A DNA stretch of 62,958 nt from Pseudomonadota bacterium (GTDB lineage: Bacteria > Desulfobacterota > QYQD01). Positions 1 to 62,958 of this stretch are shown here, one piece after another; position 1 is the first letter of the stretch, and each line of letters opens with the position of its first letter. Location: the NCBI GenBank assembly GCA_011046395.1, contig DSAQ01000150.1, forward strand, positions 1 through 62,958, written 5' to 3'. The position numbers were made by a program, and so were the translations under genes. The notes below the pieces were generated by a model. It saw only the letters and a program-made list of their open reading frames with translations. It was not told the origin of the DNA and made no database searches.

Positions 1-158
1 GATTTGCTTGTCACAAATCTCCATACCAGAAAAGAGAACAGGATGCTTTTTTTATGGCTTCATATTACAGTGGTTACACTATCAATACCTAAAACGGACC
101 CACAAATTCTGCGGAGGAACCGGTTAACTTTATAGACAGATCCGTCAAGCCAAACTAC

Positions 159-1274
159 ATGGCCAATCTCCTCGAGATCGGCGGCAGAATATCAGGCCTC
201 TCATCCGAGGAGAATAAACTGGCGGATGTTGTCGTCAGGAGCAAGCTTGAGAACTATGCACCACTCGAGATCACGGGCAAGATAAACCCGCTGAAGGAAG
301 ACCTGTATGTTGATCTAAAGGTGGACTTTAAGGATATTGACATGGGCCCCTTCACCCCTTATTCAGGAAAACACATAGGATATACAATAGAGAAGGGAAA
401 ACTGTTTCTTAATCTGCAGTACCTGATAGTAAAGAGGAAACTTGATTCCCAGAATCATATTTTCCTTGACCAGTTTACAGTCGGCAACAAGGTTGAAAGT
501 CCCGATGCCATAAAGCTGCCTGTTAAGCTTGCGATCGCCCTTCTTAAAAACAGAAAGGGGGAAATAAGTCTCGACATCCCTGTTACCGGGTCGCTCGATG
601 ATCCGAAATTCAGCGTCGGCAGGATAATAATAAAAATTATTCTGAATATCCTCGAAAAGGCGGCCACGGCTCCTTTCGCACTCCTCGGGGCGATTTTCGG
701 AGGAGGGGAGGAACTCAGTTACGTGGAGTTCGATTACGGCAGTCCCGATATAAGCGAACATGAAATCAAAAAACTTGACACTCTGGTCAAGGCATTATAT
801 GAGAGGCCGTCGCTGAAACTTGAAATAACAGGACACGTGGACACCGAGAAGGACAGAGAAGGGCTGAGAAAGTATATTTTCGATAAAAAGATAAAGGCGC
901 AAAAATTAAAAAACATGATTAAAGAAGGGCAGACAGCGATATCTGTAGATGAGATCAAGATAGAGGAGTCCGAATATTCGAAATATCTGAAGAAGGCGTA
1001 TAAAAACGAGAAGTTTCCAAAGCCCAGGAATATCATCGGCATCGCCAAAGACCTGCCTGTGCCCGAGATGGAAAAGTTGATGTTTACGCATATCGAAGTG
1101 AAAGATGATGACCTCCGGCTGTTAGCCTCACAACGTGCGTTGAAGGTTAAGGATTACATCTTGAAATCCAATCAGATCGAACAGGAAAAGATTTTTCTGG
1201 TCGAGCCAAAGGATCTTCAGCCGGAGGAGAAGGAATCATTAAAAAACAGCCGGGTTGACTTTAAGCTTAAATGA
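159..1274 (+). CDS. DUF748/AsmA-like envelope protein, C-terminal portion (5' part upstream, possibly frameshifted)
   Basis: 371-aa track ORF. 'PVTGSLDDPKFSVGRIII' and 'FALLGAIFGGGEELSYVEFDYGS' look like DUF748-type segments, and 'LEITGHVDTEKD' resembles an OmpA-like segment. Protein-like sequence (PVNFIDRSVKPNY) continues upstream of the Met to an in-frame TAA at 90-92. Frame 1 is open from base 1 to 132. Confidence 0.55.
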   Translation: MANLLEIGGRISGLSSEENKLADVVVRSKLENYAPLEITGKINPLKEDLYVDLKVDFKDIDMGPFTPYSGKHIGYTIEKGKLFLNLQYLIVKRKLDSQNHIFLDQFTVGNKVESPDAIKLPVKLAIALLKNRKGEISLDIPVTGSLDDPKFSVGRIIIKIILNILEKAATAPFALLGAIFGGGEELSYVEFDYGSPDISEHEIKKLDTLVKALYERPSLKLEITGHVDTEKDREGLRKYIFDKKIKAQKLKNMIKEGQTAISVDEIKIEESEYSKYLKKAYKNEKFPKPRNIIGIAKDLPVPEMEKLMFTHIEVKDDDLRLLASQRALKVKDYILKSNQIEQEKIFLVEPKDLQPEEKESLKNSRVDFKLK

Positions 1275-1396
1275 TTGGTACTTGTCGGTCACATACCGTT
1301 AAATAGCACCGGACCCCATTCTCCTTGCCAAACCCTCTCGCTTAATGGTATCCTTGCCGGAATTTTTGATTTCCCTTATTCTCATAAATTAGGCGT

Positions 1397-2746
1397 ATGC
1401 TGGCAACTCTGCGCGATAAACAGATCTTCGGCTGGGCAATGTATGACTTTGCTAATTCTGCCTTTGCCACCACTATCCTGGCGGTGATTTTTAATAAATA
1501 TTTTGCCCTGGAGGTAGCCGGGGGAGAAAGGGGAATCTTCATCGCCGGGCTACATATCCATGGGGCGACACTTTTCGCCATTATCGTATCGCTTAGTATG
1601 GCTATCTCCGCCCTCACCGCTCCCATCCTGGGCGCGATAGCCGATTTTTCACAACGCAAAAAGGCATTCCTGGCCGGATTCTGCTATACCGGGATTATAT
1701 TTACCGCCCTCCTGTACCTGGTGCAGCCCGGAGATGTCTGGTCAGGGGCGTTCTTTTTCATCATGGCCAATATCGGGTTTTCCGGCGGCAACGCCTTTTA
1801 CAATGCCTTTCTGCCACAGATGACTACGCCCGCCAATGTCGGCCGCGTCTCCGGCCTGGGATGGGCCTTCGGCTACATAGGAGGCGCCGCCCTATTGCTT
1901 ATAAACCTCTTTATGCTGAACGGCCTCTATATCCCCGGAGCAGGCCGTATAACATTTACCGTACCGGCCTGTTTTCTCTCCGTAGCAATCTGGTGGGCAT
2001 TGTTTTCCTTGCCCACCTTTCTATGGGTTCGAGAGAAGAAAACGGATAAGAAGGGGGTTAAAGACAGGAGTTACGCGGCTATCGGCCTCGCCCGGGTAAA
2101 ACGCACCCTCTCCCGGATCAAAAAGTTCCGCGAATTATCCTTATTTCTCATCGCCTTCCTATTCTATAATGACGGCATAGAAACCGTCGTTGTTATGACC
2201 TCCGTCTTTGCCGCCGAGGTAGTGGGGATGCAGACCCGGGAGATCATCTTTCTCTTTCTTTTTATCCAGGCAGTGGCCTTTATCGGCGCTATATTCTTCG
2301 GCTATGTCAGCGATCGTCTGGGCCACAAACGAACCATACTCTGCACCCTCTTTATCTGGGTGATAGCCGTAATCTGGGCCTTTTTTCTGGGATGGCTTCT
2401 GGAAGCACGGCGAGAATTCTGGATTATCTGTTTTCTAGCCGGGCTGGTGCTGGGAGGAAGTCAGGCGGCATCCCGCGCCTTACAAGGCATCCTTACCCCT
2501 GTCTCACACGCAGCGGAATTCTTCGGGTTCTTTGCTATCTCAGGCCGTTTTGCCTCTATTTTCGGCCCGCTATCTTACGGCCTTCTGATCTACCTTACCG
2601 GAAGCCTGCGTTGGGGGATATTGTCCGTGGCTGTCTTCTTTATCATCGGGGCCATCATATTGTTACAGGTAGATGAAAAAGCGGGGATGGCGGAAAAGGC
2701 AGGTTATGAAGAACAATTATCCTCTAATATGGGAATAACTTCGTGA
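1397..2746 (+). CDS. MFS transporter, UMF1/Atg22-like family
   Basis: 449 aa with about 12 hydrophobic segments. The N-terminal 'WAMYDFANSAFATTILAVIFNKYF' is the characteristic start of UMF1-type MFS permeases. Confidence 0.75.
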   Translation: MLATLRDKQIFGWAMYDFANSAFATTILAVIFNKYFALEVAGGERGIFIAGLHIHGATLFAIIVSLSMAISALTAPILGAIADFSQRKKAFLAGFCYTGIIFTALLYLVQPGDVWSGAFFFIMANIGFSGGNAFYNAFLPQMTTPANVGRVSGLGWAFGYIGGAALLLINLFMLNGLYIPGAGRITFTVPACFLSVAIWWALFSLPTFLWVREKKTDKKGVKDRSYAAIGLARVKRTLSRIKKFRELSLFLIAFLFYNDGIETVVVMTSVFAAEVVGMQTREIIFLFLFIQAVAFIGAIFFGYVSDRLGHKRTILCTLFIWVIAVIWAFFLGWLLEARREFWIICFLAGLVLGGSQAASRALQGILTPVSHAAEFFGFFAISGRFASIFGPLSYGLLIYLTGSLRWGILSVAVFFIIGAIILLQVDEKAGMAEKAGYEEQLSSNMGITS

Positions 2747-3327
2747 AAACTATCCACATGATAGGCCGCCGTTAACCCTTTATTCTTGTAGGCTACAAGG
2801 CTTATACCGGCGGTGCGGGCCGCCTTTTCATCCAACTCTGAATCACCGATATAAATAACCTCTTGAGGAAAGACCTTAAACCTGTCCATTATCTTCAGCA
2901 GGGGTTCGGGATGTGGTTTGGAATTGGCGACATCCAGGGCTGAAACCACCATATCAAAATAACCCTTGAGCTCAAAAATATCGAGGAGCTTATTCATGGT
3001 TGTGGTCCGATTGGTGGCAATAGCCACCCGGTACTTCGGTTTCAGATACCTTAAAAACTCCTTCAATCCGGGCTCCATTATCATCAGGGGAAGAAATGGG
3101 GTATAATCCGTGTTAAGCCGATACTGCTGCGCTGACTCCAGTTCTTCCCTGCCTCGAAAAAGATGGGCTATAGAGTCATCGGCCGTGTGCATGTGTACAT
3201 AAAATAGTTCCTCTTCGGTCATCTCTTTACGTCCGAAGGCCGCCAGTATATGATTATAAAAGGCCCGGTTGGCCTCCCGGGAATCAAACATGACCCCGTC
3301 GCAGTCAAACACAACTACCTTAATCAT
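2704..3327 (-). CDS. HAD-superfamily hydrolase (phosphoglycolate phosphatase-like)
   Basis: 'VVFDCDGVMFDS' (DxD motif I), 'VAIATNR' (motif II) and 'IYIGDSELD' (motif IV). 207 aa. Its 3' end overlaps the convergent MFS gene by 43 bp. Confidence 0.8.
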   Translation of the reverse strand: MIKVVVFDCDGVMFDSREANRAFYNHILAAFGRKEMTEEELFYVHMHTADDSIAHLFRGREELESAQQYRLNTDYTPFLPLMIMEPGLKEFLRYLKPKYRVAIATNRTTTMNKLLDIFELKGYFDMVVSALDVANSKPHPEPLLKIMDRFKVFPQEVIYIGDSELDEKAARTAGISLVAYKNKGLTAAYHVDSFHEVIPILEDNCSS

Positions 3328-3456
3328 AACTCTGCATCACCCTCTAGATGGAATAAGCTTGTTAGGCTTGCTAAAAATAATAGATTGCCCTATGATACCC
3401 AAATTTGGAATAATAGCAATAATCGATTGCTTCACAAATACCATGGGGAGATTTAA

Positions 3457-5067
3457 GTGGAAATTAAAACTGATTTTTTAGTCATCGGCAGTGGCATTGC
3501 CGGACTTAGCTTTGCCTTGAAGGCGGCACGTTATGGTGAGGTAACAATCGTCACCAAAAAGGCCATGGTGGATACCAGCACCAATCTCGCCCAGGGAGGG
3601 ATTGCTGCGGTCACAGGCCCGGACGACTCCTTTGAACTGCATATTGCAGATACCCTGCGCTCGGGAGATGGCCTATCTCGTCCGGATGTAGTGGGGCTGG
3701 TCGTAAAGGAAGCCCCGGAAAGGATCAAAGAGTTAGTGGATATCGGGGTACAATTTACTACACGGCCGGAAAACCAGACACACTTTGACCTGGGTAAGGA
3801 AGGTGGTCACTCCCGCCGGCGTATCGTCCATGCCCAGGATCTTACCGGACAGGAGATCGAACGGGCCCTTGTAGCCAGGACCAGAGAAAATCCGCGCATC
3901 ACCATCTATGAAAACCATGTTGCTATCGACCTCCTGACCAGGGGCAAACTGTTAAAGAAAAAAGGTAAAGACAACCAGGAGACCTGCTTTGGGGCCTACG
4001 TTCTGGACACCCAAACAGGTTCAATCCATACCTTCCTGGCCAGGATAACCCTCCTCTGCACGGGCGGGGCCGGAAAGGTTTACCTTTACACCAGCAATCC
4101 AGACATCGCTACGGGTGACGGCATGGCCATGGCCTACCGGGCTGGAGCCAGGATGGCCAACATGGAATTTGTTCAATTTCATCCCACCTGCCTCTATCAC
4201 CCTAAGGCCAAAAACTTTCTTATCTCAGAGGCCGTCCGGGGCGAAGGAGGAATCCTGATTGATAAACACGGACGGGCCTTTATGGAAAAATATGATCTTC
4301 TAAAAGACCTGGCCTTGCGGGATGCTGTAGCCCGCGCTATAGATGCCGAGCTCAAGAAGAGCGGCGATGATTGCGTCTATCTGGATATTAGTCATCGCCC
4401 GGCAGATTTTATTAAAAATCGTTTCCCCAATATTTACCAGAAATGTCTCTCCCTGGGCATTGACATCACCGGAGAGCCCATTCCGGTTGTACCCGCCGCC
4501 CATTACATGTGTGGAGGTATATTAACCGATATTTATGCCCGCAGCAGTATCGCCGGTCTTTATGCCATAGGCGAGACCGCCTGCACTGGGCTCCATGGGG
4601 CAAATCGCCTGGCTTCTAATTCTCTTCTGGAAGCGGTCGTCTTTGCCCATCAGGCCTTACTTTCATCCATCGAAGAGATAGGGCCTAAATCTTCTTATAC
4701 TCCGCCTTCAGTTCCGCCCTGGGATCCGGGTGGAGCCGTTGACCTGCAGGAATCGGTACTTATATCTCACAACTGGGACGGGATACGCCGTCTCATGTGG
4801 AACTATGTAGGCATTGTGCGGACAGACAAACGCCTGGCCCTGGCCCAAAAACGTCTCGATTTTATGCAAAAAGAGATACAGCAACATTACTGGGATTACA
4901 TAATAACCGGGGATTTCTTAGAACTGCGCAACCTGGCCACTGTAGCCGAATTGATCGTCACCTGTGCCCTCCTGCGTAAGGAAAGCCGGGGGCTACATTA
5001 TAACCTTGACCACCTCTCCAAAGACGACGCCCATTATAAGAAAGACACCATAATCTGGCGGCAATAA
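3457..5067 (+). CDS. nadB: L-aspartate oxidase
   Basis: 536 aa. '[13 protein letters not shown]' FAD fold, '[14 protein letters not shown]' and '[21 protein letters not shown]' are typical of NadB within the fumarate reductase/succinate dehydrogenase flavoprotein family. Confidence 0.9.
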
Positions 5068-5083
5068 CCGCCAGGCACAAAAA

Positions 5084-5113
5084 AGGCCTGCTTTATTGAT
5101 ATAAAGCAGGCCT
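5084..5113. terminator. Hairpin between convergent nadB and qrcD-like genes
   Basis: Perfect 13-bp inverted repeat AGGCCTGCTTTAT / ATAAAGCAGGCCT with loop TGAT. The A-run CACAAAAAA on the left gives a T-tract for the minus-strand transcript. Confidence 0.7.
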
Positions 5114-5141
5114 CCTGCATACTTAAAAGATTTATAAATTT

Positions 5142-6380
5142 CTATCTGGCCGGCGGATTTAAATCCCTTTCATACGGGAATACCGGCAGGTAACGATAGG
5201 AAAGGGAGATAATTACGGCGCCATAAGCAATTACGGCCATCGAGGTCACCCATTCCTGCCAGCTCGGGAAGTAAATATACCATTTGTCAAATGGAAGCAC
5301 AGGCATAGCCAGCGTCTGCACAGTAAAGATAAAGCGGTTAAGAACCACACCAAACGAAGCCAGGGCGCAGGCAAGTACCAGCCATTTATCATTCTCACGC
5401 AGGCGGCGAGTAATAAGGATAATAGCCGGGATTACACCACACAATCCAATCTCTACATACGGCAGCCACATACCATACTGGTATCCATGGTACTGCTGGG
5501 CAAAGGTAAGCCCTCTCGCCGGGAGGATATGAGTAGCCCAGTAATACGTATCCGCTATCTTTACGATCACGTAACCACAAAGCAAACAACCGGCTATCTT
5601 GGCCAGAACGGAAAGCGACTCCCGGGGTACAAGCCGTTTTTTGGTCACCTTTTGTAAGATCATGGTGATGAGAATGGTAAACGTTGGTCCGGTAGAAATC
5701 GCCGAGAAGATAAAGAGGAAGAATGTCCACGGCCAGACAAAAAAGCCTTCGCGGAAGGCAAACGGCCGGGCATACATTACACCATACATGCCGCCCAAAG
5801 AACCCTGGTGGAAGAAAGAAAGAAATGTACCTATGGCCGCAAAGATGGCCATGGCCTCATGAAAATTGTGGCTCAGGGTATGCGCCACCGGGTTAGCGTA
5901 GATTTTCCGGTTTTCGAGGATTAAGGGTACGTACTCAATAGTCAGAACCGTAAAGTACAGGGTGATGCAAAAGATAACTTCGGTCAGCATGGAGTGGATG
6001 TTGGGGAACCAGTAACCGAACCAACACCGAAGCGGCTGGCCGATATCCAGGATCAATATCAACAGAGCGCTACTGTAACAGATGAACCCAATGATAACGG
6101 CAAAGTTAATGAGGGCCTTAAGTTCCTTTATCCGTACCACGTAGGTAAGAAATCCGCTGAAAAAGGCCCCGGCTCCAAGGGCGATTACCCCCAAATCTGC
6201 AGTGATCCAGGCGCCAAAGCCGAAGTAATCATTCATATTCGTCTGATTCAGGCCCTTCCAGAGTATCAACAGGGCTGTAGTTACGGCAGCACCCAGCACG
6301 AACAACCAAAGCGCCATCCATGAATAAAAGGCCCCGGCGCTACACCTTTGAACCCCTTCTGGTATCCATGCACGATCCAT
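5142..6380 (-). CDS. qrcD: NrfD/PsrC-family integral membrane quinone-interacting subunit (QrcD-like)
   Basis: 412 aa polytopic membrane protein, last gene of a cytochrome c / molybdopterin-family / 4x[4Fe-4S] / NrfD operon. Sizes and order match qrcABCD of sulfate reducers. Confidence 0.7.
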   Translation of the reverse strand: MDRAWIPEGVQRCSAGAFYSWMALWLFVLGAAVTTALLILWKGLNQTNMNDYFGFGAWITADLGVIALGAGAFFSGFLTYVVRIKELKALINFAVIIGFICYSSALLILILDIGQPLRCWFGYWFPNIHSMLTEVIFCITLYFTVLTIEYVPLILENRKIYANPVAHTLSHNFHEAMAIFAAIGTFLSFFHQGSLGGMYGVMYARPFAFREGFFVWPWTFFLFIFSAISTGPTFTILITMILQKVTKKRLVPRESLSVLAKIAGCLLCGYVIVKIADTYYWATHILPARGLTFAQQYHGYQYGMWLPYVEIGLCGVIPAIILITRRLRENDKWLVLACALASFGVVLNRFIFTVQTLAMPVLPFDKWYIYFPSWQEWVTSMAVIAYGAVIISLSYRYLPVFPYERDLNPPAR

Positions 6381-6426
6381 ATACTTCCCCTCTTTTCAAC
6401 CAAAATTAAGGATTTAATTCTTGTTT

Positions 6427-7203
6427 TTAAGCCAGTCCGCCTCTCTTTTTTCTCCCCAACGCATTATCCCCTAATTCTCTGATCCAGGACTCATTGCTCA
6501 AATAATAGACCTTCGGCTGAGTGCCCAGCTTCTCGAGCAGCCGGAAAGCCCCTGGACTTTTAATAAGTTTGGCTATAGCGCTTTCCGGATCTTTCATGTT
6601 TCCGAAGGTAATCGCCCTGGTGGGACAGGCCTCAGCGCAGGCGGTCACATATTCGCCATCCTTCAGTTCCTTCCGGCCTTCCACGTAGGCTTTATCTTTG
6701 GCCTTTTGTAGCCGGTGATTGCAAAAGCTGCATTTTTCCGCCACACCGCGCATACGCGGGGACATATCCGGGTTCAATAACTTATGCATGCCTTCCGGCC
6801 ATACCGGATCCCACCAGTTGAAATATCGGGCATGGTAAGGGCAGGCCCCCACACAATACCGGCAACCTATACATCTGGTGTAAATCTGGCTGACAATGCC
6901 GGTTAACGGATTGTAGTCTGTAGCCATTACCGGACACACTGAAACACACGGTGTATGGTGATCGCAGTGCATACAGGGCCGAGGGATGAAAGCCACCTTT
7001 GTATTTGGAAACGGCTCCCCGTTTGTTACCTTATAGACCTTCATCCAGGTAACACTATGGAGTTTGTCCGACTCATCTTCCCGAACGTAATGGTTATTTT
7101 CTGAAAGACAGGCTACCGTACATGCGCCACAGCCCGTACACTTATCCAGGTCAATAACCATGCCGTATTTTTCTTTGCTGGCGACCTCTTGATGCTCACT
7201 CAT
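6427..7203 (-). CDS. qrcC: 4x[4Fe-4S] ferredoxin-type subunit (QrcC-like)
   Basis: 258 aa with four Cys clusters (CTGCGACTVAC, CMHCDHHTPCVSVCP, CIGCRYCVGACP, CSFCNHR...CAEACP), as in PsrB/DmsB/QrcC-type electron-transfer subunits. Confidence 0.8.
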   Translation of the reverse strand: MSEHQEVASKEKYGMVIDLDKCTGCGACTVACLSENNHYVREDESDKLHSVTWMKVYKVTNGEPFPNTKVAFIPRPCMHCDHHTPCVSVCPVMATDYNPLTGIVSQIYTRCIGCRYCVGACPYHARYFNWWDPVWPEGMHKLLNPDMSPRMRGVAEKCSFCNHRLQKAKDKAYVEGRKELKDGEYVTACAEACPTRAITFGNMKDPESAIAKLIKSPGAFRLLEKLGTQPKVYYLSNESWIRELGDNALGRKKRGGLA

Positions 7204-7212
7204 ATCTCAACC

Positions 7213-9537
7213 TCATACTTTTATAAGTTTAGCCCGCGTTCCCCACCACACAGCCAGGCCAGTCACCGGGTCTAATTCCGGCTCGAGTACCTCATAGGCA
7301 TTAACGCCTTTTCCAGTCAAAAACGGGTCATCATTGCTATGCCCCAGTCCGAGGGGGATGCCGATAACATCCGGCATCATACCCACATCCATGTGAACAC
7401 GAACTGATAATCTTCCGCTAGGACATTGAACTGTGGCCGCATCCCCTTCAACCAGTCTCAACCGGCCGGCCGTCTCTGGATTTACCCGAACCAAAAGGTC
7501 GTGCTTCTGAAGGACAGTGTTATCGATATTTTTCGTTAGATAGGGTAGCGTGTCCACTGCTCTGCGGTTTGCTATATTGATATTTTCATAAGCCACTAAA
7601 AGCATCGGATACTCTCGAGAAGCCTTCATCCAGCTTACCGGCTCAAGGCGCGGTGTCCGGCCCTGAGGATTAAATGTAAGCCCCCCGCCTCCAAATATCG
7701 GCTCTTCATACCAGCACTTCCCGGCATTGAGACCTTCCCAGAGTTCATCTGACGAGCCGAGCATGGCCACTTCCTGATCTCCGATCCGGCCTCGTCTGGA
7801 GGCAAAAATCCCCCCGACTTTTTCCTTAAGCAAGGCCTCGAAGTTATCCCAGGGCAGCGAGCTACCGACGCTTCCGCCCATGGCCCTGGCTAAGGTCAGG
7901 AAGACATCTCCGGGGTGCCTGGCCTCGGGTACATTAGCCAAAACGGGCCGGGTCAAACTCATGGAGGCGTAAGGAACCCGGGCCGCCGAAGTTACATCCT
8001 CCAGCCTTTCCAGATAAGAAGCAACCGGCAAAACAATATCTGCCGAGCGGGCAGTTTCATTCATACAACTCGTAAGGGCCAACACGAAGGGCACTTTCGC
8101 CACCGCTTCCTCGAACTTACGGGCCCTGGGCAGCGCATAGCACGGATTGGCCTCGTGGACTACCAGGGCATTAACCGCGCCACTCTTAAGCGCTGCGGTC
8201 AAGTTATGTGCCATGGAAACGCCATGCTTAATCTCGCCGCCTTCCCCATCGATCCGGGGCTGGGAGAGTCCCTGCAGGGCTACCGCATCTGTTGCCAGCG
8301 CCGGCCAAGCCTTAAACGGCACCTCCCGCTGCATAACCACCCCGCCCCTTGCCCCAATACTACCCACCAGGGCGTTGAGGCTATAGATGCTCATAAATTC
8401 TGCCAGATTACCGGACATCACTCCCTGGCCGCGGCCATAGACCGCAACCGCAGGCTTCGTCACGGCAAATGCACGCGCCGTGGTGGCGATAACGGCCGCC
8501 GGAATTCCCGTTATCTCCGAGACCTTACGGGGGTTATATTCACTCTCAAGGAGCGCCTTGAATCCTTCAAATCCCTGGCAACGTGCGATGCCTGACCGGT
8601 CATATAACCCTTCCGTAACGATGACGTTAGCCATGCCCAAGGCCAGAGCAGCCTCAGCCCCCGGTTTTACCGCCAGCCATTTATCCGCCTTGGAGGCAGT
8701 AATGGAACAGTTTGGTTCTATCTGGACCAGGGTATGCTCGTTCGCCTCCTGCCATTTTCCAAACACCATCATGTTATGGACCGGGGCGCCCCAGCCCTCC
8801 AGCAATGCCGCCCCAAAGGACAAGACGTACTTGCTGTTTTCCAGGTCATAGGCCAAAGGCCCGCCTGTTCCCTGCATCAATGACAGGCCTACGGTCTCAA
8901 CGTCCTCCTGTGAGGGCATAGTAATTACATTGGGAGAACCATAGGCACGGAAGAACCGGTCTATTAATTCTGCCGTCAGTCCTTTCTTGTTATCCAGGAT
9001 ACAGGCTACTGTATGCGGATTACCGGCTTCCCGTATTTCCCTTAATTTTCCATTTACTATATTAAGGGCCTCATCCCAGGTAATCTTTTCCCAGGCGGCC
9101 TCGCCTTCTCCCCTGGGATTTGTCCTCTTAAGCGGGGTGGTTACACGGTTTGTCCCGTATAAGAGCTGTAAGCCGGCTGCTCCCAGCGGGCAAATCCCTC
9201 CGCGGTTTACCGGGTGGTCAGGGTTACCGGCAATCTTAACCGCCCGCAGCGGCACTGCCGGAAGCCTGCGCCTTTGTATAAATTCTTTATGATGCCAGCC
9301 TCGCCACTCATCGCGGCCCGACTTGTCCTCAACCAGCCGTAAGGTTATCCCGCAGCCTCCCGGGCAAAGCCGGCAGGTACTATGGACAAATGAAGATGGC
9401 CCCTTAGCCGGCTCCGGGGCCCAGAGGTCGGTAAATTTAGCCGACTCGTCGATCAGGTCCCAGGGTATAGGCGTGGCCAGGGTTCCTATCGCACCCCCGA
9501 CAGCAAATTTCAGGAATCCTCTCCGATCTAATTTCAT
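7213..9537 (-). CDS. qrcB: Molybdopterin-oxidoreductase-family periplasmic subunit with Tat leader (QrcB-like)
   Basis: 774 aa. Twin-arginine leader 'MKLDRRGFLKF', an N-terminal 'CRLCPGGCG ... ICPLG' FeS-type motif, and MopB-family length and layout. Confidence 0.75.
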   Translation of the reverse strand: MKLDRRGFLKFAVGGAIGTLATPIPWDLIDESAKFTDLWAPEPAKGPSSFVHSTCRLCPGGCGITLRLVEDKSGRDEWRGWHHKEFIQRRRLPAVPLRAVKIAGNPDHPVNRGGICPLGAAGLQLLYGTNRVTTPLKRTNPRGEGEAAWEKITWDEALNIVNGKLREIREAGNPHTVACILDNKKGLTAELIDRFFRAYGSPNVITMPSQEDVETVGLSLMQGTGGPLAYDLENSKYVLSFGAALLEGWGAPVHNMMVFGKWQEANEHTLVQIEPNCSITASKADKWLAVKPGAEAALALGMANVIVTEGLYDRSGIARCQGFEGFKALLESEYNPRKVSEITGIPAAVIATTARAFAVTKPAVAVYGRGQGVMSGNLAEFMSIYSLNALVGSIGARGGVVMQREVPFKAWPALATDAVALQGLSQPRIDGEGGEIKHGVSMAHNLTAALKSGAVNALVVHEANPCYALPRARKFEEAVAKVPFVLALTSCMNETARSADIVLPVASYLERLEDVTSAARVPYASMSLTRPVLANVPEARHPGDVFLTLARAMGGSVGSSLPWDNFEALLKEKVGGIFASRRGRIGDQEVAMLGSSDELWEGLNAGKCWYEEPIFGGGGLTFNPQGRTPRLEPVSWMKASREYPMLLVAYENINIANRRAVDTLPYLTKNIDNTVLQKHDLLVRVNPETAGRLRLVEGDAATVQCPSGRLSVRVHMDVGMMPDVIGIPLGLGHSNDDPFLTGKGVNAYEVLEPELDPVTGLAVWWGTRAKLIKV

Positions 9538-9581
9538 AGGTTAACCCTCTTTAAGACTTTTGGTTAAACAAGCTCCCGATA

Positions 9582-10181
9582 TCATTTATGACACACAAAG
9601 CAGGCGTTGCTTGTACCCTTTTGGGCGTGACAATCCTCACACGCTTCCATGGACATGGTATTCTTGCTATAGCCGGATATTCTATAGACCTTTACCGGAG
9701 GACTGCTGCTGGATTTGCTCATATCCTCATGGCATGTTGTGCATTCCAGTTGAGCCATCTTGACATGGGCGGCATGGGAAAAGAAGACACACAATGGCTG
9801 ATAGGAATAACTAAGCCACGGTATCTCCTTGTTGGGCGTAATATATTGTTCGACCAGCTTGGCCTCATCCGGACTCTCACCCTGCGCTGATTCATGGCAC
9901 TGGATACAGTTATCCAGTTTGGGGATGCCGGCAAAGCTGCCATCTTCACGAAATGTATGGCAACCGTCACAGGCTAACCCCGCTCCTTCTGCACCGTGTG
10001 CCTTATGATTGAAGTTAATGGGTTGAGGCTTCGAAGACATGACAATAGCCGGATAAAGAAGCCAGCCAACCACAATGGCTACTACAAAACCAGCAGCCAG
10101 CATACCTAACCCCCCGCTGGCCTGCTTGTGTCCCCCTTCTCTTCCTCCCGTCGGTACGTGCTCTTCAGACATCTCGGTCAA
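9582..10181 (-). CDS. qrcA: Membrane-anchored multihaem cytochrome c (QrcA-like)
   Basis: One N-terminal hydrophobic anchor and five CxxCH motifs (CDGCH, CIQCH, CTTCH, CEDCH, CFVCH). The track start is TTG at 10181. An ATG at 10172 with a GGGGGAGG RBS is more likely. Confidence 0.75.
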   Translation of the reverse strand: MTEMSEEHVPTGGREGGHKQASGGLGMLAAGFVVAIVVGWLLYPAIVMSSKPQPINFNHKAHGAEGAGLACDGCHTFREDGSFAGIPKLDNCIQCHESAQGESPDEAKLVEQYITPNKEIPWLSYSYQPLCVFFSHAAHVKMAQLECTTCHEDMSKSSSSPPVKVYRISGYSKNTMSMEACEDCHAQKGTSNACFVCHK

Positions 10182-10271
10182 GCCTCCCCCTTATACCTTT
10201 AGCTGCGACTCTTTTATAACCATCATTTATATTTGTCAAGCGAAATTTGAATGAGGCTTCATTTCGTAACC

Positions 10272-11714
10272 TCATAAAATAGCCAGCAATTTTTCATGGA
10301 TATTGTCAAAACCGCCGTTGGACATAATGGCAATGACATCCCCTCCCCTGGCATGTTCCTTCAAAAATCCTAATATGCCGTCTGTGTCAGGAAAATAATA
10401 GGCGGTCCGGCCCCGTGTTTTTAAATCTTCAACCAGGGTCCTGGAAGAGAAGCGATCCTGGATCGGGATATTTTCCAGACCCGGCGGTTCACGCACAATT
10501 ACAGAATCAGCCGCATCAAATGAATGGGCATAATCATCCTGAAATACCTTGCGACGGCTGGAATTGGTTCGTGGTTCAAAAACCGCTATCAAACGCCTCC
10601 CTGTATAAGCAGCCCTGAGGGCCAGAAGGGTCTCGTGCACGGCAGTAGGGTGGTGGGCAAAATCGTCGATAACCGTGACATCATTCTTTATACCCCTTAC
10701 CTCCTGCCGGCGGCATACCCCCTGGAAGGAAGACAGGCCGGCCTGAATCGCCTCTGGCGAAAAACCTATCCTATCCAAAACCGCTATGACCGCCAGAGTA
10801 TTCAGGGCATTGTGCCTGCCTATAAGCGGACTGGTGAAGTGGGCATAAAATCCGCCCTCTTTTTTAACGGAAAACCTCGCCCCTTTTCCTTCAGTCAGAC
10901 AATCTGCCAAGGTCCATGGCAACCCTTTGTCTTCACCGTATCCGATAACCGGGCAGGAGGCATCCTTAATAACCTCTCTTACTATCCCGTCCTCCGTATG
11001 CGCCACCAAAGCGCCTGATGAGGGGATAATCTGAACAAAACGCCGAAAGGCATCCCTTACCTCCGCCAGATCCCGATAGATATCGGCATGATCGAACTCC
11101 ACACTGGTCAGTATGGCTATATGGGGCTGGTAGTGCAGGAACTTGGGCCCCTTATCAAAAAAGGCCGTATCATATTCATCGCCTTCTATTACAAAATAAG
11201 GACCCTGGCCCAGTTTATAGTTGCGCCCAAACCCCTTAACGATACCCCCGATCATGAAACCCGGGTCCGACCCGGCATGTTCCAGTATGGCGGCCAAAAG
11301 GGAAGCCGTAGTGGTTTTTCCATGTGTACCGGCCACCACCAGCGGAGTCCTTTCTCTTAAGAAAAAGTATTTTAACGCCTGGGGAAAAGAGACAAAAGGG
11401 ATATTTTTTTCGGCCAGGCCGCGTACCTCTTCATTTTCGCGGCGGATTACGTTGCCGACAATGACCAGGTCCGGATGGTGATTTATGTTATCAGGGCTAT
11501 AGCCCTGAAAGATTCTGATATCGAGCGAGGCCAGAAAAGTGCTCATAGGTGGATAGACCTGGGTATCGGAACCGGTGACCTGAAGACCTTTTTCCTTAAG
11601 CATCCCGGCCAAAGCGCCCATGCCTGTCCCACAGATACCCATAAGATGTACACTGCACACCTTTTCAGGCACCTTATTTAAGCGCATATCTAAGTCGAAC
11701 ATAATCCCTTCCAA
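10272..11714 (-). CDS. mpl: UDP-N-acetylmuramate:L-alanyl-gamma-D-glutamyl-meso-DAP ligase (murein peptide ligase)
   Basis: 480 aa. 'HLMGICGTGMGALAGMLKEKGLQVTGSDTQVYPPMSTFL' is the Mpl-type N-terminus, and the Mur ligase ATP site 'GTHGKTTT' is present. Confidence 0.85.
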   Translation of the reverse strand: MEGIMFDLDMRLNKVPEKVCSVHLMGICGTGMGALAGMLKEKGLQVTGSDTQVYPPMSTFLASLDIRIFQGYSPDNINHHPDLVIVGNVIRRENEEVRGLAEKNIPFVSFPQALKYFFLRERTPLVVAGTHGKTTTASLLAAILEHAGSDPGFMIGGIVKGFGRNYKLGQGPYFVIEGDEYDTAFFDKGPKFLHYQPHIAILTSVEFDHADIYRDLAEVRDAFRRFVQIIPSSGALVAHTEDGIVREVIKDASCPVIGYGEDKGLPWTLADCLTEGKGARFSVKKEGGFYAHFTSPLIGRHNALNTLAVIAVLDRIGFSPEAIQAGLSSFQGVCRRQEVRGIKNDVTVIDDFAHHPTAVHETLLALRAAYTGRRLIAVFEPRTNSSRRKVFQDDYAHSFDAADSVIVREPPGLENIPIQDRFSSRTLVEDLKTRGRTAYYFPDTDGILGFLKEHARGGDVIAIMSNGGFDNIHEKLLAIL

Positions 11715-11800
11715 ATCTGCTTTCAGCGGTCAGCTTCTAACATTCTAATGTAGTGCGTCCAACGTTTCTTTACATAACATATATTGTGGCATCAAAAACC

Positions 11801-11868
11801 GTCATTCCTGCGAAAGCAGGAATCCAGAAAGGCAAAAAAACTGGATTCCGGGTCAAGCCCGGAATGAC
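11801..11868. repeat. Nested palindromic intergenic element (copy 1 of 2)
   Basis: GTCATTCC...GGAATGAC outer arms enclose two 8-bp hairpins (ATTCCTGC-GAAA-GCAGGAAT and ATTCCGGG-TCAAG-CCCGGAAT). It has the same architecture as 42171-42254 and accounts for the artefactual ORF 11753..11953 ('IPAKAGIQ...KPGMT'). Confidence 0.8.
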
Positions 11869-11957
11869 AATCAAAGTAAAGGGACTTATGACACACTACA
11901 CTAACAAAAGAAAAAACAAGAACTTCCACTTATTGCTGAATGCTGATAGCTGAGAGC

Positions 11958-13682
11958 TTAAATCAAATCGATCTCCCTTAACAGCCCCCTGGCCGTATCG
12001 AAGAGGTCTTTTTTACCCTCTTCAGTACGTGCCTCTACATAGAACCGGACCTTGGGCTCCGTCCCGGAAGGCCGGATTAAAAGCCAGCTCCCGTCTTCAA
12101 AAACCATCTTATAGCCATCTATATTTATGAGTTGGCTAATAACCTTTCCATCAGCACCGATCTTTAATCCCGTCCCAGGGGTATACCGGGATAATGCCTT
12201 AAGGGTAGTCGAAAGTTCTTCTCCTTGCTGGGAGACAGGCACAGCGTCACGAGCGGCATAGAAATGGCCGAACTTATCTTGCACCTCGGCCAGATACTGG
12301 CCCAGATTCTGATTGAGATGAAGGGTCATAGCCAGGGCCAGGATAAGTCCTATATAGGCGTCCTTTTCCGGGGTATGTCCCTTTATAGTAATACCGTCGC
12401 TCTCTTCAAAACAGACTACAGCCCGGTCTATAACCGGTTTAAATTCCTTAAACCCAACCTTGGGCTCAAAAACCTCCTCGCCCAATTGAGCGGCTATGGC
12501 ATTGGCGAAATTACTGGTAGCCACTGTCTTCGCCACCAGGCCTTTAATACCTTCGACCTCGTGCAGATAATGGTAAGCCAGGGCCCCAAATTGATTCATC
12601 TCTATCTCTACCTGGCTGTCGGTAAACCTGATCCGGTCTGCATCGGGGTCTATGATAACTCCAAGCCTTAACCTCTCCTTACGGGCCCGGAGGGCCTCAT
12701 TCACCAGGACCATGTTTTTACTGGATGGTTCAGGGGCTACACCTCCAAAGGTGGGGTCATCTTCTCCGCGGATGGTAATTAAGCGACCGGTTGAAGCGTC
12801 ACCCAAGAGATCTTTGATGTGTATGCGGCTGGCGCCGTGAACACAGTCCACGGCTACCACGACATCATCTCTCCGGCCAAACTCTTCAATGACCGCATCA
12901 TAGTCAATGTGGTGGATGGCCTTATTTTTCCTAACCAGATTTTTCCAGGCGTCCAGGGCATTAACTGAGCTTAGGAGAGAAGAGTCAGCGCCTTTCTTTA
13001 CCGGCAGATCTCCCTCGATGATCTTTTGCGCCCTCTCCTGAATACTCCTTGTGACCTCGGATGCCGCCGGACCGGCGTCAGCCGCATTAAATTTAAGACC
13101 GCCATACTCCAGGGGGTTGTGACTCGGGGTCAGATTGCAGGAAAAGGCCGCATCCAGCTCCATAACCGCAGCAGAAAGGACCCCGGTGGTGGACTCACCG
13201 GCAAAATGAACCCGGAAGCCGTGGGCAGTCAATACCTCCGCCACGGCCTGCGCGAATATCTCACCGCCAAAGCGATTGTCATAGCCCAGGACACAACCCC
13301 GCTCCCGGGCCTCTTTATAACTCCTCACCCCTAAACTCGAACCCAACGCCGAATCGTTATCCAGATCCTTGTACATATCAACTATGGCCTGGGTCACCTG
13401 ACTTACCGACTCGACCGTCAGGTCTTTTCCGATAACGCCGCGCCAGCCCGAGGTGCCGAATTTGACCGGGGATATCGGCCTGGCCTGGGAGGTCAATATC
13501 TCGTCCTTGACCAGGGAATAAACGGCGTCTATCTCATTTTGATAAAAGGCCCTGTTATCCGGATCGGTATCCCTCAACCGAACCAGTTCAGAAATGGCCG
13601 AAAAATAGCTGCTCCCGGCATGATCGCCCGGCATGATGTATTTATCTCTGATCTCCCTGCTCATCTCCTCACATCGCATCAT
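11958..13682 (-). CDS. alpha-D-phosphohexomutase family enzyme (phosphoglucomutase/phosphomannomutase)
   Basis: 574 aa. Active-site loop 'CNLTPSHNPLEYGG', metal loop 'IIDPDADR' and C-terminal 'IRPSGTEPKVRFY' are all phosphohexomutase signatures. Confidence 0.85.
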   Translation of the reverse strand: MMRCEEMSREIRDKYIMPGDHAGSSYFSAISELVRLRDTDPDNRAFYQNEIDAVYSLVKDEILTSQARPISPVKFGTSGWRGVIGKDLTVESVSQVTQAIVDMYKDLDNDSALGSSLGVRSYKEARERGCVLGYDNRFGGEIFAQAVAEVLTAHGFRVHFAGESTTGVLSAAVMELDAAFSCNLTPSHNPLEYGGLKFNAADAGPAASEVTRSIQERAQKIIEGDLPVKKGADSSLLSSVNALDAWKNLVRKNKAIHHIDYDAVIEEFGRRDDVVVAVDCVHGASRIHIKDLLGDASTGRLITIRGEDDPTFGGVAPEPSSKNMVLVNEALRARKERLRLGVIIDPDADRIRFTDSQVEIEMNQFGALAYHYLHEVEGIKGLVAKTVATSNFANAIAAQLGEEVFEPKVGFKEFKPVIDRAVVCFEESDGITIKGHTPEKDAYIGLILALAMTLHLNQNLGQYLAEVQDKFGHFYAARDAVPVSQQGEELSTTLKALSRYTPGTGLKIGADGKVISQLINIDGYKMVFEDGSWLLIRPSGTEPKVRFYVEARTEEGKKDLFDTARGLLREIDLI

Positions 13683-13707
13683 TATATAATTACCCTTAAC
13701 AGTTCGC

Positions 13708-13765
13708 CCTATCCCTCAGGTATTCTCTCAACATCCGCCTCATCGAGCGGTTCGTCCACGGCGTT
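13708..13765. repeat. 58-bp direct repeat, copy A (left edge of island / 3' end of the 70-aa ORF)
   Basis: CCTATCCCTCAGGTAT[T]CTCTCAA[C]ATC[C]GCCTCATCGAGCGGTTCGTCCACGGCGTT matches 15309-15366 at 55 of 58 positions by manual alignment. Confidence 0.85.
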
Positions 13766-13921
13766 ACGCAGCCATGATGGATCGAACCCGGCAGCCGATG
13801 AGCCCTCGATGCGGATTCGCACCATAGCCCCATCGGACTTGTCCGCCAGGTTCACAATGGCCGGTAATGCCTTGAAGACCTGCTCTCTGGTGGCTTTGGA
13901 GTTGGAAACATAGAGGCGCAT
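13709..13921 (-). CDS. Small hypothetical protein (70 aa), possibly a gene fragment
   Basis: GC-rich ORF of island-like composition with a G-rich stretch just upstream of the ATG. Its last 19 codons lie in repeat copy A. No motif recognised. Confidence 0.35.
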   Translation of the reverse strand: MRLYVSNSKATREQVFKALPAIVNLADKSDGAMVRIRIEGSSAAGFDPSWLRNAVDEPLDEADVERIPEG

Positions 13922-13969
13922 AGCCCCCCGGCAATCAATTTCTTGTTAAATGAAATAACGGCTAAGGAA

Positions 13970-14005
13970 TTTGTGTAAAGTGTATTGAGTTAGACTTTAC
14001 ACAAA
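13970..14005. promoter_or_regulatory. 12-bp perfect inverted repeat downstream of fic (terminator or operator)
   Basis: TTTGTGTAAAGT - 12 nt - ACTTTACACAAA. A third half-site, GACTTTACACAA, overlaps the fic stop codon at 14023-14034. Confidence 0.4.
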
Positions 14006-14026
14006 ACAGTTTATTGCTCATCGACT

Positions 14027-15142
14027 TTACACAACGCTTTTCCCCTCCACCAAATTGATCAGACCTGGAAATGCCATCAGAGCGGGACGTCTGCCTTTGC
14101 CCTTTTCCAACACCTTGAGTATGTCCGCTTCCCCGAGTTTTCTCAGGATCAGCATGGTAGTCGGCCGTGTCGGAATCTTTGCAAGCTGTTGGAACTGAGT
14201 GCTGCGAAAGATTGGTTGTGAGAATATGGCATCCAAAACCTGGATGGCGTATTGAGAATGGGTGAGGGTCACTATCTTGTCTTTCAATCTTCCGTAAAGG
14301 TCTATTATTGCCCTGACCGTTTTCGTGTTGTGTTCCGCCTGCTCTATCAATGCCGAAAGAAAAAACGCAATCCATCCATTCCAGTCTCCGTTTTCGGTAA
14401 TCGCCCTCAACCGTCCGTAATAGACATCACGATGTTCCTCCAGGTAGGCGCTCATGTAGAAAATGGGGCTTGAGAGCAGGCCCCTAGCATACAGGAACAG
14501 GGGGATCAACATCCGCCCCAGCCTGCCGTTGCCATCAAGGAATGGATGGATGATTTCAAATTGCGCCTTGACCACTGCAAGCTGAACAAGCTGATCCTTC
14601 TCGTCGAAATGCAGGTACTTCTCCCAGTTATCCAGAGCCGACGGCAGCTTATCGGGTGACGGTGGTACAAAAGTTGCTTCTTCCATGGAGCAGCCCGCCG
14701 GCCCGATGTAGTTTTGAATCTTTCGGAATTCGCCCGGCGCCTTGTTTCTACCTCGGACACTTTCAAGAAGGATGGCGTGCAGCTCCTTGATCAGATTCAG
14801 ACAGAGGGGGAGCTTCTTAAGATTTTCTACCGCTGCTGCCATGGCCCGACGGTAGTTGATTATCTCCTGGATGTCCGCTTGCTTTTCCGGGGTTATCTCT
14901 TTTTGTAAGGGCGCGGCCTCATATTCCAGCACCTCTTCCATACTGGCCTGGGTGCCCTCGATGCGGGAAGAAAGCACAGCCTCTTGGGTGGTCAAAGGCG
15001 AAAGCAGCACTGCCGGGTTGACCACCCCTTGGAGCATGCCGTCATACCTGGCCAGGGCGGCGTTCGCCTGTCCGATCAGGGAAACATGGGCGGCCCAGTC
15101 AACACGGTCGAGGGGCAGGCTGTCCGGTGTAAAGGGTTTCAT
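14027..15142 (-). CDS. Fic family protein (AMPylase-type, with N-terminal autoinhibitory helix and C-terminal wHTH-like region)
   Basis: Catalytic motif 'HPFLDGNGRLGRML' (HxFx[DE]GNGRxxR). An upstream inhibitory-type motif 'SSRIEG' ([ST]xxxE[GN]) is also present. 371 aa, with a GAGGAGG RBS. Confidence 0.9.
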   Translation of the reverse strand: MKPFTPDSLPLDRVDWAAHVSLIGQANAALARYDGMLQGVVNPAVLLSPLTTQEAVLSSRIEGTQASMEEVLEYEAAPLQKEITPEKQADIQEIINYRRAMAAAVENLKKLPLCLNLIKELHAILLESVRGRNKAPGEFRKIQNYIGPAGCSMEEATFVPPSPDKLPSALDNWEKYLHFDEKDQLVQLAVVKAQFEIIHPFLDGNGRLGRMLIPLFLYARGLLSSPIFYMSAYLEEHRDVYYGRLRAITENGDWNGWIAFFLSALIEQAEHNTKTVRAIIDLYGRLKDKIVTLTHSQYAIQVLDAIFSQPIFRSTQFQQLAKIPTRPTTMLILRKLGEADILKVLEKGKGRRPALMAFPGLINLVEGKSVV

Positions 15143-15243
15143 GAAATAACCTCCTCGCGCACGTCGATCTTGCCCGTTACGGCCGCAGAGATGATGCCGG
15201 AATGGTATTCGAATTTTTCAGAAAAAAGACGCAAGGTCATCAT
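15139..15243 (-). pseudogene. hsdS: Probable 3' remnant of a type I specificity subunit gene (hsdS), stop overlapping the fic ATG
   Basis: My manual translation gives MMTLRLFSEKFEYHSGIISAAVTGKIDVREEVIS*. The '..EY..(L/I)ISAAVTGKIDVR' tail is, from memory, the conserved C-terminal end of many HsdS proteins. An ATGA overlap links it to fic. The frame is closed upstream by a TAG inside repeat copy B. Confidence 0.4.
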
Positions 15244-15308
15244 CTCTCGTTTCGTGCCTTTCGTGTGTTTCGTAGCCTCTTCATAAGTCCTCACCCCTAA
15301 CAGATTAT

Positions 15309-15366
15309 CCTATCCCTCAGGTATCCTCTCAATATCTGCCTCATCGAGCGGTTCGTCCACGGCGTT
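15309..15366. repeat. 58-bp direct repeat, copy B (spans the res stop codon)
   Basis: See copy A. Here the repeat supplies the last 8 codons plus stop of res (QRRGRTAR*), in a different reading frame from the one used in copy A (NAVDEPLDEADVERIPEG*). Confidence 0.85.
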
Positions 15367-18172
15367 GCAGAATATCCCGTATCTCGCCCGGCGCTTTCGC
15401 CACCGCACAACGCCAGCGTCCGAAACCTCCATGTTCGTTCACGGCCTGGGTCCATTCGTCTAGGTAGCGCCGCTTGACCTGATCCTGTTCGGTGTCCTGT
15501 CCTTTGGTTTCCAGAACCAGCATATCGCCCGTTTTGAGGCGCATCATAAAATCGGGCCGATATTTGCGCACCACGCCGCGATAAACATAGAGCACCTCAA
15601 ATCCCAGATGGTCGTTCTTGACCCAAGCTGTCACCACGCCGCTTTCTTCCAGCGCAAAGGCATCCGACGCCTCCCACGTGCTGTCATAGACACACACGTT
15701 GATGTGCGACTTGCGGGTGCGCTCGCACGGCTTGCCGGTGTACCAGGTGCGCATCGCGCCGGTAGAACGAATGGGGTGGTCTCGGTCGAAGACCGGAGTG
15801 AGCCGTTCCGTGTTTTCTTGCCGCACCGCCTCCCAGACGTGCTGCACCACCCGTGACATATTGAGGGTGATGATCAGCCGACGGCGCAGCTCATCCTGAT
15901 AAAACAGCGGCGGGAAAATGGCGATCTTGTCGGAGCGGATGAACTCCTCCACGATGCGCACCAACTGGGCCAGCAAGACCTCGCGGCTGCCCTGCCAGGC
16001 GTGCTTCATCTGGTCGAACACGTCGCGCGCCGTCTCGAAAATGATGCGCTGGGTGCGGAACTCGCGTGCCAGCCGCTCCAACTCGATGCGGTTGATCTTG
16101 GTCACGTCCGGCTTGCCTTCCAGAACCGGGGCCAGTTCGGCCACCTGAGCCGTTTGGGAGGCATCGAGTTCGAGCCGACGCACCTTGTCCCAATCCAGCG
16201 TTAAGGTCGGCTGAAAAACGCGGTCAATGCGCAGCACGTTGGGCCAGCGGATTTCAAATTCGGCTTTCGCCGGGTCAGGTTCGACGGCGGTCTTGGGGGT
16301 CGGGGGTGGAGGCGGGCCATCCTGCCCGCCTTCGTGCGGCAAAAAGGTGAAGGGCACACCAAAGATGTTGACGTACTCCGGCTCGAACAGCCCCGTTTCG
16401 GGATTGATCTCGTAAGATGTGCGCCGCAGGCCGCGCCCCACCACCTGCTCACACAACAACTGGCTGGTGAAGGCCCTCAACCCCATGATGTGTGTCACCG
16501 TCTTGGCGTCCCAGCCCTCGGAGAGCATCCCCACCGAGATGACCTTCTGGATTTTCTCGCCCGGCTGCCCGGCCTTGCCCACCGTGTCCACCGTCCGGCG
16601 CAGCAGTTCGGCCTGTTCGGCTTTGGTCAGCTTGCGCTCCGCTGGCGCTTCGGCTTCCTCGGTCTCAGCGTCCGCTTCCGCCGTCTCCAGCGGTGCAACC
16701 GGCTCCTCCTGCGCTTCCGCCTGGTCGAGCACCTTCGAGTCAATGTGCAGGATACGCTCCGGGTCGCACAGTTCGTCAATATGGATGCGCCGGGAGTCAA
16801 AGGCGTGTTTGACCCGGGCCGCCGTCTCGGTGCGATTGCAGACGGTGATCATCACCGGCGGGGTGGGCAGATTGGCTTCATTCCATGCCTTCCACGCCTC
16901 GCGCCAGTCGTAGCTCAGCAGGTAGTAGGCGTTCAGCGCCAGGTCGGGCAGCGGCTCTTCCGGTTCGGCCTTGCGGTTCAGGTCGTCTTTTACGTCCGGA
17001 TCGTTGTAGATGTGGTAGAGGCGCGATTTGTAGGTCTTGGCGTCCGGCACGGCGTCGTCGCGCACCACCACGCGCGGGGTCTTGACCAAGCCCGACTCGA
17101 TGGCGTCGTTCAGCCCAAAATCGCTGACGATCCATCCGAAGAGCGCCTCCTCGCTGCTCTTCTTGCCCGACGGGGTGAAGGGCGTGGCGGAAAAGTCGTA
17201 ACAGGTGAGGATGCCCCGCGAGCGGTGCAGGCGATCCAGCCCGCCGATCCACACCGTCGCTTCCTCAGCGCTGTCTTTCATATCCCGGCTGCGCAGGTAT
17301 TTGCCTTCCGCTTCCCAGTTGACCCGCCAGGCGTGGTGCGCCTCGTCGTTGATGACCAGCAGGTTGCGGGCATTGGCCATCTCGCCCAGCACCTCGCGGG
17401 TGTAGGCTTCGTCGCTCTTGACGCCGCGCTTGTCCACGCTGCGCCGTTTCTTGACCTGCTCTTCGCTGTCCCAGGCCAGGGTATGCCAGTTGCGCACGAG
17501 CACCTTGCCCTGCCGCAGTTTGTCCAGCAGGGCCGAGGGCACGATGTTGAACGCCTCGTAATAGTTCCCCGCCGCAGCCGGTTCCAGCACCGCCAGCCTG
17601 CTCTTCACCGTCAGCCCCGGCGCCATTACCAGAACATTCTTGGAAAAACGGGCGTCCCGCGGATAAGCCACCTTGTTGAGGATATGCCAGGTTATCACCA
17701 TCGCCATCACGATGGTCTTGCCGGAGCCGGTAGCCATCTTGCAGCACTGGCGCAGAAAAGCCCCGCCGTCGCCGGGAATCTCGATGCCCACGCGCTCGAC
17801 GGCGGGCGCTTCCAGCAACCAGATCAGCGTCTCCACCGCCTCCAACTGGCAGAAGAAAAAGCGCCGTGCCTCGAACTCTTCCGGGTCGCGCCAGTGTTCC
17901 AGCAGCCGCTTGGTGATGCTGCTTACGCCCGGATAGCCCGCTTCGCTCCACGCCTTGACGCGCGGGCGAATCTGATTGACCAGCGGGATTTCCACAAAGA
18001 TGCCGGGGTCGTCGAAGGCCCTGGAATCGCCCGAGGCCACCACATACCCTGCCGGGCGGCGACCCTCCACGAGGTCGAACAGCCGCGTCTCGCGCTCGTA
18101 GCGCCAGTGGCGTTCCGGCTCCGCGTAGGGCGAGTTGACAATCAGGCGGTCAATGGTCGTCTGCGCCATCAA
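15341..18172 (-). CDS. res: Type III restriction enzyme Res subunit (SF2 helicase + PD-(D/E)xK nuclease)
   Basis: 943 aa. Helicase motif I 'ATGSGKT', motif II 'VINDEAHHAW', and a C-terminal nuclease motif 'YRPDFMMRL...LVLETKG'. The ATG at 18169 overlaps the mod stop (TGATG). Confidence 0.85.
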   Translation of the reverse strand: MMAQTTIDRLIVNSPYAEPERHWRYERETRLFDLVEGRRPAGYVVASGDSRAFDDPGIFVEIPLVNQIRPRVKAWSEAGYPGVSSITKRLLEHWRDPEEFEARRFFFCQLEAVETLIWLLEAPAVERVGIEIPGDGGAFLRQCCKMATGSGKTIVMAMVITWHILNKVAYPRDARFSKNVLVMAPGLTVKSRLAVLEPAAAGNYYEAFNIVPSALLDKLRQGKVLVRNWHTLAWDSEEQVKKRRSVDKRGVKSDEAYTREVLGEMANARNLLVINDEAHHAWRVNWEAEGKYLRSRDMKDSAEEATVWIGGLDRLHRSRGILTCYDFSATPFTPSGKKSSEEALFGWIVSDFGLNDAIESGLVKTPRVVVRDDAVPDAKTYKSRLYHIYNDPDVKDDLNRKAEPEEPLPDLALNAYYLLSYDWREAWKAWNEANLPTPPVMITVCNRTETAARVKHAFDSRRIHIDELCDPERILHIDSKVLDQAEAQEEPVAPLETAEADAETEEAEAPAERKLTKAEQAELLRRTVDTVGKAGQPGEKIQKVISVGMLSEGWDAKTVTHIMGLRAFTSQLLCEQVVGRGLRRTSYEINPETGLFEPEYVNIFGVPFTFLPHEGGQDGPPPPPTPKTAVEPDPAKAEFEIRWPNVLRIDRVFQPTLTLDWDKVRRLELDASQTAQVAELAPVLEGKPDVTKINRIELERLAREFRTQRIIFETARDVFDQMKHAWQGSREVLLAQLVRIVEEFIRSDKIAIFPPLFYQDELRRRLIITLNMSRVVQHVWEAVRQENTERLTPVFDRDHPIRSTGAMRTWYTGKPCERTRKSHINVCVYDSTWEASDAFALEESGVVTAWVKNDHLGFEVLYVYRGVVRKYRPDFMMRLKTGDMLVLETKGQDTEQDQVKRRYLDEWTQAVNEHGGFGRWRCAVAKAPGEIRDILQRRGRTAR

Positions 18173-20712
18173 TCCACCTCCACGATCTTCAAACTCTCGA
18201 TGCCCCGGTCATCCACAATCTTGACGGCGATGCGCCGGTGCTCACCCGCCGCAAAGGGCAGCGACACCGTGCCGCGGTAGGCTTCGATCAAACCCTCGTC
18301 GATCTCGGCCTTGAGGTTATTCGCCAGCTTTGCCCAGCCCTCCTTCTCCCCGGCCTGAGGGAAGAAGACTTGGCGCGGATACAGGCTGCGCCCATCGTAG
18401 TCGGTGTCCAGCAGCCAGACGGCGATCTGTCCCGGGCCGCCTGATTCGACGCCGCCGGTCTTGGTGTTGTAATAGTCGAAACCCTCGACGCTGACCCGCC
18501 ACTTGCCCTTGTCTTCGCCTTTGGCAATGCGCTCCAGCCGCACATCCGGCTGGCCGATGAGCCAGAAGGATTCGTTGCTGGCGCGCTTTTTCTTCAGGTC
18601 GTCGGTCAGGAGATCGGCGTTCATCTGCGCCTTGAGCAGGGTCACGCCCGGCCAGTTGGTCTCGTCAATGTCCTTGGCCGCTTCCGGGTCGAACTGAAAG
18701 GCGACAAAGACGATCAGCTTGGGCTTGGGCACGAGGGTTTGCGCCTCCTCGATAGCCTGGGCCACCTGGCGCTGTTCCAGCGGGGCATGCTCCGGGCCGA
18801 AGGAAACGACAATGCGCTGGGGAGCATAGGCTGTGCCTGCCTCGCGCACCCGGTCTGCGCCCTCGGCGCTGGGGCGGGTTTCGCCGTCGGCGTGCAGCCA
18901 GCGCGTGCCGGGAAGCGGTTCCAGCCGGGCGAAGCGGATATGCTGGCCCGCCTTGCCGCGAATCCCGGCCCGCAGTAGTTCGTCGCGCCATTCGCCCTGA
19001 CGCAAGGTCTCGCCGGAGCGGGCGATGGAGGCGTCGGCGACTTGCGGCGCCCCTTCCAGCAGTTCCTCCACCGACTTGACCGCCGGGGCGGGCACGGCCT
19101 CGACCGTGAACGGGCCGCTGACGCGGTGTTTCTTGCGATCCACCAGCGGCTGGTCGTAGAGCGTCTCCGTGGCTGGCGGCTCGTTGTTGGCAATGGATTT
19201 GAGGGTGACGTGCGGCACGGTCTTGTATTTGAAGCCGCTGCCCACGCCTTCCTGCGGGTGGGCCAGCTCGTAGTAGTCGAAGACGGCGGTCATCAGCCGC
19301 TGTTTGGCCAGCGTGAGCGCCACGCGCGAGGTGTCGCAGGTGATCCAGCGCCGCCCCCACTGCTCGGCAACATAGGCGGTGGTGCCGCTGCCACAGGTGG
19401 GGTCGAAGACCAGGTCGCCCGGGTCGGTACTCATCAGGAGGCAGCGTTGTATAACGAATTCCGACGTTTCAACTATGAAAATTCGTTTCATGGGGCCTGA
19501 TGTATCAACCCAAAAATTTGTTAATTTTTGGTAAGGAAAATCTCTATTGTATAATTTGTAAGAAAGGGTTTTTCCCTCTAACTTTATTCTATCTAACTGA
19601 ATCAACCTTTCCAGTTTTTCTTTTGAGACAATCCATGATTGTCCTTTGCTTAATGCGAATTCTTTTCCTTTATAAGTAACAGAATAATCAAGTTCAGGAG
19701 AGTAACCTGGTGCTCGTAAAGAAACTAACCGATACCACTCTTTTTCTTCCGAATCGTATACCCATCTGGATTTTCCATCAGGCATATAATCTTGATAAAG
19801 ATTTCGATATTTAAGCATTTCTATGTTTTTTGAATAAGAAATAAGATAATCATTCATGCTATCTAAATATTTTGCACCAAGAGGCATTGTCTTTTTTCTA
19901 AATGGAATCAAACTGACAAAGTTCCACACCCCAAACACCTCATCCATCAACTCGCGCACGTGATGCACATTCTCGTCGCTGATCTGGACGAAGACGCTGC
20001 CGCTCTCGGTGAGCAGTTCGCGGGCCAGCAGCAGGCGGTCGCGCAGGTAGGTCAGGTAGGAGTGGATGCCCAGTTCCCAGGTGTCGCGGAAGGCGCGGAT
20101 CTGCTCCGGCTCGGCGGTCAGGTCCTCGTCCTTGCCGTCCTTGACGTCGCGCTTGTTCACGAAGGGCTGGAAGTTCGAGCCATACTTGATGCCATAAGGC
20201 GGGTCGATGTAGATCATTTGCACCTTGCCCGCCATGCCTTCCTTTTCCAGCAGGGAGTTCATCACCAGCAGACTGTCGCCCGCTATCAGGCGGTTGCTCC
20301 ACCCGTGGGGGTGCCGGTAGAACTCGACCGCCTCCCTCAGGGGCGGGTTCTCTTTCGGCGTGGCGAAGAGGGGAAGCTGTTGTTCCGCACCGCTGCCGTT
20401 GCGCTTGCGCACCGCCTCGATGATGGTGCGCGGGTCAATGCGCTCGTGGACGTGGAGCGAGACGGTGGGCACCTCGAAGGAGGTGTTCTCGGCCTTGCCC
20501 GCCCATTGCAACTGAGGGTCCAAGTGAGGGTCGTAGGCGTAGGTCTTCCGCTGCCCGGCGTCCGGGTCGGTGTCGGGCGTCACCAGGCCGACGGGCGGGT
20601 TGTTGACCCGTTTTTTGTCGGTGTGCTCGTAAGACGCAATCGGGCGTTTAGGATCGGCCTTCTTTTTCCTTACCATAGCTTCCTGCCTCATCAAAGATAG
20701 TTTATTATCCAA
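18169..20712 (-). CDS. mod: Type III-like N6-adenine DNA methyltransferase Mod (beta class) with long C-terminal extension
   Basis: 'IYIDPPYGIKYGSNF' (motif IV) precedes 'VFDPTCGSGTT' (motif I), which is the beta-class order. 847 aa. The track start is TTG at 20712. An ATG at 20676 (MVRKKK..., AGGA RBS) is more likely. Confidence 0.85.
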   Translation of the reverse strand: MDNKLSLMRQEAMVRKKKADPKRPIASYEHTDKKRVNNPPVGLVTPDTDPDAGQRKTYAYDPHLDPQLQWAGKAENTSFEVPTVSLHVHERIDPRTIIEAVRKRNGSGAEQQLPLFATPKENPPLREAVEFYRHPHGWSNRLIAGDSLLVMNSLLEKEGMAGKVQMIYIDPPYGIKYGSNFQPFVNKRDVKDGKDEDLTAEPEQIRAFRDTWELGIHSYLTYLRDRLLLARELLTESGSVFVQISDENVHHVRELMDEVFGVWNFVSLIPFRKKTMPLGAKYLDSMNDYLISYSKNIEMLKYRNLYQDYMPDGKSRWVYDSEEKEWYRLVSLRAPGYSPELDYSVTYKGKEFALSKGQSWIVSKEKLERLIQLDRIKLEGKTLSYKLYNRDFPYQKLTNFWVDTSGPMKRIFIVETSEFVIQRCLLMSTDPGDLVFDPTCGSGTTAYVAEQWGRRWITCDTSRVALTLAKQRLMTAVFDYYELAHPQEGVGSGFKYKTVPHVTLKSIANNEPPATETLYDQPLVDRKKHRVSGPFTVEAVPAPAVKSVEELLEGAPQVADASIARSGETLRQGEWRDELLRAGIRGKAGQHIRFARLEPLPGTRWLHADGETRPSAEGADRVREAGTAYAPQRIVVSFGPEHAPLEQRQVAQAIEEAQTLVPKPKLIVFVAFQFDPEAAKDIDETNWPGVTLLKAQMNADLLTDDLKKKRASNESFWLIGQPDVRLERIAKGEDKGKWRVSVEGFDYYNTKTGGVESGGPGQIAVWLLDTDYDGRSLYPRQVFFPQAGEKEGWAKLANNLKAEIDEGLIEAYRGTVSLPFAAGEHRRIAVKIVDDRGIESLKIVEVD

Positions 20713-21829
20713 CTGTGCCCCTTATGGACGGACTTCTCCCGGCTGGCTTTCGCGTAGCCTTCGCCTTCTTCTTGCTCTTTGGGGGCGTCCCTGGTTTCTT
20801 GCGCCGCGTCTCCAGCATCTTTGCGGAGGTCCGCAGGTCTTCCACGTACCGCGCCTCGGCCTGGGCTTCCGCTTCCAGCCGCCGCCTTTCTGCGAAGGCG
20901 TCGTATTGTCCCTGCGCCCATTCGAGCGCCTCGTCACGGCTGACCGTGCCGGGTCCGAAGAGCACGGGCAATTCGGTGTCGCGCAGGAACTTATCGAGAA
21001 ACCCTTCCCAGTCGCGCATACGAATATCCTGCCGCCGCTGGGCGCGGAACTCGGCTTGGTCGAGGAACATCACGGTGATCCGGTTGAGCGTGTCGATCTC
21101 CTTGGCGTCAAGATAGTTCTTCGCCGTTCCCACGTCGCGCTTGAGCACTCGGCCGCCCTTCCATGAAGTAAGTCCCATGTTGGCCTCGCCCGCGTCGGCC
21201 CGCCGGCAGACGATCTCCGCCGCCGTCATACCCGCAGCGGCGTAGTGCATCTTGTTCTGCATGGTCGCGAAGAAGACCTGCGTTTCTTCTTCCCCCTCCC
21301 GGTAGTCGCGGGCCAGCGCGAAGATCTCGCGAATCCGCTGATAGACCCGCGCCTCGCTGGCGCGAATTTCGCGGATGCGGGCAAGCAGTTCGTCGAAATA
21401 ATCCACCAGCCCTTTGCCGCCCTTGAGCCGCTCATCGTCCAGAGTAAATCCCTTGACGATATACTCCCGCAAGCGGGCCGTGGCCCACTGGCGGAACCGG
21501 GTGGCGACGGCGGATTTGACCCGGTAGCCGACCGCGATGATCATGTCTAAGTTGTAGTAATCGAGCAGCCGCCGAACCGTGCGTGGCCCCTCCGGGCGAA
21601 CTGTCAAGTATTTCTTGACGGTTGCCTCCGGGGCCAGTTCGCCTTCCTCAAAAATGTTTTGTATGTGAAGGCTTATGTTCTGCTTGGTGGTCTCATAAAG
21701 CTCGGCCATCAGGTTTTGCGTCAGCCAGACGGTCTCATCCTGAAGTCGCACCTCAAGCCGGGTCTCGCCGGAATCGGATTGATAAATCAGTATCTTGGTA
21801 TCATCCGGAATGGGTAGGTTTTCGGTCAT
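20705..21829 (-). CDS. rhuM: RhuM-family protein (R-M-associated 'guest' gene)
   Basis: 'IYQSDSGETRLEVRLQDETVWLTQNLMAELYETTKQNISLHIQNIFEEGEL' and 'VGYRVKSAVATRFRQWATARLREYIVKGFTLDDERLK' match the RhuM family as I remember it. The ATG overlaps the hsdM stop (ATGA). Confidence 0.8.
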   Translation of the reverse strand: MTENLPIPDDTKILIYQSDSGETRLEVRLQDETVWLTQNLMAELYETTKQNISLHIQNIFEEGELAPEATVKKYLTVRPEGPRTVRRLLDYYNLDMIIAVGYRVKSAVATRFRQWATARLREYIVKGFTLDDERLKGGKGLVDYFDELLARIREIRASEARVYQRIREIFALARDYREGEEETQVFFATMQNKMHYAAAGMTAAEIVCRRADAGEANMGLTSWKGGRVLKRDVGTAKNYLDAKEIDTLNRITVMFLDQAEFRAQRRQDIRMRDWEGFLDKFLRDTELPVLFGPGTVSRDEALEWAQGQYDAFAERRRLEAEAQAEARYVEDLRTSAKMLETRRKKPGTPPKSKKKAKATRKPAGRSPSIRGTVG

Positions 21830-23838
21830 TCCGTCACCTCCGCGAGCATGTCGGCGATTTCCTTCTCGATCTTTTTGAGATCGGCTTCAATCTCGTCCAG
21901 CGGTCTCGGCGGCGTGTACCTGTAAAAATACCGGTTAAATTTGATCTCATACCCGACCTTGGTTTTGGACTCGTCCACCCAGGCATCGGGCACGTGTGGT
22001 AGGACTTCCCGCTTCATGTACTCGTCCACGTCTTCTTTGAGCGGGACGTTCTCGAAGTCGCGCAGTTCGGGATCGGCTTCCGGGTTGCCCTTGGCGTCGG
22101 TGCACACGTCGGCCGTCTCGTCACGCTCGGCCAGGGCCATGAGGATCGTCTTAAACAAAGCGGAGGTAATCTTGAGGCCCGACTTCTTGAACGCCGCCTG
22201 CACCATCTCCGAGAACTGGTCGCGGTTCTTGACGATGCCCTTACCGGCAAGCGGCAGCAGGGCGGCCACGATGTCTTCTTGCTGCTTGCGGCCCTCTTCG
22301 ATCTCGGCCTGCGCGGCCTTTGTATCCTTTCGCTTCTTGCTGGCGGCGAGATTGGCGAAGGCCGTGGTTTCCTTGAGGCGGTTAATTCGAGGCTGGTCCA
22401 CCGCGAAGTTAAGCCGCAGGGGACGTTCCACGGTGATGCGGCGATAGCCGAAGTCCTCGTTATCGAAAATGCGGACATGATCCGCGTCTTTCAAATTCCC
22501 ATAGAGCCGGGTAATCTCGTCGCGCTGGTCATCGCAGACCTCGTTCCGCTTATTGCCGAGGGACTTGCGCATCTTTTTGAAGAAGGACGTTCCATCCACC
22601 AGTTGAATCTTGCCCTTGCGGCCCGGCTTCTTCCGGTTGGTGACGATCCAGAGGTAGGTGTAGATTCCGGTGTTGTAGAAGAGCTGGTCCGGTAGGGCGA
22701 CAATGGCCTCCAGCCAATCGTTTTCGATGATCCAGCGGCGGATTTCGCTCTCTCCCGACCCGGCCGCACCGGTGAACAGCGGCGAACCGTTGAAGACGAT
22801 TCCAAGTCGGGTGCCGCCCTCCTTCGGGTCCTTCATCTTGCTGATCATGTGCATGATAAAGAGAAGGGAGCCGTCATTGATGCGAGGCAGTCCCGCGCCG
22901 AAACGTCCTCCAAAACCCTGTTCTTCATGTTCGCGTGTGATGAAGTCGGCTTCCGGCTTCCACTCCACACCGAAGGGCGGATTGGCCAGCATGTAATCGA
23001 ACTTGTGACGAGGAAACCGGCCGTCGGTAAAGCTGTCGCCAAAGGCGATGTGCTCGATGTCCTGTCCCTTGATCATCATGTCCGAACCGCAGATGGCGTA
23101 AGCCTGGGCGTTGTAGTCCTGGCCGAAAACCTCCAGGCGGGCGTCGGGGTTGAGCTCGCGCACGTAGTCCTCGGCCACGGAGAGCATACCGCCCGTTCCG
23201 CAGGCCGGGTCATAGAGGGTCTTCACGATTCCCTTGGTGGTAAGGATGTCGCCATCCGGCATAAAGAGGAGGTTCACCATCAGGCGAATGACCTCACGGG
23301 GGGTGAAGTGATCTCCGGCCTCCTCGTTCGATGCCTCGTTGAATCTCCGGATCAGCTCCTCGAAGATGTAGCCCATCTCGATGTTCGAGACGACGTGCGG
23401 GTGGAGGTCAATATCGCAGAACTTGGACACGACTAGATAGAGCCGGTCGGCCTTGTCGATCTTGGCGATATGTTCCTCGAATCCGAAGTGCTCGATGATC
23501 TCTCGTGCCCGCGTGGAGAATCCCTTGATGTAGTTGGTCAGATTTGCGGCGATGTTGTCCGGATCGCCTTTGAGCTTTTCGAAGGTGTAACGGCTTGTGT
23601 TGTAGAAAGGCACACCTGTGACGCGGCAGAGAATGGAATCGACCTTCTTGACCTTGCCGCCCGAAAGTTTCTTCTGCTGTTCGAGAACCTTGTCTTTGGT
23701 AGGCTCCAGGACGCAGTCGAGGCGGCGAAGAACGGTCAGGGGGAGCATGATGTCCTTGTACTGGTTTGGCCGGTAGGGTCCGCGAATGAGGTCGGCAACC
23801 GACCAAATGAAGCTGACTTTTTCGCCGAAGTTATTCAT
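21826..23838 (-). CDS. hsdM: Type I restriction-modification methyltransferase subunit HsdM (no adjacent hsdS/hsdR)
   Basis: HsdM_N-like 'FIWSVADLIRGPYRPNQYKDIMLPLTVLRRLDCVL', AdoMet motif 'DPACGTGGML', catalytic 'LANPPFGVEW', and a C-terminal 'VGYEIKFNRYFYRY' tail. Confidence 0.9.
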   Translation of the reverse strand: MNNFGEKVSFIWSVADLIRGPYRPNQYKDIMLPLTVLRRLDCVLEPTKDKVLEQQKKLSGGKVKKVDSILCRVTGVPFYNTSRYTFEKLKGDPDNIAANLTNYIKGFSTRAREIIEHFGFEEHIAKIDKADRLYLVVSKFCDIDLHPHVVSNIEMGYIFEELIRRFNEASNEEAGDHFTPREVIRLMVNLLFMPDGDILTTKGIVKTLYDPACGTGGMLSVAEDYVRELNPDARLEVFGQDYNAQAYAICGSDMMIKGQDIEHIAFGDSFTDGRFPRHKFDYMLANPPFGVEWKPEADFITREHEEQGFGGRFGAGLPRINDGSLLFIMHMISKMKDPKEGGTRLGIVFNGSPLFTGAAGSGESEIRRWIIENDWLEAIVALPDQLFYNTGIYTYLWIVTNRKKPGRKGKIQLVDGTSFFKKMRKSLGNKRNEVCDDQRDEITRLYGNLKDADHVRIFDNEDFGYRRITVERPLRLNFAVDQPRINRLKETTAFANLAASKKRKDTKAAQAEIEEGRKQQEDIVAALLPLAGKGIVKNRDQFSEMVQAAFKKSGLKITSALFKTILMALAERDETADVCTDAKGNPEADPELRDFENVPLKEDVDEYMKREVLPHVPDAWVDESKTKVGYEIKFNRYFYRYTPPRPLDEIEADLKKIEKEIADMLAEVTE

Positions 23839-24173
23839 GACTGCTCCTGATCCTGACCCTGGCTCAGGGCCTGCTGCTTGCCGTGACGACGGCGGCGGCG
23901 CAAGCAGTTCGCCTGGATCGGCAGTAAATATTCTATCAATCTACGGTCGTTAGACATTCGTTTCTCGCTATCCCTCATCGTCCTTGGCCCCTTTGTCCCC
24001 TTTATGTCCCCTTTTGTCATCGGGGTGACATGTCCCGTTTGTCGGGTTTTTATCGGGTTGCCGTGAGCCCCCTGAGGGGCTGACTGGCGCATTTGGCGCA
24101 TTTCTGGCGCGATTAAGAAATGTGCTCATTGTCTCCCAATGAGGCGTTTGATGCGTTTGTGATGCGTTTATAT

Positions 24174-25646
24174 TCATGAGTCCTTTGAGTCCTTTGTGAT
24201 GCGTTTCCTCATGAGTATATAATGAGTGCCCTTGCCTGTGATTCCAACTTTCTTCAGAATTTTCTTGGTGAATAGATCGTCGAGATCCCGCGTCGCAGTA
24301 GCCCTCGAAACACCGAATAACTTCTGATATTCGGAGTTGGAGATGCGACCATTTTTCTTAACATGAGTCAGAGCCTGAATCTGCCGCTCATTCAGCTTGT
24401 ACCCGGCCAGCACCTTCGGCGTCAGCCAGTCCCGCCAGACCGTGCTTGTAAACTCTCCGCCTCGTTGAACGAAATCAGGCTCAGGAAGGGCATGGGCAAG
24501 GCTCTCCCGGATCATCATGAGAGTGCCGGTACCGTATTTCTCGATATAGCGGGCGAGAAAGAGAGCCTCGCATATACGGAAGTTGCGGGCTATGGAGCCA
24601 TGGGGCAGGCGCAGACTTTCAGGGGTGAGCGGCGAAACCAGCGTGCCGGGGTTCCATACTTCCACGCGGTCTGCAAAGACGGAAACCTGCACGGCTCCGG
24701 CCGAGGTATAGTCTCGGTGGGCAATGGCGTTGACAATAGCCTCACGGATCACATCAGGTGGTATTTCATAACGAACAGGGGCCTGAGTGCTTTCGGACCG
24801 GGTGCCTACACTTCTATTAAGCTTTGACATGACAAAGTCCACTGCCATATCCACCTGCTCAAAGAGGGTGCCCTTGAAGATGCGGTAAAAGGGGACAGGG
24901 CGTTGAATCTCGGTGCCGTGGAAATGCATACAGCGCACTTCGGAGGCCGGAAGGAAACGCTGAGGGTCCCGGCCAAAAAGGAGTATGGCGGCGTTGCTTG
25001 GATGATCACCACAAAGAAGATGCAGGTGTGCAAGCACATCAGCCACGGGGGTCTTGATCGGAAGCGGAAACTGGCGCTCAAGCCTGGCAAGACGCACAAA
25101 ATCCGTGACGGCTTGCTCGTCCATATCGCCGAGGGTTGCATCTGCGCAGGTTCTTTCTTCGAAGGGACGGTTTTGAATTGTGCCGCACACTTCAAGATAA
25201 TCCACAAGGCTTGAATAGAGTGCCTCGATCAACTCGGAAATACTGCCAAACCTTTTTCGGATAAGCTGTCGGCCGACCTTTGCGATCAGCGCACGCATCT
25301 TTGGATGACGACCGGCATCTTCTTTGCCCTTGACGAAAACAAGACGTACCTTGCCGTGAGCAGTAGCAAGGTCAAACTCGCGCTCTGTAGGGGAGATACT
25401 CTTGGCATCCTCTGATCCATACTCATTTCCAAACAGGCCTACGTATGCATCGCACTCTTCGACCTCTTTCAGATACACATCGTCCGCTTTGCGGTCACTG
25501 GCAGGCAGGTCTTCAAACAGAAATACGTCAAAGAAACGCCGGAGCAAGGGATCATTCTGCACAAACTCCTTGATGGCACGCCGTTCTGCTTGCAGTTCCT
25601 TCTGGACGCTGCTGATGAAGATTCTTTTCCGGTGCGCCGCCATCAC
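24174..25646 (-). CDS. DUF4062-like N-terminal domain fused to an AlbA_2/Schlafen-like, HATPase_c_4-like and wHTH protein
   Basis: N-terminus 'IFISSVQKELQAERRAIKEFV...VFLFEDLPA...AYVGLFGNEYG' resembles DUF4062. The middle 'AILLFGRDPQRFLP...VRCMHFHG' and 'REAIVNAIAHRDY...RNFRICEALFLARYIEKYGTG' resemble the RecG-like 'putative DNA-binding/ATP-binding' family. The C-terminal 'NERQIQALTHVKKNGRISNSEYQKLFGVSRATATRDLDDL' is a wHTH. Confidence 0.65.
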   Translation of the reverse strand: MMAAHRKRIFISSVQKELQAERRAIKEFVQNDPLLRRFFDVFLFEDLPASDRKADDVYLKEVEECDAYVGLFGNEYGSEDAKSISPTEREFDLATAHGKVRLVFVKGKEDAGRHPKMRALIAKVGRQLIRKRFGSISELIEALYSSLVDYLEVCGTIQNRPFEERTCADATLGDMDEQAVTDFVRLARLERQFPLPIKTPVADVLAHLHLLCGDHPSNAAILLFGRDPQRFLPASEVRCMHFHGTEIQRPVPFYRIFKGTLFEQVDMAVDFVMSKLNRSVGTRSESTQAPVRYEIPPDVIREAIVNAIAHRDYTSAGAVQVSVFADRVEVWNPGTLVSPLTPESLRLPHGSIARNFRICEALFLARYIEKYGTGTLMMIRESLAHALPEPDFVQRGGEFTSTVWRDWLTPKVLAGYKLNERQIQALTHVKKNGRISNSEYQKLFGVSRATATRDLDDLFTKKILKKVGITGKGTHYILMRKRITKDSKDS

Positions 25647-25851
25647 GAAAAGCCTCCTTCAAGACGAGCCGCTTGCTGTACTGCATCTGCCGGAATTTGG
25701 TAGAACCTCGCCGCCACGATCCCTGCCTGCGCCGGGGCTCGCGACGCGGCAGGCAGGCTAGTTGTAGGAATCACTGCCTACGAATGCCAACGAAACCAGT
25801 GAGAAGTATATTTAAGCGGACCAGTCCCGTCAAGGACAAAAGCCTTGAGCT

Positions 25852-26946
25852 TTAAATCAGGGCTTCCATAATGGCATCATGGATGAGCGGCCGGAAGGCC
25901 TTTATTTTTTCATTGGTCCGGCTGGGGTGAATACGGTTGGTAAGAAGGATCACAATGATTCCTCCCTCCAGGTCCATCCAGAAGGATACACCGGTAAACC
26001 CAAGGTGGCCGACGCTTTCCCGGGAAAAATACCGGCCGGCGCTCGATCCCTCTTCGGATGGGGTATCAAAGCCCAGCGCCCAGGTGGTCCCACGAGGCGA
26101 CCCCTGCCGCGCCAGAAAAACCGACATTAATTCGTGCCTGAAGAGTCCCGTCTCTGTTTCTCCCCGATAAGCCTTTAATATCATCTTAAGCAGGCCATAT
26201 AACTCTTCCGCCGCGCCAAACAGACCGGCATGACCGCACACCCCGCCCACGGCATAGGCGTTGTCATCATGCACCTCGCCGCACAAGACCTTTTTGCGCC
26301 AGGGGCACTCCTCTGTGGCCGCTATCACCCCGGGCTCAGGTAAGCTGCGGCTATTAAGAGGCCGAAACCCGGTAAAAACCAGGCCGAGGGGCCGGTAAAT
26401 GTTAGACGAGGCAAACTCATCCAGTCCCTGGCCGGAGGCCTTCTCCATTATCCATTCGAGCAGCATGAACCCCAGGTCGCTGTAAAGAGCCGCTTCCCCG
26501 GGGACAGCAGCCAGGGGTTCATCCAGGAGCCACCCGCGTAATATCTTTTTTCGTTCCCCCGGGGGATAAGCCCTTAACCTCTCAAAATAAGGTTGATAGG
26601 CAGGCATACCCGAGGAGTGGGAAAGAAGCTGTCTCAAGGTAATTCCCGCCTTGGGATTATCCTGGCCAAGACCTAAGATACCTCCTATTTTTTGATCGAT
26701 CTCCAACTCACCATTGGCCACCAGGGCCATGATCGCCATGGAGGTAGCCAGGGGTTTGGTAAGGGAGGCCAGGTCAAAAAGCGTATTTGTCGTCATTAAT
26801 TGTCTGGACGGAATAATAGAGGCATGCCCATAGGCGCGATGGGATAAGACCTTCTCCTCAGCCGATATAAGGAGCACGGCGCCCGGGAAAGCGTCTTCTT
26901 CTACGGCCTGATGCATAAGAGTGTCGACTTTTGAAAAGACAGGCAT
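25852..26946 (-). CDS. Serine hydrolase, beta-lactamase class C / PBP4*-like family
   Basis: 'SLTKPL' (SxxK) nucleophile motif, 'YSDLGFMLL', and 'GHLGFTG' near the C-terminus. The track ORF extends to 27261 but that part overlaps ldcA. The Met at 26946 (MPVFSKVDTLMHQAV...) is the likely start. Confidence 0.75.
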   Translation of the reverse strand: MPVFSKVDTLMHQAVEEDAFPGAVLLISAEEKVLSHRAYGHASIIPSRQLMTTNTLFDLASLTKPLATSMAIMALVANGELEIDQKIGGILGLGQDNPKAGITLRQLLSHSSGMPAYQPYFERLRAYPPGERKKILRGWLLDEPLAAVPGEAALYSDLGFMLLEWIMEKASGQGLDEFASSNIYRPLGLVFTGFRPLNSRSLPEPGVIAATEECPWRKKVLCGEVHDDNAYAVGGVCGHAGLFGAAEELYGLLKMILKAYRGETETGLFRHELMSVFLARQGSPRGTTWALGFDTPSEEGSSAGRYFSRESVGHLGFTGVSFWMDLEGGIIVILLTNRIHPSRTNEKIKAFRPLIHDAIMEALI

Positions 26947-26965
26947 GTTAGCTGTTAATGCGGGC

Positions 26966-27889
26966 CTACCGTAGGCAAGGCTCGGCCAATTCCAGTACCC
27001 CTTCGTATCCGTCCAATCTGAACATAGCGCCAATGGGCACGGCCCTATTTTCTTTACCGTGCCCAAAGGGGAAACCGGCAACAATCGGAATATCCAGGTC
27101 TCGCAGGTTCTGATAGGCAAATTTCCACACCTCTTCCGGCTCGACTCCATCCGTGAATTGCCCCAGAACCAATCCGGCCAGCTTAGAAAGCCTCCCGGCG
27201 AGTTTAAGGTGGGTAAAAAGGCGATCAATGCGATAGAGTTTTTCCCCGCACTCTTCAACAAAAAGGATGCGGCCCTCCCAGGAAGTCTCGTAAGGCGTAT
27301 CTATCAGGTGAACCAGGGTAGTAAGATTTCCTCCCATAAGCCGGCCCTGCGCCCGGCCCTTCTGAATAATCTCCCGGCGCGAAGGCGCTATAATCAGAGG
27401 CAACTCTCTGGTAAGGAGGTCTAAGAAGCGCCGCAGCCCATCATCAGAAAGACCAGGCAGTCCGGTTAACATCGGCCCGTGAAACGTAACCAGGCCACCA
27501 GAGTCAAAGGCAAAATTAAGGAGGGCGGTGACATCGCTAAAACCCAAGATGATCTTGGGATGGGTCTTAAATAGCGAGGCATCTATATGACCCAACATAC
27601 GCAGCGTACCGTAGCCGCCGCGTACGCAGAGCACGGCCTGGACCTCGTCATCTATAAGCGCCCCGGCTAGAAGCCGGGCCCGATCTTCATCAGAACCGGC
27701 CAGATAACCGTTTCGTTCGAATAACAGAGGATGATACTTGATTTCAAAACCCAGGGAAATCAAGACCTGCACGCCTCTATCGAAATCCTCTCTCTCAAAG
27801 GGGCTGCCGGTAGCCACCAGGGCGATCCTATCACCCTTGCCCAATCTCTTGGGTCTGATTATTTCAGGATATCTAGACGTTCTGCTCAT
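26966..27889 (-). CDS. ldcA: LD-carboxypeptidase (muramoyltetrapeptide carboxypeptidase, peptidase S66)
   Basis: 307 aa. 'RIALVATGSPF', 'CVRGGYG' and the nucleophile region 'ILGFSDVTALL' are typical of LdcA. Confidence 0.8.
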   Translation of the reverse strand: MSRTSRYPEIIRPKRLGKGDRIALVATGSPFEREDFDRGVQVLISLGFEIKYHPLLFERNGYLAGSDEDRARLLAGALIDDEVQAVLCVRGGYGTLRMLGHIDASLFKTHPKIILGFSDVTALLNFAFDSGGLVTFHGPMLTGLPGLSDDGLRRFLDLLTRELPLIIAPSRREIIQKGRAQGRLMGGNLTTLVHLIDTPYETSWEGRILFVEECGEKLYRIDRLFTHLKLAGRLSKLAGLVLGQFTDGVEPEEVWKFAYQNLRDLDIPIVAGFPFGHGKENRAVPIGAMFRLDGYEGVLELAEPCLR

Positions 27890-28658
27890 AGATGAGGCAC
27901 AGCCCTTCCAGGGTAAGATGGGGTTCGACTACCTTTATGGTCCTGGATTCAGAGACGATTAGAGAAGCCAGCCCTCCTGTGGCCATTACCTTAACCGGGC
28001 TTCCAATCTCCCTTTTCATGCGGGTAACGATGCCATCGGCCATATCTGCAAAACCATAGACAATACCGGCATTCATGGCCGCTACCGTATCCCTGGCCAT
28101 AACCGACCGGGGTCTGGCAAATATAGCGGCACGGGGCAGCCTGGCGGCCTTGGCAAAGAGGGCTTCACAGGAAATAAGCACACCGGGCGCAATGGCCCCG
28201 CCCCGGTACTCCCCGCGTCCCGAGATATAATCAAATGTGGTGGCGGTGCCGAAATCCACGACGATCACGCCCCCCGGATACCGGGCAAAGGCCGCTACGG
28301 CATTGACCAGGCGGTCAGCCCCTAGTTCTGCCGGGTTATCTATACAGATCTGTATTCGGGACCTAATCCCCGGCCCAACTACCAGCGGCTTAACTTTCAG
28401 GTATTCCTGACAAAAGGTCTCGACTGCATAAAGCATGGAAGGGACCACACAGGAAATGGCCGCGCCGTGAATCTCAGAAATGGCTATGTTATCACGGGAT
28501 ATAAGGTAGGAAAAGCTGATAAAAAGCTCGTCAGCGGTCACCTTCGGGTCTGTATGCAACCGCCAGTCTCTAAGGAGACGGTCTCCTTTAAAAAGGCCGC
28601 ATACGATATTTGTATTGCCTATATCTATCGCCAGGAGCACAGGGCATCCCTTTCTCAT
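27873..28658 (-). CDS. coaX: Type III pantothenate kinase
   Basis: 261 aa. '[16 protein letters not shown]' and '[11 protein letters not shown]' are CoaX/ASKHA-fold signatures. Confidence 0.9.
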
Positions 28659-30004
28659 TTCAAGGCCTTTTCCAGAAAAAAAGCCAGATCTTGCGCCAGG
28701 GCCTCTATCTGATCTTCTCTTTCCCCCTCCACCATCACGCGGACTAATGGCTCTGTGCCGGAGAAACGCACCAGAACCCGTCCCCGCCCTCCAAGCTCAC
28801 GCTCTGCCGCGGCCAGCTTTTTCTTGAAGCCATTGATCTCATCCAGATTTTTTCTCACACTTACCCGCATGTTTATCAGCTTCTGGGGATATGATTCCAT
28901 AACCTTCGTCAACTCGGAGAGGGGACGGCCGGTCTTACAGATGATCTCCAGGAGCTGTAGCGCCGCCAATATGCCATCGCCGGTAGTAATATGGTCGAGA
29001 AAAATCAGATGTCCGGATTGTTCGCCCCCAAGGTTGTATCCGCCCCCGACCATTTCTTCCACTACATAACGGTCACCAACCTGGGTACGGACAAGGTTGA
29101 CCCCCATATTCCTCATGCACACCTCGAGCCCCATGTTGCTCATGACCGTAGTAACTAAGGTCTTTTTGCGTAATTTATTCTCCTTGGCCATCATAGAGGC
29201 ACAGATGGCCATGATATGGTCTCCGTCAACCTTATTCCCTTTCTCATCCACAAATATAACGCGGTCTGCATCCCCGTCGAGGGCGATCCCCAGGTGAGCG
29301 CCCTGTTCCCGGACGCTATTTTGTACCAACTTTGTGTCGAGGGCCCCGCAACCACGGTTGATATTCGTCCCATCCGGGTTGACTCCGATCAGGGTCAGGT
29401 CGGCACCAAGCTCGCCAAAGACGATTGGAGCCACTTTATACGCCGCCCCATGGGCACAATCAAGCACGATCCGCAGGCCATCCAGGCTATAAGCTGAAGA
29501 AAACGTGTTCTTGAGAAAGACGATATAACGCCCGGTGGCATCATCGATGCGGAATGCCTTGCCCACCTCATCTGCCGTAGGCCTCAAGGAGTCAATTTCC
29601 TGGGAAAAAATAAGGTCTTCGATCTTTTGTTCTGTGGAATCTGGAAGCTTAAACCCGCTGCCGGCAAAAAATTTTATTCCGTTGTCCTGAAAGGGATTAT
29701 GAGAGGCCGAGATAACGACCCCGGCGTCAGCGCGCATATTCTTGGTAAGAAAGGCTATGCCGGGGGTCGGGAGCGGACCGACCAGGAGCACATCCACCCC
29801 CATGGAACAGATGCCGGAGGCAATGGCATTCTCAATCATGTAACCCGAAAGCCGCGTGTCCTTTCCGATAACTATGCGGTGCCGCCGGTTTTTGTCCTTA
29901 AATACATAGGCGACGCCGCGCCCTAATTGCATGGCTATTTCCGTGGTCATGGGGTGGATATTGGCCACGCCGCGCACGCCGTCCGTACCAAAAAGTTTAC
30001 GCAT
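28655..30004 (-). CDS. glmM: Phosphoglucosamine mutase
   Basis: 449 aa. '[12 protein letters not shown]', active-site '[16 protein letters not shown]', metal loop 'ALDGDADR', and '[16 protein letters not shown]'. Confidence 0.9.
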
Positions 30005-30022
30005 ATATCAACCCTGTTACTT

Positions 30023-31045
30023 CTAAAGTGAGCACAAGCTCTCAGCCACCGGCTTTCTTGATTTCAAATCTGAAATTTGAGATCTTTTTGCTGATGGCTG
30101 ATCGCTGACCGCTGAATGCTTTTCTTTAAAAATGTTCACCCTGACCGATTTCGGCTCAGCCTTCTCTATCTCTACACCTGACGGGGCTTCAATAACCGGC
30201 CGCCTCACATACGTGCCGGGGCCGAGTCCCCCCAATTGCACCACAGCCCGGATATCCTGTTTCCGGTCCGCATTTCGCAGCGCACTCACCGGCCCCTGTA
30301 TTGATACTTCTATGTTCCGGGGGTCAATCTTATAGCCATAGGCCGCACCCGCACCCTCCACAGGTATAAGCAGGCTCTTCCGTATAATCTTTTCCTCAAC
30401 CTGTATATAGGCGGTCACCTGCGGTTCACCCACCACCCTCAGGTGATACCTGTGCAAGTCAAGGCCTGCCACAGCCTTCGTGCTTACAGTAATTCCTGAA
30501 ATATCAATGGGCTGGGTCAAGACCTTTTTTACCTTAGCCACTTCTCTGGCCGCACCGGCCAAAACTACTTTAGCCGGTTTAAGTTCCACTCCCTTTAGCT
30601 CATAATCAGCGGCTACCGCGCCCTTTAACACGGCCTCAACCGGCGCTTCCCGCCGGACCAGCGGCTCCAGGACCAGGTTCACCTGAGAAGGATGAATACG
30701 TGTTACCTGGACCTCCCTCGGGAGATGCATGCCTTCGGAGGTAATATGCAACGTCATCTTTCCCGGCGCGGCCTTGGCCAGATCCACCACATAGCTAAGA
30801 CGACGGGTGACCAGTTCACGCACCAGACTACGCGGCCCATAGACACGCACATCTATCGCGCCGTTAAACTCATTGCTGATAACCAGATCATCAGGCATGT
30901 TAACCAGTTCCAGGGGGACATTAAGACCTACCTCGGCCTTTTCCTCTCCCACCACAAAGAACCACAAAAATAGGGCAAACGCCAGGGCTAAGAGCTTAAG
31001 CCCGATATTCTTTCTCCAGAATCTCTGTGTCTTACCGGCCTTCAT
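30023..31045 (-). CDS. cdaR: YbbR-domain protein, diadenylate cyclase regulator
   Basis: N-terminal TM followed by repeated YbbR-like beta-rich modules. It lies between cdaA and glmM, as in the conserved cdaA-cdaR-glmM operon. The 3' end contains the heptad repeat GCTGANN. Confidence 0.7.
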   Translation of the reverse strand: MKAGKTQRFWRKNIGLKLLALAFALFLWFFVVGEEKAEVGLNVPLELVNMPDDLVISNEFNGAIDVRVYGPRSLVRELVTRRLSYVVDLAKAAPGKMTLHITSEGMHLPREVQVTRIHPSQVNLVLEPLVRREAPVEAVLKGAVAADYELKGVELKPAKVVLAGAAREVAKVKKVLTQPIDISGITVSTKAVAGLDLHRYHLRVVGEPQVTAYIQVEEKIIRKSLLIPVEGAGAAYGYKIDPRNIEVSIQGPVSALRNADRKQDIRAVVQLGGLGPGTYVRRPVIEAPSGVEIEKAEPKSVRVNIFKEKHSAVSDQPSAKRSQISDLKSRKPVAESLCSL

Positions 31046-31071
31046 TTTTTACCTAAATTGAACGAGTTAAA

Positions 31072-31254
31072 AACCACAGAGCGCACAGAAAAAGATTTTA
31101 ATAGTTTAAAATATAATGATTTCAAGTAGTTCTCTGTGTTTTCGTGCATTGAATTTGCAAAACAATAATATATCGTCTTCACTCAACGAGTGCACAGAGG
31201 AAGAGAGTCTTTTCTTTTATTTATCATGTTCTTCTCTGTGTTCTCTGTGGTGAA
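31072..31254. repeat. CACAGAG-type inverted-repeat element (two units) inserted between cdaA and cdaR
   Basis: Left arm AACCACAGAGCGCACAGAAAAAG. Right arm CTTCTCTGTGTTCTCTGTGGTGAA. Internal arms CTCTGTGTTTTCGTG and GTGCACAGAGGAAGAG. AT-rich spacers. Same family as 37491-37621, 45014-45056 and 54568-54654. Confidence 0.75.
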
Positions 31255-31263
31255 TCGCCTTTT

Positions 31264-32064
31264 TTAGGTTTTAATCTTTGTACTCATGAGTTTTTTCCAC
31301 CACTGTTTACTATCCTTTGCCTCACTCCAGATACCCTGAAGCATATTTCTTAAGGTCGCAGCGTCGAGATCGCGTGTTATTTTGCCGTCAATAGCCACAG
31401 AAATAGTCCCGGTCTCTTCCGAGACCACTACCACCACCGCATCGGTATGCTCGGTCAGGCCAACTGCGGCCCGGTGCCGCGTACCCAGTTTTTTGCTCAG
31501 AAAAGGGTTGGTGGAAAGAGGCAAAAAACACCCCGCATGCGAGATGCGGCCATTACGAATGATGACCGCTCCATCATGTATAGGTGAGGTCGGATAAAAG
31601 ATACTCAAGAGTATCTCCCGGCTGACCCGGGCATCGATGGGTACACCGGATTCCAGGTAATCCTTCAGGCCGGCCTCCCTCTCGAGGGCTATTAATCCAC
31701 CGATTCCCTTATTCGAAAGCGATACAGCCGACCGAACCACCTCTTCCAAAATCTGCAGCGTGGCTGTATCTGCTTTTAGAAATGGGGTCCGGCCGACCTG
31801 CATTAAGGCCCGGCGAATATCATCCTGAAAAATGATGACTACCAGAAGAAAAAAGGAGCTTAAAAAGGTGCCGAGCAGCCAGTGCAGGGTTTGCAGTCCC
31901 ACTTCGCGCGCCATGAAATAGAAAACGACCAGGATAGCCAGGCCGGCCACCATCTGCACGGCCCGGGTACCGCGAATAAAAAGGATTATCTCATAAATAA
32001 TAAAGGCTACCAGCAAAATGTCCAGGACATCCTGCCAGCGCAATGTAGTCAAATATTCAATCAT
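31264..32064 (-). CDS. cdaA: Diadenylate cyclase (c-di-AMP synthase), membrane-anchored
   Basis: Three N-terminal TM helices plus a DisA_N domain: 'DGAVIIRNGRI', 'GTRHRAAVGLTEHTDAVVVVVSEETGTISVA'. Confidence 0.9.
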   Translation of the reverse strand: MIEYLTTLRWQDVLDILLVAFIIYEIILFIRGTRAVQMVAGLAILVVFYFMAREVGLQTLHWLLGTFLSSFFLLVVIIFQDDIRRALMQVGRTPFLKADTATLQILEEVVRSAVSLSNKGIGGLIALEREAGLKDYLESGVPIDARVSREILLSIFYPTSPIHDGAVIIRNGRISHAGCFLPLSTNPFLSKKLGTRHRAAVGLTEHTDAVVVVVSEETGTISVAIDGKITRDLDAATLRNMLQGIWSEAKDSKQWWKKLMSTKIKT

Positions 32065-32095
32065 TTTCCTGCGTGCTTTCTACCATCAAATATAG

Positions 32096-32980
32096 CTAAT
32101 GGCCGACTGCCGTATGCTGAACGCTGCCCTTTCTGATGGCTTCTACTATGCGGACCGTGCGTACGGCAGAACGCACATCATGTACCCGCACTATATGCGC
32201 GCCCTCCCAGACACCCACAGCCACTACGGCCTGCGTGGCCCCATCCCTTTCCCCAACGTCGATATCCAATATCTTGCCGATAAAACTCTTGCGTGACGGT
32301 CCTATCAGAATGGGCCGCCCCAGTTCCTGAAAAGCAGAGATAGACCGAAGAAGCATTAAGTTGTGATCCGCGTTTTTGCCAAAGCCGATGCCGGGATCGA
32401 CAATAAATCTATCTCTATCAATCCCCATTTTCCCGGCCCAGGCCATGCGTTCACGCAAAAAAACCATTACCTCCCCCACCACATCGTCATAATAAGGTCT
32501 TGCCTGCATGTCTTGCGGCATTCCCTGCATGTGCATGAGAATGGCCGGAACCTGATGTTTGAGAAGCACCTCAACCATGGCCGGATCATAACGCAGCGCC
32601 GTAACATCGTTAACTATGTCCGCGCCGGCAGAAACGGCTGCACCAGCTACTTCGGCCTTATAAGTATCTATAGAGAGCAGGACATCCCATCGCCTGCGGA
32701 TAGCCTCTATCACAGGCACAACCCGGGACAGTTCTTCCCGGACGGAGACAGGCTGCGAAAAAGGACGGGTGGATTCTCCGCCTACGTCAATGACATCCAC
32801 CCCGGCCTCGATCATATCTTCCGCGTGCTTAAGGGCCGCATCCGGCGCCGTATAGCGCCCGCCATCAGAAAATGAATCCGGCGTGACATTAAGTACGCCC
32901 ATTACATAGGTCTTCACACCAAAGGACAGCACCCTGCCCTTGCAGACCAATGTCAAACCCTCTTCATCCATGATAACCAA
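32096..32980 (-). CDS. folP: Dihydropteroate synthase
   Basis: 'VMGVLNVTPDSFSDGG', 'DVIDVGGESTRP', 'ISIDTYK', 'IVNDV' and 'DPGIGFGK' are the canonical DHPS motifs. Confidence 0.9.
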   Translation of the reverse strand: MVIMDEEGLTLVCKGRVLSFGVKTYVMGVLNVTPDSFSDGGRYTAPDAALKHAEDMIEAGVDVIDVGGESTRPFSQPVSVREELSRVVPVIEAIRRRWDVLLSIDTYKAEVAGAAVSAGADIVNDVTALRYDPAMVEVLLKHQVPAILMHMQGMPQDMQARPYYDDVVGEVMVFLRERMAWAGKMGIDRDRFIVDPGIGFGKNADHNLMLLRSISAFQELGRPILIGPSRKSFIGKILDIDVGERDGATQAVVAVGVWEGAHIVRVHDVRSAVRTVRIVEAIRKGSVQHTAVGH

Positions 32981-33038
32981 AAGACACCCGGATACTTTAA
33001 CTTATATAAGGAAGGTCCCTTACTAAGCGGATCTGGCG

Positions 33039-34850
33039 TTAAGCCGCTGTTGGCTCTCTTCTTCCGTTTAACCCTAAAATTTTGTCGATGTCTCCCGCAT
33101 CCAGCGACTCCCGCTCCAACAAAGAGCCAGCCAGCTTGTGCAGGGACTGAATATTCTCATGGATAATATCCTTGGCACGTTGATAACTTTCCATTACCAG
33201 CCGCCTAATCTCCCCATCAATCCGGACCGCTGTTGCCTCGCTATAATCCTTGTGTTGAGCTATTTCCTTACCCAAAAAGATGTGCTCTTCCTTCTTGCCA
33301 AAAGATAGCGGACCCAGCCCTTCGCTCATACCCCAGTTACAGGTCATCTTACGTGCCAACTCGGTAGCCCGTTCAATATCACTGCCGGCACCCGTGGTAA
33401 ACTGCTTTAAAACGAGTTCTTCAGCGGCGCGCCCTCCCAAGAGAATGGTCAGGTTATTGACAAGATAGTCTTTTTGATAGGTATGCCTCTCATCGATGGG
33501 TAGTTGTTGGGTAAGGCCCAGGGCCCGGCCGCGGGGAATGATGGTTACTTTATGGATGGGATCAGCCCCGGGCAGGAGTTTAGCTACCAGGGCATGGCCG
33601 GCTTCATGATAAGCGGTTATGCGTTTTTCTTCCTCAGTGATGATCATACTGCGCCTCTCCGTGCCCATCATAACTTTATCCTTGGCCTCTTCAAAATCAG
33701 ACATCTGGAGCTTTTCCTTATTCTTCCGGGCTGCGAGTAAGGCTGCCTCATTAACCATGTTTTCCAGATCCGCTCCGCTGAAGCCGGGCGTACCCCGCGC
33801 CAGGACGCTCAAATCCACATCACTGTCCAGGGGCATATTCCGGGAATGCACTCTCAAAATACCTTCACGGCCGCGGATATCAGGTGTGGGCACGACTATC
33901 TGCCTGTCAAACCGGCCGGGCCTGAGCAAAGCCGGGTCAAGGACATCCGGCCTGTTGGTGGCCGCGACGATAATAACTCCCTCGTTCGACTCAAACCCGT
34001 CCATCTCTACGAGAAGCTGATTGAGTGTCTGTTCCCTTTCATCATGGCCTCCTCCCAGTCCGGCGCCCCGGTGGCGGCCCACCGCATCGATCTCATCGAT
34101 GAAAATAATGCACGGGGCGTTTTTCTTCCCCTGCACAAAGAGGTCGCGTACTCTGGAGGCGCCCACACCTACAAACATCTCCACAAAATCAGAACCGCTT
34201 ATACTGAAAAAAGGCACTCCAGCTTCTCCGGCTATGGCCTTAGCCAGTAAAGTTTTCCCCGTCCCCGGCGCGCCCATGAGGAGCACACCTTTGGGAATTC
34301 GTCCTCCGAGACGGGTGAACTTCTTGGGATCCTTCAAAAAATCGATAATCTCGGCCAGCTCCTCCTTGGCCTCATCTATACCCGCTACATCGGCAAATGT
34401 TGTCTTGACATTCTGACCGGAAAGGAGTCTGGCCCGGCTCTTGCCAAAAGAAAGGGCCTTGCCGCCCCCGGCCTGCATCTGCCGCATAAAAAATATCCAG
34501 ACCCCTATGAGAAGAAGCATGGGCAGCCATGAGATAATAAGTGTCCAATACCATGGCGATTCTTCCGCCGGTTTTACCGCTATTTTGACGTTAGCCTGCC
34601 GCAGAATTTTAACCAGATCAACATCCTTTGGGGCATACGTCTTAAACGCCCGGCCATTAACATACTGTCCATGGATGCGCTCTCCCTGCACCGTTACCCG
34701 CGACACCTCTCCCTTTTCCACCTTATCCAGGAAGTCGCTATAGGTTGCCTCACCGCTCTCCTCTCCCGGACGATTAAAAAATTGAAACAAAAGGATCATT
34801 ATCAGGCCGATAACAAGCCAGAGGGATAGATTCTTATAAAACGTATTCAA
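33039..34850 (-). CDS. ftsH: ATP-dependent zinc metalloprotease FtsH (housekeeping copy)
   Basis: Two N-terminal TMs, Walker A 'GAPGTGKT', Walker B 'IIFIDEID', SRH '[20 protein letters not shown]', and zinc site 'HEAGHAL'. It sits in the conserved tilS-ftsH-folP context. Confidence 0.95.
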
Positions 34851-34960
34851 AAAGTCCTCCCTGCTTTTACATTGATTATAAGATTGCGTTATTTTCCCAC
34901 GGTCTTAACGTAAGGAAAAACGCCATATTTTGCAAGCAAAATATATGCCTTTCCTCTTTT

Positions 34961-36439
34961 TCAGTCTAATGAAACCCTGAGTATCTGTTCTGTCTTTTCG
35001 GTAACTTTAAAGCGTTCACCAACCCGCCATCCAGGGATCCCCACAATCTGACCACCTTGCTCAATTATGGGTATTTTTGACCTGAGAGGCCGTGGTATTT
35101 TTTTGTTAATAAAATAGTCTTTGACCTTTTGACTGCCACCCAGGCCATCCGGATAAAACCGGTCGCCTAGCCGGAAATTACGCACTACCAGGGGGAAAAA
35201 GATCCGCCCATAATCAAAATAAGAGACGGAGTGCAAGCTTTCACGGGGAGAAGAATCTAAACCCTCCATTACCTCAAGGGAGATAGATCGTCCGATCTCC
35301 GGCAAAAAATATCGGCCCACGCCGTTTATCTCATACAAAAAATCTTTGGGCACCTTATCGATCTTCTTCCGGCTAAATCGCAATTCCTGATAAATCCTTT
35401 CTACTGTTACTTCGCCGGGCAGAGAAATCCTTTTATAAGGGCCGTCTTTCATGGCCAGGGATTGAATAGATTCCAGATGTCTGAACCCGATGTCCTTCAA
35501 TCTTGTCCCGCTTAATTCAAGGCCCTTTTGCATGACCCTCATCTGAATCGGCCTTGGAATTTCCTGATAACGCTTTAAATCCAGCACTGTTACCTGTCCC
35601 TCCGGCCCTTCTTCCAATTTAGCGAGGCCTGTCCAGGCCTCCTCAGCCATACTCGCCAGCAGGGCCTCATCCTCCCGCAGTATGGAAGCAGTCTGAAGCA
35701 AGATTCTACGGATGCGCGGATTAAAATTACTTTCAAGCATGGGCAATAAATCATGCCGGATACGATTCCGCAGGAAACCCCGCGCCTCGTTTGAACTATC
35801 GATCCGAAAAGAAAATTTATTGGCCGTTAGATAAGATAAAATATCGGCTCGCGAGGCCTCGAGCAAAGGCCTGACAAAGATCCCTTCCCGGATAAAGGGC
35901 ATACCGGATAGCCCCCTGGCCCCGGACCCCCGAATCAATCGCAATAAAAATTCCTCGGCCTGGTCATCAGCCGTATGTCCCAGAGCTACTCTCCGGGCCC
36001 TTGTCTTCTCCGCTGCTTCCTGCAAAAACTTATAACGAAGTTCGCGGCAGGCCTCTTCCAGGGAAAGTCCTTCTTTCTCTTTTAAGGCCAGGGCATTGCC
36101 CCGGCCCGGATGAAAAGGCAGGCCGAGTTCTTCGGCCAGGTTTCCGACAAAAATGGCATCTTCGGCAGATTCTCTCCCGCGGAGGCCATGATCAAAATGG
36201 GCCACAGAAAACTGGAGCGGACGGGCTTCTCTTAATTCGCAAAGGAGATGGAGCAGGGCCACCGAATCCGGGCCGCCGGAGACTGCTACCACCACCGCGT
36301 CTCCAGCACGAAACATGCCGTGCTGATCTACGGTTTTCTGAAATATTGACCTTAATGCCAACCTCTCTTTTTTCATTAATTTAAATATAATCTTTTTGTT
36401 TTGCGCTGACAAGGAGGGAAGAACACTGTAACTATGCAA
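34961..36439 (-). CDS. tilS: tRNA(Ile)-lysidine synthase
   Basis: PP-loop 'VAVSGGPDSVALL', 'GHTADDQAE', and a C-terminal TilS substrate domain. The true start may be the Met at 36376 (MKKERLAL...). Confidence 0.85.
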   Translation of the reverse strand: MHSYSVLPSLSAQNKKIIFKLMKKERLALRSIFQKTVDQHGMFRAGDAVVVAVSGGPDSVALLHLLCELREARPLQFSVAHFDHGLRGRESAEDAIFVGNLAEELGLPFHPGRGNALALKEKEGLSLEEACRELRYKFLQEAAEKTRARRVALGHTADDQAEEFLLRLIRGSGARGLSGMPFIREGIFVRPLLEASRADILSYLTANKFSFRIDSSNEARGFLRNRIRHDLLPMLESNFNPRIRRILLQTASILREDEALLASMAEEAWTGLAKLEEGPEGQVTVLDLKRYQEIPRPIQMRVMQKGLELSGTRLKDIGFRHLESIQSLAMKDGPYKRISLPGEVTVERIYQELRFSRKKIDKVPKDFLYEINGVGRYFLPEIGRSISLEVMEGLDSSPRESLHSVSYFDYGRIFFPLVVRNFRLGDRFYPDGLGGSQKVKDYFINKKIPRPLRSKIPIIEQGGQIVGIPGWRVGERFKVTEKTEQILRVSLD

Positions 36440-36561
36440 GATATAATTTATAGGAGAAGTTCAAAGTTCAAATGGTGAGGTTCTTGGGTTCTCCTGCAGC
36501 TAATCCGGGTTAGGTATCTATAAAAAAGGCAGGGTGCCACCGTGGGTTAAACGTCGTTCTC

Positions 36562-37005
36562 TTATTGCCTGGTAGCCAGAAAGGCGGCCATCTTCAGAAT
36601 TTCCCAATCCTCGTAAGGGGCGCGAATACAGCCATAAACCCCTTTTCCCATGGCTTCTTTGACCAGATCACGGTCGCTTTCCTTATGTAATAGTACAATG
36701 GCCAGCTTAGACGATGTTTTTTTTATTTCTTCATATATCTTACTGCCACTTTCTCTAACCACCTCTGCATCAAGGAATACGGCCTTGACCGGCGTTCTAC
36801 CCGTGTTTTCCAGAAAACTTGGGTAGTCACGATACCAGTCAAGGCCGTAACCATTGGCTTCCAGAATTCTTTTAAAGTGAGAAGCCAGGTTTTTGCTTTT
36901 AGTTAGTATTTTCAAGGATGGTTCTATATGATCGCAACTATCCATCGTTGCCATATCCTGATTTATGCCGACTTTCTTTTTAATTGGTGAATACTCTATT
37001 CGCAT
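36562..37005 (-). CDS. Degenerate receiver-like (pseudo-receiver) protein
   Basis: Alternating beta/alpha pattern like CheY ('LKILTKSKN', 'AVFLDAEV', 'AIVLLHKES', 'GCIRAPYE'). The acidic pair after beta1 and the conserved Lys before Pro are absent. Confidence 0.4.
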   Translation of the reverse strand: MRIEYSPIKKKVGINQDMATMDSCDHIEPSLKILTKSKNLASHFKRILEANGYGLDWYRDYPSFLENTGRTPVKAVFLDAEVVRESGSKIYEEIKKTSSKLAIVLLHKESDRDLVKEAMGKGVYGCIRAPYEDWEILKMAAFLATRQ

Positions 37006-37016
37006 CCATACTTAGA

Positions 37017-37451
37017 TTATTTCTCAATTCTTACCACCAGCACCGAGCAAGGGGCGTGGTTTATCACCCGGGAGGCCACACCGCCCAGAACAAAACGGGC
37101 CGTGGCCCCTAATCCACGGCTGCCTATGGCAATAAGGTCGAATTTACCTTTCTTGGCCATGGTGATGATCGCATCAGCCACTGAATTTGATGAAACCACC
37201 GATGTCTTCGGAGTCACGCCCTTCCCTGAAAGGACTTTTTCGGCATCTCCCAATGCCTTTTCACCATAAGCGGTAAGTTTTCGTTCCAGGGAATCCCGTT
37301 CACGAGCCGTATATTCAATGTCTATATCGGCAATAGAGGGCGTTACCGTCACAAGGTGCACTTGGGCGCCTGTGGCCTTGGCCAGGTCGGATACCATTTT
37401 GACCGCCTCCATGGCATACTTGGAACCGTCGATCGGTACTAATATCTTCAT
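37017..37451 (-). CDS. Universal stress protein (UspA family)
   Basis: 144 aa. 'KILVPIDGS...', 'DLIAIGSRGLG', and 'GGVASRVINHAPCSVLVV'. Confidence 0.85.
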   Translation of the reverse strand: MKILVPIDGSKYAMEAVKMVSDLAKATGAQVHLVTVTPSIADIDIEYTARERDSLERKLTAYGEKALGDAEKVLSGKGVTPKTSVVSSNSVADAIITMAKKGKFDLIAIGSRGLGATARFVLGGVASRVINHAPCSVLVVRIEK

Positions 37452-37490
37452 TTTTACCTCCTGTCTTAGGTTTTCGTATTGTCAAAAATT

Positions 37491-37621
37491 AACCACAGAG
37501 AACACGGAGAAATTAACAAATTAATCAATAATCCCACCCTCTTATCCATTATCTCCAGGTAATATCTTTTAAAGAAAATTCTTTTTGAGAATACAGAGAT
37601 TCCTCTGTGGACTCTGTGGTT
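37491..37621. repeat. CACAGAG-type inverted-repeat element between co-directional genes
   Basis: AACCACAGAGAACACGGAGAAA ... AT-rich spacer ... CAGAGATTCCTCTGTGGACTCTGTGGTT. Confidence 0.75.
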
Positions 37622-37633
37622 TCATAGTGCTTC

Positions 37634-38347
37634 CTATTCCTTCTTGGCCTTGGATTTGGTCATGGTCAGTCCTATTCCATTGAATATCTCATAGATTGAA
37701 TAACCAAACCACAACGTATAGATGACGTAGAAAACCAGAAATGCCACCAGCAGCGCCGCGCGGTCTTTCACCTTCTCCGGCTTTATCCCATAGAAATTGT
37801 ATCCTGGTTCGATAACCTTGGTCACCACCTCGCCCAGAAAGATCGATCCCTCAAAACGCTCCTGCTTTTCCAACTCTTTGCCCAAGCTCTTGAAAGCGCT
37901 ATGCCAGATATACATAACCTCTTTCTCATTGAAGCCGTATTTCGCGGCCACCTCGTCTCCCCGGTTGTTGAACATGAGGTCCGCGTCGTGCTCCGCAGCC
38001 AGCATGGTCTTACCGTAGTCGCCACCCGCCAACGTAAGTGTCTCGCCCGCCACCGTAGCCGTAGAGCCGTTCTTCCCGAAGAGAACAGCGGCCTTTTCCG
38101 CCTCGGCAGCGTTTCCCATCTTGAGCGTTATTTCCAGGGCTTTGCCCACGAACTTCTCACTTTTCTCCATATACTTCGGGATAAAGTTCGTCGATCCCTT
38201 GGCCAGGGAGTTGAACATCTCATCCGCATAGATAATCGTCGTCTTGCCGTCAAAAAGCGGCAAAAACATGATAACGTAAAATACTATGGCAAAAGAGACT
38301 AGCAAGAGTAGCCCCAGATTGAATGTCTTTGCGTTTTTCACTAACAT
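37634..38347 (-). CDS. Hypothetical membrane protein (TM at each end, soluble middle), partner of TSUP permease
   Basis: 237 aa. Hydrophobic segments at about residues 10-30 and 195-215. It starts 4 nt after the upstream permease gene. No motif recognised. Confidence 0.55.
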   Translation of the reverse strand: MLVKNAKTFNLGLLLLVSFAIVFYVIMFLPLFDGKTTIIYADEMFNSLAKGSTNFIPKYMEKSEKFVGKALEITLKMGNAAEAEKAAVLFGKNGSTATVAGETLTLAGGDYGKTMLAAEHDADLMFNNRGDEVAAKYGFNEKEVMYIWHSAFKSLGKELEKQERFEGSIFLGEVVTKVIEPGYNFYGIKPEKVKDRAALLVAFLVFYVIYTLWFGYSIYEIFNGIGLTMTKSKAKKE

Positions 38348-38350
38348 CGT

Positions 38351-39613
38351 TTATCCCTCCCCTCTCAATGTTTTCATGTTCCCAAAAAACTTGCCAAAGA
38401 CGAACAGGCCGAAGGTCGTGACCACTGCAAAAAAGAGGACTATGCCTATGGTATCAAACATGTTGCCCGTACCTTTGGATATCTCTATCCACCCCAGCTC
38501 ACCGAACTTCTTGGGAAGGGCGAACAGCCGGTTGAAGAAGCCGGCTAGGACGGCCATGGCGTAGAAGGCACGGATATAGATGCCGCGCACCACCTTGGTC
38601 GTCAACGCCCCAATCTGGATGCCGATGAGGGACCCGAGGAGCATGCCCATGGCCAGGGTGTAGAAAACGAAGCCATAGATGGCGTACTGCGAGATAGAGG
38701 CAAACCCGGCCGTCATGATGATTTGAAGAATATCAGTACCAACCGTGGTAAACGAAGACACACCGAGTATATAGACGAAAATGGGGAAGGTCAGGAAGCC
38801 GCCGCCCACACCCATGATGGCAGCCACAAAACCGACAAAGGTCCCACAGATTCCAACAATCCAGGCCGACAGTTTCCTGCCGCCGGGAACGAGGTCTTCA
38901 TCAAAAGCAATCATGGGCGGCATATTGATGCCCTGCAGTTTTCGGGGCAGACCCGTCAATTCACCAACCGGGCCGCCGCCGTGCGCCCCTCCGGTATCGC
39001 CGGCCTTACTGGCCTTAAAGAAGTCGAGCATCGCGTAAAGGCCCAGGAAACCGAGCAGCACCGCGTATATGATACTGATGAAGGTGTCGCTGATGACCGG
39101 GTTCATGTTGTAGAGGGCCCGGTTGATCACACCGCCACCCAGTACGCCCACGATAGAACCGCCAACAAAGGCGATGGCCAGCCCCACGGACACGTTACCC
39201 AGTTTCTTGTGCACCGCCGTTCCCATGATGGCCTTGGCAAAGATGTGAAAAAGGTCCGTGCCTACGGCCGTGATACCCTTGATCCCGGCGCTCATCAGAG
39301 CGGGGGCGATGACAAACCCGCCACCGGCACCGATGCAACCTGTGATGAGACCAGCGACCAGACCTATGGCTATCGACGACAAGAATATGGTCGTGGTATA
39401 CGTAGCCGGGGCATAGGCCTTCTTGCCGCCCAGGATCAACGGCAGGTCAGCGGCCGATGCTATCACCACTGCCAGAATCGGCAGCAGCAATGCAAGTAAT
39501 ATCAGCAATTTTTTCCTGTTTTTCAAGATGGACATAGATGTTTCATAGTCCCATCTGGCATGCGCCATGGATGCAGTCTTAAGTACTTCGTATACTTTTT
39601 TAAATGAATTCAT
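38351..39613 (-). CDS. TSUP (TauE/SafE, DUF81) family anion permease, long form
   Basis: 420 aa, polytopic. It has two internal repeats with Gly-rich 'GCIGAGGGFVIAP' and 'IMGVGGGFLTFP', 'GTDLFHI'/'GTDILQI', and a central 'INMPPMIAF' segment shared with the 59785..60813 paralogue. Confidence 0.75.
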   Translation of the reverse strand: MNSFKKVYEVLKTASMAHARWDYETSMSILKNRKKLLILLALLLPILAVVIASAADLPLILGGKKAYAPATYTTTIFLSSIAIGLVAGLITGCIGAGGGFVIAPALMSAGIKGITAVGTDLFHIFAKAIMGTAVHKKLGNVSVGLAIAFVGGSIVGVLGGGVINRALYNMNPVISDTFISIIYAVLLGFLGLYAMLDFFKASKAGDTGGAHGGGPVGELTGLPRKLQGINMPPMIAFDEDLVPGGRKLSAWIVGICGTFVGFVAAIMGVGGGFLTFPIFVYILGVSSFTTVGTDILQIIMTAGFASISQYAIYGFVFYTLAMGMLLGSLIGIQIGALTTKVVRGIYIRAFYAMAVLAGFFNRLFALPKKFGELGWIEISKGTGNMFDTIGIVLFFAVVTTFGLFVFGKFFGNMKTLRGEG

Positions 39614-39938
39614 GAGATGTCCAACCTCCTTTTTTGACCCAAATTAGACAGAAAATGTCTTTTCCTTATTCATATTATACTAATCTATTCGCTGACTTAC
39701 CCTAAAGTTCCCCCCTTTCTTTTTAGTCTCCTATCTTTAAGATTTTCTGCTCACGCATGGCTACTTGGTGTTTGCTTCAAGACCGCTTCGCATATACTTA
39801 CAAAAAACATGCCTCCAGTAAAAAGGGCTTATTATTAGAAGCAATTAATTTAATATTATCTAATAATATTAAATTCTTATATCTTAAGCATACACAAATA
39901 CATTTTTCCGTTTTTTGTACCTCTTCGGTTTATTTATA

Positions 39939-40021
39939 GTCTAAAATACGACCCTAAGCAGTCAATTATCTGTTAATGACAGATAATATGGGCATAACTT
40001 TATTTGTCTAAGATACGACCC
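39939..40021. promoter_or_regulatory. Direct repeats flanking a palindrome in the activator / permease-operon intergenic region
   Basis: GTCTAAAATACGACCC (39939-39954) and GTCTAAGATACGACCC (40006-40021) flank ATTATCTGT-TAATG-ACAGATAAT (39965-39987). A 12-bp AT palindrome lies at 39847-39875. Confidence 0.4.
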
Positions 40022-40146
40022 GGACGTCTAATATTCGTCCCTTTACAGTGAACTGGATGCTTCCTTTGACTTGGACGAAGTGTTTGTGTGGCTGCTTAAT
40101 CTATAATGGAAGGGGGGGCCACCGATGGTTTGTATAGACTATGACC

Positions 40147-42072
40147 CTATAGGATCATTTCCAATTTATAACGTTTAACCTTGCTATATAGAGTGGAACG
40201 GGTAATGCCTAATCTTCGCGCCGCTTCATGTTTATTCCAGTTGGATTCGTCAAGCACCCGAGCTATGAGTTTTTTTTCATTTTCAGCCAGAGAAGTGGAT
40301 GGATAGATATATGTTTCACGGAGATGGGGAGGCAAGCATTTCTCTTTAATGGTGTTACCTTTAGTAAGGATAACAGCAAGCTCCACTGCATTTTGCAATT
40401 CACGTACGTTACCGGGCCAGTCATGGTCAAGGAATAACTGTATAACCTTAGGATCAAAGTCCTGGATGTCTTTCCCCTCTCTTTCGTTATACTTGGCCAG
40501 GAAATGACTGCAAAGCGGAACAATATCCTCTTTGCGCTGGCGAAGTGGTGGAAGATCAATAGAGATTACATTGAGACGATAAAAAAGGTCTTCTCTAAAG
40601 TTTCCGGCGGCCATTTCTTCTTTGAGGTTCTTGTTGGTAGCAGCTATAATGCGTACATCAGCTATTATGGTTTTTTCTCCACCCACGCGCTCAAAACATT
40701 TATCCTGGAGGACTCTGAGAAGAGAAACCTGGGTCGTCAAAGGTACTTCACCAATCTCATCAAGGAAAATAGTTCCTTCCTGGGCCAGATCAAAACGTCC
40801 CAGTTTACGCTTTATAGCGCCGGTAAAGGCTCCCTTCTCGTGGCCAAAAAGTTCACTTTCAATGAGAGAACTGGGATAAGCTGAACAGTTGGCTATTATA
40901 AAGGGACCATCTCGCCGGGGGCTGAGGGCGTGAATGCTCTGCGCTACCAACTGTTTTCCTGTGCCATTTTCACCGGTAATGAGCACCGTGGCCGTGGTAG
41001 CGGCAATGTCCTGGATTAGGTTGTAAATCTGTTGCATTTCCCGGCTCTGACCAACCAGTGATAAAAACGAAAATCGATTAGGTGCATAGGCCTTCGGGTC
41101 GCTAAGGTGTTCTTCAAAACGAAGGGCATGCCATATCGGGCCGGAAACCAAGTCAAGCAGGTTATAGAAGAATTCTGAATCTACCGAAGAAATCTTTTTG
41201 GATTGGTGAAAAGCAATGACGTAATAGGCAAAGCATTGTTTCTCAAAGAAAAGAGGAAAGGCATGCCACATGTGGTAGATTTTCAAAAGTTCATCAAAGG
41301 GTGTAGATGTACTGCGGTGATCATTACCGCTGTAAACTACAGCGTGGTCCAGGCTTGTCATCCATTGCAGGAAAGAGCCGATGGAACGACGGTTTATCGT
41401 TGGTGGTAGACTGGCTTTGCTTAGAGTAACTAGGTCGGTTGATGTGGAATTTGGGGCGAAAAAGAGCCTTTCAGCACCTAAAAAGATATCCTTAGCTACC
41501 TTATCTATAGAGCGGATAATCTCTTCAGGAGACGACTTAGCCAGGATCTTTTTTTGATAAGTCAACAGTCCAAACAGGCGTCGGAGGTTGTCGCCATATT
41601 CTTTGACCTGTTTTTCCAATCGTCTTTTCCCGGTAATGTCCTTAGCAACGGCAATGATTCCTGCAATATTTCCGTGTACGTCTTTAATAGGAGAAACCGT
41701 TAGTTCGACATGGACTAATTTTCTGCTTTTGGTCAGGCGTACCGTCTCATAACGTTTAACTTCCTTTTTATTTACGATTTTAGCTATAATACTAAGTGTT
41801 TCGCCCTTTACTTCTTCCGGCTCTAATACCTCTGCGGCCAGGCCCAAGACATCTTTTTCCCTATAGCCATACAACTGTTCAGCTCCCTTATTCCATAAGG
41901 TAATGCGCCCCTCCAGGTCTTTGCAAATAATGGCATTATCGGTTAGGTTAATGGCCTCAAAGAGGTATTCGTGCCCGGGAGGTGTACGGTATGATTCTTG
42001 ACCAACGAAATTATTTTTGTGCAGATGTGAAAGGCGGTCGCTTTTACTTGTTGTGATTTGTGATTTGCCCAT
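40147..42072 (-). CDS. Sigma-54-dependent transcriptional activator (PAS - sensory region - AAA+ - Fis HTH)
   Basis: PAS 'ICKDLEGRITLWNKGAEQLYGY', Walker A 'GENGTGKQ', 'GAFTGA', 'FLDEIGE', 'REDLFYRLNV', and C-terminal HTH 'AARRLGITRSTLYSKVKRY'. Confidence 0.85.
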   Translation of the reverse strand: MGKSQITTSKSDRLSHLHKNNFVGQESYRTPPGHEYLFEAINLTDNAIICKDLEGRITLWNKGAEQLYGYREKDVLGLAAEVLEPEEVKGETLSIIAKIVNKKEVKRYETVRLTKSRKLVHVELTVSPIKDVHGNIAGIIAVAKDITGKRRLEKQVKEYGDNLRRLFGLLTYQKKILAKSSPEEIIRSIDKVAKDIFLGAERLFFAPNSTSTDLVTLSKASLPPTINRRSIGSFLQWMTSLDHAVVYSGNDHRSTSTPFDELLKIYHMWHAFPLFFEKQCFAYYVIAFHQSKKISSVDSEFFYNLLDLVSGPIWHALRFEEHLSDPKAYAPNRFSFLSLVGQSREMQQIYNLIQDIAATTATVLITGENGTGKQLVAQSIHALSPRRDGPFIIANCSAYPSSLIESELFGHEKGAFTGAIKRKLGRFDLAQEGTIFLDEIGEVPLTTQVSLLRVLQDKCFERVGGEKTIIADVRIIAATNKNLKEEMAAGNFREDLFYRLNVISIDLPPLRQRKEDIVPLCSHFLAKYNEREGKDIQDFDPKVIQLFLDHDWPGNVRELQNAVELAVILTKGNTIKEKCLPPHLRETYIYPSTSLAENEKKLIARVLDESNWNKHEAARRLGITRSTLYSKVKRYKLEMIL

Positions 42073-42170
42073 TTAGTCGTGTTCTCCAATCCATTCACAA
42101 TTAACATGGATTAGTCTGACAACTTTTAAAAAATCAGGTCCTTTGAGCCTCTTGCAAAAGTCCCAATTCT

Positions 42171-42254
42171 GTCATTCCCGCAGCGATTCTGAGCGGGAAT
42201 CTGGTTCTCGCTGCTTGAAAAACCATATCCCCGATAGAAACATTCGGGGATGAC
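42171..42254. repeat. Nested palindromic intergenic element (copy 2 of 2)
   Basis: GTCATTCCCGC...GCGGGAAT and ATCCCCGA...TCGGGGATGAC. Same outer arms and double-hairpin plan as 11801-11868. It underlies the artefactual ORF 42126..42353. Confidence 0.75.
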
Positions 42255-42340
42255 AAACAGTTTTGCAAGGGCCTTTTTTATATATTTATATTTATTACCC
42301 TGTAAGTCAAGATATTGCAGAGATTTTAGGAACAAATTCA

Positions 42341-42368
42341 TTGACAATGGCATTATCTATTTCATAAT
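42341..42368 (+). promoter_or_regulatory. Putative sigma-70 promoter of the PpsA-like gene
   Basis: TTGACA (42341-42346), 16-nt spacer, CATAAT (42363-42368). It lies about 33 nt upstream of the ATG at 42401. Confidence 0.45.
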
Positions 42369-42400
42369 ATTAGAAAAATCTTAAGGAAATTGATCGATTT

Positions 42401-45010
42401 ATGTTTGGACTCAAAGAGTTTTTTAAGAAGCTGCGAGGGGTTAAGCCTCGGGAGGCCAGAGAAGAAGAGTCTCCTGATGCCGTTCGCCTTGCCTTTACGA
42501 ACCGGTATCTGAATTTTAAAACCCTTTTAAGCACCAATAACAAGGTATTAGAAATCATAACCGACATGGAACAGGCCCTGGTTAGCAGCCACAGTTTCGG
42601 TATGTCGTTTATAAGGGCCAACTGTACTGCCATTTCCGTCAATATGTACAAGATCATACAGACCTTAAACGAAATAACCGTTGGTCGATACCGGGAACTT
42701 TTTGAGGTGTTCGAAGATATCTGGGTAAAAATTGACCAGGAATTAAAAGGCAAAAAAATCCCAGCCAGAGGGGACTTAGTGTTTCCTCTCGAGGCTGTTG
42801 ATAAGGAAATGGCTGATCAGGCTGGAAGTAAGATGGCCAACCTGGGGGAAATCAAAAATCGGATTGGCCTGTCTGTTCCCGAAGGTTTTGTCATTACAGC
42901 CACGGCTTATGATCGGCTCTTAGAGCACAATCGTCTGCAAGATGAGATTAACCGCCGGATTCAATTCCTGGAACCGGAAAATATCGCCCGGCTTTATGAA
43001 ACCAGTGCCGATATCCATAAACTTATCATCAATGCACCCCTTCCCTTAGAACTGGAAGAGGCCATTCGGCAGGCTTATCAGGATGTAATTAAAAAGGTGG
43101 GCCGGGGTGCCAATGTTTCCATGCGCAGCAGTGCCATCGGGGAAGATACAAAAGAGGCCTCTTTTGCCGGACAGTACCGCTCCATACTCAACGTAAGCCC
43201 TGACTATCTAATCCTCTCTTACAAAGAGATACTGGCCAGTAAATATTCCGTCCCGGCCATTGCCTACCGTTTGAACAAGGGATTCCGGGATGAAGACATC
43301 GGTATGTGTGTCGGCTGCATGGCCATGATCGATGCCAAGGCCGGTGGCGTAATGTATTCTACCGATCCCGCCAATATACGCCACGAGTGTATCATGATTA
43401 ATGCAGTCTGGGGGCTGGGTAAATCAGTGGTGGATGGAAGCATAGCCCCGGATCTTTTTGTCCTCTCCAAAGGGGATCCGAAAATTATTCTTAAAAAGGA
43501 GGTTAGTACCAAGGGGCAGAAGTTTGTTTGCCACGCTGAGGAAGGGATATGCCGCATGGAGGTGGTGGAGAAAGAAAAAGATGATCCGGCAATTACCGAC
43601 GAGCAAGCCTCTTTGCTGGCTGAACTGGCCCTCCGCCTGGAAAGATATTTTGGCTGTCCCCAGGATATTGAATGGGCCATTGAACCGGATGGCTCGATCC
43701 GGATATTACAGAGCCGGCCACTGATGGTAATTGGCCAGGATTTGGCCGTACCTGAAGAGATCGCTGAATCAAAAGTTGACCTTCCAGTAATCTTAGCCGG
43801 GGGAGTAACCGCTTGCCCGGGCGTGGCCACCGGCCCCGCCTTCGTAGTGAAGACGACTGTGGATATGTTGCAGTTTCCCCGCGGGGCTGTCCTTGTGGCT
43901 ATGAATCCTTTGCCCCAATGGGCAGCGGTCTTAAATAGTGCGGCCGCTGTCGTCACCGACCGGGGAGGGATCACCGGCCACCTGGCGGCCGTGGCCCGTG
44001 AGTTCAAAGTTCCGGCCCTTTTGGGAACCTCAACTGCCACCCGGGAAATCAAGAGCGGAGACCTCATTACCGTGGATGCCGATGGCGGCAAGGTTTATGC
44101 CGGCCGGGCAGAATCTCTCTTGCAGAAGGCGTCTGAGAGGGTAAGCTTGATGAAGGGGAGTCCTGTTTATGTTACTCTGGAAAAGGTCCTGAAATATATT
44201 GCGCCGCTCAACCTTACGGACCCGGATGCCTCTAATTTTAGGCCTCAAGGGTGCCAGACCATACATGACATTACCCGTTTTGCCCATGAGATGTCCTTAC
44301 GGGAGCTTTTTGCTTACAAGAAGGAGGTTTCTTTCCCGGAACATCTGGCCAAAAGGTTGGTCTTCGATGTCCCCATGCAGTGGTGGGTTATTGATCTGGA
44401 TGGTGGGTTTAGAAAAGAGATTGAAGGAAACACGGTCAGCCTTGAAGACATTACCTCCATTCCCATGTTGGCTTTGTGGAAGGGGATAACGGCCGTGCCC
44501 TGGGAAGGTCCACCACCGGTGAATACGAAGGGATTCCTTTCTATAATATACGAATCAACCATGGATACCAGCCTTGTACCGGGCATAGGTTCACGTTTTG
44601 CCGAACGGAATTACTTCATCATATCCAGAAATTTTTGCCATCTGAGCTCGAGATTTGGCTTCCATTTTTCGACTGTAGAGGCCTTTTTGAGTGACAGTGT
44701 GGCGGAAAATTACATCTGCTTTAATTTTAAGGGCGGCGCGGCCGACCATACGCGCAAAAAGCGAAGGGTCAACCTTATTAAGGCTCTCCTGGAAAAATTT
44801 GATTTTTGGGTACAGGTCAGGGGTGACCTTATTTTCGCCCGGCTGGAACGACAGGAGCAGGATTTCTTAAAACAGAGATTGAAAGTTATCGGTTATCTCA
44901 CTATGCATACCAGGCAGCTGGATATGACCCTGTCCAACAACGGAATGGTAAACTGGTACGTGCAAGAAATGCTAAAACAGATTTCCTCCTTTGCGGCCAT
45001 CCCGCAATAA
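42401..45010 (+). CDS. PEP synthase-like enzyme: N-terminal unknown region + ATP-grasp (PPDK_N) + phosphohistidine swivel domain + non-canonical C-terminal domain
   Basis: 'GSKMANLGEIKNRIGLSVPEGFVITATAY', 'VSMRSSAIGEDTKEASFAGQY' and 'DIEWAIEPDGSIRILQSRP' indicate a PpsA/PPDK nucleotide-binding domain. 'VVTDRGGITGHLAAVAREFKVPALLG' is the mobile His domain. The last ~300 aa lack PEP/pyruvate TIM-barrel motifs. Confidence 0.8.
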   Translation: MFGLKEFFKKLRGVKPREAREEESPDAVRLAFTNRYLNFKTLLSTNNKVLEIITDMEQALVSSHSFGMSFIRANCTAISVNMYKIIQTLNEITVGRYRELFEVFEDIWVKIDQELKGKKIPARGDLVFPLEAVDKEMADQAGSKMANLGEIKNRIGLSVPEGFVITATAYDRLLEHNRLQDEINRRIQFLEPENIARLYETSADIHKLIINAPLPLELEEAIRQAYQDVIKKVGRGANVSMRSSAIGEDTKEASFAGQYRSILNVSPDYLILSYKEILASKYSVPAIAYRLNKGFRDEDIGMCVGCMAMIDAKAGGVMYSTDPANIRHECIMINAVWGLGKSVVDGSIAPDLFVLSKGDPKIILKKEVSTKGQKFVCHAEEGICRMEVVEKEKDDPAITDEQASLLAELALRLERYFGCPQDIEWAIEPDGSIRILQSRPLMVIGQDLAVPEEIAESKVDLPVILAGGVTACPGVATGPAFVVKTTVDMLQFPRGAVLVAMNPLPQWAAVLNSAAAVVTDRGGITGHLAAVAREFKVPALLGTSTATREIKSGDLITVDADGGKVYAGRAESLLQKASERVSLMKGSPVYVTLEKVLKYIAPLNLTDPDASNFRPQGCQTIHDITRFAHEMSLRELFAYKKEVSFPEHLAKRLVFDVPMQWWVIDLDGGFRKEIEGNTVSLEDITSIPMLALWKGITAVPWEGPPPVNTKGFLSIIYESTMDTSLVPGIGSRFAERNYFIISRNFCHLSSRFGFHFSTVEAFLSDSVAENYICFNFKGGAADHTRKKRRVNLIKALLEKFDFWVQVRGDLIFARLERQEQDFLKQRLKVIGYLTMHTRQLDMTLSNNGMVNWYVQEMLKQISSFAAIPQ

Positions 45011-45013
45011 TTC

Positions 45014-45056
45014 TTCACCGCAAAGGGCAGAGTGAGGGCGCTTTCTCTGCGGTGAA
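45014..45056. terminator. Hairpin of the TTCACCRCAGAG repeat family after the PpsA-like gene
   Basis: TTCACCGCAAAG ... CTCTGCGGTGAA (one mismatch) starts 4 nt after the stop codon. There is no strong T-tract. Confidence 0.4.
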
Positions 45057-45064
45057 TTATAAGA

Positions 45065-46759
45065 TTGGATATGGATAGAGAAGAAAATAGATCCAGCTAT
45101 TATAGGACCTTGCGACGCCAGTTCATGGCCATTATTTTGTTTATCGCCTTCGTCCCCCTGGTACTGTTGAGCGGTACTATTTATTATCATTATAGCCGTA
45201 CCGTTAAGGAAAAGATCAGAAACGAATTAAAAAATGTGGCGGAAAACAGAAAAAGTACCATTGATCTCTTCCTGAAAGATCGGGCCATCAACTTGGGTGT
45301 CCTGGCCCATACACACAGTTTTGATTACCTGAGAGACAGGAAAAACCTGGACGTTGTCTTTCAATTATTAAAAAGGGTTGATAGTGCCTTTGTGGACCTG
45401 GGCGTAATCGATGGTAATGGTCTTCAGGTCGCTTATATAGGAGCGTATGCCTTAGAGGGCAAAGATTATAGTTCGGCCGGGTGGTTTCAATCGGTTATGC
45501 GTAATAAAGAGGTTTATATCAGCGACGTCTTTCCTGGTTTTAGAAAAGTCCCCCATTTCGTTATTGCCATCAAGAGAGTAGAGGCGGGGAGGCCGTGGAT
45601 ACTACGGGCCACAATAGATACAGAAACTATAAATCATTTTATGAGTACAGCACTTTTGGGTAAAAGAGGTAATGCTTATATCTTAAATCGGGAAGGTGTC
45701 TATCAGATATGCGGCCGTGACCCTGGCCGGGTCCTGAATAAATCAGATTTCAAGATACCCCCCTTGTTTTCCGGTATAAATGAAGAGGAAAAATATGGTC
45801 CGCAGGGCGAGCCAGCACTTTATGCCATGGCCTGGTTAAAGAACAACGACTGGCTGATGGTAATTGAACAGAACTTAAAAGATGAGTTGGGCCCCATGAT
45901 CCATGTTAAGAACATCGTTCTGGCCATATTTGCAGTCAGTTCTCTGATTATTATTTTTAGTACGGTTCTTATTACCAGGCGGGTAATCGGCCGCCTGGAA
46001 GAAATCGACAGGGAACGATCTAAACTTACCAACCAGCTTGTCCACGCCGATAAACTAGCCTCTATCGGTAGATTGGCGACTGGTATTGCCCATGAGATCA
46101 ATAACCCGCTGGCGGTCATCGCTGAAAAGGCCGGATGGATGGAAGACCTGCTGAGCGAAGGTGATATAAAGAAGGACCCCAATTATAGCGAGTTACTCAA
46201 GGCTACCCAGGACATCAAGAAACACGTTAATCGTGGCAAGAAGGTTACACATCGCCTCCTGGGGTTTGCCCGAAGGATGGAGATGGTGTATGAAGAGATA
46301 GATTTAAACTCCACCCTGGATGAAACGGTTTATTTTCTGGAAAGAGAGGCCAGATTTCGCAATATCGATATAATCAAAGAATACCAGGATTCCCTGCCCA
46401 GGATATTCAGTGATGGCGCACAATTACAACAGGTTTTTCTCAATATGTTTAACAATGCCATAGACGCTATTGAAAAAAATGGTAAGATATTGATCTCGAC
46501 GAAAAGCGTGCACGGGGACATTCAGGTTTCCATCGCCGACACCGGACCGGGTATCCCCGGGGAGAATCTGGAAAGGTTATTCGATCCATTTTATACCACC
46601 AAGCCGGTCAATAAAGGCACTGGCCTGGGACTTTCCATCAGTTATGGTATAATAAAAAATTTAGGCGGCCAGATCAAGGTCGAAAGCGAGGTCGGCAAAG
46701 GGACCACTTTTCATATTATTTTGCCCAAACATTTTCAGCAACCAGCTATCAGCGGCTGA
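45065..46759 (+). CDS. Sensor histidine kinase (TM - Cache/PDC-like periplasmic domain - TM - HisKA - HATPase), paralogue 1
   Basis: Two TMs bracket about 250 aa. H-box '[13 protein letters not shown]', N-box 'FLNMFNNAIDA', G-boxes 'DTGPGIP' and 'GTGLGLSISY'. TTG start at 45065 (ATG at 45071). Confidence 0.85.
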   Translation: MDMDREENRSSYYRTLRRQFMAIILFIAFVPLVLLSGTIYYHYSRTVKEKIRNELKNVAENRKSTIDLFLKDRAINLGVLAHTHSFDYLRDRKNLDVVFQLLKRVDSAFVDLGVIDGNGLQVAYIGAYALEGKDYSSAGWFQSVMRNKEVYISDVFPGFRKVPHFVIAIKRVEAGRPWILRATIDTETINHFMSTALLGKRGNAYILNREGVYQICGRDPGRVLNKSDFKIPPLFSGINEEEKYGPQGEPALYAMAWLKNNDWLMVIEQNLKDELGPMIHVKNIVLAIFAVSSLIIIFSTVLITRRVIGRLEEIDRERSKLTNQLVHADKLASIGRLATGIAHEINNPLAVIAEKAGWMEDLLSEGDIKKDPNYSELLKATQDIKKHVNRGKKVTHRLLGFARRMEMVYEEIDLNSTLDETVYFLEREARFRNIDIIKEYQDSLPRIFSDGAQLQQVFLNMFNNAIDAIEKNGKILISTKSVHGDIQVSIADTGPGIPGENLERLFDPFYTTKPVNKGTGLGLSISYGIIKNLGGQIKVESEVGKGTTFHIILPKHFQQPAISG

Positions 46760-46802
46760 GTGCTGACTGCTGATTGCGGAAAGCTAAATAAGGAGTGAGA
46801 AA

Positions 46803-47222
46803 ATGGAAGATATCCGGTTATTGCTGGTCGATGACGAGGAGGACTTTAGAACTACTCTGGCCAACAGGTTAAAGAAGAGAAAAATCGATGCTACAGGCGC
46901 TGGCAGCGGCAGTGAGGCCATAGAACTGGTCAGACTAAGGTCTTTTGACGTGGCTATAGTTGATGTCAAGATGCCCGGGATAGATGGTATTGAGACATTG
47001 AGGCAGATCAAACAGATCAGCCCTCTCATGGAGGTTATTATGCTTACCGGGCATGCCTCGGTCGAGTCGGGAATAGAGGGGATGAAACTGGGGGCCTACG
47101 ATTACCTGATGAAGCCCTGCGATATCGATGAGCTTCTGCTCAAGGTCGGAGATGCCTACCACCGTAAACTGGTCCAGGAAGAGCGTATTCACCAGGCCGA
47201 ACTGAAACAAGAAGGCCGGTGA
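46803..47222 (+). CDS. Single-domain response regulator (receiver only), paralogue 1
   Basis: 'LLLVDDEEDF', 'DVAIVDVKMPGIDG', 'VIMLTGH', and 'DYLMKP'. 139 aa with no output domain. Confidence 0.9.
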   Translation: MEDIRLLLVDDEEDFRTTLANRLKKRKIDATGAGSGSEAIELVRLRSFDVAIVDVKMPGIDGIETLRQIKQISPLMEVIMLTGHASVESGIEGMKLGAYDYLMKPCDIDELLLKVGDAYHRKLVQEERIHQAELKQEGR

Positions 47223-47294
47223 GACGGCCCGGGAATAAAACATACTTTAGGCACTTTAGTGCACTTTAAATTTTAGGCACTTTCATAATAAATT

Positions 47295-48968
47295 ATGCCC
47301 CAGATCAAGCCAAGCTCTCTTGAATATTACGCGCAGCTTAAACAACACTTTGTAAAGATACTCCTCTCGGCTGCCTTCATACCCCTTATCCTGATCGGCG
47401 GCATACTGTACTATCATTTTAGTGCAACCCTGAAGGAAAATTCCCTGCACTATGTAGAAAATCTAGTCAGGGATCATCAAAATGGGATCGACAGTTTTCT
47501 TATCGAAAGGCTCTCCGATCTGAAAGCCCTGTCCAAAAGCCATACCATAGATTATTTAGTGCAGGGGGATCACCTGTCAGAGGCATTCAACATCCTCCAG
47601 GGAGAATATGGAACTTTCACGGAACTAGGGGTGATCGATGCCGCCGGCAACCATGTGGCTTATGTGGGTCCGTATAAGCTCCTCGGCAGGAATTATAAGG
47701 ATGCTCCCTGGTTCAAAGAGGTGATGGAGCAGGGAGAGTATGTCAGCGATGTTTTTTTAGGATTGAGAAGGGTGCCGCACATTATTATGGCCGTAAAAAG
47801 AGTGGAAAATGGCCGTACCTGGATTCTTCGGACGACGCTGGATATAGCGAAGTTTAGTGATTTGGTGGAAGGTATCCGAATCGGCAAAACCGTAGACGCC
47901 TTTATTGTCAATACGGAGGGTATCCTTCAAACCCGCCCGCGCAGCGGGGGCGATCTTCTAGAAAAGTCTGATTTTTTGCCTGGTAAGTATGCCCAGGGAA
48001 TAAGACTGGAAGAAAAAAAAGACGAACTGGGAACCAGATTCATTTATGCCTACACCTGGCTGCAAAATAGAAACTGGTGCCTGGTGGTTAGACAGGACCT
48101 GCGCGAAGTTTATGCCGCCCTCCGCCATGTTAACTACGTTATCATCCCTATTTTTATCGGGGGCAGCTTTTTTATTGTTTTTGCTGCCATTTTTACGACC
48201 AGACAACTGGCCAGCCGGATCGAGAAGACAGACCGCGAGAAAGACATGTTAAATGAACAGCTTCTTCAATCCGGCAAGCTGGCTGCGATTGGAGAGCTGG
48301 CCGCCGGTATAGCCCATGAGATCAACAACCCCCTGGCCATAATAGGAGAAGAGGCCGGATGGATGAAGGATCTGCTCAAAAAAGAGGCGCTCAAGTGCTC
48401 TCCCAAGGTAACGGAGTTCGAAGACAGCATAAGCCAGATCGAGCTTCAGGCCAGGCGGTGCCGCCAGATAACGCATAACCTCTTGGCCTTTGCCCGCAAG
48501 CTGGAACCGAAAATGGAAAGTGTCAGTCTAAATGATCTGATCGAAGACGTAATCAAGCTGGTAGAACGGGAGGCCAGAGTAAACGATATAATAATGACAC
48601 GTAACTTTTACCATGAGTTACCCACCGTATGGACGGATGCGTCTGAACTGAGGCAGGTCTTCTTAAATCTCATCAACAATGCCATGGATGCCATCGGGCG
48701 AAAGGGTGGGATTACCATCACCACCCGCCTGGGATTGGACTCTGTCTGCGCTGAAGTAGCCGACACCGGACACGGCATTGCCAGAGAAGACTTAGACAAA
48801 ATTTTTCTTCCCTTCTTTACCACCAAAGCACCGGGCAAGGGCACCGGCCTGGGTCTGGCCATCTCCTACAGTGTTATTGAAAAACTGGGCGGGAGAATAA
48901 CGGTAAATAGTGCGGAGGGCAAAGGGACTACCTTTTCCGTATGCCTGCCCCTGGGGAGAAAAGGATAA
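47295..48968 (+). CDS. Sensor histidine kinase, paralogue 2 (same architecture as 45065..46759)
   Basis: '[13 protein letters not shown]', '[11 protein letters not shown]', 'DTGHGIA', and '[10 protein letters not shown]'. The N-terminal and sensor regions align with paralogue 1. Confidence 0.85.
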
Positions 48969-48987
48969 AACAAGGAGAACAGAAAAG

Positions 48988-49389
48988 ATGGAGAGGGCTA
49001 TCAGAGTATTGCTGGTGGATGATGAAGAGCGTTTTACCCGGACACTTTCCAAAAGGCTGACGGAAAGAGGACTGAGAGTGCATACCGCCTCGAGCGGTAT
49101 GAAGGCCCTGAGGCACATGGAAGATAATGTGTTTGATGTAGTGGTTCTGGACGTCAAGATGCCCGGCATGGACGGAGTAGAGACATTGCGGGAGGCAAAG
49201 AAGGTTCAGCCTCTGACCGAAGTAATACTGCTGACCGGACACGCCTCAGTCGATTCGGCTATCGAAGGCATGCGTCTGGGGGCCTTCGAATATTTAATGA
49301 AGCCCTGCGAGATCGAAGAGCTTATGGCCAAGATTGAGGAAGCTTACGCTAAAAGAGTGATGCGGGAAGAGGAAATTAGAGAATCCTAG
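48988..49389 (+). CDS. Single-domain response regulator, paralogue 2
   Basis: 'VLLVDDEERF', 'DVVVLDVKMPGMDG', 'VILLTGH', and 'EYLMKP'. The start is taken at the Met with an AGGAGAA RBS. The track ORF begins at 48910, inside the kinase gene. Confidence 0.9.
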   Translation: MERAIRVLLVDDEERFTRTLSKRLTERGLRVHTASSGMKALRHMEDNVFDVVVLDVKMPGMDGVETLREAKKVQPLTEVILLTGHASVDSAIEGMRLGAFEYLMKPCEIEELMAKIEEAYAKRVMREEEIRES

Positions 49390-51222
49390 GTGGCTATGAA
49401 GCTAAAAGCAACCCTTGCCGCTTTCGGCCTGGCTGCGGTGGTGCTCGGCGTCATCTTTGTGTACAGCTATATGGCCGAGAGACCTACACGGGAAATTTCT
49501 TACGGCGAATTTAAGACGCTCTTGCGGGGGAAAAGGGTAGAACGGGCCGTCCTATTTAAAGATCGTATCACCGGCGAGTTAACGGTCGAGGATGCCGGCT
49601 CCCTGGTCGCGATGAAGGACGCGCAGCTTAGCAAATCACCGGAAAAAGCGCAAAAAGAACGCTTGTTTACTACCAGGCGCGTCGAAGACCCCAGACTGGT
49701 CGACGAACTGGATCGGTTAGGCGTCTCCTATCGCTCCGGTTTCGAGCATACCTGGGTGATGACTCTCATCTCCTGGGTTGCTCCGGCCGGCATCCTGATG
49801 CTGGGCGCGTTCCTCTTTTTCCGGAAAATGGGGTATGGATCCGGAACAAGTCGCCTCTTTGTCGAAAAAAAATCCAACGTTACCTTCCCGGATGTAGCCG
49901 GAGTGGCTGTGGCCGAAGAAGAACTAAGGGAAATCATAGAATTCTTAAGAAATCCATCCCGCTTCCAGAACCTCGGCTGTAAAATTCCGAAGGGTGTCCT
50001 TTTGGTGGGTCCGCCCGGTTCAGGCAAGACCTTGCTGGCCCAGGCCGTGGCCGGAGAGGCTAATGTGCCGTTTTTCAGTATAAGTGGCTCGGCCTTTGTG
50101 GAGATGTTTGCCGGGGTCGGTGCGGCCAGGGTAAGAAACCTCTTTGCCCGGGCAGCCAAGAAGTCTCCCTGCATTATCTTTATTGATGAAATAGACGCTG
50201 TGGGCAAAGCCAGAGAAGGTATCGCTGTTTCCGGAGCGGAAGAGCATGAACAGACCCTGACCCAGTTACTTACCCAAATGGATGGTTTCGATACCAAAAA
50301 GGGGGTCATTATTCTGGCGGCCACCAACCGTCCCGAGATTTTAGACCCGGCCTTGCTCAGACCAGGCCGTTTTGACCGGCACATCGTGGTAGACCGGCCG
50401 GATTTGAAAGGACGGGAACAGATATTTAAAATTCATGCCCGAAATCTAAAATTGGCCAGGGATGTGGACTTCAAAGGCCTGGCCGCCACTACGCCAGGAA
50501 TGGTAGGGGCGGAGATAGCTAATGTTGTCAATGAGGCTGCCCTGCTAGCGGTACGAAGGAATAAGGAGACCGTGCAAATGTCGGACTTTAAAGACGGCAT
50601 TGAGCGCGTGTCTGCCGGACTGGAAAAGACGAATAAGTTAATCAATGCCAGAGAAAAAGAAATCGTAGCCTATCACGAGGCCGGGCATGCCATTGTGTCC
50701 TTATCGCTGCCACAGGCCGATCCGGTCCACAAAATTTCCATTATCCCCAGAGGAATATCTGCCCTGGGATATACCGTCCACCTGCCTACAGAAGACCGCT
50801 ACCTCCTGACCCAGTCAGAGCTATTGGATAAAATAACTGTTTTGCTGGGTGGCCGGGCATCGGAAGAGGTCATTTTTGGAGAGGTTTCCACCGCCTCCCA
50901 GAGTGATCTGGAAGAAGCCACGGAAATCGCAAGAAGTATGGTTCAGACCTATGGGATGAGCGATAAGGTGGGGCCTCTTACCTTTGAGAAAGGACGGCCG
51001 CTTTTTCTAGACACCAAATATAGTCCGCTCAAGGAATATAGTGAACATACAGCCATGCGCATTGACGAAGAGGTTTATAGGATAGTAAACCAAACTTACC
51101 AAACGGCCAAACAAATACTTGCCAGCCGGCGTTTGGATTTGGAAAAAGTGGCCAGGGCCTTAGTGGAAAAAGAAGTAATCGACCGAAATGAACTGGATAG
51201 GATCCTGGTAGAAACGAACTAA
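49390..51222 (+). CDS. Second FtsH-family AAA+ zinc metalloprotease, embedded in the two-component cluster
   Basis: Two TMs, Walker A 'GPPGSGKT', Walker B 'IIFIDEID', pore loop 'EMFAGVG', SRH '[20 protein letters not shown]', and zinc site 'HEAGHAI'. It starts (GTG 49390 or ATG 49396) directly after the receiver stop codon at 49387-49389. Confidence 0.9.
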
Positions 51223-51226
51223 CCGT

Positions 51227-53218
51227 ATGCCGTCCCCAAAACCAAATCTGCCCTTGCCTAATACCTTGAAGACCCTGAATGTAGCCATTGTGGGTGGAGG
51301 GGCACGCTGTAAGGCCCTTCTAGGGCTGGCTCTTGGGAATAAACTAAAGAACTTTCAGATGCATGTGATGGGCGTAGCCGATCCCAACCCGCAAGCCCCT
51401 GGACTGGCCTATGCGCGCCAGCATGGCATCTTTACTACCAGAGACTATCATGATCTTTATAAGCTAAAACCGCTTGACCTGATAATAGAGGTCACCGGCA
51501 AGCGGGCAGTGCGAGATGAGATTGTTTATTCCAAGCCAAAGCATATGCGCATTATGGATCACGCGGCTGCCAACTTGTTATGGGATTTTTTACAACTGGA
51601 AGACGAGCGGACTACTTACGAAAGGGAAACCATAGAAAAGGTCCGGAAAGAGTTTTCGCAGCACGCCCAGGAAATTTCGGTTTTGAACAGTATTATCCAT
51701 GCTGTAAACCGATCATGGGATGTGCCCAGTATGTGTCAAGAAACCCTAAAGAAGAGCAGGCTCTGGGCCGGGGCAGATATGGCCTGGATTCATGTCCGCG
51801 ATCCGGGGAAAGAGGTGTGGGAAACCTTTGAAAATCATGACTCAACCAGCGTGGATCCAAGGTCCTTCTGTAGTGAAATACAGCCTGAAAATTTCCTGCG
51901 AATGTTTAAAGATCAGCGGGAGGCGGTGTTAAACAATGACTCTTCTGCCCTTCCCCAAGCCTTGACTAGGCACGGCATACAGTCTATGGTCAGCCTTCCT
52001 CTATACTCTAGCCACGAACTGGTCGGGATTATGTGCCTGGCCAACCAAATGCCGAGAGAGTTCCTGGAAAGAAAACTTCAGGTCCTGCAGTCTCTCGGAG
52101 AAGAGATTGCCATCGGCATCGCCAAGGCCAGGCTATTTGATACGGTATCTCGCGACAAGAGGCAATGGGAGTCTACTTTTAATGCCATCACCGCACACAT
52201 TTTTATAGTTGATGCGCAATTTTGCATTATCAAGGCTAATGAGGCCTTTCTGAGAGACTATAATGTAGATGATGCCAAACAGCGAAGGTGTTACGAGGTG
52301 GTTCGCCATAGGAAAAAACCCTGCCCTGAATGTGCCCTCCAGGAAGTGTTTCAATCCAAGACAACGGTTTCTTTGCAAAAAGAGCAGCCGGTTTTGGGAG
52401 GTTTTTTTCGATATAATTACTTTCCGGCCTTTACTCCCGAAGGTGAGGTTACTTCAGTAACCATTTATGAAGAAGATATAACCGAGATCAAAAAGGCCGA
52501 AGAGAAAATAATAGATTTTCAGAAGAGGCTCGTTAAATCGGAAAGCATAGCCGCCATGGGTAAACTAGCCGCTTCCATCGCACATGAAATCCGCAACCCA
52601 TTAGGAGCGCTATCCAATTCCATCAGCATACTTCGTAAGAGCCTGAAGCTGGCCGGACCACAGCAGGAACTTATGGAAATCATGTCCGCGGAAGTTGGCA
52701 GGCTGAATAACATTGTGCATGACTTCCTTACCTATACCCGTCCCAAGTCCCTCCAGTATCGTCACATAGACATCAATAAGTTACTATCCGAAATGGTCAC
52801 CTTCTTGAGTAAGGATCAAGCGTTGATGGGCAACTCTCAAATTCAATGTCTTTTTGAAGACATGCCTCCGGTGCAGGTAGATGCCGACCAATTAAAAACG
52901 GCCGTCCAAAACGTACTGATCAATGCCTTGCAGGCCACCAGGGGTAAGGGAGTGATAATCATTACTACGGAGAAGGAGACGTTGGATCATCAGCCCTTTT
53001 TCAAAATCGGCATCCAGGATAATGGAAAAGGAATATCTCCGGACCACATAAAAAAGATTTTTGAGCCCTTCTTTTCTACCAAAACCAAAGGTCTGGGCCT
53101 GGGTTTGGCTATAGCCAGGAGAATCATCGAGGAACATGGGGGAGATATGGAGATTAAGAGTAAAGAAGGAGTAGGCACCTCCATCTTTATGGTGCTGCCT
53201 TTAGAGCGGTTGAATTAA
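51227..53218 (+). CDS. Cytoplasmic sensor histidine kinase (Rossmann-like N-domain - GAF - PAS - HisKA - HATPase)
   Basis: N-terminus 'VAIVGGGARCKALL...VMGVADPN'. GAF-like middle. PAS with 'CYEVVRHRKKPCPEC'. H-box 'SIAHEIRNPL'. 'GLGLGLAIARRIIEEHGG'. No TM segments. Confidence 0.85.
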   Translation: MPSPKPNLPLPNTLKTLNVAIVGGGARCKALLGLALGNKLKNFQMHVMGVADPNPQAPGLAYARQHGIFTTRDYHDLYKLKPLDLIIEVTGKRAVRDEIVYSKPKHMRIMDHAAANLLWDFLQLEDERTTYERETIEKVRKEFSQHAQEISVLNSIIHAVNRSWDVPSMCQETLKKSRLWAGADMAWIHVRDPGKEVWETFENHDSTSVDPRSFCSEIQPENFLRMFKDQREAVLNNDSSALPQALTRHGIQSMVSLPLYSSHELVGIMCLANQMPREFLERKLQVLQSLGEEIAIGIAKARLFDTVSRDKRQWESTFNAITAHIFIVDAQFCIIKANEAFLRDYNVDDAKQRRCYEVVRHRKKPCPECALQEVFQSKTTVSLQKEQPVLGGFFRYNYFPAFTPEGEVTSVTIYEEDITEIKKAEEKIIDFQKRLVKSESIAAMGKLAASIAHEIRNPLGALSNSISILRKSLKLAGPQQELMEIMSAEVGRLNNIVHDFLTYTRPKSLQYRHIDINKLLSEMVTFLSKDQALMGNSQIQCLFEDMPPVQVDADQLKTAVQNVLINALQATRGKGVIIITTEKETLDHQPFFKIGIQDNGKGISPDHIKKIFEPFFSTKTKGLGLGLAIARRIIEEHGGDMEIKSKEGVGTSIFMVLPLERLN

Positions 53219-54612
53219 TGGCCCGCATACTCATTGTGGACGACGAAAAGGGACTGCGTCGCAGCACGGCCATAGCCTTTCAGTTGAGGGGCCACCAAGT
53301 GGAGGAGGCTGGAACTGGAGAGGAGGCCCTGGAGTTTGTCCGGAAAGATATTTTTGACCTCGTCATCACTGACCTGGTTATGGAAGACATGGATGGATTA
53401 GAGTTAATCAAAAAAATCAAGGCATTGTGCCCGATTTCATCCGTCATTATGATGACCGCCTATGGGTCTATTGACAGTGCTATCGCCGCCACCAAATTGG
53501 GAGTCAGCGACTATGTCACCAAGCCCTTTACAGAGGATCAGATCCTTTTAGCCGCAGAGAAGGCCTTCCAACGGCAAAAAATGGAATCGACCATACGGGT
53601 CCTGCAAAGTGTGTTAATCGACAAGTATCAGTTCAAAAACATCATTACGGTAAGCCGCGAACTGAAGGAGATATTACGAAAAATCTGTCTGGTGGCTACT
53701 CAAAATATCACTGTTTTGTTAATGGGAGAAAGTGGAACAGGCAAAGAGCTTATAGCCGCCGCCTTGCATCGCGTGAGCCACCGGAAAGACAGGCCTTTTG
53801 TAGCCTTGAATTGCGGCGCTTTTCCGGAAACCCTACTGGAAAGTGAACTCTTTGGACATACCCGCGGTGCTTTTACCGGGGCAACCAGTCACAAAAAAGG
53901 GCTGGTTGAAGAGGCCGATGGTGGCACCATATTTTTGGATGAAATCGGGGATGCCCCTTTATCCTTCCAGGTAAAAATATTACGTTTTTTGGAAGATGGA
54001 GAATTTAGAAGACTGGGGAAAACCATCACCCGAAAAGCTGACGTAAGAATTATCGCGGCTACACACAAAAATTTAGAACACGAAATTGAGGCCGGGCGCT
54101 TCCGCGACGATCTTTTCTTCCGTTTGAGTGCTTGCCGATTTGACTTGCCGCCCTTACGGGCCCGAAAGGAGGATATACCCTTTCTGGCCCAGCACTTCTT
54201 GAAAACCTATTCATCTGAAATGAATAAACAAGTAGATATGATCCACCCCCGGGTATATAATATCTTTTTAGGGTATTCCTGGCCGGGAAATGTCCGGGAA
54301 TTGGAAAACACCATCCGTTATGCGCTAGCTATTACCCCCAAGAATTGTATCGACATCGAAGACCTGCCGGGCAGTCTTCAGAAGCTGGTCCGAGAAAAGA
54401 TACTGCCGGTCTACTCATCAGATCAGCCTGCCAGCCTGAGTGACCTCGAAAAAGGCTATATCCTCTCGGTTCTGGAAAAAACCGGATGGAACAAGAAAAA
54501 GGCCTGTGAAATTCTGCAAATATCCAAGGCCACGCTGCACCGCCGATTGAAAGAATATAAGCAACTATTCACCGCAGAGACCACAGAGGCCGCAGAGATA
54601 AAAAAAGATTAA
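53218..54612 (+). CDS. NtrC-family sigma-54-dependent response regulator (REC - AAA+ - Fis HTH)
   Basis: 'ILIVDDEKG', 'DLVITDLVMEDMDG', 'GESGTGKE', 'GAFTGA', and 'ILQISKATLHRRLKEY'. The ATG overlaps the kinase stop (TAATG). The last ~15 codons lie in a CACAGAG-type repeat. Confidence 0.9.
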   Translation: MARILIVDDEKGLRRSTAIAFQLRGHQVEEAGTGEEALEFVRKDIFDLVITDLVMEDMDGLELIKKIKALCPISSVIMMTAYGSIDSAIAATKLGVSDYVTKPFTEDQILLAAEKAFQRQKMESTIRVLQSVLIDKYQFKNIITVSRELKEILRKICLVATQNITVLLMGESGTGKELIAAALHRVSHRKDRPFVALNCGAFPETLLESELFGHTRGAFTGATSHKKGLVEEADGGTIFLDEIGDAPLSFQVKILRFLEDGEFRRLGKTITRKADVRIIAATHKNLEHEIEAGRFRDDLFFRLSACRFDLPPLRARKEDIPFLAQHFLKTYSSEMNKQVDMIHPRVYNIFLGYSWPGNVRELENTIRYALAITPKNCIDIEDLPGSLQKLVREKILPVYSSDQPASLSDLEKGYILSVLEKTGWNKKKACEILQISKATLHRRLKEYKQLFTAETTEAAEIKKD

Positions 54613-54654
54613 AATTGATACCCTCCTTTGTGCCTTAGTGGCTTTGTGGCTGAG
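54568..54654. repeat. CACAGAG/CACAAAG-type inverted-repeat element overlapping the regulator 3' end
   Basis: TTCACCGCAGAGACCACAGAGGCCGCAGAG ... CCTTTGTGCCTTAGTGGCTTTGTGGCTGAG. It underlies the artefactual ORF 54565..54747 ('CGLCGLCGE'). Confidence 0.65.
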
Positions 54655-54782
54655 CTTTAGTCTCAAAATGATCCTTCCACTTACCCGTAATAGTATCAAC
54701 TTGATGCCAAGATAAACAAATACTCTAGCCCCCATATAACAATACATCGTAATATCAGTATCTTAAGTTTATAGGCCTATTG

Positions 54783-54798
54783 TGGCACAAGTTTTGAA
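54783..54798 (+). promoter_or_regulatory. Possible sigma-54 promoter upstream of the lone receiver gene
   Basis: TGGCAC-AAGTT-TTGAA. The spacing matches TGGCAC-N5-TTGCW, but the -12 GC dinucleotide is GA. Confidence 0.35.
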
Positions 54799-54831
54799 TA
54801 TGTCTCTTATAAAGGCGGTGGCTAAAGGAGC

Positions 54832-55197
54832 ATGAAAATACTGGTTGTGGATGATGATACTAATTTTCGACACACCTTGGTCTTGTATCTCAATTCGAAT
54901 GGTTGGGAGGTAGATGAGGCCGCTGATGGGCTCGAGGGATGGTCAAAATTAAAAGAGAGTCCCTATGATGTGGTCATTACAGACATTGAAATGCCGGGGA
55001 TGGATGGATTCACTTTGAGGAAGAAGGCTAAGGTGAAAAAAATGAAAATAAAATTTATCTATATGTCTGCCTATCCTCCCGCGGTGGAGAAATCGCGGCA
55101 GGATACTGCATGGTTAACTAAACCTTTTATGCTGGAGAAGTTGCACAGGCTTTTGCAAAGTGTTGTTCCTAAGCCGGCAAGTCCGGGGATTGCATAA
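54832..55197 (+). CDS. Single-domain response regulator
   Basis: 'ILVVDDDTNF', 'DVVITDIEMPGMDG', and 'LTKPF'. 121 aa. Confidence 0.85.
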   Translation: MKILVVDDDTNFRHTLVLYLNSNGWEVDEAADGLEGWSKLKESPYDVVITDIEMPGMDGFTLRKKAKVKKMKIKFIYMSAYPPAVEKSRQDTAWLTKPFMLEKLHRLLQSVVPKPASPGIA

Positions 55198-55229
55198 GCC
55201 AATTTGTTTTTGAGGGGAGGTGAAGATTT

Positions 55230-55319
55230 ATGTCAAACGACGTTCTTATTTTGATCGCGGCCGCAGTAGTAGTTTTCTGCGGTATCGGCGGCTATCTGTT
55301 AAAACTGAGGAAAAAATAA
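55230..55319 (+). CDS. Candidate 29-aa membrane peptide (below the track cut-off)
   Basis: My manual translation gives MSNDVLILIAAAVVVFCGIGGYLLKLRKK*. A GAGGGGAGG RBS lies 7-8 nt upstream. It has a single hydrophobic helix with a basic tail. Confidence 0.3.
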   Translation: MSNDVLILIAAAVVVFCGIGGYLLKLRKK

Positions 55320-55377
55320 TCTTTCTTGGGGCGACTTCACCAGATCCGCGGTAGGATGGATAGATTATGGTTTGACT

Positions 55378-55415
55378 GTGGATCAGGGCGCCTAGATAGC
55401 CACTCCCTGATCCAC
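55378..55415. terminator. 11-bp perfect hairpin between convergent genes
   Basis: GTGGATCAGGG - 16 nt - CCCTGATCCAC, between the small peptide ORF (+) and the 259-aa gene (-). No clear T-tract. Confidence 0.35.
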
Positions 55416-55439
55416 GCCAGATCGAGTCTTCAAGCAGGT

Positions 55440-56219
55440 TTAACTACTGCGCGCTACGTAGTGTGGCTTGAGTCCCGGCAGATCGGAAAGATCGGCGCTA
55501 GCGTATCTGTCATACACTTTGGTCACCTCGGCCTTTCCCAGCATAATACCGTCATGGTCGTAAACTAATACAGGGTCACCTTGGTTTAAACCGTGTTTTT
55601 GTCCCAGCCCAAAGGTTATCTCCCAATTCTTACCCTTTTTAATGACCTTGAATATCTCGGCCTTGCCCTCCCTGGCCAATAAATCCTCTTTCTTGCCGGA
55701 AAGATAATAGGATAGACCGAAGGTTAAGGCTATTAATGGGACAAGGCTGATAGCAATCCAAAGCGGGGAAACACCGGTATACCGGTAAATCAGAGACTTG
55801 AAACTATGCTGATAACTGTTCTTATCCGGAAAAACCCTTACTTTATATCTCGGACTTTCCTCGGTAGGGGTCTCTCCCCTGGGTACTACCATAAAGGAGT
55901 ATACACCCGGTTCTACGAAGGAGCCGATCTTTAGTATTCCCCTCCACAATCCCCCTTCCGGCTCCTGGAACTCTATCTTTATCCGGTTCGAGTCGGTGAA
56001 AAGGACTACATCATCCTTTGATGTCAATCTCCTGCCCACCTTGCCGCTGACGGCCTGTTCAGTACCAGGCAAGGCTCGAAATGCGTTACTTGGCTCCCGG
56101 TGGCTGGACACAAAGTTGTCCACTATGCAAAGCAGAAAAACCAGGGAAATAAGCACTCCTGCCCTGCCTATTAGCTTATTTTTTTTAGTTATATCATCTA
56201 ATTCCATAGTTACAACCAC
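55440..56219 (-). CDS. Hypothetical bitopic membrane protein
   Basis: 259 aa. TM at about residues 20-40 and again at about 150-170, with beta-rich soluble regions. No motif recognised. Confidence 0.5.
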   Translation of the reverse strand: MVVTMELDDITKKNKLIGRAGVLISLVFLLCIVDNFVSSHREPSNAFRALPGTEQAVSGKVGRRLTSKDDVVLFTDSNRIKIEFQEPEGGLWRGILKIGSFVEPGVYSFMVVPRGETPTEESPRYKVRVFPDKNSYQHSFKSLIYRYTGVSPLWIAISLVPLIALTFGLSYYLSGKKEDLLAREGKAEIFKVIKKGKNWEITFGLGQKHGLNQGDPVLVYDHDGIMLGKAEVTKVYDRYASADLSDLPGLKPHYVARSS

Positions 56220-56310
56220 CGATTGTTGTTCAACAATTTAATCGCTTCGGATCTAATTCCCCGAAGCTTGCCGCGGGATAGTAGTTTATTTTGACCAAAC
56301 TAGAATCTAC

Positions 56311-58800
56311 TCAGACATTGCTGTGTCCCCCTCCTCCCGATTCAGCCAGATAGTACCAGGTCGCCGGGCCTTTGCCTACTTTGTTTAGTACACCCTTCTT
56401 GACCAAGTCCTGTAGGTCGTAAAGTGCAGTACGCGAAGGAAGGTTGGGGCCGGCCAACTCCTGGTATTTTAGGCGGTTTAGCTTACCGTTCTCCATTAAA
56501 AAAGGAAAAACCTTTTTCTGCCGCTCATTCAATCCCGGCGGGATATCCGAAAACGGTGCCATGGGTCGAGAAACAGAGGATTGGTCATCCTGGGAAATGA
56601 TGTACTTTTTGACCAGACGGGTAGGTCTTTCGTCCCCTAATTTAATGTCTTCGGCCTGGATGACGCTTCCCTCGGCCATGGCCACGGCCCGGGTTAGGCA
56701 ATTCATCAATTCCCGAACGTTGCCCGGCCACGGATAGTTCATCATCTTCTCCACGGCGCCCTTACTCAGACCCTCTATGTCCTTATTCATCAAGCTGTTG
56801 GCCTGCTTTAAAAAGTGATCTATTAACAAAGGAATATCTTCCTTGTGCTCCCGCACCGAGGGGGTCTTAATGGTCAGCACCTCCAGACGATAGTATAGGT
56901 CTTCCCGAAAAGACCCCTGTTCGATCAATCCCTTAAGATTTAGATTAGTAGCCGCTATTAATCTGACGTCAACATTTATTTCATCGTCACTGCCCAGCGG
57001 CTTGATTTTTCGCATGGAGAGGACTCTTAATAAGGATTGCTGAACCCGGGGCGAGGCACACCCGATCTCATCCAAAAACAACGTGCCGCCGTCTGCAGCC
57101 ACAAAGGCCCCTTTGCGGTCGACTTTGGCCTCGGTGAAGGCCCCTTTTACGTGTCCGAACAGCGTGTCCAATAGCAGATTTTCATCCAGCGCCCCACAAT
57201 TTATGGATATGAAGGGCTTATCGCTCCTGCTGCTGTGCCTATGAATGGCTTCGGCAGCCAGCTGTTTGCCGCTCCCTGTTTCCCCTATAATCAATACGTC
57301 TGCATTAACAGAGGCCGCCCGTGAAATATCTGCCTTCAAGGCTTTTATGGCCGGGCTAGCCCCTATAATCTCTTTGATGGTATGGACCTGAAGACGTTTT
57401 TTGAGTGCCTCTACTTCTTCTTCCAGTCGGGCCCGTTCTCTCTTGCTCTGTTCCTTTATCTTTTCATCTTTTTTCTGGATCTCCTCCATCTGTGACTTCA
57501 GTGTAGAAATCATCTTATTTAGGGCCGTCTGGAGGATCTTGGTCTCCTCATCGGTTTGAGTTGCTTTTATCTCCTCAAGATATCCGGTCTTCTCGATTTT
57601 TTCAGCGGCCGCGGCCAGATTAAGTATCGGCCGGGCAATGACCCGGCTGAGCGCAATTATGAGCAGAGAGATTAAAATGGTGGATCCCAGGGTTATGACG
57701 AGGATAAGATTGATGTGAGCATATTTGGCCCACAGGGTAACATCGCTCCGGTCCGCGAGAACCACACCTCCAAATACCCTTTTTTTCTCTCCTGACCCAT
57801 CTGACAGAAATATGGGGGCATAACTGTGCATATAAGGCCCCGAATCTGCCCGGGCGGCTTCAAGCGCCGGTAGTTCTAATGTCCCCGGTTTTCCCTTCCG
57901 GATGTCTGTGACCATTTTCCAGTATCCTTTTAGCTCACCGCCCGGCCGGTAGATAGCCCCTGTTCCGCCGTCAGGGGTACTGGACCCTTGTTTTACGTCA
58001 CTGGTCCCCGCCTCGGCTGTGGACTTAACTGGGGCAGAAGAAAGACAAACCCAGCCGTTTTCATCTAGGAGATAGGCCCAGCGTGCCGATGGGCTGCGGC
58101 TGAGGCCAAACAGAGGGGATTGAGGCGATCTGACCTCTGATAAGACATCCATTAGTCGGCCAGCATCAAAAGACAGCAAGAAAAAACCCTTATAATGGCC
58201 ATTAGTATCAAAACATGGCGTGGCCACCCGGACGATATCCATGACCAGGCCAGAAGATCGAATACCCTCCTGTATCCTGGGATAAGTTGTCCTCACTGGT
58301 GTGGAGAAAAGAACTTCACCCTTCGGCAATCTTCGGACCTGATCTGACATCGCCAGCGGGCCGGGATGGATGAGAGATATCTTAGATGGAGGTACGACAA
58401 TGATTCCGTTCTTTTCCTTAAAAATAAATATGGTCTTACTTATATCAGCAGCAATGAATGCTGTTTCGCCATATTTAGTCTTGCGATATTTCGCAAAACT
58501 GGCCAGATTTTCTTGCGAGATCGATGCGGAAGCCAAAATCTGTAGCTCCTCCTGACAATCCTGAAAAAATAATTCAAACTGACGGCTAAGAGCAGCCGTC
58601 TGAATCTGAAGGGCCCGATTAACCTCTTCGCTTAAATACTTATTGGAAATCCAGGCAGTTAAATAACCAGTGAGGACAAGAATAAGAAAGACAGGTGGAA
58701 TCAGGGCCACCAGAAGCCTTTTGCGGAATGTCCATCGCGCCAAAATCGGTCCACGTGGCATTTTGGCGAGGATCTCTTGGTGAAAACCCCCGAGACGCAT
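56311..58800 (-). CDS. Membrane-anchored sigma-54 activator: TM - ~330-aa periplasmic Cache-like domain - TM - HAMP - coiled coil - AAA+ - wHTH
   Basis: TM1 'LLVALIPPVFLILVLTGYLTAWI', TM2 'INLILVITLGSTILISLLIIAL', HAMP 'ARPILNLAAAAEKIEK...LNKMISTL', Walker A 'GETGSGKQ', 'GAFTEA' (a GAFTGA variant), 'FLDEIG', and 'REDLYYRLEV'. The C-terminal 'SRTALYDLQDLVKKGVLNKVGKGPATWY' is wHTH-like rather than Fis-type. Confidence 0.85.
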   Translation of the reverse strand: MRLGGFHQEILAKMPRGPILARWTFRKRLLVALIPPVFLILVLTGYLTAWISNKYLSEEVNRALQIQTAALSRQFELFFQDCQEELQILASASISQENLASFAKYRKTKYGETAFIAADISKTIFIFKEKNGIIVVPPSKISLIHPGPLAMSDQVRRLPKGEVLFSTPVRTTYPRIQEGIRSSGLVMDIVRVATPCFDTNGHYKGFFLLSFDAGRLMDVLSEVRSPQSPLFGLSRSPSARWAYLLDENGWVCLSSAPVKSTAEAGTSDVKQGSSTPDGGTGAIYRPGGELKGYWKMVTDIRKGKPGTLELPALEAARADSGPYMHSYAPIFLSDGSGEKKRVFGGVVLADRSDVTLWAKYAHINLILVITLGSTILISLLIIALSRVIARPILNLAAAAEKIEKTGYLEEIKATQTDEETKILQTALNKMISTLKSQMEEIQKKDEKIKEQSKRERARLEEEVEALKKRLQVHTIKEIIGASPAIKALKADISRAASVNADVLIIGETGSGKQLAAEAIHRHSSRSDKPFISINCGALDENLLLDTLFGHVKGAFTEAKVDRKGAFVAADGGTLFLDEIGCASPRVQQSLLRVLSMRKIKPLGSDDEINVDVRLIAATNLNLKGLIEQGSFREDLYYRLEVLTIKTPSVREHKEDIPLLIDHFLKQANSLMNKDIEGLSKGAVEKMMNYPWPGNVRELMNCLTRAVAMAEGSVIQAEDIKLGDERPTRLVKKYIISQDDQSSVSRPMAPFSDIPPGLNERQKKVFPFLMENGKLNRLKYQELAGPNLPSRTALYDLQDLVKKGVLNKVGKGPATWYYLAESGGGGHSNV

Positions 58801-58839
58801 GTATGTCCCTCAAACCGAAAAGTCTAGGTTTTGTAATTT

Positions 58840-58868
58840 CTTATAGCAACTTTGTCTTTTCCTGTCAA
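58840..58868 (-). promoter_or_regulatory. Putative sigma-70 promoter of the membrane-anchored activator gene
   Basis: On the minus strand: TTGACA (58868-58863), 17-nt spacer, TATAAG (58845-58840). It lies about 40 nt upstream of the ATG at 58800. Confidence 0.5.
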
Positions 58869-58881
58869 AAACTTTGTTAGT

Positions 58882-58897
58882 TGGCACGTAATTTGCT
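58882..58897 (+). promoter_or_regulatory. Sigma-54 (-24/-12) promoter of the USP-TSUP-porin operon
   Basis: TGGCACG-TAAT-TTGCT, an exact match to the TGGCACG-N4-TTGCW consensus. It lies 69 nt upstream of the ATG at 58966 and is divergent from a sigma-54 activator gene. Confidence 0.75.
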
Positions 58898-58901
58898 GTT
58901 T

Positions 58902-58932
58902 ATGAATGGCGATTCAAAATCGCGCCATTCAT
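58902..58932. promoter_or_regulatory. 10-bp perfect palindrome at the predicted sigma-54 transcription start
   Basis: ATGAATGGCG - 11 nt - CGCCATTCAT begins 5 nt after the -12 element. Confidence 0.45.
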
Positions 58933-58965
58933 GCGCAAACTAAGGAAAGGAGGTGATCAAACAAT

Positions 58966-59376
58966 ATGAAGATACTGATTCCGGTAGACGGTTCGGCGTT
59001 TGCGTTAAAGGCACTGGAAAAGGCCATAGATATGGCCAAGAAGGAGGGAGCGGAGATAACCGTGATGTCCGTGGCCCTGGAGTTCCAGGACGTGGAGGAG
59101 ATTCCCATCAGCTATCTCGACAAGTTTAAAGACAAGGCTATTCGGGCCGTGGATCAGGCCAAGGAAATCGTAGAAAAGGCCGGTCTCAAGGCCAAGACCA
59201 GGGTAGAACAAGGCGCCTCTCCGGCGGATAACATTGTTACCTTTGCCGCCGAAGAAAAGTTTGATTTGATCGTTATGGGACACCGGGGGCTGACCGGCCT
59301 GGATAAGTTCCTGGTAGGCAGCGTGGCCGGGAGGGTGGTTGCTCATGCCCCCTGCTCGGTTCTGGTAGTCCGTTAA
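58966..59376 (+). CDS. Universal stress protein (UspA family)
   Basis: 136 aa. 'KILIPVDGS', 'DLIVMGHRGLTG', and 'GSVAGRVVAHAPCSVLVV'. Confidence 0.85.
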   Translation: MKILIPVDGSAFALKALEKAIDMAKKEGAEITVMSVALEFQDVEEIPISYLDKFKDKAIRAVDQAKEIVEKAGLKAKTRVEQGASPADNIVTFAAEEKFDLIVMGHRGLTGLDKFLVGSVAGRVVAHAPCSVLVVR

Positions 59377-59417
59377 ACGAAGGAGGGTTAATTGCTTTTT
59401 AAGGAGGGATACTATTT

Positions 59418-59714
59418 ATGAAAAAGTTATCTAAAAAGGTTTTAGGCATCTTAACTGCGATTTTTGTCTGGTTGCCCGCCCTGGCCTGGGCCGGCGGGCC
59501 AAAGGCCGTCGATCTGGTGGTGGTAGCCGATACCCGGAGACTGACCGGCGTCCAGCACTATTTTGCCAATCTCTATAATGAGAACATCCTGCTTTTTGCT
59601 ATCTGGGCCGTGCTCCTGACCGCGGCCCTGGGTTCCGGCCTGGGGTTTATAATGGATTTTATTATGGAGCGCACCGGGCTGGACCTGAAGTCAAGAAAGC
59701 TCGTCGAACACTAG
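59418..59714 (+). CDS. Small exported/membrane protein (signal peptide + one C-terminal TM)
   Basis: 98 aa. Signal-like 'KKVLGILTAIFVWLPALAWA' and TM 'LLFAIWAVLLTAALGSGLGFIMDFI'. GGAGGG RBS. Confidence 0.55.
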   Translation: MKKLSKKVLGILTAIFVWLPALAWAGGPKAVDLVVVADTRRLTGVQHYFANLYNENILLFAIWAVLLTAALGSGLGFIMDFIMERTGLDLKSRKLVEH

Positions 59715-59784
59715 GCTTATGTCCCTCCGGGGCATAGGAGGTTCTCCGCACATCTTTAATTAAGAAAGGAGGTTACACAAAATT

Positions 59785-60813
59785 ATGGACTCTTTCTGGT
59801 ATATGTATATGCCCATCGCCGGGGTCAGTATATTCTGGCCGGGCATGGTATTAATAGGTTATTCCGTCGGGGTCATCGGCGGATTCTTCGGCATGGGCGG
59901 CGCCTGGATGGTGACCCCGGGGCTGAATATCCTGGGCTTTCCCATGGCCTTTGCCATAGGCACGGACATCGCCCATATCGCCGGTAAGTCGATGATATCA
60001 ACTATTAGACACTCCAAGTTCGGAAACGTGGACTACAAGCTGGGTATTGTCATGCTGGTCGGCACCATGGCCGGTATCGAGATCGGCGCCCAGATAGTCA
60101 TGTATCTGGAACGTATTGGTATGGTGGGCCCCATCGTCCGCTGGATCTACGTCGGTTTTCTGTTCTTGATCGCCTTAATGGTCTTTTCTGATTATGCCAA
60201 AGCGGTCAAAAAGTCCAAGATGGGGGCCGCTGCTGGAGAAAAGGGCGTGGAGGGTTTTACCTGGTATAAGACCCTGCACAAGATCAAGATTCCTCCCATG
60301 ATGCACTTTAAGGTGGCCGGGATTACCTGTTCGGCCTGGCTGCCCATCTTCGTCAGCTTCCTGACCGGTGTGCTGGCCGGCTTCCTGGGTATCGGCGGCG
60401 GGCTGCTGCGTATGCCGGCCCTGATCTACTTCATCGGCGCCCCGACCCACATTGCCGTGGGCACAGACCTCTTTGAAGTTATGATCTCAGGCCTATACGG
60501 CGCCTTCACCTATACCCTGAAGGGCCGCATCGAGCTGGTGGCCGTATTTGTCATGCTCTCCGGGGCGGCTATCGGCGCCCAGATCGGCACCGTGGCCACC
60601 AAGTACTCCAAGGGCTACGGCATCCGCGTGGCTTTCGGCATTGCCGTGCTCTGCTGTATGATCTCTATTATCCTGAAACAGTTTAAATACGATACTGCCG
60701 CCGCGGCCCTTATCCTGAGTGTCATTAGCGCCATCTGTATTTATATCATGGGCATTATGTTCAAAGGGGCGTCCGCTGAGCTCCGCGAAAAGAAACTCGC
60801 TTCCGGCAAATAG
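59785..60813 (+). CDS. TSUP (TauE/SafE, DUF81) family anion permease, short form
   Basis: 342 aa, polytopic. 'GGFFGMGGAWMVTP' and 'GFLGIGGGLLRMPA' repeats, 'GTDIAHI'/'GTDLFEV', and a central 'IKIPPMMHF' as in 38351..39613. Confidence 0.8.
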   Translation: MDSFWYMYMPIAGVSIFWPGMVLIGYSVGVIGGFFGMGGAWMVTPGLNILGFPMAFAIGTDIAHIAGKSMISTIRHSKFGNVDYKLGIVMLVGTMAGIEIGAQIVMYLERIGMVGPIVRWIYVGFLFLIALMVFSDYAKAVKKSKMGAAAGEKGVEGFTWYKTLHKIKIPPMMHFKVAGITCSAWLPIFVSFLTGVLAGFLGIGGGLLRMPALIYFIGAPTHIAVGTDLFEVMISGLYGAFTYTLKGRIELVAVFVMLSGAAIGAQIGTVATKYSKGYGIRVAFGIAVLCCMISIILKQFKYDTAAAALILSVISAICIYIMGIMFKGASAELREKKLASGK

Positions 60814-60848
60814 CTTTTAGTAAAGATAAACCACAAAGGAGGAAATTT

Positions 60849-61184
60849 ATGAGAAGAAAATACCTCATGTACCTGGCGACTTTATTGATCCTGCTCTTCT
60901 CTGTATCCCTGGCCAGCGCGGCCGAGGTCTTACAGGGCAAGTTCGTAAGCCAGGACAAAGAGAAAAAAACCATGACCGTAGAAGAGTATGACCTTAATAT
61001 GACCCCGGAGCATAAATACGGTGTCCCCACCGGCAACCTGGTGGAGGTAAATGTGGCCACGGCCAAGATCGGTATTCCCCCTGAGCCGGGGGATATCGTG
61101 CGCATCGCCTACAAGGTGGTCGGCGCGGAGAAGGTGGCCCTGAAGGTCATGAATGTCTCCAAGCAAGACCTAAGGAAAAAGTAA
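60849..61184 (+). CDS. Small secreted protein
   Basis: 111 aa. Signal peptide 'YLATLLILLFSVSLASA', AAGGAGG RBS, and a beta-rich mature part. No motif recognised. Confidence 0.5.
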   Translation: MRRKYLMYLATLLILLFSVSLASAAEVLQGKFVSQDKEKKTMTVEEYDLNMTPEHKYGVPTGNLVEVNVATAKIGIPPEPGDIVRIAYKVVGAEKVALKVMNVSKQDLRKK

Positions 61185-61215
61185 GGTATCCAGAAAAAGG
61201 AAGGAAGGAAGGACC

Positions 61216-61437
61216 ATGAACTCCAGGCAGAAGATAGTAATTATTATCATGGATATCCTTATCCTGGCCGAGCTTACCTTGAGTATGTATCTGGGCAGCC
61301 GGGATCCTGAGTATAAGGCGGCCATATTTGTGCGCACCTACCTCCCCATGCTCATCATAACCGTGGTTGCGGCCAGGATTTTGTTCAAGAGATTCCGCAC
61401 CCGGGAGCCGGATGAAGAAACAAGCGCCATTCATTAA
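61216..61437 (+). CDS. Small two-TM membrane protein
   Basis: 73 aa with two hydrophobic helices ('IVIIIMDILILAELTLSMYL', 'TYLPMLIITVVAARILF'). GGAAGGAAGGA RBS. Confidence 0.4.
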   Translation: MNSRQKIVIIIMDILILAELTLSMYLGSRDPEYKAAIFVRTYLPMLIITVVAARILFKRFRTREPDEETSAIH

Positions 61438-61509
61438 AACCTGGCAAGAGGTGGCTCTCCCATCCCGTTGTATGACAGAACCAAAAAACATATAATAAGG
61501 AGGCGATAG

Positions 61510-62958
61510 ATGAAAAAGGTAGTTTTTAGTCTGATTGCAATGATGCTTGTTCTGGCCTGGCATGTTCCGGCCATGGGCCAGACCAATCAGGCGATGATGG
61601 ATGAAATCAAGGCCATAAAGGCACAGTTGGATAATATGAAGGCCCTCCAGGAGAAGTTAAACACCCTGGAGGAAAGACTCAAAGGCATGGAGGAGGTTAC
61701 CACCAAGGCCAAGGCCATAGAGGAAACCATACAGAAAAAGAAGGGCACTCCGGTTTTCAGTTTCTGGAAAAACGATTTCTATTTCGAAACGCCGGACGGA
61801 GACTTCAGCATGAGGGTCCGGGGGAATGTCCACTTCGATACCAAGATGTACGGCGGACAGAGCGCCAACCCCACTCATTTCGACGTCCGCCGCGCCCGTA
61901 TAGACTTCCAGGGGCTTTTTTGGAAATATATCCAATTCCGGGTACAGCCTGAGCTTGCCGATAGTCCCTATATCCGCAATGCCTGGGTCGATTTCAAGTT
62001 CCGGGATTGGCTCCACCTGAGGGCCGGGCAGATGAAGCCGCCCTTCAGCACCTCCTGGTGGACCATGGATAATAATGTCAACTTCCTGGAACGCGGAACC
62101 AGCACGCCGTTTTACCCTTACTTCGACCGGGGCTGGTGGGCCTGGGGTGATGTGCTTTGTAATACCCTGACCTGGAACCTGGGTATGTTCACCGGCGCGG
62201 GCCTGGAGCTGGATTACAAGAAAGGTGACATTGACGATCATAAGGACTTGATAGCCCGGCTATTTTACAGCCCGTTTAAGAACGACAAGGGACACCAGCT
62301 CGAAGGCCTGCACCTCTGTCTGGAAGGCACCCACAGTTATCAGTCAAAGCCGACCTCGCGCTTTGAGACCGGCGGCATGGGCGCGCAGGTGCGTGACGAT
62401 AAGGTTTATAAATGGTATACGTCAACTTCGAGCCCACTATATATGGACATGGGCACCCGAAATCGCTGGGGGGCGGAAGTCCATTATATCAAGGGCCCGT
62501 TCACGCTCAGCAGTGAATACCTCGAGACCCGCTATAAAAGTATCGAGGCCTTTACTGATGCCGACAAAACCATCAAGATTTTTAATGAAGACGCCCGTAT
62601 GACCTCCTGGAGCACTTTTGTCAGCTACTATCTGACCGGCGAGAGTAATACAGTGAGTAACTTCGGCTGGCGGAAACCCAGTCCGAAAGTAAACTTCGAC
62701 CCGATTAACCTGAAAGGTACCGGTGCCTGGGAGATCCTGGCGCGCTACACGCACACCGAGATTGGAGACAACCTTTATACGAAAAGTGGAAGTTACTACA
62801 TAGCCACAGGCACACCCTGGACGGATGAGATTACTCTGGGTGTTAACTGGACCTGGAACCCCATGGTGCGCTGGCAGTTGAATTACACCCATATCAAGGC
62901 CGCGGATGGTACCGGGCCAACCGGTGAGACCTATGGTCTCTGGACCGGCAGCAGTGAC
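61510..62958 (+). CDS. Phosphate/anion-selective porin O/P family outer-membrane protein (3'-truncated by window end)
   Basis: It is not in the track because no stop occurs before the window end, but frame 1 is open from the ATG at 61510 (AAGGAGG RBS) to 62958. It has a signal peptide 'MKKVVFSLIAMMLVLAWHVPAMG' and an N-terminal coiled coil. 'FSMRVRGNVHFD', 'FDVRRARIDFQG' and 'WQLNYTH' follow, typical of the OprO/OprP-type beta-barrel. Confidence 0.75.
   Translation, partial: MKKVVFSLIAMMLVLAWHVPAMGQTNQAMMDEIKAIKAQLDNMKALQEKLNTLEERLKGMEEVTTKAKAIEETIQKKKGTPVFSFWKNDFYFETPDGDFSMRVRGNVHFDTKMYGGQSANPTHFDVRRARIDFQGLFWKYIQFRVQPELADSPYIRNAWVDFKFRDWLHLRAGQMKPPFSTSWWTMDNNVNFLERGTSTPFYPYFDRGWWAWGDVLCNTLTWNLGMFTGAGLELDYKKGDIDDHKDLIARLFYSPFKNDKGHQLEGLHLCLEGTHSYQSKPTSRFETGGMGAQVRDDKVYKWYTSTSSPLYMDMGTRNRWGAEVHYIKGPFTLSSEYLETRYKSIEAFTDADKTIKIFNEDARMTSWSTFVSYYLTGESNTVSNFGWRKPSPKVNFDPINLKGTGAWEILARYTHTEIGDNLYTKSGSYYIATGTPWTDEITLGVNWTWNPMVRWQLNYTHIKAADGTGPTGETYGLWTGSSD

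What the first reader, a model, noticed from the sequence alone, without database searches (positions are those of the whole stretch)
13708..25851. Integrase-less, compositionally foreign defence island with a mosaic type I / type III restriction-modification core
The sequence changes character between a phosphohexomutase gene (ends 13682) and a serine hydrolase/ldcA pair (from 25852). It becomes much richer in G+C by eye. One sign is that the ORF track fills with long antisense ORFs, for example 648 aa opposite res. Every gene in the block is defence-type: DUF4062/AlbA_2 protein, hsdM, rhuM, mod, res, an hsdS stub and fic. hsdM has no hsdS or hsdR partner. Instead, three tight junctions make one co-directional unit: hsdM-rhuM (ATGA overlap), rhuM-mod (overlap or <=30 nt depending on start choice) and mod-res (TGATG overlap). 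That unit holds two m6A methyltransferases of different classes (gamma NPPF and beta DPPY) but only one helicase-nuclease. One reading is a decayed type I system overwritten by a type III cassette. The other is a functional hybrid in which HsdM and RhuM act with a type III core. No integrase, transposase or tRNA marks either edge.
Basis: partly seen in the sequence, partly recalled or inferred. Interest (0 to 1): 0.75.

Follow-up and report, generated by a model that had tools for sequence, protein, structure and literature searches.

The report
Patchwork defence hotspot, not a hybrid
This 12-kb block is a real integrase-less defence-gene hotspot between two housekeeping genes, but its "type I/type III hybrid" core is a recombination patchwork: a self-sufficient type III-like restriction system lying next to an orphaned fragment of a type I system.

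Summary
The island is real. A related metagenome contig has the serine-hydrolase gene and pgm about 55 nt apart (empty site). Three other relatives carry different cargo at the same site. One of them has a complete hsdM-rhuM-hsdS-hsdR operon. Another has mod-res (Res 96% identical) with no hsdM or rhuM.

Only hsdM, rhuM, mod and res are compositionally foreign (GC3 0.74-0.81 against 0.57±0.06 for the backbone). fic and the DUF4062 gene look like backbone.

mod-res is an autonomous two-gene cassette (Res = NCBIfam BPTD_3080 family). In 80 genomes from many phyla it never has hsdM or rhuM within 10 kb.

Junction relics show that mod-res overwrote a DUF1156-DUF499 (BREX-related) gene pair. hsdM-rhuM sits inside the leftover DUF1156 5' stub. 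The "hsdS stub" is older debris, because it coexists with a complete hsdS in the sister genome.

No hsdS or hsdR lies anywhere in the 63-kb contig, so HsdM is predicted to be inactive unless an S subunit is supplied from elsewhere.

The mod gene is itself mosaic. A 467-nt target-recognition segment has 32% GC inside a 61-66% GC frame.

Verdict: a well-resolved but ordinary case of defence-hotspot turnover. The functional-hybrid reading is not supported.

The parts
25852..27261 (-). Left flank: beta-lactamase-fold serine hydrolase (core gene). The island starts at about 25858.
   Evidence: Pfam Beta-lactamase 1.4e-50. Homology to the empty-site contig L095 ends at window 25859. It is 90-93% nt identical to L087 and L095.
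24174..25646 (-). DUF4062 + HATPase_c_4 + winged-HTH protein (490 aa). This is a separate module with backbone-like composition.
   Evidence: Pfam. Present at the same site in L092/L093 and absent from L087 and L095. GC3 0.58.
23973..24059 (-). Relic of the 3' end of a 136-aa ORF that is intact in L092/L093.
   Evidence: blastn 85% over 88 nt to L093 4788-4873.
23898..23951 (-). First half of a DUF1156-methylase 5' relic (MSNDRRLIEYLLPIQANCLR).
   Evidence: 89% nt to L093 6867-6920, where the 46-aa ORF is continuous. That ORF's best plasmid matches are the N-termini of annotated DUF1156 proteins. Pfam could not confirm it because it is too short.
21826..23838 (-). hsdM: type I gamma-class methyltransferase, 670 aa, intact, with no partner genes.
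   Evidence: Pfam HsdM_N + N6_Mtase. PADLOC MTase_I PDLC03029, 996 bits end to end. 86% nt to L087 hsdM-rhuM. dN/dS 0.15. 3 private changes at invariant columns, rank 6 of 100.
20705..21829 (-). rhuM: accessory gene typical of type I operons. Its last ~10 codons were replaced at the junction.
   Evidence: Pfam Virulence_RhuM 1.3e-103; PADLOC PDC-S05. Homology to L087 ends at 20736. C-terminal tails compared.
20692..20741 (-). Second half of the DUF1156 5' relic (REKSVHKGHSWIINYL*), directly upstream of mod.
   Evidence: Homology to L093 6954 onward starts at window 20741. Other mod-res loci match only from about 20691.
18169..20676 (-). mod: type III-like beta-class methyltransferase (835 aa from the ATG; 847 aa from the TTG at 20712).
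   Evidence: Pfam N6_N4_Mtase 4e-31. PADLOC MTase_III PDLC03632, 489 bits. Best PDB hits are type III Mods 6k0w and 4zcf. Found upstream of res in 72 of 80 genome loci.
19450..19916 (-). Swapped-in target-recognition segment of mod, GC 0.319.
   Evidence: Composition. None of 80 loci has nucleotide homology here. About 25-35% aa identity to L092 Mod here, against 93-97% outside. Best database relative is 53% identical.
15341..18169 (-). res: SF2 helicase-like ATPase with a C-terminal PD-(D/E)xK nuclease. Its native C-terminal tail was replaced at ...GEIRDIL.
   Evidence: NCBIfam NF046055 BPTD_3080 family, 1166 bits (cutoff 800). Pfam ResIII. Motifs GSGKT, DEAH, QVVGRGLRR and PDF...ETK read. 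C-termini compared.
15293..15366 (-). D1 copy A: 74-nt relic of the 3' end of a DUF499 gene, fused to the end of res.
   Evidence: Direct repeat D1, 89% identity; 0 matches in 100 shuffles. Alignment A1.
15148..15210 (-). hsdS 3' stub (last ~21 codons). This is old debris shared with L087.
   Evidence: PADLOC Specificity_I, profile positions 421-441 of 448, E 1.6e-6. The window stretch 15368..15039 is 97% nt identical to L087 17571-17900.
14027..15142 (-). fic: SoFic-like Fic protein (371 aa, HPFLDGNGRLGR motif intact).
   Evidence: Pfam Fic_N + Fic. PADLOC SoFic 384 bits. NCBIfam SoFic 183 bits, below the 550 cutoff. Truncated to 43 codons in L087 and absent in L093.
13709..13921 (-). orf70: 3' relic of a DUF499 ATPase gene.
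   Evidence: 228 hits, nearly all matching at or near the C-terminus of the target protein. The full-length hits P0248 and P0322 are Pfam DUF499.
13692..13765 (-). D1 copy B (end of orf70 plus 17 nt), abutting pgm.
11958..13682 (-). Right flank: phosphoglucomutase/phosphomannomutase-family gene (core gene).
   Evidence: Pfam PGM_PMM I-IV. Syntenic in L087, L093, L095 and L096.

Best explanation
Window 13685-25858 is a chromosomal defence hotspot between two core genes, a beta-lactamase-fold hydrolase and pgm. Cassettes are exchanged there by recombination without any dedicated mobility gene.

Its present content is a patchwork of independent modules:
1. A complete, autonomous type III-like restriction-modification pair, mod-res. 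The inferred mechanism follows the type III paradigm: Mod carries the sequence-recognition segment and methylates one strand of an asymmetric site, and Res is an ATP-driven helicase-like motor with a C-terminal PD-(D/E)xK nuclease that cuts unmodified DNA.
2. An orphan type I fragment, hsdM-rhuM. It has no S or R subunit in the contig, so it is predicted to be unable to methylate or restrict on its own.
3. An intact SoFic-like fic gene.
4. A DUF4062/HATPase_c_4/HTH gene.
5. Dead relics: a split DUF1156 5' stub, two DUF499 3' stubs and an hsdS 3' stub.

Inferred history: mod-res replaced the interior of a DUF1156-DUF499 (BREX-related) gene pair. The hsdM-rhuM fragment then landed in the DUF1156 stub just upstream of mod, or a full type I operon landed there and later lost hsdS-hsdR. 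In a sister lineage, recombination between the two 74-nt DUF499 relics deleted hsdS-stub-fic-orf70.

The tight hsdM-rhuM-mod-res spacing may still allow co-transcription, but it is a by-product of cassette turnover, not a co-evolved four-gene system.

Shown: the anatomy, the synteny variants, the junctions and the relic identities. Inferred: the enzymatic mechanism, the inactivity of HsdM and the order of events.
For: - Empty site: L095 has blac, then about 55 nt, then pgm.
- Four other states at the same site: L087 has hsdM-rhuM-hsdS-hsdR plus relics. L096 has the hsdR end, a 21/22-nt match to the res 3' end, and a fic fragment. L092/L093 have DUF4062, GmrSD_N and mod-res directly next to pgm. 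The window/L001/L002 arrangement is the fourth.
- mod-res is autonomous. In 80 loci from many phyla, 72 show mod upstream of res and none has an hsdM or rhuM match (one weak fic match was not examined). No conserved third gene lies on either side.
- Family assignment: Res scores 1166 bits on NF046055. Mod's best PDB matches are type III Mods.
- HsdM's normal partners are hsdS and hsdR, often with rhuM or DUF1016 embedded (PMC9881135).
- No hsdS or hsdR is present in the window.
- Relics: orf70 and D1 derive from the DUF499 C-terminus. The 46-aa ORF matches DUF1156 N-termini, and DUF1156 is followed by DUF499 on a Nostoc plasmid.
- L093's D1 is a chimera of window copy A (left part) and copy B (right part).
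- Composition.
Against: - All partners are metagenome contigs or MAGs, so a compatible hsdS elsewhere in this genome cannot be excluded.
- HsdM is intact, with dN/dS 0.15 against the sister genome and only 3 private changes at invariant positions. Decay is therefore not visible; the gene could still be under selection.
- The DUF1156 identity of the 46-aa ORF rests on weak individual E-values (3e-3 to 0.8) and Pfam did not detect it.
- Res has no sequence match to any solved structure and the AlphaFold model failed. Its type III mechanism is inferred from motifs and family names only.
- The order of events is not uniquely determined.
Confidence: 0.82

Rival explanations
1. Literal version of the first reader's reading 1. 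A complete hsdM-rhuM-hsdS-hsdR operon sat here, as in the sister genome L087, and the incoming mod-res cassette replaced exactly hsdS-hsdR.
For: - L087 carries the complete operon at the same site.
- Homology between the window and L087 ends at 20736, about 10 nt before the position of L087's hsdS start.
- Homology resumes at the DUF499 relic downstream of hsdR.
- The right junction (D1, hsdS stub, fic) is 97% identical to L087.
Against: - hsdM-rhuM is flanked on both sides by the two halves of a 46-aa ORF that is continuous directly upstream of mod in L093.
- L087 lacks the 5' half of that ORF and the DUF4062 module upstream of hsdM. This scenario therefore needs extra, coincident events.
- L096 shows a res-end relic downstream of hsdR, so type I cassettes have also overwritten mod-res at this site.
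Confidence: 0.2
2. Functional hybrid. HsdM and RhuM act together with Mod and Res as one four-gene system with two methyltransferases and one helicase-nuclease.
For: - The four genes are co-directional with tight junctions: ATGA, 28 nt and TGATG.
- All four ORFs are intact.
- HsdM shows no clear decay.
Against: - 0 of 80 mod-res loci have hsdM or rhuM nearby.
- The nearest mod-res allele at the same site works in a context without them.
- None of the HsdM homologue contexts examined has mod-res.
- The rhuM/mod junction is a recombination scar inside an older gene relic and it truncates rhuM's tail.
- Type I methyltransferases need HsdS for DNA recognition (established knowledge; review PMC3874165).
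Confidence: 0.04
3. Orphan HsdM is kept because it pairs with an HsdS (and perhaps an HsdR) encoded elsewhere in the genome. The type I system would then be split rather than dead.
For: HsdM is full length, with intact NPPF and AdoMet motifs and purifying selection over its history.
Against: - No hsdS or hsdR lies in 63 kb.
- The family's operons are normally contiguous.
- The rest of the genome could not be searched.
Confidence: 0.12

Closest known systems
Core defence hotspots (e.g. cDHS1 of Pseudomonas aeruginosa; PMC10250203)
   Same: - A variable defence-gene block is bounded by conserved core genes.
- There are no obvious mobile-element genes.
- Content differs among close relatives and includes an empty state.
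- GC differs from the backbone.
- Turnover is attributed to homologous recombination in the flanks.
   Different: - Only five states were seen here, all from uncultured Thermodesulfobacteriota-like metagenome contigs.
- Here the internal junctions preserve nucleotide-level relics of at least three earlier occupants, so individual replacement and deletion events can be read.
Type III restriction-modification systems (EcoP15I/EcoPI paradigm; m4C subgroup of PMC8259958)
   Same: - Gene order is mod then res, with overlapping stop and start.
- Mod is a beta-class methyltransferase with DPPY, then the recognition segment, then FxGxG.
- Res has GSGKT and DEAH helicase motifs and a C-terminal PD-(D/E)xK.
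- The recognition segment is exchangeable between alleles.
   Different: - Res belongs to a separate curated family (NCBIfam BPTD_3080).
- Res has no detectable sequence match to EcoP15I Res or any solved structure.
- The methylated base (m6A or m4C) and the recognition site are unknown.
- In 44 of 72 family loci, extra small genes sit between mod and res.
Type I R-M operons with embedded accessory genes (rhuM, fic, DUF1016; PMC9881135)
   Same: - The hsdM-rhuM pair with an ATGA overlap is the same arrangement as in the complete operons of L087 and L088.
- fic follows an hsdS 3' end.
   Different: Here hsdS and hsdR are missing. Only a 21-codon hsdS stub of older origin remains.
DUF1156 methylase / DUF499 ATPase 'BREX-related' systems (PMC12839542)
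   Same: A 5' stub resembling DUF1156 N-termini and two 3' stubs of a DUF499 gene lie in the expected gene order around mod-res.
   Different: Only relics survive, about 46 and 70 codons long. No functional component is present.

Membership tests
Type III R-M system | Mod is a beta-class N6/N4 amino-methyltransferase with motif IV (DPPY) before the recognition domain and motif I (FxGxG) after it. | tested here: met
   IYIDPPYG and VFDPTCGSGTT are in that order. Pfam N6_N4_Mtase covers residues 164-470. PADLOC MTase_III scores 489 bits. Top PDB hits are type III Mods.
Type III R-M system | Res has SF2 helicase/ATPase motifs plus a C-terminal PD-(D/E)xK nuclease. | tested here: inconclusive
   Motifs read by eye: MATGSGKT, NDEAHHAW, QVVGRGLRR, RPDF...LETKG. 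Pfam ResIII scores 33 bits and NF046055 scores 1166 bits. However, there is no PDB sequence match and the structure model was unusable (pLDDT 32.6).
Type III R-M system | mod lies immediately upstream of res as a self-contained pair. | tested here: met
   TGATG overlap. mod is upstream of res in 72 of 80 loci. No conserved third gene is present.
Type III R-M system | Hemimethylation of an asymmetric site, and cleavage that needs two inversely oriented sites and ATP. | not testable with these tools
   This needs a methylome and biochemistry.
Type I R-M system | HsdM (gamma-class methyltransferase, NPPF). | tested here: met
   Pfam HsdM_N + N6_Mtase. PADLOC MTase_I scores 996 bits. The NCBIfam hsdM equivalog scores only 84.5 bits, below the 242.75 cutoff.
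Type I R-M system | HsdS specificity subunit. | tested here: not met
   Only the last ~21 codons are present. This stub also coexists with a full hsdS in L087.
Type I R-M system | HsdR helicase-nuclease. | tested here: not met
   tblastn with L087 HsdR finds no match in the whole window; the best E-value is 1.9.
Core defence hotspot | The same pair of conserved flanking core genes holds different cargo in relatives, including an empty state. | tested here: met
   L095 is empty. L087, L096, L092/L093 and the window each carry different cargo.
Core defence hotspot | No integrase, transposase or tRNA hallmark. | tested here: met
   Small ORFs have no such domains.
SoFic defence protein | Full-length match to the SoFic model and an intact Fic motif. 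| tested here: inconclusive
   PADLOC SoFic scores 384 bits end to end. The NCBIfam SoFic equivalog scores 183 bits, below its 550 cutoff. The HPFLDGNGRLGR motif is present.

The most novel reading that the evidence does not exclude
The orphan HsdM (with RhuM) is not debris. It has been co-opted into the adjacent Mod-Res operon. For example, it could add a second methyl mark or modulate Res without any HsdS, giving a genuine type I/type III chimeric system confined so far to this lineage.
Probability: 0.04. Interest if true: 0.8.

Novelty: new member of a known kind. Interest (0 to 1): 0.35.

Why it matters
- The locus is a clean, nucleotide-resolved example of how defence hotspots are rebuilt without mobility genes. 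Whole cassettes overwrite one another, leaving 5' and 3' stubs of the previous occupant. Those stubs then serve as recombination substrates; a 74-nt relic pair mediated a 1.6-kb deletion in a sister lineage.
- It warns against reading tight gene spacing in defence islands as evidence of a multi-component system.
- It flags the BPTD_3080-type mod-res pair as an unusually conserved cassette (68-96% aa identity across many phyla and one archaeon). The cassette has a swappable, low-GC recognition segment and a cargo slot between mod and res. That may deserve its own study.

Tried and rejected
- AlphaFold2 model of Res from a 25-sequence alignment (87-96% identical) gave mean pLDDT 32.6. It was unusable, so no fold search was run.
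- Res against PDB sequences: no hit.
- Pfam on the short relic ORFs (orf70, hsdS stub, orf88, the 46-aa ORF and its halves): no hits. They were identified instead by a full-library phmmer search, PADLOC and tblastn against plasmids.
- Exact look-up of Res from the TTG start failed. The ATG start one codon later is the recorded gene.
- The metagenome scan with pgm returned only two loci, but both were informative.
- The context of DUF499 homologue P0248 was a 4.4-kb contig and too short to show a DUF1156 N-terminus.
- No DUF499 or DUF1156 genes occur in the other fetched loci.
- The promoter/terminator scan was not clearly above chance: 10 promoter-like sites against 4.7±2.4 expected, and 12 terminator-like sites against 14.5±3.6.
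- A literature search for 'BPTD_3080' found nothing.
- The supplements of PMC8259958 hold no sequences, so the link between this family and the m4C enzymes (Bpe564I, PleII) could not be tested.
- I considered and rejected the idea that 15368 and 20691 are universal cassette ends. They are simply where this window's own junctions lie. Native Res tails continue beyond ...GEIRDIL in other loci.
Full report
**What is at the coordinates**

All genes lie on the minus strand. In transcription order they are:
- a beta-lactamase-fold hydrolase (25852-27261, flank);
- a DUF4062 + HATPase_c_4 + wHTH protein (24174-25646);
- hsdM (21826-23838, 670 aa);
- rhuM (20705-21829);
- mod (18169-20676 from the ATG, or 20712 from the TTG);
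- res (15341-18169);
- an hsdS 3' stub (15148-15210);
- fic (14027-15142);
- a 70-codon ORF (13709-13921);
- pgm (11958-13682, flank).

Domain assignments come from Pfam, PADLOC and NCBIfam.
- HsdM matches the 661-position PADLOC profile MTase_I PDLC03029 end to end (996 bits).
- Mod matches MTase_III PDLC03632 (489 bits).
- Res passes the curated cutoff of NCBIfam NF046055, 'BPTD_3080 family restriction endonuclease' (1166 bits against a cutoff of 800). It gives only weak matches to generic ResIII models.

There is no tRNA in the window and no integrase or transposase domain in the block.

**Composition**

The G+C rise is real but narrower than claimed.
- GC: res 0.627, mod outside its middle 0.61-0.66, rhuM 0.60, hsdM 0.57, against 0.51 for the whole window.
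- GC3: 0.74-0.81 for these four genes, against 0.573±0.058 (maximum 0.737) for 28 backbone ORFs.
- fic (GC3 0.63) and the DUF4062 gene (0.58) are backbone-like.
- Inside mod there is a sharp trough at 19450-19916, with GC 0.319.

**The island is real: related genomes at the same site**

Exact-protein look-ups and one metagenome scan recovered four other states of the same chromosomal site. All are from relatives with 86-96% nucleotide identity in the flanks.
1. L095 is an empty site. The hydrolase gene's 3' end (matching window 26242..25859) is followed by about 55 nt and then the pgm start.
2. L087 (a Thermodesulfobacteriota MAG) has hydrolase, hsdM, rhuM, hsdS (420 aa), hsdR (1003 aa), relics, then pgm.
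3. L096 has an hsdR 3' end, a 21/22-nt match to the res 3' end, a fic 5' fragment, then pgm.
4. L092/L093 have hydrolase, the DUF4062 gene, a 136-aa ORF, GmrSD_N, a 223-aa ORF, a 46-aa ORF, mod, res (96% aa identical to the window's), then pgm after 76 nt. They have no hsdM, rhuM or fic.

This behaves like the 'core defence hotspots' described in Pseudomonas: conserved core flanks, no mobile-element marks, variable cargo, and turnover attributed to recombination (PMC10250203).

**mod-res is an autonomous cassette**

- A scan of one genome per species returned more than 560 Res relatives. The 80 best (68-91% aa identity) come from Planctomycetota, Chloroflexota, Cyanobacteria, several proteobacterial groups, Nitrospirota, Acidobacteriota and even Methanoperedens.
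- tblastn with every island protein showed mod upstream of res in 72 of the 80 loci. There was no hsdM or rhuM match within 10 kb in any of them. One locus gave a weak fic match (below the 60-bit display cut-off), which I did not examine.
- Clustering all ORFs of at least 150 aa within 6 kb on either side found no gene shared by more than 2-3 loci. So there is no third component.
- Every informative context of HsdM homologues shows a type I operon or a decayed one. Examples are hsdM-rhuM-hsdS-hsdR (L087), hsdM-rhuM-PycTM-hsdS-DUF488-DUF488-DuOB-hsdR (L088), hsdM-DUF1016-hsdS-... (L089), and hsdM-YhcG/NucS-159 aa with no S or R (L083-86, L091).
- Embedding of rhuM, fic and DUF1016 genes between type I core genes is documented (PMC9881135).
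- No hsdS or hsdR is present anywhere in the 62,958-nt window, which is a whole contig.

**Junction archaeology: right side**

- Res homologues are conserved up to ...PGEIRDIL and then have variable tails.
- In the window, that point is joined to a 74-nt sequence (D1 copy A, 15293-15366). A second copy lies at 13692-13765 (copy B, 89% identical), at the end of orf70.
- A search of 1.8 billion representative proteins showed that orf70 nearly always aligns to the extreme C-terminus of its hits. The full-length hits are Pfam DUF499 proteins.
- D1 copy A, the hsdS stub and the fic 5' end are 97% identical to L087. There they lie downstream of a complete hsdS-hsdR. So the stub is older debris, not the remnant of this hsdM's partner.
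- In L093 a single D1 links res to pgm. Alignment A1 shows it is a chimera: its left part matches copy A and its right part matches copy B. That is the expected product of recombination between the two copies in a window-like ancestor, deleting hsdS-stub-fic-orf70.

**Junction archaeology: left side**

- Homology to L087 (hsdM-rhuM) spans 23878..20736.
- Homology to L093 spans up to 23898 and resumes from 20741.
- The two L093-like pieces are the halves of a 46-aa ORF that is continuous directly upstream of mod in L093.
- The best matches of that ORF in 72,556 plasmids are the N-termini of annotated DUF1156 proteins. On a Nostoc plasmid the gene order is helicase, hypothetical, DUF1156, DUF499. 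Individual E-values are weak (3e-3 to 0.8) and Pfam could not confirm, so this identification is probable, not proven.
- Together with the DUF499 3' relic after res, the simplest reading is that mod-res replaced the interior of a DUF1156-DUF499 pair. That pair is the methylase/ATPase core of 'BREX-related' systems (PMC12839542).
- hsdM-rhuM, lacking rhuM's last ~10 codons, then came to lie inside the DUF1156 stub. Either it inserted as a fragment, or a full type I operon inserted and hsdS-hsdR were later deleted.
- The alternative, that mod-res replaced hsdS-hsdR in an L087-like operon, needs additional coincident events. I rate it lower but cannot exclude it.

**State of the genes**

- HsdM is intact. 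Its dN/dS against L087 is 0.15, like pgm's 0.14. It has 3 private substitutions at columns invariant in 99 homologues (rank 6 of 100). That is slightly high but is not decay.
- Res has 1 such change (rank 39 of 115).
- The Res motifs GSGKT, DEAH, QVVGRGLRR and PDF...ETK, the Mod motifs DPPY and FxGxG, and the Fic motif HPFLDGNGRLGR are all present.
- Mod's best solved relatives are type III Mods (6k0w and 4zcf).
- Res has no PDB sequence match and its AlphaFold model failed. The type III mechanism is therefore an inference from motifs, gene order and curated family names.
- Whether Mod makes m6A or m4C is open. Type III m4C enzymes exist, including one in Bordetella pertussis, the species that gave the NCBIfam family its name (PMC8259958).

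**mod is itself mosaic**

- No other locus has nucleotide similarity across 19916-19450.
- Against the near-identical L092 allele, Mod is 93-97% identical outside this segment and about 25-35% identical inside it.
- Across the family, this segment is consistently poorer in G+C than its frame (median 0.50 against 0.62). The window's 0.32 is at the extreme low end.
- The segment's best relative among 5.8 billion proteins is only 53% identical.
- This is recognition-domain swapping, a known behaviour of type III mod genes (my own knowledge, not checked here).

**Verdict**

The interpretation needs revision.
- There is no evidence for a type I/type III functional hybrid.
- The type III cassette is a stand-alone system.
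- The type I part is an orphan fragment.
- The locus is a layered record of at least four successive defence systems.

This is a good example of a known phenomenon rather than a new kind of system.

Noticed in passing
L003-L082 (mod-res loci); compare window 18169-18172: In 44 of 72 family loci, mod and res are separated by 0.3-7.5 kb of small accessory genes. By eye these look like MNT/HEPN-like pairs, PIN-like proteins, ~270-aa TIR-like proteins, ~470-aa AAA ATPases, a DUF4258/DUF2283-like pair, an M78/HTH protein, a BRO-N/DinD-like protein and a transposase. The mod/res junction therefore seems to be a cargo slot. In the window it is empty (TGATG overlap). None of these domain calls was tested with Pfam.
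   Followed up: partly
window 15341-20691 versus L003-L082: Res and the Mod frame are 68-96% aa identical across more than a dozen bacterial phyla and one archaeon (Methanoperedens, L079). They keep high G+C whatever the host, and no mobility gene is associated with them. How such a cassette spreads is unexplained.
   Followed up: partly
window 13309-13334 and 15275-15300: A 26-nt stretch inside pgm (encoding LGVRSYKEA) matches 24/26 the sequence immediately after D1 copy A; the pattern built from the two copies found no match in 100 shuffles of the window. The same sequence follows the DUF499 relic in L087. It may be a scar of an old rearrangement involving pgm. It remains unexplained.
   Followed up: partly
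L092 6993-10001 (Mod, 1002 aa): The sister allele of Mod carries a ~125-aa DUF559/MTES_1575 (Vsr-like endonuclease) insertion at about residue 543. In L093 the same gene is split into two ORFs.
   Followed up: no
L096 ~405-430: Downstream of an hsdR gene lies 'CGAGATTCGGGATATTCTGCAA', which matches 21/22 the last conserved codons of res (EIRDILQ). This suggests that a type I cassette overwrote mod-res in that lineage, so replacement runs in both directions.
   Followed up: partly
window 24084-24206: Three imperfect ~31-nt direct repeats (ATGAGGCGTTTGATGCGTTTGTGATGCGTTT-like) straddle the 3' end of the DUF4062 gene and the spacer before the relic region (family D2). A terminator-like hairpin lies at 24143-24125.
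   Followed up: no
L083-L086, L091: Another orphan arrangement of the same HsdM family (91% aa) occurs in Thermosynergistes-like contigs: HTH_17, hsdM, a YhcG/NucS-like nuclease and a 159-aa ORF, followed by unrelated genes, with no hsdS or hsdR. Orphaned hsdM-plus-accessory remnants recur.
   Followed up: no
L015 7807-8313; L025 6634-7152: Proteins similar to the window's DUF4062-gene product (29% identical over its middle part, query residues ~200-390) lie just downstream of res (L015) or between mod and res (L025) in unrelated genomes. This hints at a recurrent association of this protein type with restriction loci.
   Followed up: no

Follow-up and report, generated by a model that had tools for sequence, protein, structure and literature searches.

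The DUF4062 domain was established as a defence NADase only in 2026, in preprints in which each described system carries it with a different sensor; the activity of the DUF4062/NIR family is the hydrolysis of NAD+ into ADP-ribose plus nicotinamide. In Swarozyc (KpSwz; PDB 10wc, 11cq and 11cv), only a helical stalk separates the N-terminal DUF4062 head from a winged-helix AUX domain, which binds the phage portal protein, the trigger of the system (Osinski et al. 2026, 10.64898/2026.05.01.722283). The sensor or switch is a STAND NTPase with TPR in PsAvs2, HEAT repeats in Vulcan, a small domain accompanied by a phosphatase gene in Vesta (Le Mouellic et al. 2026, 10.64898/2026.09.04.749371), and a short AUX region in Evangelion (Ibarra-Chavez et al. 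2026, 10.64898/2026.06.25.731849); according to the main texts of these two preprints, none of the four systems has a GHKL ATPase. NAD+ depletion by KpSwz, PsAvs2, Vulcan, VstA and Eva01 is reported to require a catalytic glutamate (E97, E108, E98, E103 and E87, respectively), and every DUF4062 protein tested in these reports hydrolysed or depleted NAD+ (Osinski et al. 2026; Le Mouellic et al. 2026; Ibarra-Chavez et al. 2026). The DUF4062 head of Avs2 had originally been annotated as a CMP hydrolase, as the preprint text relates. In the SLFN-pAgo RzAgo, binding of ATP by the PF13749 domain is described as driving tetramerisation, with E314 and N318 binding the gamma-phosphate and Mg (Kuzmenko et al. 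2026, 10.64898/2026.05.29.728809).

We analysed a 62,958-nucleotide stretch of DNA from a Pseudomonadota bacterium (the window), in which a model reading the sequence alone had singled out one gene as a fusion with a DUF4062-like N-terminus (the original prediction). The open reading frame was present on the minus strand with exactly the boundaries predicted, and the peptide stretches quoted from it were found in its translation (Table 1; residue positions taken from the AF2 model are numbered on the 489-aa protein starting at the ATG). The gene is real, as judged from an identical database entry (P0002) and a dN/dS of 0.127 against a 90% identical orthologue in another locus, L001. Two small reading frames downstream, at 23835-24101 (88 aa) and 23968-24177 (69 aa), matched no family in Pfam, NCBIfam or PADLOC; the product of 88 aa is basic and of low complexity, the region past 24081 is not kept in L001, and both were taken as non-genes. 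Upstream, a structured leader RNA at 25647-25851 was considered and rejected (folding z-score −0.24, like shuffles), and a 38-nt palindromic stretch was present as a single copy in the window.

Table 1. Features of the DUF4062-headed gene and its flanks (window coordinates)
Feature	Coordinates	Strand	Basis and remarks
Whole gene, 490 aa from GTG (25646)	24174..25646	(-)	Stop codon included; 489 aa from ATG at 25643
Shine-Dalgarno-like AGGAGG	25653..25658	(-)	6 nt before GTG, 9 nt before ATG; direct reading of sequence
Promoter-like site TTGACG–17 nt–TATACT	25805..25833	(-)	~160 nt upstream of start codon; 10/12 consensus match only
Terminator-like hairpin	24125..24143	(-)	30 nt past stop codon; pattern only; within the stretch conserved in L001
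DUF4062 (NIR/TIR-like) head, residues 1-155	25182..25646	(-)	Pfam PF13271, KpSwz profile match, structural superposition
Codon of Glu90, predicted catalytic Glu, motif S-P-T-E-R-E-F	25377..25379	(-)	Alignment to KpSwz E97A chain
GHKL (Bergerat-type) ATPase domain, residues 158-406	24429..25175	(-)	PF13749 over last third only, plus 3lmm superposition
C-terminal winged helix-turn-helix, residues 409-481	24204..24422	(-)	Weak Pfam matches and AF2 secondary structure

The gene had been placed at the head of a restriction-modification (R-M) island, which holds for its position only. Its GC content (53%) equals that of the flanks, whereas the R-M core of the window lies at 58-65%, and it is syntenic with L001, where R-M genes are absent at this place; the synteny stops at 24081. 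In composition and synteny the gene resembles the core genome, which its R-M neighbours do not, and its adjacency to them may therefore reflect a hotspot instead of a functional link. No tRNA gene that could serve as an integration site for an island was found within the window.

Residues 8-94 matched Pfam DUF4062 (PF13271) over the full profile (positions 1-82; E 5.7e-23, 81.4 bits relative to a cut-off of 24.7). When a profile built from 63 family members was compared with PDB chains, its positions 2-161 matched residues 4-168 of the KpSwz DUF4062 chain (10wc_A, E 1.9e-14). E90 aligned with the Ala that replaces E97 in the deposited KpSwz chain (residue position counted by hand), and none of the 63 aligned relatives departs from E17, R22, E45, G73, S85 or E90. 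The AF2 model (pLDDT 90.2 for the whole protein) gives the head a five-stranded beta/alpha core, with strands at 6-10, 38-41, 66-71, 99-105 and 129-132 and helices between them, followed by a long helix at 135-153; a five-stranded parallel sheet with helices is the arrangement of a TIR/NDT-like fold. Model residues 4-159 superposed on DNPH1, SPARTA TIR, MilB and SARM1 TIR with VIA Z-scores of 13.3-13.6 (rmsd 2.5-3.1, 127-134 aligned residues), and Foldseek matched the head to nucleoside 2'-deoxyribosyltransferases (E 2.7e-5). Fold alone cannot split NADases from nucleotide N-glycosidases, with DNPH1 (Z 13.6), SPARTA TIR (13.5) and the CMP N-glycosidase MilB (13.4) lying within one Z unit of each other, differences that we treat as ties. 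Profile, homology, glutamate and fold together assign the head to the DUF4062/NIR TIR-like family, in agreement with the original prediction of a TIR- or nucleoside-deoxyribosyltransferase-like N-terminus, and from this family NADase activity is predicted for the window protein. The further suggestion of a possible NAD-processing head is now backed, at the level of the family, by the 2026 DUF4062 preprints.

The remainder of the protein was expected to contain a HATPase_c_4-like domain and a winged helix, and both were recovered. Pfam HATPase_c_4 (PF13749) matched residues 318-402 (E 8.3e-18, 64.6 bits relative to a cut-off of 26), and residues 158-405 superposed as a single unit on residues 173-408 of DIP2311 (3lmm_A; Z 24.6, rmsd 3.1, 230 aligned). 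Two PADLOC models fell in the same region: positions 177-426 of the pAgo model PDLC02394 match residues 162-395, and Aga_SIR2-PNTD1-PNTD2 matches residues 206-342 (E 1.9e-16). The motifs E302-x3-N306 and G372-x-G374 are invariant in all 63 family members; E302 and N306 are equated with RzAgo E314 and N318 by motif and by the range of the PADLOC pAgo profile, not by a residue-level alignment to RzAgo. The AlbA_2/Schlafen-like domain that had also been proposed was discarded, as SLFN_AlbA_2 (PF04326) had no match in the whole protein at E ≤ 0.01, residues 151-320 matched no Pfam family whatever at E ≤ 1, and these nulls and the single GHKL unit exclude such a domain from residues 150-320. For the winged helix, weak Pfam matches at 418-478 (DIP2311-like_C, 25.1 bits relative to a cut-off of 27, E 2.1e-5; HTH_DeoR, E 0.001; MarR) coincide with AF2 helices at 419-431, 436-443 and 447-459 and hairpin strands at 463-466 and 474-477. 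The C-terminus is the least conserved part of the family (mean all-pairs identity of 20% for the winged helix, compared with 42-43% for the head and GHKL domain), and its kind varies among relatives, which carry DIP2311-like_C, Fic-like_C, Ig-like inserts or DUF4357.

Like KpSwz, the window protein is the product of a single gene and combines an N-terminal DUF4062 TIR-like head (a predicted NADase) and the same catalytic Glu with a helix that follows the head and, at the C-terminus, a domain of the winged-helix type; the profile match between the two extends over 160 positions. It departs from the Swarozyc layout in that its head and winged helix are held apart by a GHKL domain of about 248 residues (158-406), whereas the 326-residue KpSwz chain has no ATPase, and no sequence similarity was detected between the C-terminal domains of the two proteins. 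As far as their preprints describe them, PsAvs2, Vulcan, Vesta and Evangelion have in common with it the effector family, the catalytic Glu, the pairing of a constant NADase head with varied sensors, and enrichment near defence genes. The short-pAgo partners of SPARTA and SPARSA (TIR-APAZ, SIR2-APAZ) likewise place an NADase head, predicted in our case, on a sensor-coupling body, but the window protein is without an APAZ domain and without an Argonaute partner gene.

The GHKL and winged-helix body is shared with RzAgo, with DIP2311 (3lmm), and with the "Schlatpase"-HTH proteins (SLFN_AlbA_2, PF13749 GHKL and HTH), which we take to be COG2865; with this group the window protein also shares the E-x3-N ATP/Mg motif and the habit of sitting in R-M loci. 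A C-terminal HTH, reported in >90% of Schlatpase members, is present in the window protein, as is PF13749 with its Glu/Asn pair. SLFN_AlbA_2, the defining Schlafen nuclease (E-x4-(D/E)-x-K and SAFAN motifs), is missing and DUF4062 stands in its place; the Argonaute part of RzAgo is absent as well. Since DUF4062 takes the place of the nuclease, the output is predicted to be depletion of NAD+ and not cleavage of tRNA. The architecture of DUF4062, GHKL and winged helix is not mentioned in the main texts of the 2026 DUF4062 and SLFN-pAgo preprints, although their figures and supplements may draw it, and by these texts the original remark that no characterised example was known still applies to the exact architecture. 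New here is the GHKL ATPase with winged helix as a further coupling to the DUF4062 head.

The fusion had been called unusual; database searches indicate instead that a DUF4062 head on a Schlatpase-like body is widespread and not rare. PF13271 and PF13749 are present together in all 120 best matches of the window protein and in 105 of the 150 best representatives of clusters at 50% identity, so that the family is large, with at least 105 clusters among those 150, and its members come from many bacterial phyla and, on one contig, from an archaeal (ANME-2) MAG into which that contig was binned. Two relatives, P0178 and P0228, carry SLFN_AlbA_2 (residues 9-113 and 25-129, respectively) where the window protein has DUF4062, N-terminal to the part aligning with window residues 156-486, and their bodies are 38-47% identical to that of the window protein. 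The body of P0228 is 65% identical to that of P0190, which has a DUF4062 head, and the two are paired with an SH-aLRT of 99. An AU test on the body tree rejected a single clade of the 63 DUF4062-headed bodies (delta lnL 183, p-AU 0.00015), the group having been named after the FastTree tree was already seen. Because Schlafen heads occupy the same place, because the single clade was rejected, and because differently headed bodies can be 65% identical, the DUF4062 head is a swappable effector, with more than one origin of DUF4062-headed forms, and it substitutes for the Schlafen head and is not added to it. A weak TIR_2 head was found on P0162, and an unknown head on P0255. The repeated exchange of NADase and Schlafen heads on nearly identical bodies provides direct comparative evidence for the head as effector and indicates that the GHKL-winged-helix body may be a general sensor and switch. 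Since the exchange marks head and body in this way, the function of the very large Schlafen-ATPase-HTH family would become testable by a simple NAD+ read-out.

Genomic neighbourhoods were compared in 77 loci, three others (L012, L067 and L074) being left out of every count as they had no neighbour of ≥100 aa; the counts depend on a crude ORF caller and on PADLOC hits labelled by hand, with control genes taken from the same loci. Enrichment of homologues near defence genes, on which the original prediction had been made to depend beforehand, was found: 77 of 260 nearby genes were defence genes, compared with 6-8 of the 108 genes located ≥7 kb away (Fisher p 9e-8 to 1.3e-6). In 43 of the 77 loci, the homologue had an R-M, BREX, DISARM-like, Hma or comparable gene no more than two genes away; in the other 34, no known defence gene lay that close. 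A defence or R-M component was directly adjacent in 34 of the 77, and on both sides in 21. Adjacent defence neighbours were nearly always on the same strand (46/47), at a median gap of 23 bp, with gaps of ≤30 bp in 24 and a 4-nt overlap in ten. By locus, the partners were type III-like (12), type I (9), DUF1156-MTase/PLD-helicase (4), BREX (4), DpdE/DrmD with DrmMI (3), type IIG (3) and Hma (1). In L027 and L053 the homologue is flanked by brxC and pglX (in L048, brxC is further upstream), in L041 by HmaA and HmaB, and in five loci (L006, L007, L028, L029 and L032) by Res and Mod; one homologue is solitary beside partition genes on a plasmid. The view of such proteins as passengers in R-M loci is borne out by these neighbourhoods. 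A conserved partner gene was sought and not found, the neighbour clusters being small (the largest, a BPTD_3080-type Res, comprises 10 loci including the window). The protein was likewise rejected as a type I or III R-M subunit: it matched none of the HsdM/S/R or Mod/Res families in Pfam, NCBIfam or PADLOC, and its neighbours, where there are any, come from at least seven system types.

We consider that the gene probably encodes a single-protein anti-phage device of the abortive-infection type, with an NADase head, a GHKL switch and a winged-helix sensor. The DUF4062 (NIR/TIR-like) head would be the effector; ATP-bound oligomerisation of the GHKL ATPase would set the heads in an active arrangement or free them from autoinhibition; and the variable winged helix would sense infection through a phage protein or a nucleic acid. 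The protein would derive from the Schlatpase-HTH scaffold (Schlafen nuclease, GHKL and HTH), an NADase head having been swapped in for that of the nuclease. Members of the family are often found, co-oriented and tightly spaced, inside methylation-based defence operons, and sometimes alone. Given how closely these genes are built into operons of R-M, BREX and the like, the protein might act solo or back up those systems. If it guards methylation-based defence, it would be silent while an R-M, BREX or DISARM-like neighbour works, and its NADase would fire once a phage disables that neighbour, the cue being, for example, a DNA-mimic anti-restriction protein that binds to the winged helix/GHKL body. 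PrrC with EcoprrI and PARIS with Ocr would be analogues, and a gene found within the operons of seven or more unrelated system types, set between the paired genes named above and co-oriented with its neighbours at short gaps or overlaps, is what a guard might look like. We nevertheless find this role doubtful: specific protein contact is unlikely because the partner systems differ, many loci have no defence neighbour, the plasmid copy is solitary, and the window gene has promoter-like and terminator-like signals of its own and predates the R-M genes next to it. Moreover, independent defence genes are commonly embedded in the operons of other systems, as is noted for SLFN-pAgos too.

It is quite unlikely, in our estimation, that the head acts on nucleotides, as a DNPH1-, MilB- or deoxyribosyltransferase-like N-glycosidase of (modified) dNMPs/NMPs that would drain a phage-specific pool. 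DNPH1, MilB and the deoxyribosyltransferases ranked at or above the TIR matches in the structural comparisons, and the first annotation of the Avs2 domain points the same way, but the Z-scores are ties, and the sequence, including the KpSwz match, places the head in DUF4062, all tested proteins of which act on NAD+ according to the preprints. Another reading, suggested by the database name "predicted HTH transcriptional regulator", is that the winged helix binds an operator of the R-M neighbours while DUF4062 and GHKL only sense ligands such as NAD or ATP. The MarR, DeoR and ArsR-like matches of the C-terminus, weak as they are, and the operonic place beside R-M genes would accord with such a regulator; the invariance of the catalytic Glu and five further head residues is rather that expected of an enzyme, the head is swapped with a Schlafen nuclease and a TIR-like domain, both effectors, the neighbours are too varied for one operator, and the winged helix of KpSwz is reported to bind a protein. 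We regard a purely regulatory role as very improbable.

Beyond the single-protein device favoured here, we speculate, with little confidence, that DUF4062-, Schlafen- and TIR-headed GHKL-winged-helix proteins form one large class of interchangeable fail-safe modules in methylation-based defence operons (R-M, BREX, DISARM-like, Hma). These would sense a disarmed host system, e.g., through DNA-mimic anti-restriction proteins caught by the winged helix, whereupon ATP-driven oligomerisation would fire whichever head is present. Were this true, tens of thousands of Schlatpase-HTH proteins would serve to guard restriction systems, and the NADase-headed branch would offer the easiest read-out for a proof.

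Two further groups of sequences matched only part of the window protein. Thirty phage records matched the body only, at an identity of <33% among the 10 matches listed, and none of the 30 covered 80% of the protein. Short proteins matching the head alone numbered 949 at E ≤ 0.001, were 60-78% identical among the 120 matches listed, and lay mostly on short contigs; where the contig is long, they may represent copies that are split or frameshifted.

Pfam bore out the DUF4062 N-terminus, the HATPase_c_4 domain and the winged helix-turn-helix that the original prediction had assigned to the product of gene 24174-25646, the winged-helix families through weak matches (table); NCBIfam added nothing specific for this protein. 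Using PADLOC, residues 162-395 matched a pAgo model at positions 177-426 of its 1121, and residues 206-342 matched a SIR2-containing Argonaute-associated model.

Features of the gene, its product and the adjoining restriction-modification (R-M) core
Feature	Position	Strand	Details
ORF	24174-25646	minus	490 aa from GTG; 489 aa from ATG at 25643
AGGAGG	6-9 nt upstream of start	minus	seen in sequence
Promoter-like site	25833-25805	minus	pattern match only
Terminator-like hairpin	24143-24125	minus	pattern match only
DUF4062	residues 8-94		Pfam, E 5.7e-23
HATPase_c_4	residues 318-402		Pfam, E 8.3e-18
Winged-helix families	residues 418-478		Pfam, weak matches
HsdM-like methylase	within 15341-23838		670 aa, full-length; PADLOC PDLC03029, 996 bits
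RhuM gene	within 15341-23838		
Type III-like Mod	within 15341-23838		847 aa
BPTD_3080-family Res	within 15341-23838		NCBIfam, 1166 bits

The AlbA_2/Schlafen-like domain that had also been proposed was refuted. SLFN_AlbA_2 had no match anywhere in the window protein (Pfam, E≤0.01), and residues 151-320, searched separately, matched no Pfam family at E≤1. Over residues 158-405, an AlphaFold2 model built with 63 relatives (pLDDT 90.2, pTM 0.72) overlays DIP2311 residues 173-408 (3lmm_A; Z 24.6, rmsd 3.1, 230 aligned); because of this superposition, a single GHKL domain fills the space from head to winged helix, and PF13749 spans only its end. Two relatives, P0178 and P0228, carry SLFN_AlbA_2 (Pfam, residues 9-113 and 25-129) and are alignable only from their own residues 128 and 133 on, to residues 156-486 and 145-477 of the window protein, respectively. 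According to the text of Kuzmenko et al. (bioRxiv 10.64898/2026.05.29.728809), where the name 'Schlatpase'-HTH was coined, the SLFN-pAgo protein RzAgo has its Schlafen domain at 1-142 and its Schlafen-ATPase unit at 1-442, limits that fit the range of the pAgo model matched here. Given these alignments, the RzAgo limits and the lack of a Schlafen match, DUF4062 occupies the place of the Schlafen nuclease in the 'Schlatpase'-HTH layout. The window protein is a DUF4062 family member; it is neither Swarozyc nor, by that family's definition, a Schlatpase, and is best described as combining parts of Schlatpase-HTH and Swarozyc. A full-text literature search found 'Schlatpase' in the Kuzmenko preprint alone, whose census is limited to Schlafen-domain proteins and whose text lacks 'TIR', while its figures or supplements may draw the DUF4062-GHKL architecture.

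The fusion, initially thought unusual, proved to be common: PF13271 and PF13749 occurred together in every one of the best 120 hits (71-100% identity) in a 90%-identity database. A 50%-identity library yielded 13941 representatives at E≤0.001 and 736 at E≤1e-30. Both head and body were present in 105 of the best 150 of these representatives; 41 had no space for a head, and four had another N-terminal region (two Schlafen heads, one unknown head and one multi-unit protein of 2918 aa). Heads have also been exchanged. A tree of the GHKL domain (72 rows: 63 DUF4062-headed alignment members, including the window protein, six Schlafen-headed and three unknown-headed) requires five changes of the DUF4062 label, and an AU test, run without the two longest rows and after a FastTree tree had already been inspected, rejected the grouping of the 63 DUF4062-headed bodies (delta lnL 183, p 0.00015). 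P0228, which has a Schlafen head, and the DUF4062-headed P0190 have bodies of 65% identity that paired at SH-aLRT 99, although this pair was flagged for odd composition. Three multi-unit relatives give a hint of cooperation between units with different heads: P0162 (897 aa) fuses a weak TIR_2-like head and GHKL with DUF4062, GHKL and HTH, P0196 (884 aa) is a tandem of two DUF4062-GHKL units, and P0123 (the 2918-aa protein) contains several Schlafen/GHKL/HTH units. Loci L066 and L069 each hold a Schlafen-headed paralogue as well as the DUF4062-headed gene. At two other loci the gene immediately upstream of the DUF4062-headed one is a Schlafen-headed GHKL(-HTH) gene (L037, 2946-4322; L046, 8835-9815); in L037 the hsdS and hsdR genes of a type I system flank the pair.

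We examined the neighbourhoods of relatives at 80 loci on one-genome-per-species contigs. Of 150 confirmed relatives these are the 80 best, with identities of 50-90%; they come from Thermodesulfobacteriota, Nitrospirota, Verrucomicrobiota, Planctomycetota, Actinomycetota, Bacteroidota and others, and one is from an archaeal ANME-2 bin. Gene calling used a simple longest-ORF script, neighbours of at least 100 aa no more than two genes away were scanned with PADLOC, and labels were assigned manually to matches at E≤1e-25; a DNA polymerase I match was dropped as housekeeping, and the BPTD_3080-type Res cluster was labelled from the NCBIfam result on the window copy. A known defence or R-M component lay within two genes at 43 of 77 countable loci, directly adjacent at 34 and on both sides at 21. 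As anticipated for a passenger of R-M loci, the classes included type III-like (12), type I (9) and type IIG (3) systems, along with DUF1156-methylase/PLD-helicase (4), BREX (4), DpdE/DrmD with DrmMI (3), AbiEi (3), SoFic (2), Hma (1) and other (2). All but one of the 47 directly adjacent defence genes shared the strand of the target gene, with a median gap of 23 bp and ten 4-nt overlaps, values that hinge on start-codon choice. At locus L018 the genes follow the order SNF2/DUF4062/DUF4391/Mod/Res. The predicted enrichment around homologues was also confirmed: 77 of 260 near genes were defence genes versus 6-8 of 108 control genes, sampled from these loci at distances of 7 kb or more (Fisher p 9e-8 to 1.3e-6), the clear defence genes among these controls all coming from the same systems as the near genes. 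Within the window, as a second control, five of 39 genes outside the island matched PADLOC, all FtsH-like or sigma-54-activator AAA+. Plasmid relatives (13 records, at least 80% coverage, 50-55% identity) were all on Legionella plasmids, and seven records annotate the homologue as two pieces; on Legionella anisa plasmid NZ_CP082853.1 it is a lone 'ATP-binding protein' gene beside parA/parB and rep.

A profile of the 63 relatives matched the DUF4062 chain of the solved NADase KpSwz of Swarozyc (10wc_A; E 1.9e-14, 160 positions), the family motif S-P-T-E-x-E-[FY] aligning with S-F-T-E-K-A-F. The Ala of the latter is chain position 84 by counting and the chain begins near residue 14, so that this Ala is the E97A substitution carried by the deposited construct. 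Its counterpart in the window protein, E90, is Glu in 63/63 relatives, and E17, R22, E45, G73 and S85 are likewise invariant (63/63). Structure searches, in which Foldseek was also run, placed head residues 4-159 nearest DNPH1 (Z 13.6), SPARTA TIR (13.5), MilB (13.4) and SARM1 TIR (13.3), ties inside one Z unit from a library that runs to April 2026 and has no KpSwz structures among its entries. DUF4062 is described as a TIR-like NADase of anti-phage defence in Swarozyc and TEP1 (10.64898/2026.05.01.722283), Evangelion (10.64898/2026.06.25.731849) and, as DUF4062/NIR, Avs2, Vulcan and Vesta (10.64898/2026.09.04.749371). The main texts of these preprints do not mention Schlafen, AlbA, HATPase or RecG, nor does the last mention GHKL, histidine kinase, restriction or BREX; figures or supplements may draw the architecture.

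In the body, E302-x3-N306 and G372/G374 are invariant in the relatives' alignment; the RzAgo text reports that the gamma-phosphate and Mg are held by E314 and N318, and that ATP binding by the same domain drives tetramerisation (10.64898/2026.05.29.728809). Conservation is lowest in the winged helix (20% mean identity over all pairs, compared with 42% in the head and 43% in GHKL), which is swapped or lengthened in relatives (Fic-like_C winged helices, Ig-like inserts, DUF4357); the part of KpSwz reported to bind the phage portal is an AUX domain of the winged-helix type (10.64898/2026.05.01.722283). We regard a single-protein abortive-infection device as the most probable reading, in which the head would act as an NADase, GHKL as an oligomerisation switch and the variable winged helix as a sensor. 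Rival readings are (i) a nucleotide N-glycosidase activity, to be weighed with the DNPH1 and MilB ties and with the KpSwz match, (ii) a guard of restriction, to be weighed with the R-M neighbours and the lone plasmid gene, and (iii) a plain regulator, to be weighed with the winged helix and the invariant E90.

The gene had been placed at the head of the island. It does adjoin five same-strand genes (HsdM-like methylase, RhuM, type III-like Mod, BPTD_3080-family Res and SoFic), with no HsdS or HsdR near the methylase, but its GC content (53%) resembles that of the flanks (~52%) rather than the R-M core (58-65%). The housekeeping genes upstream are also present at locus L001, which encodes a 90%-identical orthologue, and synteny at the nucleotide level reaches 24081, 93 bp beyond the stop codon. 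Because of this flank-like GC and synteny, the gene forms the conserved border of a defence hotspot whose content varies, outside the inserted R-M block. Beyond the synteny end, L001 has a type I HsdM/HsdS pair, a Mod N-terminus remnant and a 500-aa body paralogue (12703-14205, minus; 30% identity to residues 161-476) that matched no Pfam family at E≤0.001, the GHKL model included, and may carry yet another head. Between the window gene and the L001 orthologue (9998-11470), dN/dS was 0.127 and low in all parts, while dS was uneven (1.25 in the head, 0.25-0.27 in GHKL and winged helix), which could reflect recombination within the gene.

Several repeats were observed. Two segments of ~85 nt, one taking in the 3' end of the gene and its terminator region (24136-24220) and one lying upstream (25680-25764), have copies at other places in the L001 island (14213-14292 and 15847-15931; 78-81% identity), one copy immediately preceding another gene. 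A ~31-nt GCGTTTG-rich motif occurs in three copies at 24084-24206, across the last codons and the spacer beyond. The SoFic gene (14027-15142) is bracketed by a 74-nt direct repeat (13692-13765 and 15293-15366, 89% identical), one copy overlapping the Res 3' end and the other a small ORF (13709-13921), which looks like a duplication from insertion of the Fic cassette.

Follow-up and report, generated by a model that had tools for sequence, protein, structure and literature searches.

A dikinase, two-component and FtsH gene block probably composed of two adjoining modules

We asked whether nine consecutive plus-strand genes in a Desulfobacterota contig, which encode a PpsA-like enzyme, histidine kinases, receivers and a membrane protease, form a single signalling system. 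The initial annotation of the window (the whole 62,958-nt stretch analysed) had read them as one integrated phosphorelay. All nine open reading frames are present between 42401 and 55197 at the coordinates claimed, and Pfam and NCBIfam assign them the domains claimed, including the lack of an output domain in three of the four receivers.

42341-42370, plus: best sigma-70-type promoter match in the region (TTGACA-16-CATAAT / TTGACA-18-TAATAT; a consensus match only), ending 30 nt 5' of the PpsA-like gene
42401-45010, plus: PpsA-like dikinase-type enzyme, 869 aa (Pfam PPDK_N plus PEP-utilizers mobile domain)
45065-46759, plus: HK1, two-TM sensor kinase with periplasmic dCache, HisKA and HATPase domains (Pfam, TM scan); likely start ATG 45071, gene callers chose 45125
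46803-47222, plus: RR1, stand-alone REC with D-D-D-T-K intact (Pfam, alignment)
47295-48968, plus: HK2, dCache-HisKA-HATPase (Pfam), an HK1 paralogue of the same architecture, 43% identical
48988-49389, plus: RR2, stand-alone REC, 55% identical to RR1 (Pfam, alignment)
49396-51222, plus: FtsH2, complete membrane AAA+ zinc protease (TIGR01241, 730 bits against a cut-off of 600)
51227-53218, plus: HK3, cytoplasmic GAF-PAS-HisKA-HATPase kinase (Pfam)
53218-54612, plus: NtrC-type regulator with REC, sigma-54 AAA+ with GAFTGA, and HTH_8 (Pfam, NCBIfam); its start overlaps the HK3 stop by 1 nt
54832-55197, plus: RR3, stand-alone receiver, D-D-D-S-K (Pfam, alignment)

Gene content was established directly, as were the catalytic motifs, which are intact across the nine genes (H-boxes; receiver D-D-D-T/S-K; GAFTGA; FtsH Walker A/B, SRH and HEAGH; swivel His527). 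Intergenic gaps, taken from the coordinates, are 54-60, 43, 72, 19, 6, 4, -1 and 219 nt; the spacing of 0-73 nt first described is correct save for one long gap, but the reported repeats are only short, low-scoring tandem repeats, and the 219-nt gap before RR3 contains a sigma-54-type promoter and no repeat element. An identical copy of the locus occurs on two metagenome contigs. The window's first 36 kb hold no histidine kinase, REC or sigma-54 activator gene, against sixteen signalling or related genes in the last 26 kb, and the arrangement recurs in other genomes; the clustering is therefore not due to chance.

We examined gene order across the 80 genome loci that best match the enzyme, a non-random sample whose frequencies stand without a matched background set, the majority from Thermodesulfobacteriota and the rest from Nitrospirota, Acidobacteriota and further phyla. 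The link between the PpsA-like gene and two-component genes is conserved: stand-alone REC genes occur in 79% of these loci, histidine kinases in 71%, sigma-54 activators in 40% and Usp genes in 21%. A TauE permease gene is present in 66% (81% of loci with full flanks), and a gene for a 237-aa membrane protein (DUF237) in 44%, always immediately after TauE. One recurrent order is HK, REC-sigma54, dCache-HK, REC(s), TauE, DUF237, PpsA-like, REC (for example L011, L017, L022-L025, L031, L032, L040 and L076), and in some loci DASS and CBS genes precede the enzyme gene. FtsH, by contrast, is found in none of the 80 loci, nor in a locus with a 70% identical PpsA-like protein, so that parts of the nine-gene order are conserved outside this genome while the order as a whole is not a unit. 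The enzyme's commonest partners, TauE and DUF237, fall outside 42401-55197, on the minus strand to the left, a stretch that the initial annotation had left out of the block.

36562-36945, minus: degenerate receiver-like protein, 127 aa (Pfam REC, alignments), keeping the phospho-acceptor Asp without the acidic pair, Thr/Ser or Lys
37017-37451, minus: universal stress protein, Usp (Pfam Usp; weak NCBIfam UspF-like match)
37634-38347, minus: DUF237, 237 aa, N- and C-terminal TM segments (TM scan), no Pfam or NCBIfam family
38351-39613, minus: TauE/SafE (TSUP family) anion permease, 420 aa, about 7 TM (Pfam PF01925, TM scan)
39800-39814, minus: candidate sigma-54 promoter of the permease operon, AGGCAT-N5-TTGT (sequence)
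39939-40041, minus: three copies of a 16-nt repeat, GGGTCGTATNTTAGAC, conserved in L085
40147-42072, minus: PAS-domain sigma-54 activator, 641 aa, with GAFTGA and HTH_8 and without a receiver (Pfam, motif)
42146-42274, no strand: nested inverted repeats, REP/MITE-like, in the divergent intergenic region (sequence, inverted-repeat search)

In the related locus L085 (enzyme 82% identical), PAS-activator, TauE, DUF237, Usp, REC, enzyme and dCache-HK genes are all co-directional, with the activator orthologue upstream of TauE and the orthologue of the degenerate receiver directly upstream of the PpsA-like gene; this order identifies the window's left arm as the same cassette, inverted, and the REP/MITE-like repeats lie at the junction of the inversion. 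Throughout the cassette the permease gene is followed by DUF237. Module A, then, is 42401-49389 plus the inverted arm 36562-42072, one instance of a widespread cassette of TSUP/TauE permease, DUF237, Usp/CBS, stand-alone receivers, dCache kinases, sigma-54 activator and dikinase-type enzyme. Its permease operon may be read from the AGGCAT-N5-TTGT element, a weak match with a poor -12 element and three mismatches in a block conserved with L085, and the GGGTCGTATNTTAGAC repeats upstream are candidate activator-binding sites.

The remaining genes show another pattern of conservation. FtsH2 is 46% identical to the housekeeping FtsH1 (33039-34850, minus), and its orthologues are set apart at 75-100% identity, beyond which identity falls to 61% or less. 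FtsH2, a GAF-PAS kinase and a REC-sigma54 regulator occur together in L087/L088 (about 96% identical and counted as one lineage), L089 and L090, that is, in every readable orthologue context, the L091 context stopping just past FtsH2; HK3 orthologues, 71-74% identical, follow FtsH2 in L087-L090, and RR3 orthologues, 67-70% identical, follow the unit in L087, L088 and L090. Module B is 49396-55319, extending beyond RR3 to a small gene that the initial annotation missed. It was found in one clade only (FtsH2 at least 75% identical), every time adjoining module A; the block is 75-80% identical in nucleotides across this clade, and the constant adjacency could reflect inherited synteny rather than selection. 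The NtrC-type regulator shares 38-43% identity with the sigma-54 regulators belonging to the cassette, a level also reached with an unrelated regulator in L092, and HK3 and NtrC are hence not the cassette's own pair. We accordingly give a somewhat better than even chance to the explanation that the block is a composite of two neighbouring signalling modules joined end to end, working as set out below, and not one phosphorelay. Our literature search found no paper on the module A association or on that of FtsH2 with a sigma-54 regulator, in keeping with the earlier remark that no described system of such composition was known to its author; module A is widespread and unstudied, and module B narrow in distribution.

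The enzyme bears on every alternative. Its layout is a conserved N-terminal region (1-125), an ATP-grasp domain (140-448; PPDK_N, E 3e-94), a swivel domain (492-563) and a C-terminal domain (about 584-869), and His527 of the swivel, within a GGxTxH motif, is invariant. With PpsA and pyruvate phosphate dikinase the enzyme shares an ATP-grasp domain followed by the swivel-His domain. NCBI and JGI name the gene pyruvate, water dikinase, and a role as PEP synthase in gluconeogenesis would fit the best NCBIfam matches, which are PEP synthase models covering residues 125-589. Those scores (383 against 598, 374 against 740) fall far under the equivalog cut-offs, however, and the enzyme is below every NCBIfam cut-off; PEP synthases in the PDB align to residues 120-610 only; and Pfam finds no PEP-utilizers_C domain, the PEP/pyruvate-binding barrel, a directly observed absence. 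In its place, besides a 125-aa N-terminal extension, stands a 286-residue C-terminal domain with no sequence match in the PDB, whose predicted structure (pLDDT 80, pTM 0.77) gives no PDB fold match at E < 0.001 (TM-scores at most 0.46 among the matches listed) and whose secondary structure, as predicted, is not that of a beta/alpha barrel. Because the barrel is missing and a swivel His is instead coupled to a conserved domain without PDB sequence or fold match, the enzyme is, as judged from sequence and model, not a PEP synthase; we consider the annotated function extremely improbable, and the label 'PpsA-like' fits the ATP-grasp and swivel His but overstates the resemblance.

The same chemistry is used by rifampicin phosphotransferase (RPH), phenylphosphate synthase and PigC/RedH, which combine ATP-grasp and swivel His with a family-specific substrate domain. 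In RPH the His domain is C-terminal, whereas here it is central; the substrate domains are unrelated by sequence, and NCBIfam scores against RPH/PigC/RedH are 218-243 with cut-offs of 999-1350. A C-domain profile matched 1449 clusters, among the matches listed mainly full-length enzymes of 840-900 aa; of four scanned matches of about 400-430 aa, three are swivel-His plus C-domain halves. The family thus includes split two-gene forms, as does phenylphosphate synthase. A protein of about 398 aa consists of the N and C regions only, without ATP-grasp or His, and adjoins TauE-DUF237.

The integrated phosphorelay, in which the enzyme's phosphohistidine (from ATP or PEP) feeds receivers, stand-alone receivers act as sinks, and sigma-54 transcription and FtsH2 are the read-outs, has gene adjacency among its arguments. 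Receiver genes are strongly concentrated directly beside the enzyme gene (47 of 137 within 500 nt), 33 of 37 adjacent receivers retain all five catalytic residues and are phosphorylatable by sequence, and RR2, FtsH2, HK3 and NtrC are spaced by only 6, 4 and -1 nt. There is also a precedent for the invariant swivel His: the same domain of PTS Enzyme I phosphorylates a protein, HPr. Enzyme I and EI-Ntr (PtsP) use this domain in a signalling setting, and the window enzyme matches EI weakly, over the swivel domain only. Enzyme I, however, takes its phosphate from PEP by means of a PEP-binding barrel and has no ATP-grasp, the opposite of the window enzyme, for which PEP is an unlikely donor; no HPr-like gene was found in the locus. 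The nine proteins contain neither an Hpt domain nor a hybrid kinase by Pfam or NCBIfam, and since a multi-step phosphorelay needs one, such a relay is unsupported. A kinase gene of its own lies next to each of RR1, RR2 and the NtrC-type regulator, which leaves only RR3 an orphan, and by sequence HK1-RR1, HK2-RR2 and HK3-NtrC resemble conventional cognate pairs. The C-domain, in which numerous Cys, His, Arg and Asp residues are invariant, resembles a small-substrate site more than a docking surface, and the 398-aa protein beside TauE-DUF237 dispenses with the ATP-grasp and His altogether. With FtsH2 in 0 of 80 loci and a regulator not orthologous to those of the cassette, we judge a single relay distinctly unlikely; the associations behind it are conserved, in two modules.

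A purely metabolic enzyme that phosphorylates a compound imported by TauE or DASS, with kinases, receivers and activators serving only transcription and FtsH2 a second, unrelated housekeeping protease placed there by chance, is doubtful, though better placed. In its favour, the enzyme gene comes after TauE and DUF237 in many loci and after DASS and CBS in others, rifampicin phosphotransferase and phenylphosphate synthase phosphorylate small molecules, the split forms recall the latter, and the downstream neighbour in the window is another sigma-54-controlled TauE module. Against it, stand-alone receivers, which cannot regulate transcription on their own, show the tightest linkage to the enzyme; in the diverged L089 and L090, FtsH2 still precedes HK3-NtrC, 4 nt away or overlapping; and the next-closest FtsH paralogue examined (58% identical, L092) lies in an unrelated context.

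Under the two-module explanation, HK1 and HK2 would sense external ligands through their periplasmic dCache domains and phosphorylate the adjacent RR1 and RR2. Having no output domain, these receivers would act by binding a partner. The dikinase-type enzyme is the best candidate, since no other genes of the cassette are as tightly linked as those of receiver and enzyme; we infer the partners of the stand-alone receivers from adjacency alone, and no receiver-enzyme fusion was seen. The link may work differently in the window's lineage, since the enzyme-adjacent receiver of L085 is degenerate. With ATP the enzyme would form phospho-His527, from which the phosphate would go to a compound bound in the unique C-terminal domain; this compound would probably be a small anion linked to the permease, not pyruvate.

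In module B, HK3 would phosphorylate the NtrC-type activator, which would turn on RR3 and a small peptide gene from a sigma-54 promoter.

54783-54797, plus: sigma-54-type promoter TGGCAC-N5-TTGA, upstream of RR3 (sequence, alignment)
55230-55319, plus: 29-aa single-TM peptide, MSNDVLILIAAAVVVFCGIGGYLLKLRKK (small ORF with GGAGG ribosome-binding site)

The promoter element is directly observed: TGGCAC and TTGA are invariant between the window and the RR3-upstream regions of L087, L088 and L090, where the flanks diverge and carry indels, and the -12 element has GA where GC is canonical. Orthologous small ORFs follow RR3 in the same three loci, and the peptide has a weak CcmD-family match below cut-off. 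FtsH2, HK3 and the activator would be made together, with FtsH2 degrading a membrane component and RR3, the peptide or both as possible modulators; we infer all phosphotransfer partners, like the substrates of the enzyme and of FtsH2. HK3 and the regulator (REC-AAA+(GAFTGA)-HTH_8, with a nearby sigma-54-type promoter) resemble NtrB/NtrC-type systems such as AtoS/AtoC and ZraS/ZraR, but their scores fall under equivalog cut-offs, so no named orthologue can be assigned. Stand-alone receivers are known to gate proteolysis, as with the single-domain receiver adaptors CpdR and RssB for ClpXP. RR3's best NCBIfam match is indeed CpdR, yet at 66.8 against a cut-off of 180 this is no better than generic receiver similarity, and an adaptor role would be hypothetical. 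D. vulgaris DVU3303-3305 (kinase, receiver-Lon protease, sigma-54 regulator; PMC3333781) also links an AAA+ protease genetically with these two kinds of signalling protein, whereas the protease here is a separate, complete membrane FtsH and not a receiver-fused Lon domain. Pseudomonas aeruginosa clone C likewise has a second complete FtsH beside the housekeeping copy, an accessory paralogue of narrower substrate range (PMC10850787); compared by description only, that FtsH2 lies on a horizontally acquired stress island and the window's in a two-component operon.

In D. vulgaris Hildenborough, the sigma-54 regulators DVU0946 and DVU0539 control 'membrane protein plus hypothetical' operons (DVU0943-0946, DVU2133-2132), and DVU0151 controls DVU0150-0146 (PMC3333781, PMC4641369). 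The DVU0946 binding motif, TGCAAA-N6-TTTGCA, was not found in the window or in L030. A connection to a D. vulgaris family could be made only for the window's downstream module, at 56311-60813, which encodes a DVU0150-family protein.

Nine consecutive plus-strand genes at 42401-55197 had been read in the initial annotation as one integrated phosphorelay with sigma-54 and FtsH read-outs. Pfam and NCBIfam searches bore out the coordinates and domains of all nine open reading frames:

42401-45010, +, PpsA-like protein (869 aa; the enzyme)
45065/45071-46759, +, dCache histidine kinase, HK1
46803-47222, +, stand-alone receiver after HK1, RR1
47295-48968, +, dCache histidine kinase, HK2
48988-49389, +, stand-alone receiver after HK2, RR2
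49396-51222, +, complete FtsH, FtsH2
51227-53218, +, cytoplasmic GAF-PAS kinase, HK3
53218-54612, +, REC-AAA+-HTH_8 sigma-54 activator, NtrC
54832-55197, +, third stand-alone receiver, RR3

The spacing of 0-73 nt claimed for this block held as far as NtrC, down to a 1-nt overlap (54-60, 43, 72, 19, 6, 4 and -1 nt), and then gave way to 219 nt before RR3. Catalytic motifs are intact throughout: the H-boxes of HK1-3, D-D-D-T/S-K in all four receivers, GAFTGA in NtrC, Walker A/B, SRH and HEAGH (the M41 HEXXH) in FtsH2, and the swivel-domain His527 of the enzyme. Identity is 43% between HK1 and HK2 and 55% between RR1 and RR2, indicating an old tandem duplication. The window is an entire contig of a metagenome-assembled genome, and the identical locus is also present on two further metagenome contigs. 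Tandem repeats within the gaps of the block are short and low-scoring, and an Rfam search of 36-63 kb returned no RNA family. Between the stop codon of the PpsA-like gene and HK1 (45011-45064) lies a 9-bp stem (TTCACCGCA...TGCGGTGAA) closing a loop of 24 nt, which could be an attenuator or processing site.

The first gene of the block belongs to a family whose current label, 'pyruvate, water dikinase', is almost certainly wrong. Residues 140-448 of the enzyme form an ATP-grasp nucleotide-binding domain (PPDK_N, PF01326; E 2.8e-94), and residues 492-563 form a swivel phosphohistidine domain (PF00391) with the motif GGITGH, whose His527 is invariant in 14 homologues. The PEP/pyruvate-binding TIM barrel (PEP-utilizers_C, PF02896) gave no Pfam match in residues 584-869 even at E <= 1. 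PEP synthases, rifampicin phosphotransferases and dikinases in the PDB align to residues 120-610 only, and the protein scores well under every NCBIfam cut-off, including those of the PEP synthase equivalogs (NF005057, 383.5 versus 598; TIGR01418, 373.7 versus 739.75). On the missing barrel, the sub-cut-off scores and the restricted PDB alignment, we rejected pyruvate, water dikinase as its identity. Rifampicin phosphotransferase (RPH) was also rejected (NF041857, 243 versus a cut-off of 999): RPH runs from ATP-grasp through the substrate domain to a C-terminal His domain, whereas in the enzyme the His domain is central and the C terminus holds a domain without a family. Most simply, the protein is read as a dikinase-type enzyme with a new substrate domain.

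The N-terminal 125 and the C-terminal 286 residues are both strongly conserved, with numerous Cys, His, Arg and Asp positions that do not vary. Modelled with AlphaFold2 (pLDDT 80, pTM 0.77), the C-domain has a mixed beta-sheet/helix fold and is not a beta/alpha barrel; Foldseek found no PDB match to the model at E < 0.001, and a profile search of PDB sequences returned only chance-level matches to MntR. Searched against 1.84 billion representatives, the C-domain profile matched 1449 clusters at 50% identity. Among the matches listed, most are the C terminus of proteins of 840-900 aa, and three of four scanned matches of ~400-430 aa are the swivel-His and C-domain halves of split genes. Two loci encode stand-alone proteins of ~380-400 aa that consist of the N and C regions and lack both the ATP-grasp and the His domain. 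The first, of ~398 aa (L028, 6162-7355, -), follows genes for a TauE/TSUP permease (TauE) and a 237-aa two-TM protein without a family (DUF237); the second (L064, 6120-7265, -) adjoins TauE-DUF237-Usp on the opposite strand. Such proteins suggest that the N+C module is an independent unit and that the dikinase core was inserted into it.

The genomic surroundings of the enzyme proved to be conserved. We scanned one genome per species with the enzyme alignment, obtaining more than 590 matches, kept the best 80 loci, and mapped and counted their domains by phmmer with the window proteins as queries. Among these 80, the flanks contain a stand-alone receiver in 79%, a histidine kinase in 71% (a dCache kinase in 41%), a TauE/TSUP permease in 66% (81% where flanks are full), DUF237 in 44% and a sigma-54 activator in 40%. 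Of 137 receiver genes, 47 are at most 500 nt away from the enzyme gene, with a second peak at 2-3 kb that corresponds to the order REC, TauE, DUF237, enzyme. Among 37 receivers next to the enzyme, 33 have the full set of five catalytic residues. Cultured carriers of the enzyme cassette include Desulfacinum infernum DSM 9756 (L014), Desulfobaculum sp. SPO524 (L040) and Nitratidesulfovibrio sp. HK-II (L030). A typical cassette runs HK, REC-sigma54, dCache-HK, REC(s), TauE, DUF237, enzyme, REC. In several loci (L011, L024, L042, L046, L054, L083/L084), proteins of the Na-sulfate symporter family DASS and CBS-domain proteins join or replace TauE beside the enzyme gene, which is itself often present in two or three copies. 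A receiver-enzyme fusion ('Rosetta stone') was sought in the long homologues P0089, P0251, P0314, P0316 and P0342, none of which contains a receiver. Each component of this association is of a known kind; for the combination, the enzyme family with receivers or with TauE/TSUP permeases, we found no description in the literature.

The window holds every piece of the cassette, several of them to the left of the block and on the opposite strand:

36562-36945, -, degenerate receiver
37017-37451, -, Usp
37634-38347, -, DUF237
38351-39613, -, TauE
40147-42072, -, PAS sigma-54 activator

In L085, a locus whose enzyme is 82% identical, the genes for TauE, DUF237, Usp, the receiver and the PAS activator are co-directional with the enzyme gene, so the left arm of the window is an inversion. 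Nested inverted repeats (REP/MITE-like) occupy 42146-42274, in the intergenic stretch that separates the PpsA-like gene from that of the PAS activator, exactly at the inversion junction relative to L085. Upstream of the TauE operon, at 39939-40041 (-), are three 16-nt direct repeats, GGGTCGTATNTTAGAC, which are kept in L085 and occur nowhere else in the window; they are probably activator binding sites. A weak sigma-54-like element upstream of TauE is likewise kept in L085 and represents a candidate promoter only.

We then considered FtsH2 and the genes that follow it. FtsH2 scores above the FtsH equivalog cut-off (TIGR01241, 730 versus 600), has TM segments at about residues 11-29 and 126-144, and is 46% identical to the housekeeping FtsH at 33039-34850 (-), which sits in a tilS / ftsH / pterin-binding (folP-like) arrangement. 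Its orthologues are a discrete set at 75-100% identity, after which identity drops to 61% or less; an FtsH with 58% identity (L092) lies in an unrelated context. FtsH is not a general member of the cassette, being present in 0 of the 80 best enzyme loci. Exact look-ups of its neighbourhoods gave five or six contexts, two of which (L087 and L088) are one lineage. FtsH2, the GAF-PAS kinase and the REC-sigma54 activator occur together in every context with downstream sequence (L087/L088, L089, L090), with gaps of 4 nt or overlaps in L089 and L090, and an RR3 orthologue comes next in L087, L088 and L090. L089 has the order HK1, RR1, HK2, RR2, FtsH2, HK3, NtrC, as in the window, at 72-85% protein identity, though its PpsA-like genes are 40% paralogues; L091 stops just past FtsH2, with dCache-HK, REC and enzyme genes alongside. 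NtrC has the features of its family (PF00072, PF00158 at E 1.3e-67 and PF02954, with GAFTGA at residue 217). HK3 and NtrC were rejected as the cassette's own kinase-activator pair, NtrC being 38-43% identical to cassette regulators and equally so to the unrelated regulator of L092. On these contexts, the discrete orthologue set and the NtrC identities, FtsH2, HK3 and NtrC form a separate, clade-specific module, which in this clade is always found beside the enzyme cassette, joined to it in different ways. In L087 and L088 the unit begins with FtsH2, and tandem ~21-nt repeats (GCATGGCAATGGCGGGCAGGT) lie in the 450-nt region upstream of it (9780-9850 and 5640-5690, respectively). A literature search found no description of an FtsH-kinase-sigma-54 combination or of FtsH inside a sigma-54 two-component operon.

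The best sigma-70-type match of the region is 30 nt upstream of the enzyme gene. The 219-nt gap before RR3 holds, at 54783-54797, the candidate sigma-54-type promoter TGGCAC-N5-TTGA, with GG at -24 and GA at -12 where the canonical TGGCAC-N5-TTGC has GC; across the entire window, matches of this type are not in excess. Four lineages nevertheless share both elements, TGGCAC and TTGA, without change ahead of RR3, whereas the flanks diverge, with a ~190-nt insertion in one lineage. Directly after RR3, at 55230-55319 (+), we found a missed gene for a 29-aa single-TM peptide with a GGAGG ribosome-binding site and orthologues after RR3 in L087, L088 and L090. Its similarity to the CcmD family is below threshold (20.8 bits versus a cut-off of 24).

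Thus the nine-gene observation stood, and its interpretation as a single relay was supported only in part. HK1-RR1, HK2-RR2 and HK3-NtrC each show the classical kinase-receiver features (HisKA H-box histidine, HATPase_c, D-D-D-T/S-K, adjacent genes). An integrated phosphorelay is defined by a hybrid kinase that carries its own receiver or by an Hpt domain; neither was found in HK1-3 (Pfam, NCBIfam) or among the open reading frames scanned in 36-61 kb. A nine-gene phosphorelay working by non-canonical transfer from the enzyme histidine to a receiver we consider quite improbable. Gene content, motifs, conservation and the promoter element are established; beyond them, we infer that HK1 would phosphorylate RR1, HK2 RR2 and HK3 NtrC as ordinary pairs, that RR1 and RR2 may act on the enzyme, and that the enzyme may phosphorylate a permease-linked substrate, probably anionic. 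NtrC could drive expression of RR3 and the 29-aa peptide, and FtsH2 could degrade some component of the membrane, with RR3 or the peptide as possible modulators. There are precedents for both: CpdR and RssB are stand-alone receivers that gate ClpXP, and FtsH is affected by small membrane peptides, MgtR and SpoVM among them.

A speculative joint reading, on balance unlikely as a whole, would make the PpsA-like proteins signalling enzymes of a new class. Driven by ATP, these phosphohistidine proteins would pair with stand-alone receivers through their novel N+C module, as donors of phosphate to the receivers or as targets switched by them, and would thereby control a TSUP-family anion transporter. 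One clade would have recruited a dedicated FtsH, gated by a sigma-54-induced RR3 as a CpdR-like adaptor and by the 29-aa membrane peptide. If true, this would be a two-component-controlled membrane protease.

The locus is of value mainly for an enzyme family that is mis-annotated and for the signalling and transport partners conserved with it. Behind the more than 590 genomic matches and 1449 C-domain clusters under an almost certainly wrong label is a substrate domain without a known match, whose genes consistently neighbour those of receivers, sensor kinases and anion permeases of the TSUP or DASS type; sulfate reducers and related anaerobes are among the carriers. The unit of FtsH2, kinase and activator, together with a receiver and a peptide putatively under sigma-54 control, is in turn a compact candidate for membrane proteolysis controlled by signals. 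Of the candidate sulfur-anion transporters in these organisms, TSUP and DASS proteins are the least understood, and a survey describes those of sulfate reducers as uncharacterised (PMC5840216); a dedicated set of sensory and enzymatic partners offers a way to learn their cargo and the control of uptake.

Apart from that survey, the nearest published work concerns the sigma-54 regulome of D. vulgaris, where DVU0946/DVU0539 govern operons listed as 'membrane protein plus hypothetical' (PMC3333781, PMC4641369). D. vulgaris also has a kinase / receiver-Lon / sigma-54 regulator trio (PMC3333781). As a lead, TauE/DUF237 may correspond to DVU0943/0944 or DVU2133/2132; the DVU0946/DVU0539 site, TGCAAA-N6-TTTGCA, had no intergenic match within three mismatches in the window and none within two in L030 (Nitratidesulfovibrio sp. 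HK-II). A second sigma-54 transport module lies at 56311-60813 and resembles the D. vulgaris DVU0151 -> DVU0150-0146 regulon (PMC4641369). Its activator, of 829 aa, is anchored in the membrane (two TM) and has GAFTEA and weak signals for Cache/HAMP but no HTH_8. Divergent from the activator gene stands a perfect TGGCACGTAATTTGC promoter at 58882-58896, and after it come Usp, a protein of the DVU0150 family (126 bits versus a cut-off of 70) and a TauE permease of 342 aa. Elsewhere, 15341-25646 (-) is a high-GC stretch (0.58-0.63 versus about 0.47-0.55 in the rest of the window) and a restriction-modification/defence island with a ResIII helicase, an N6/N4 methylase, RhuM, HsdM and a DUF4062 + HATPase_c_4 protein.
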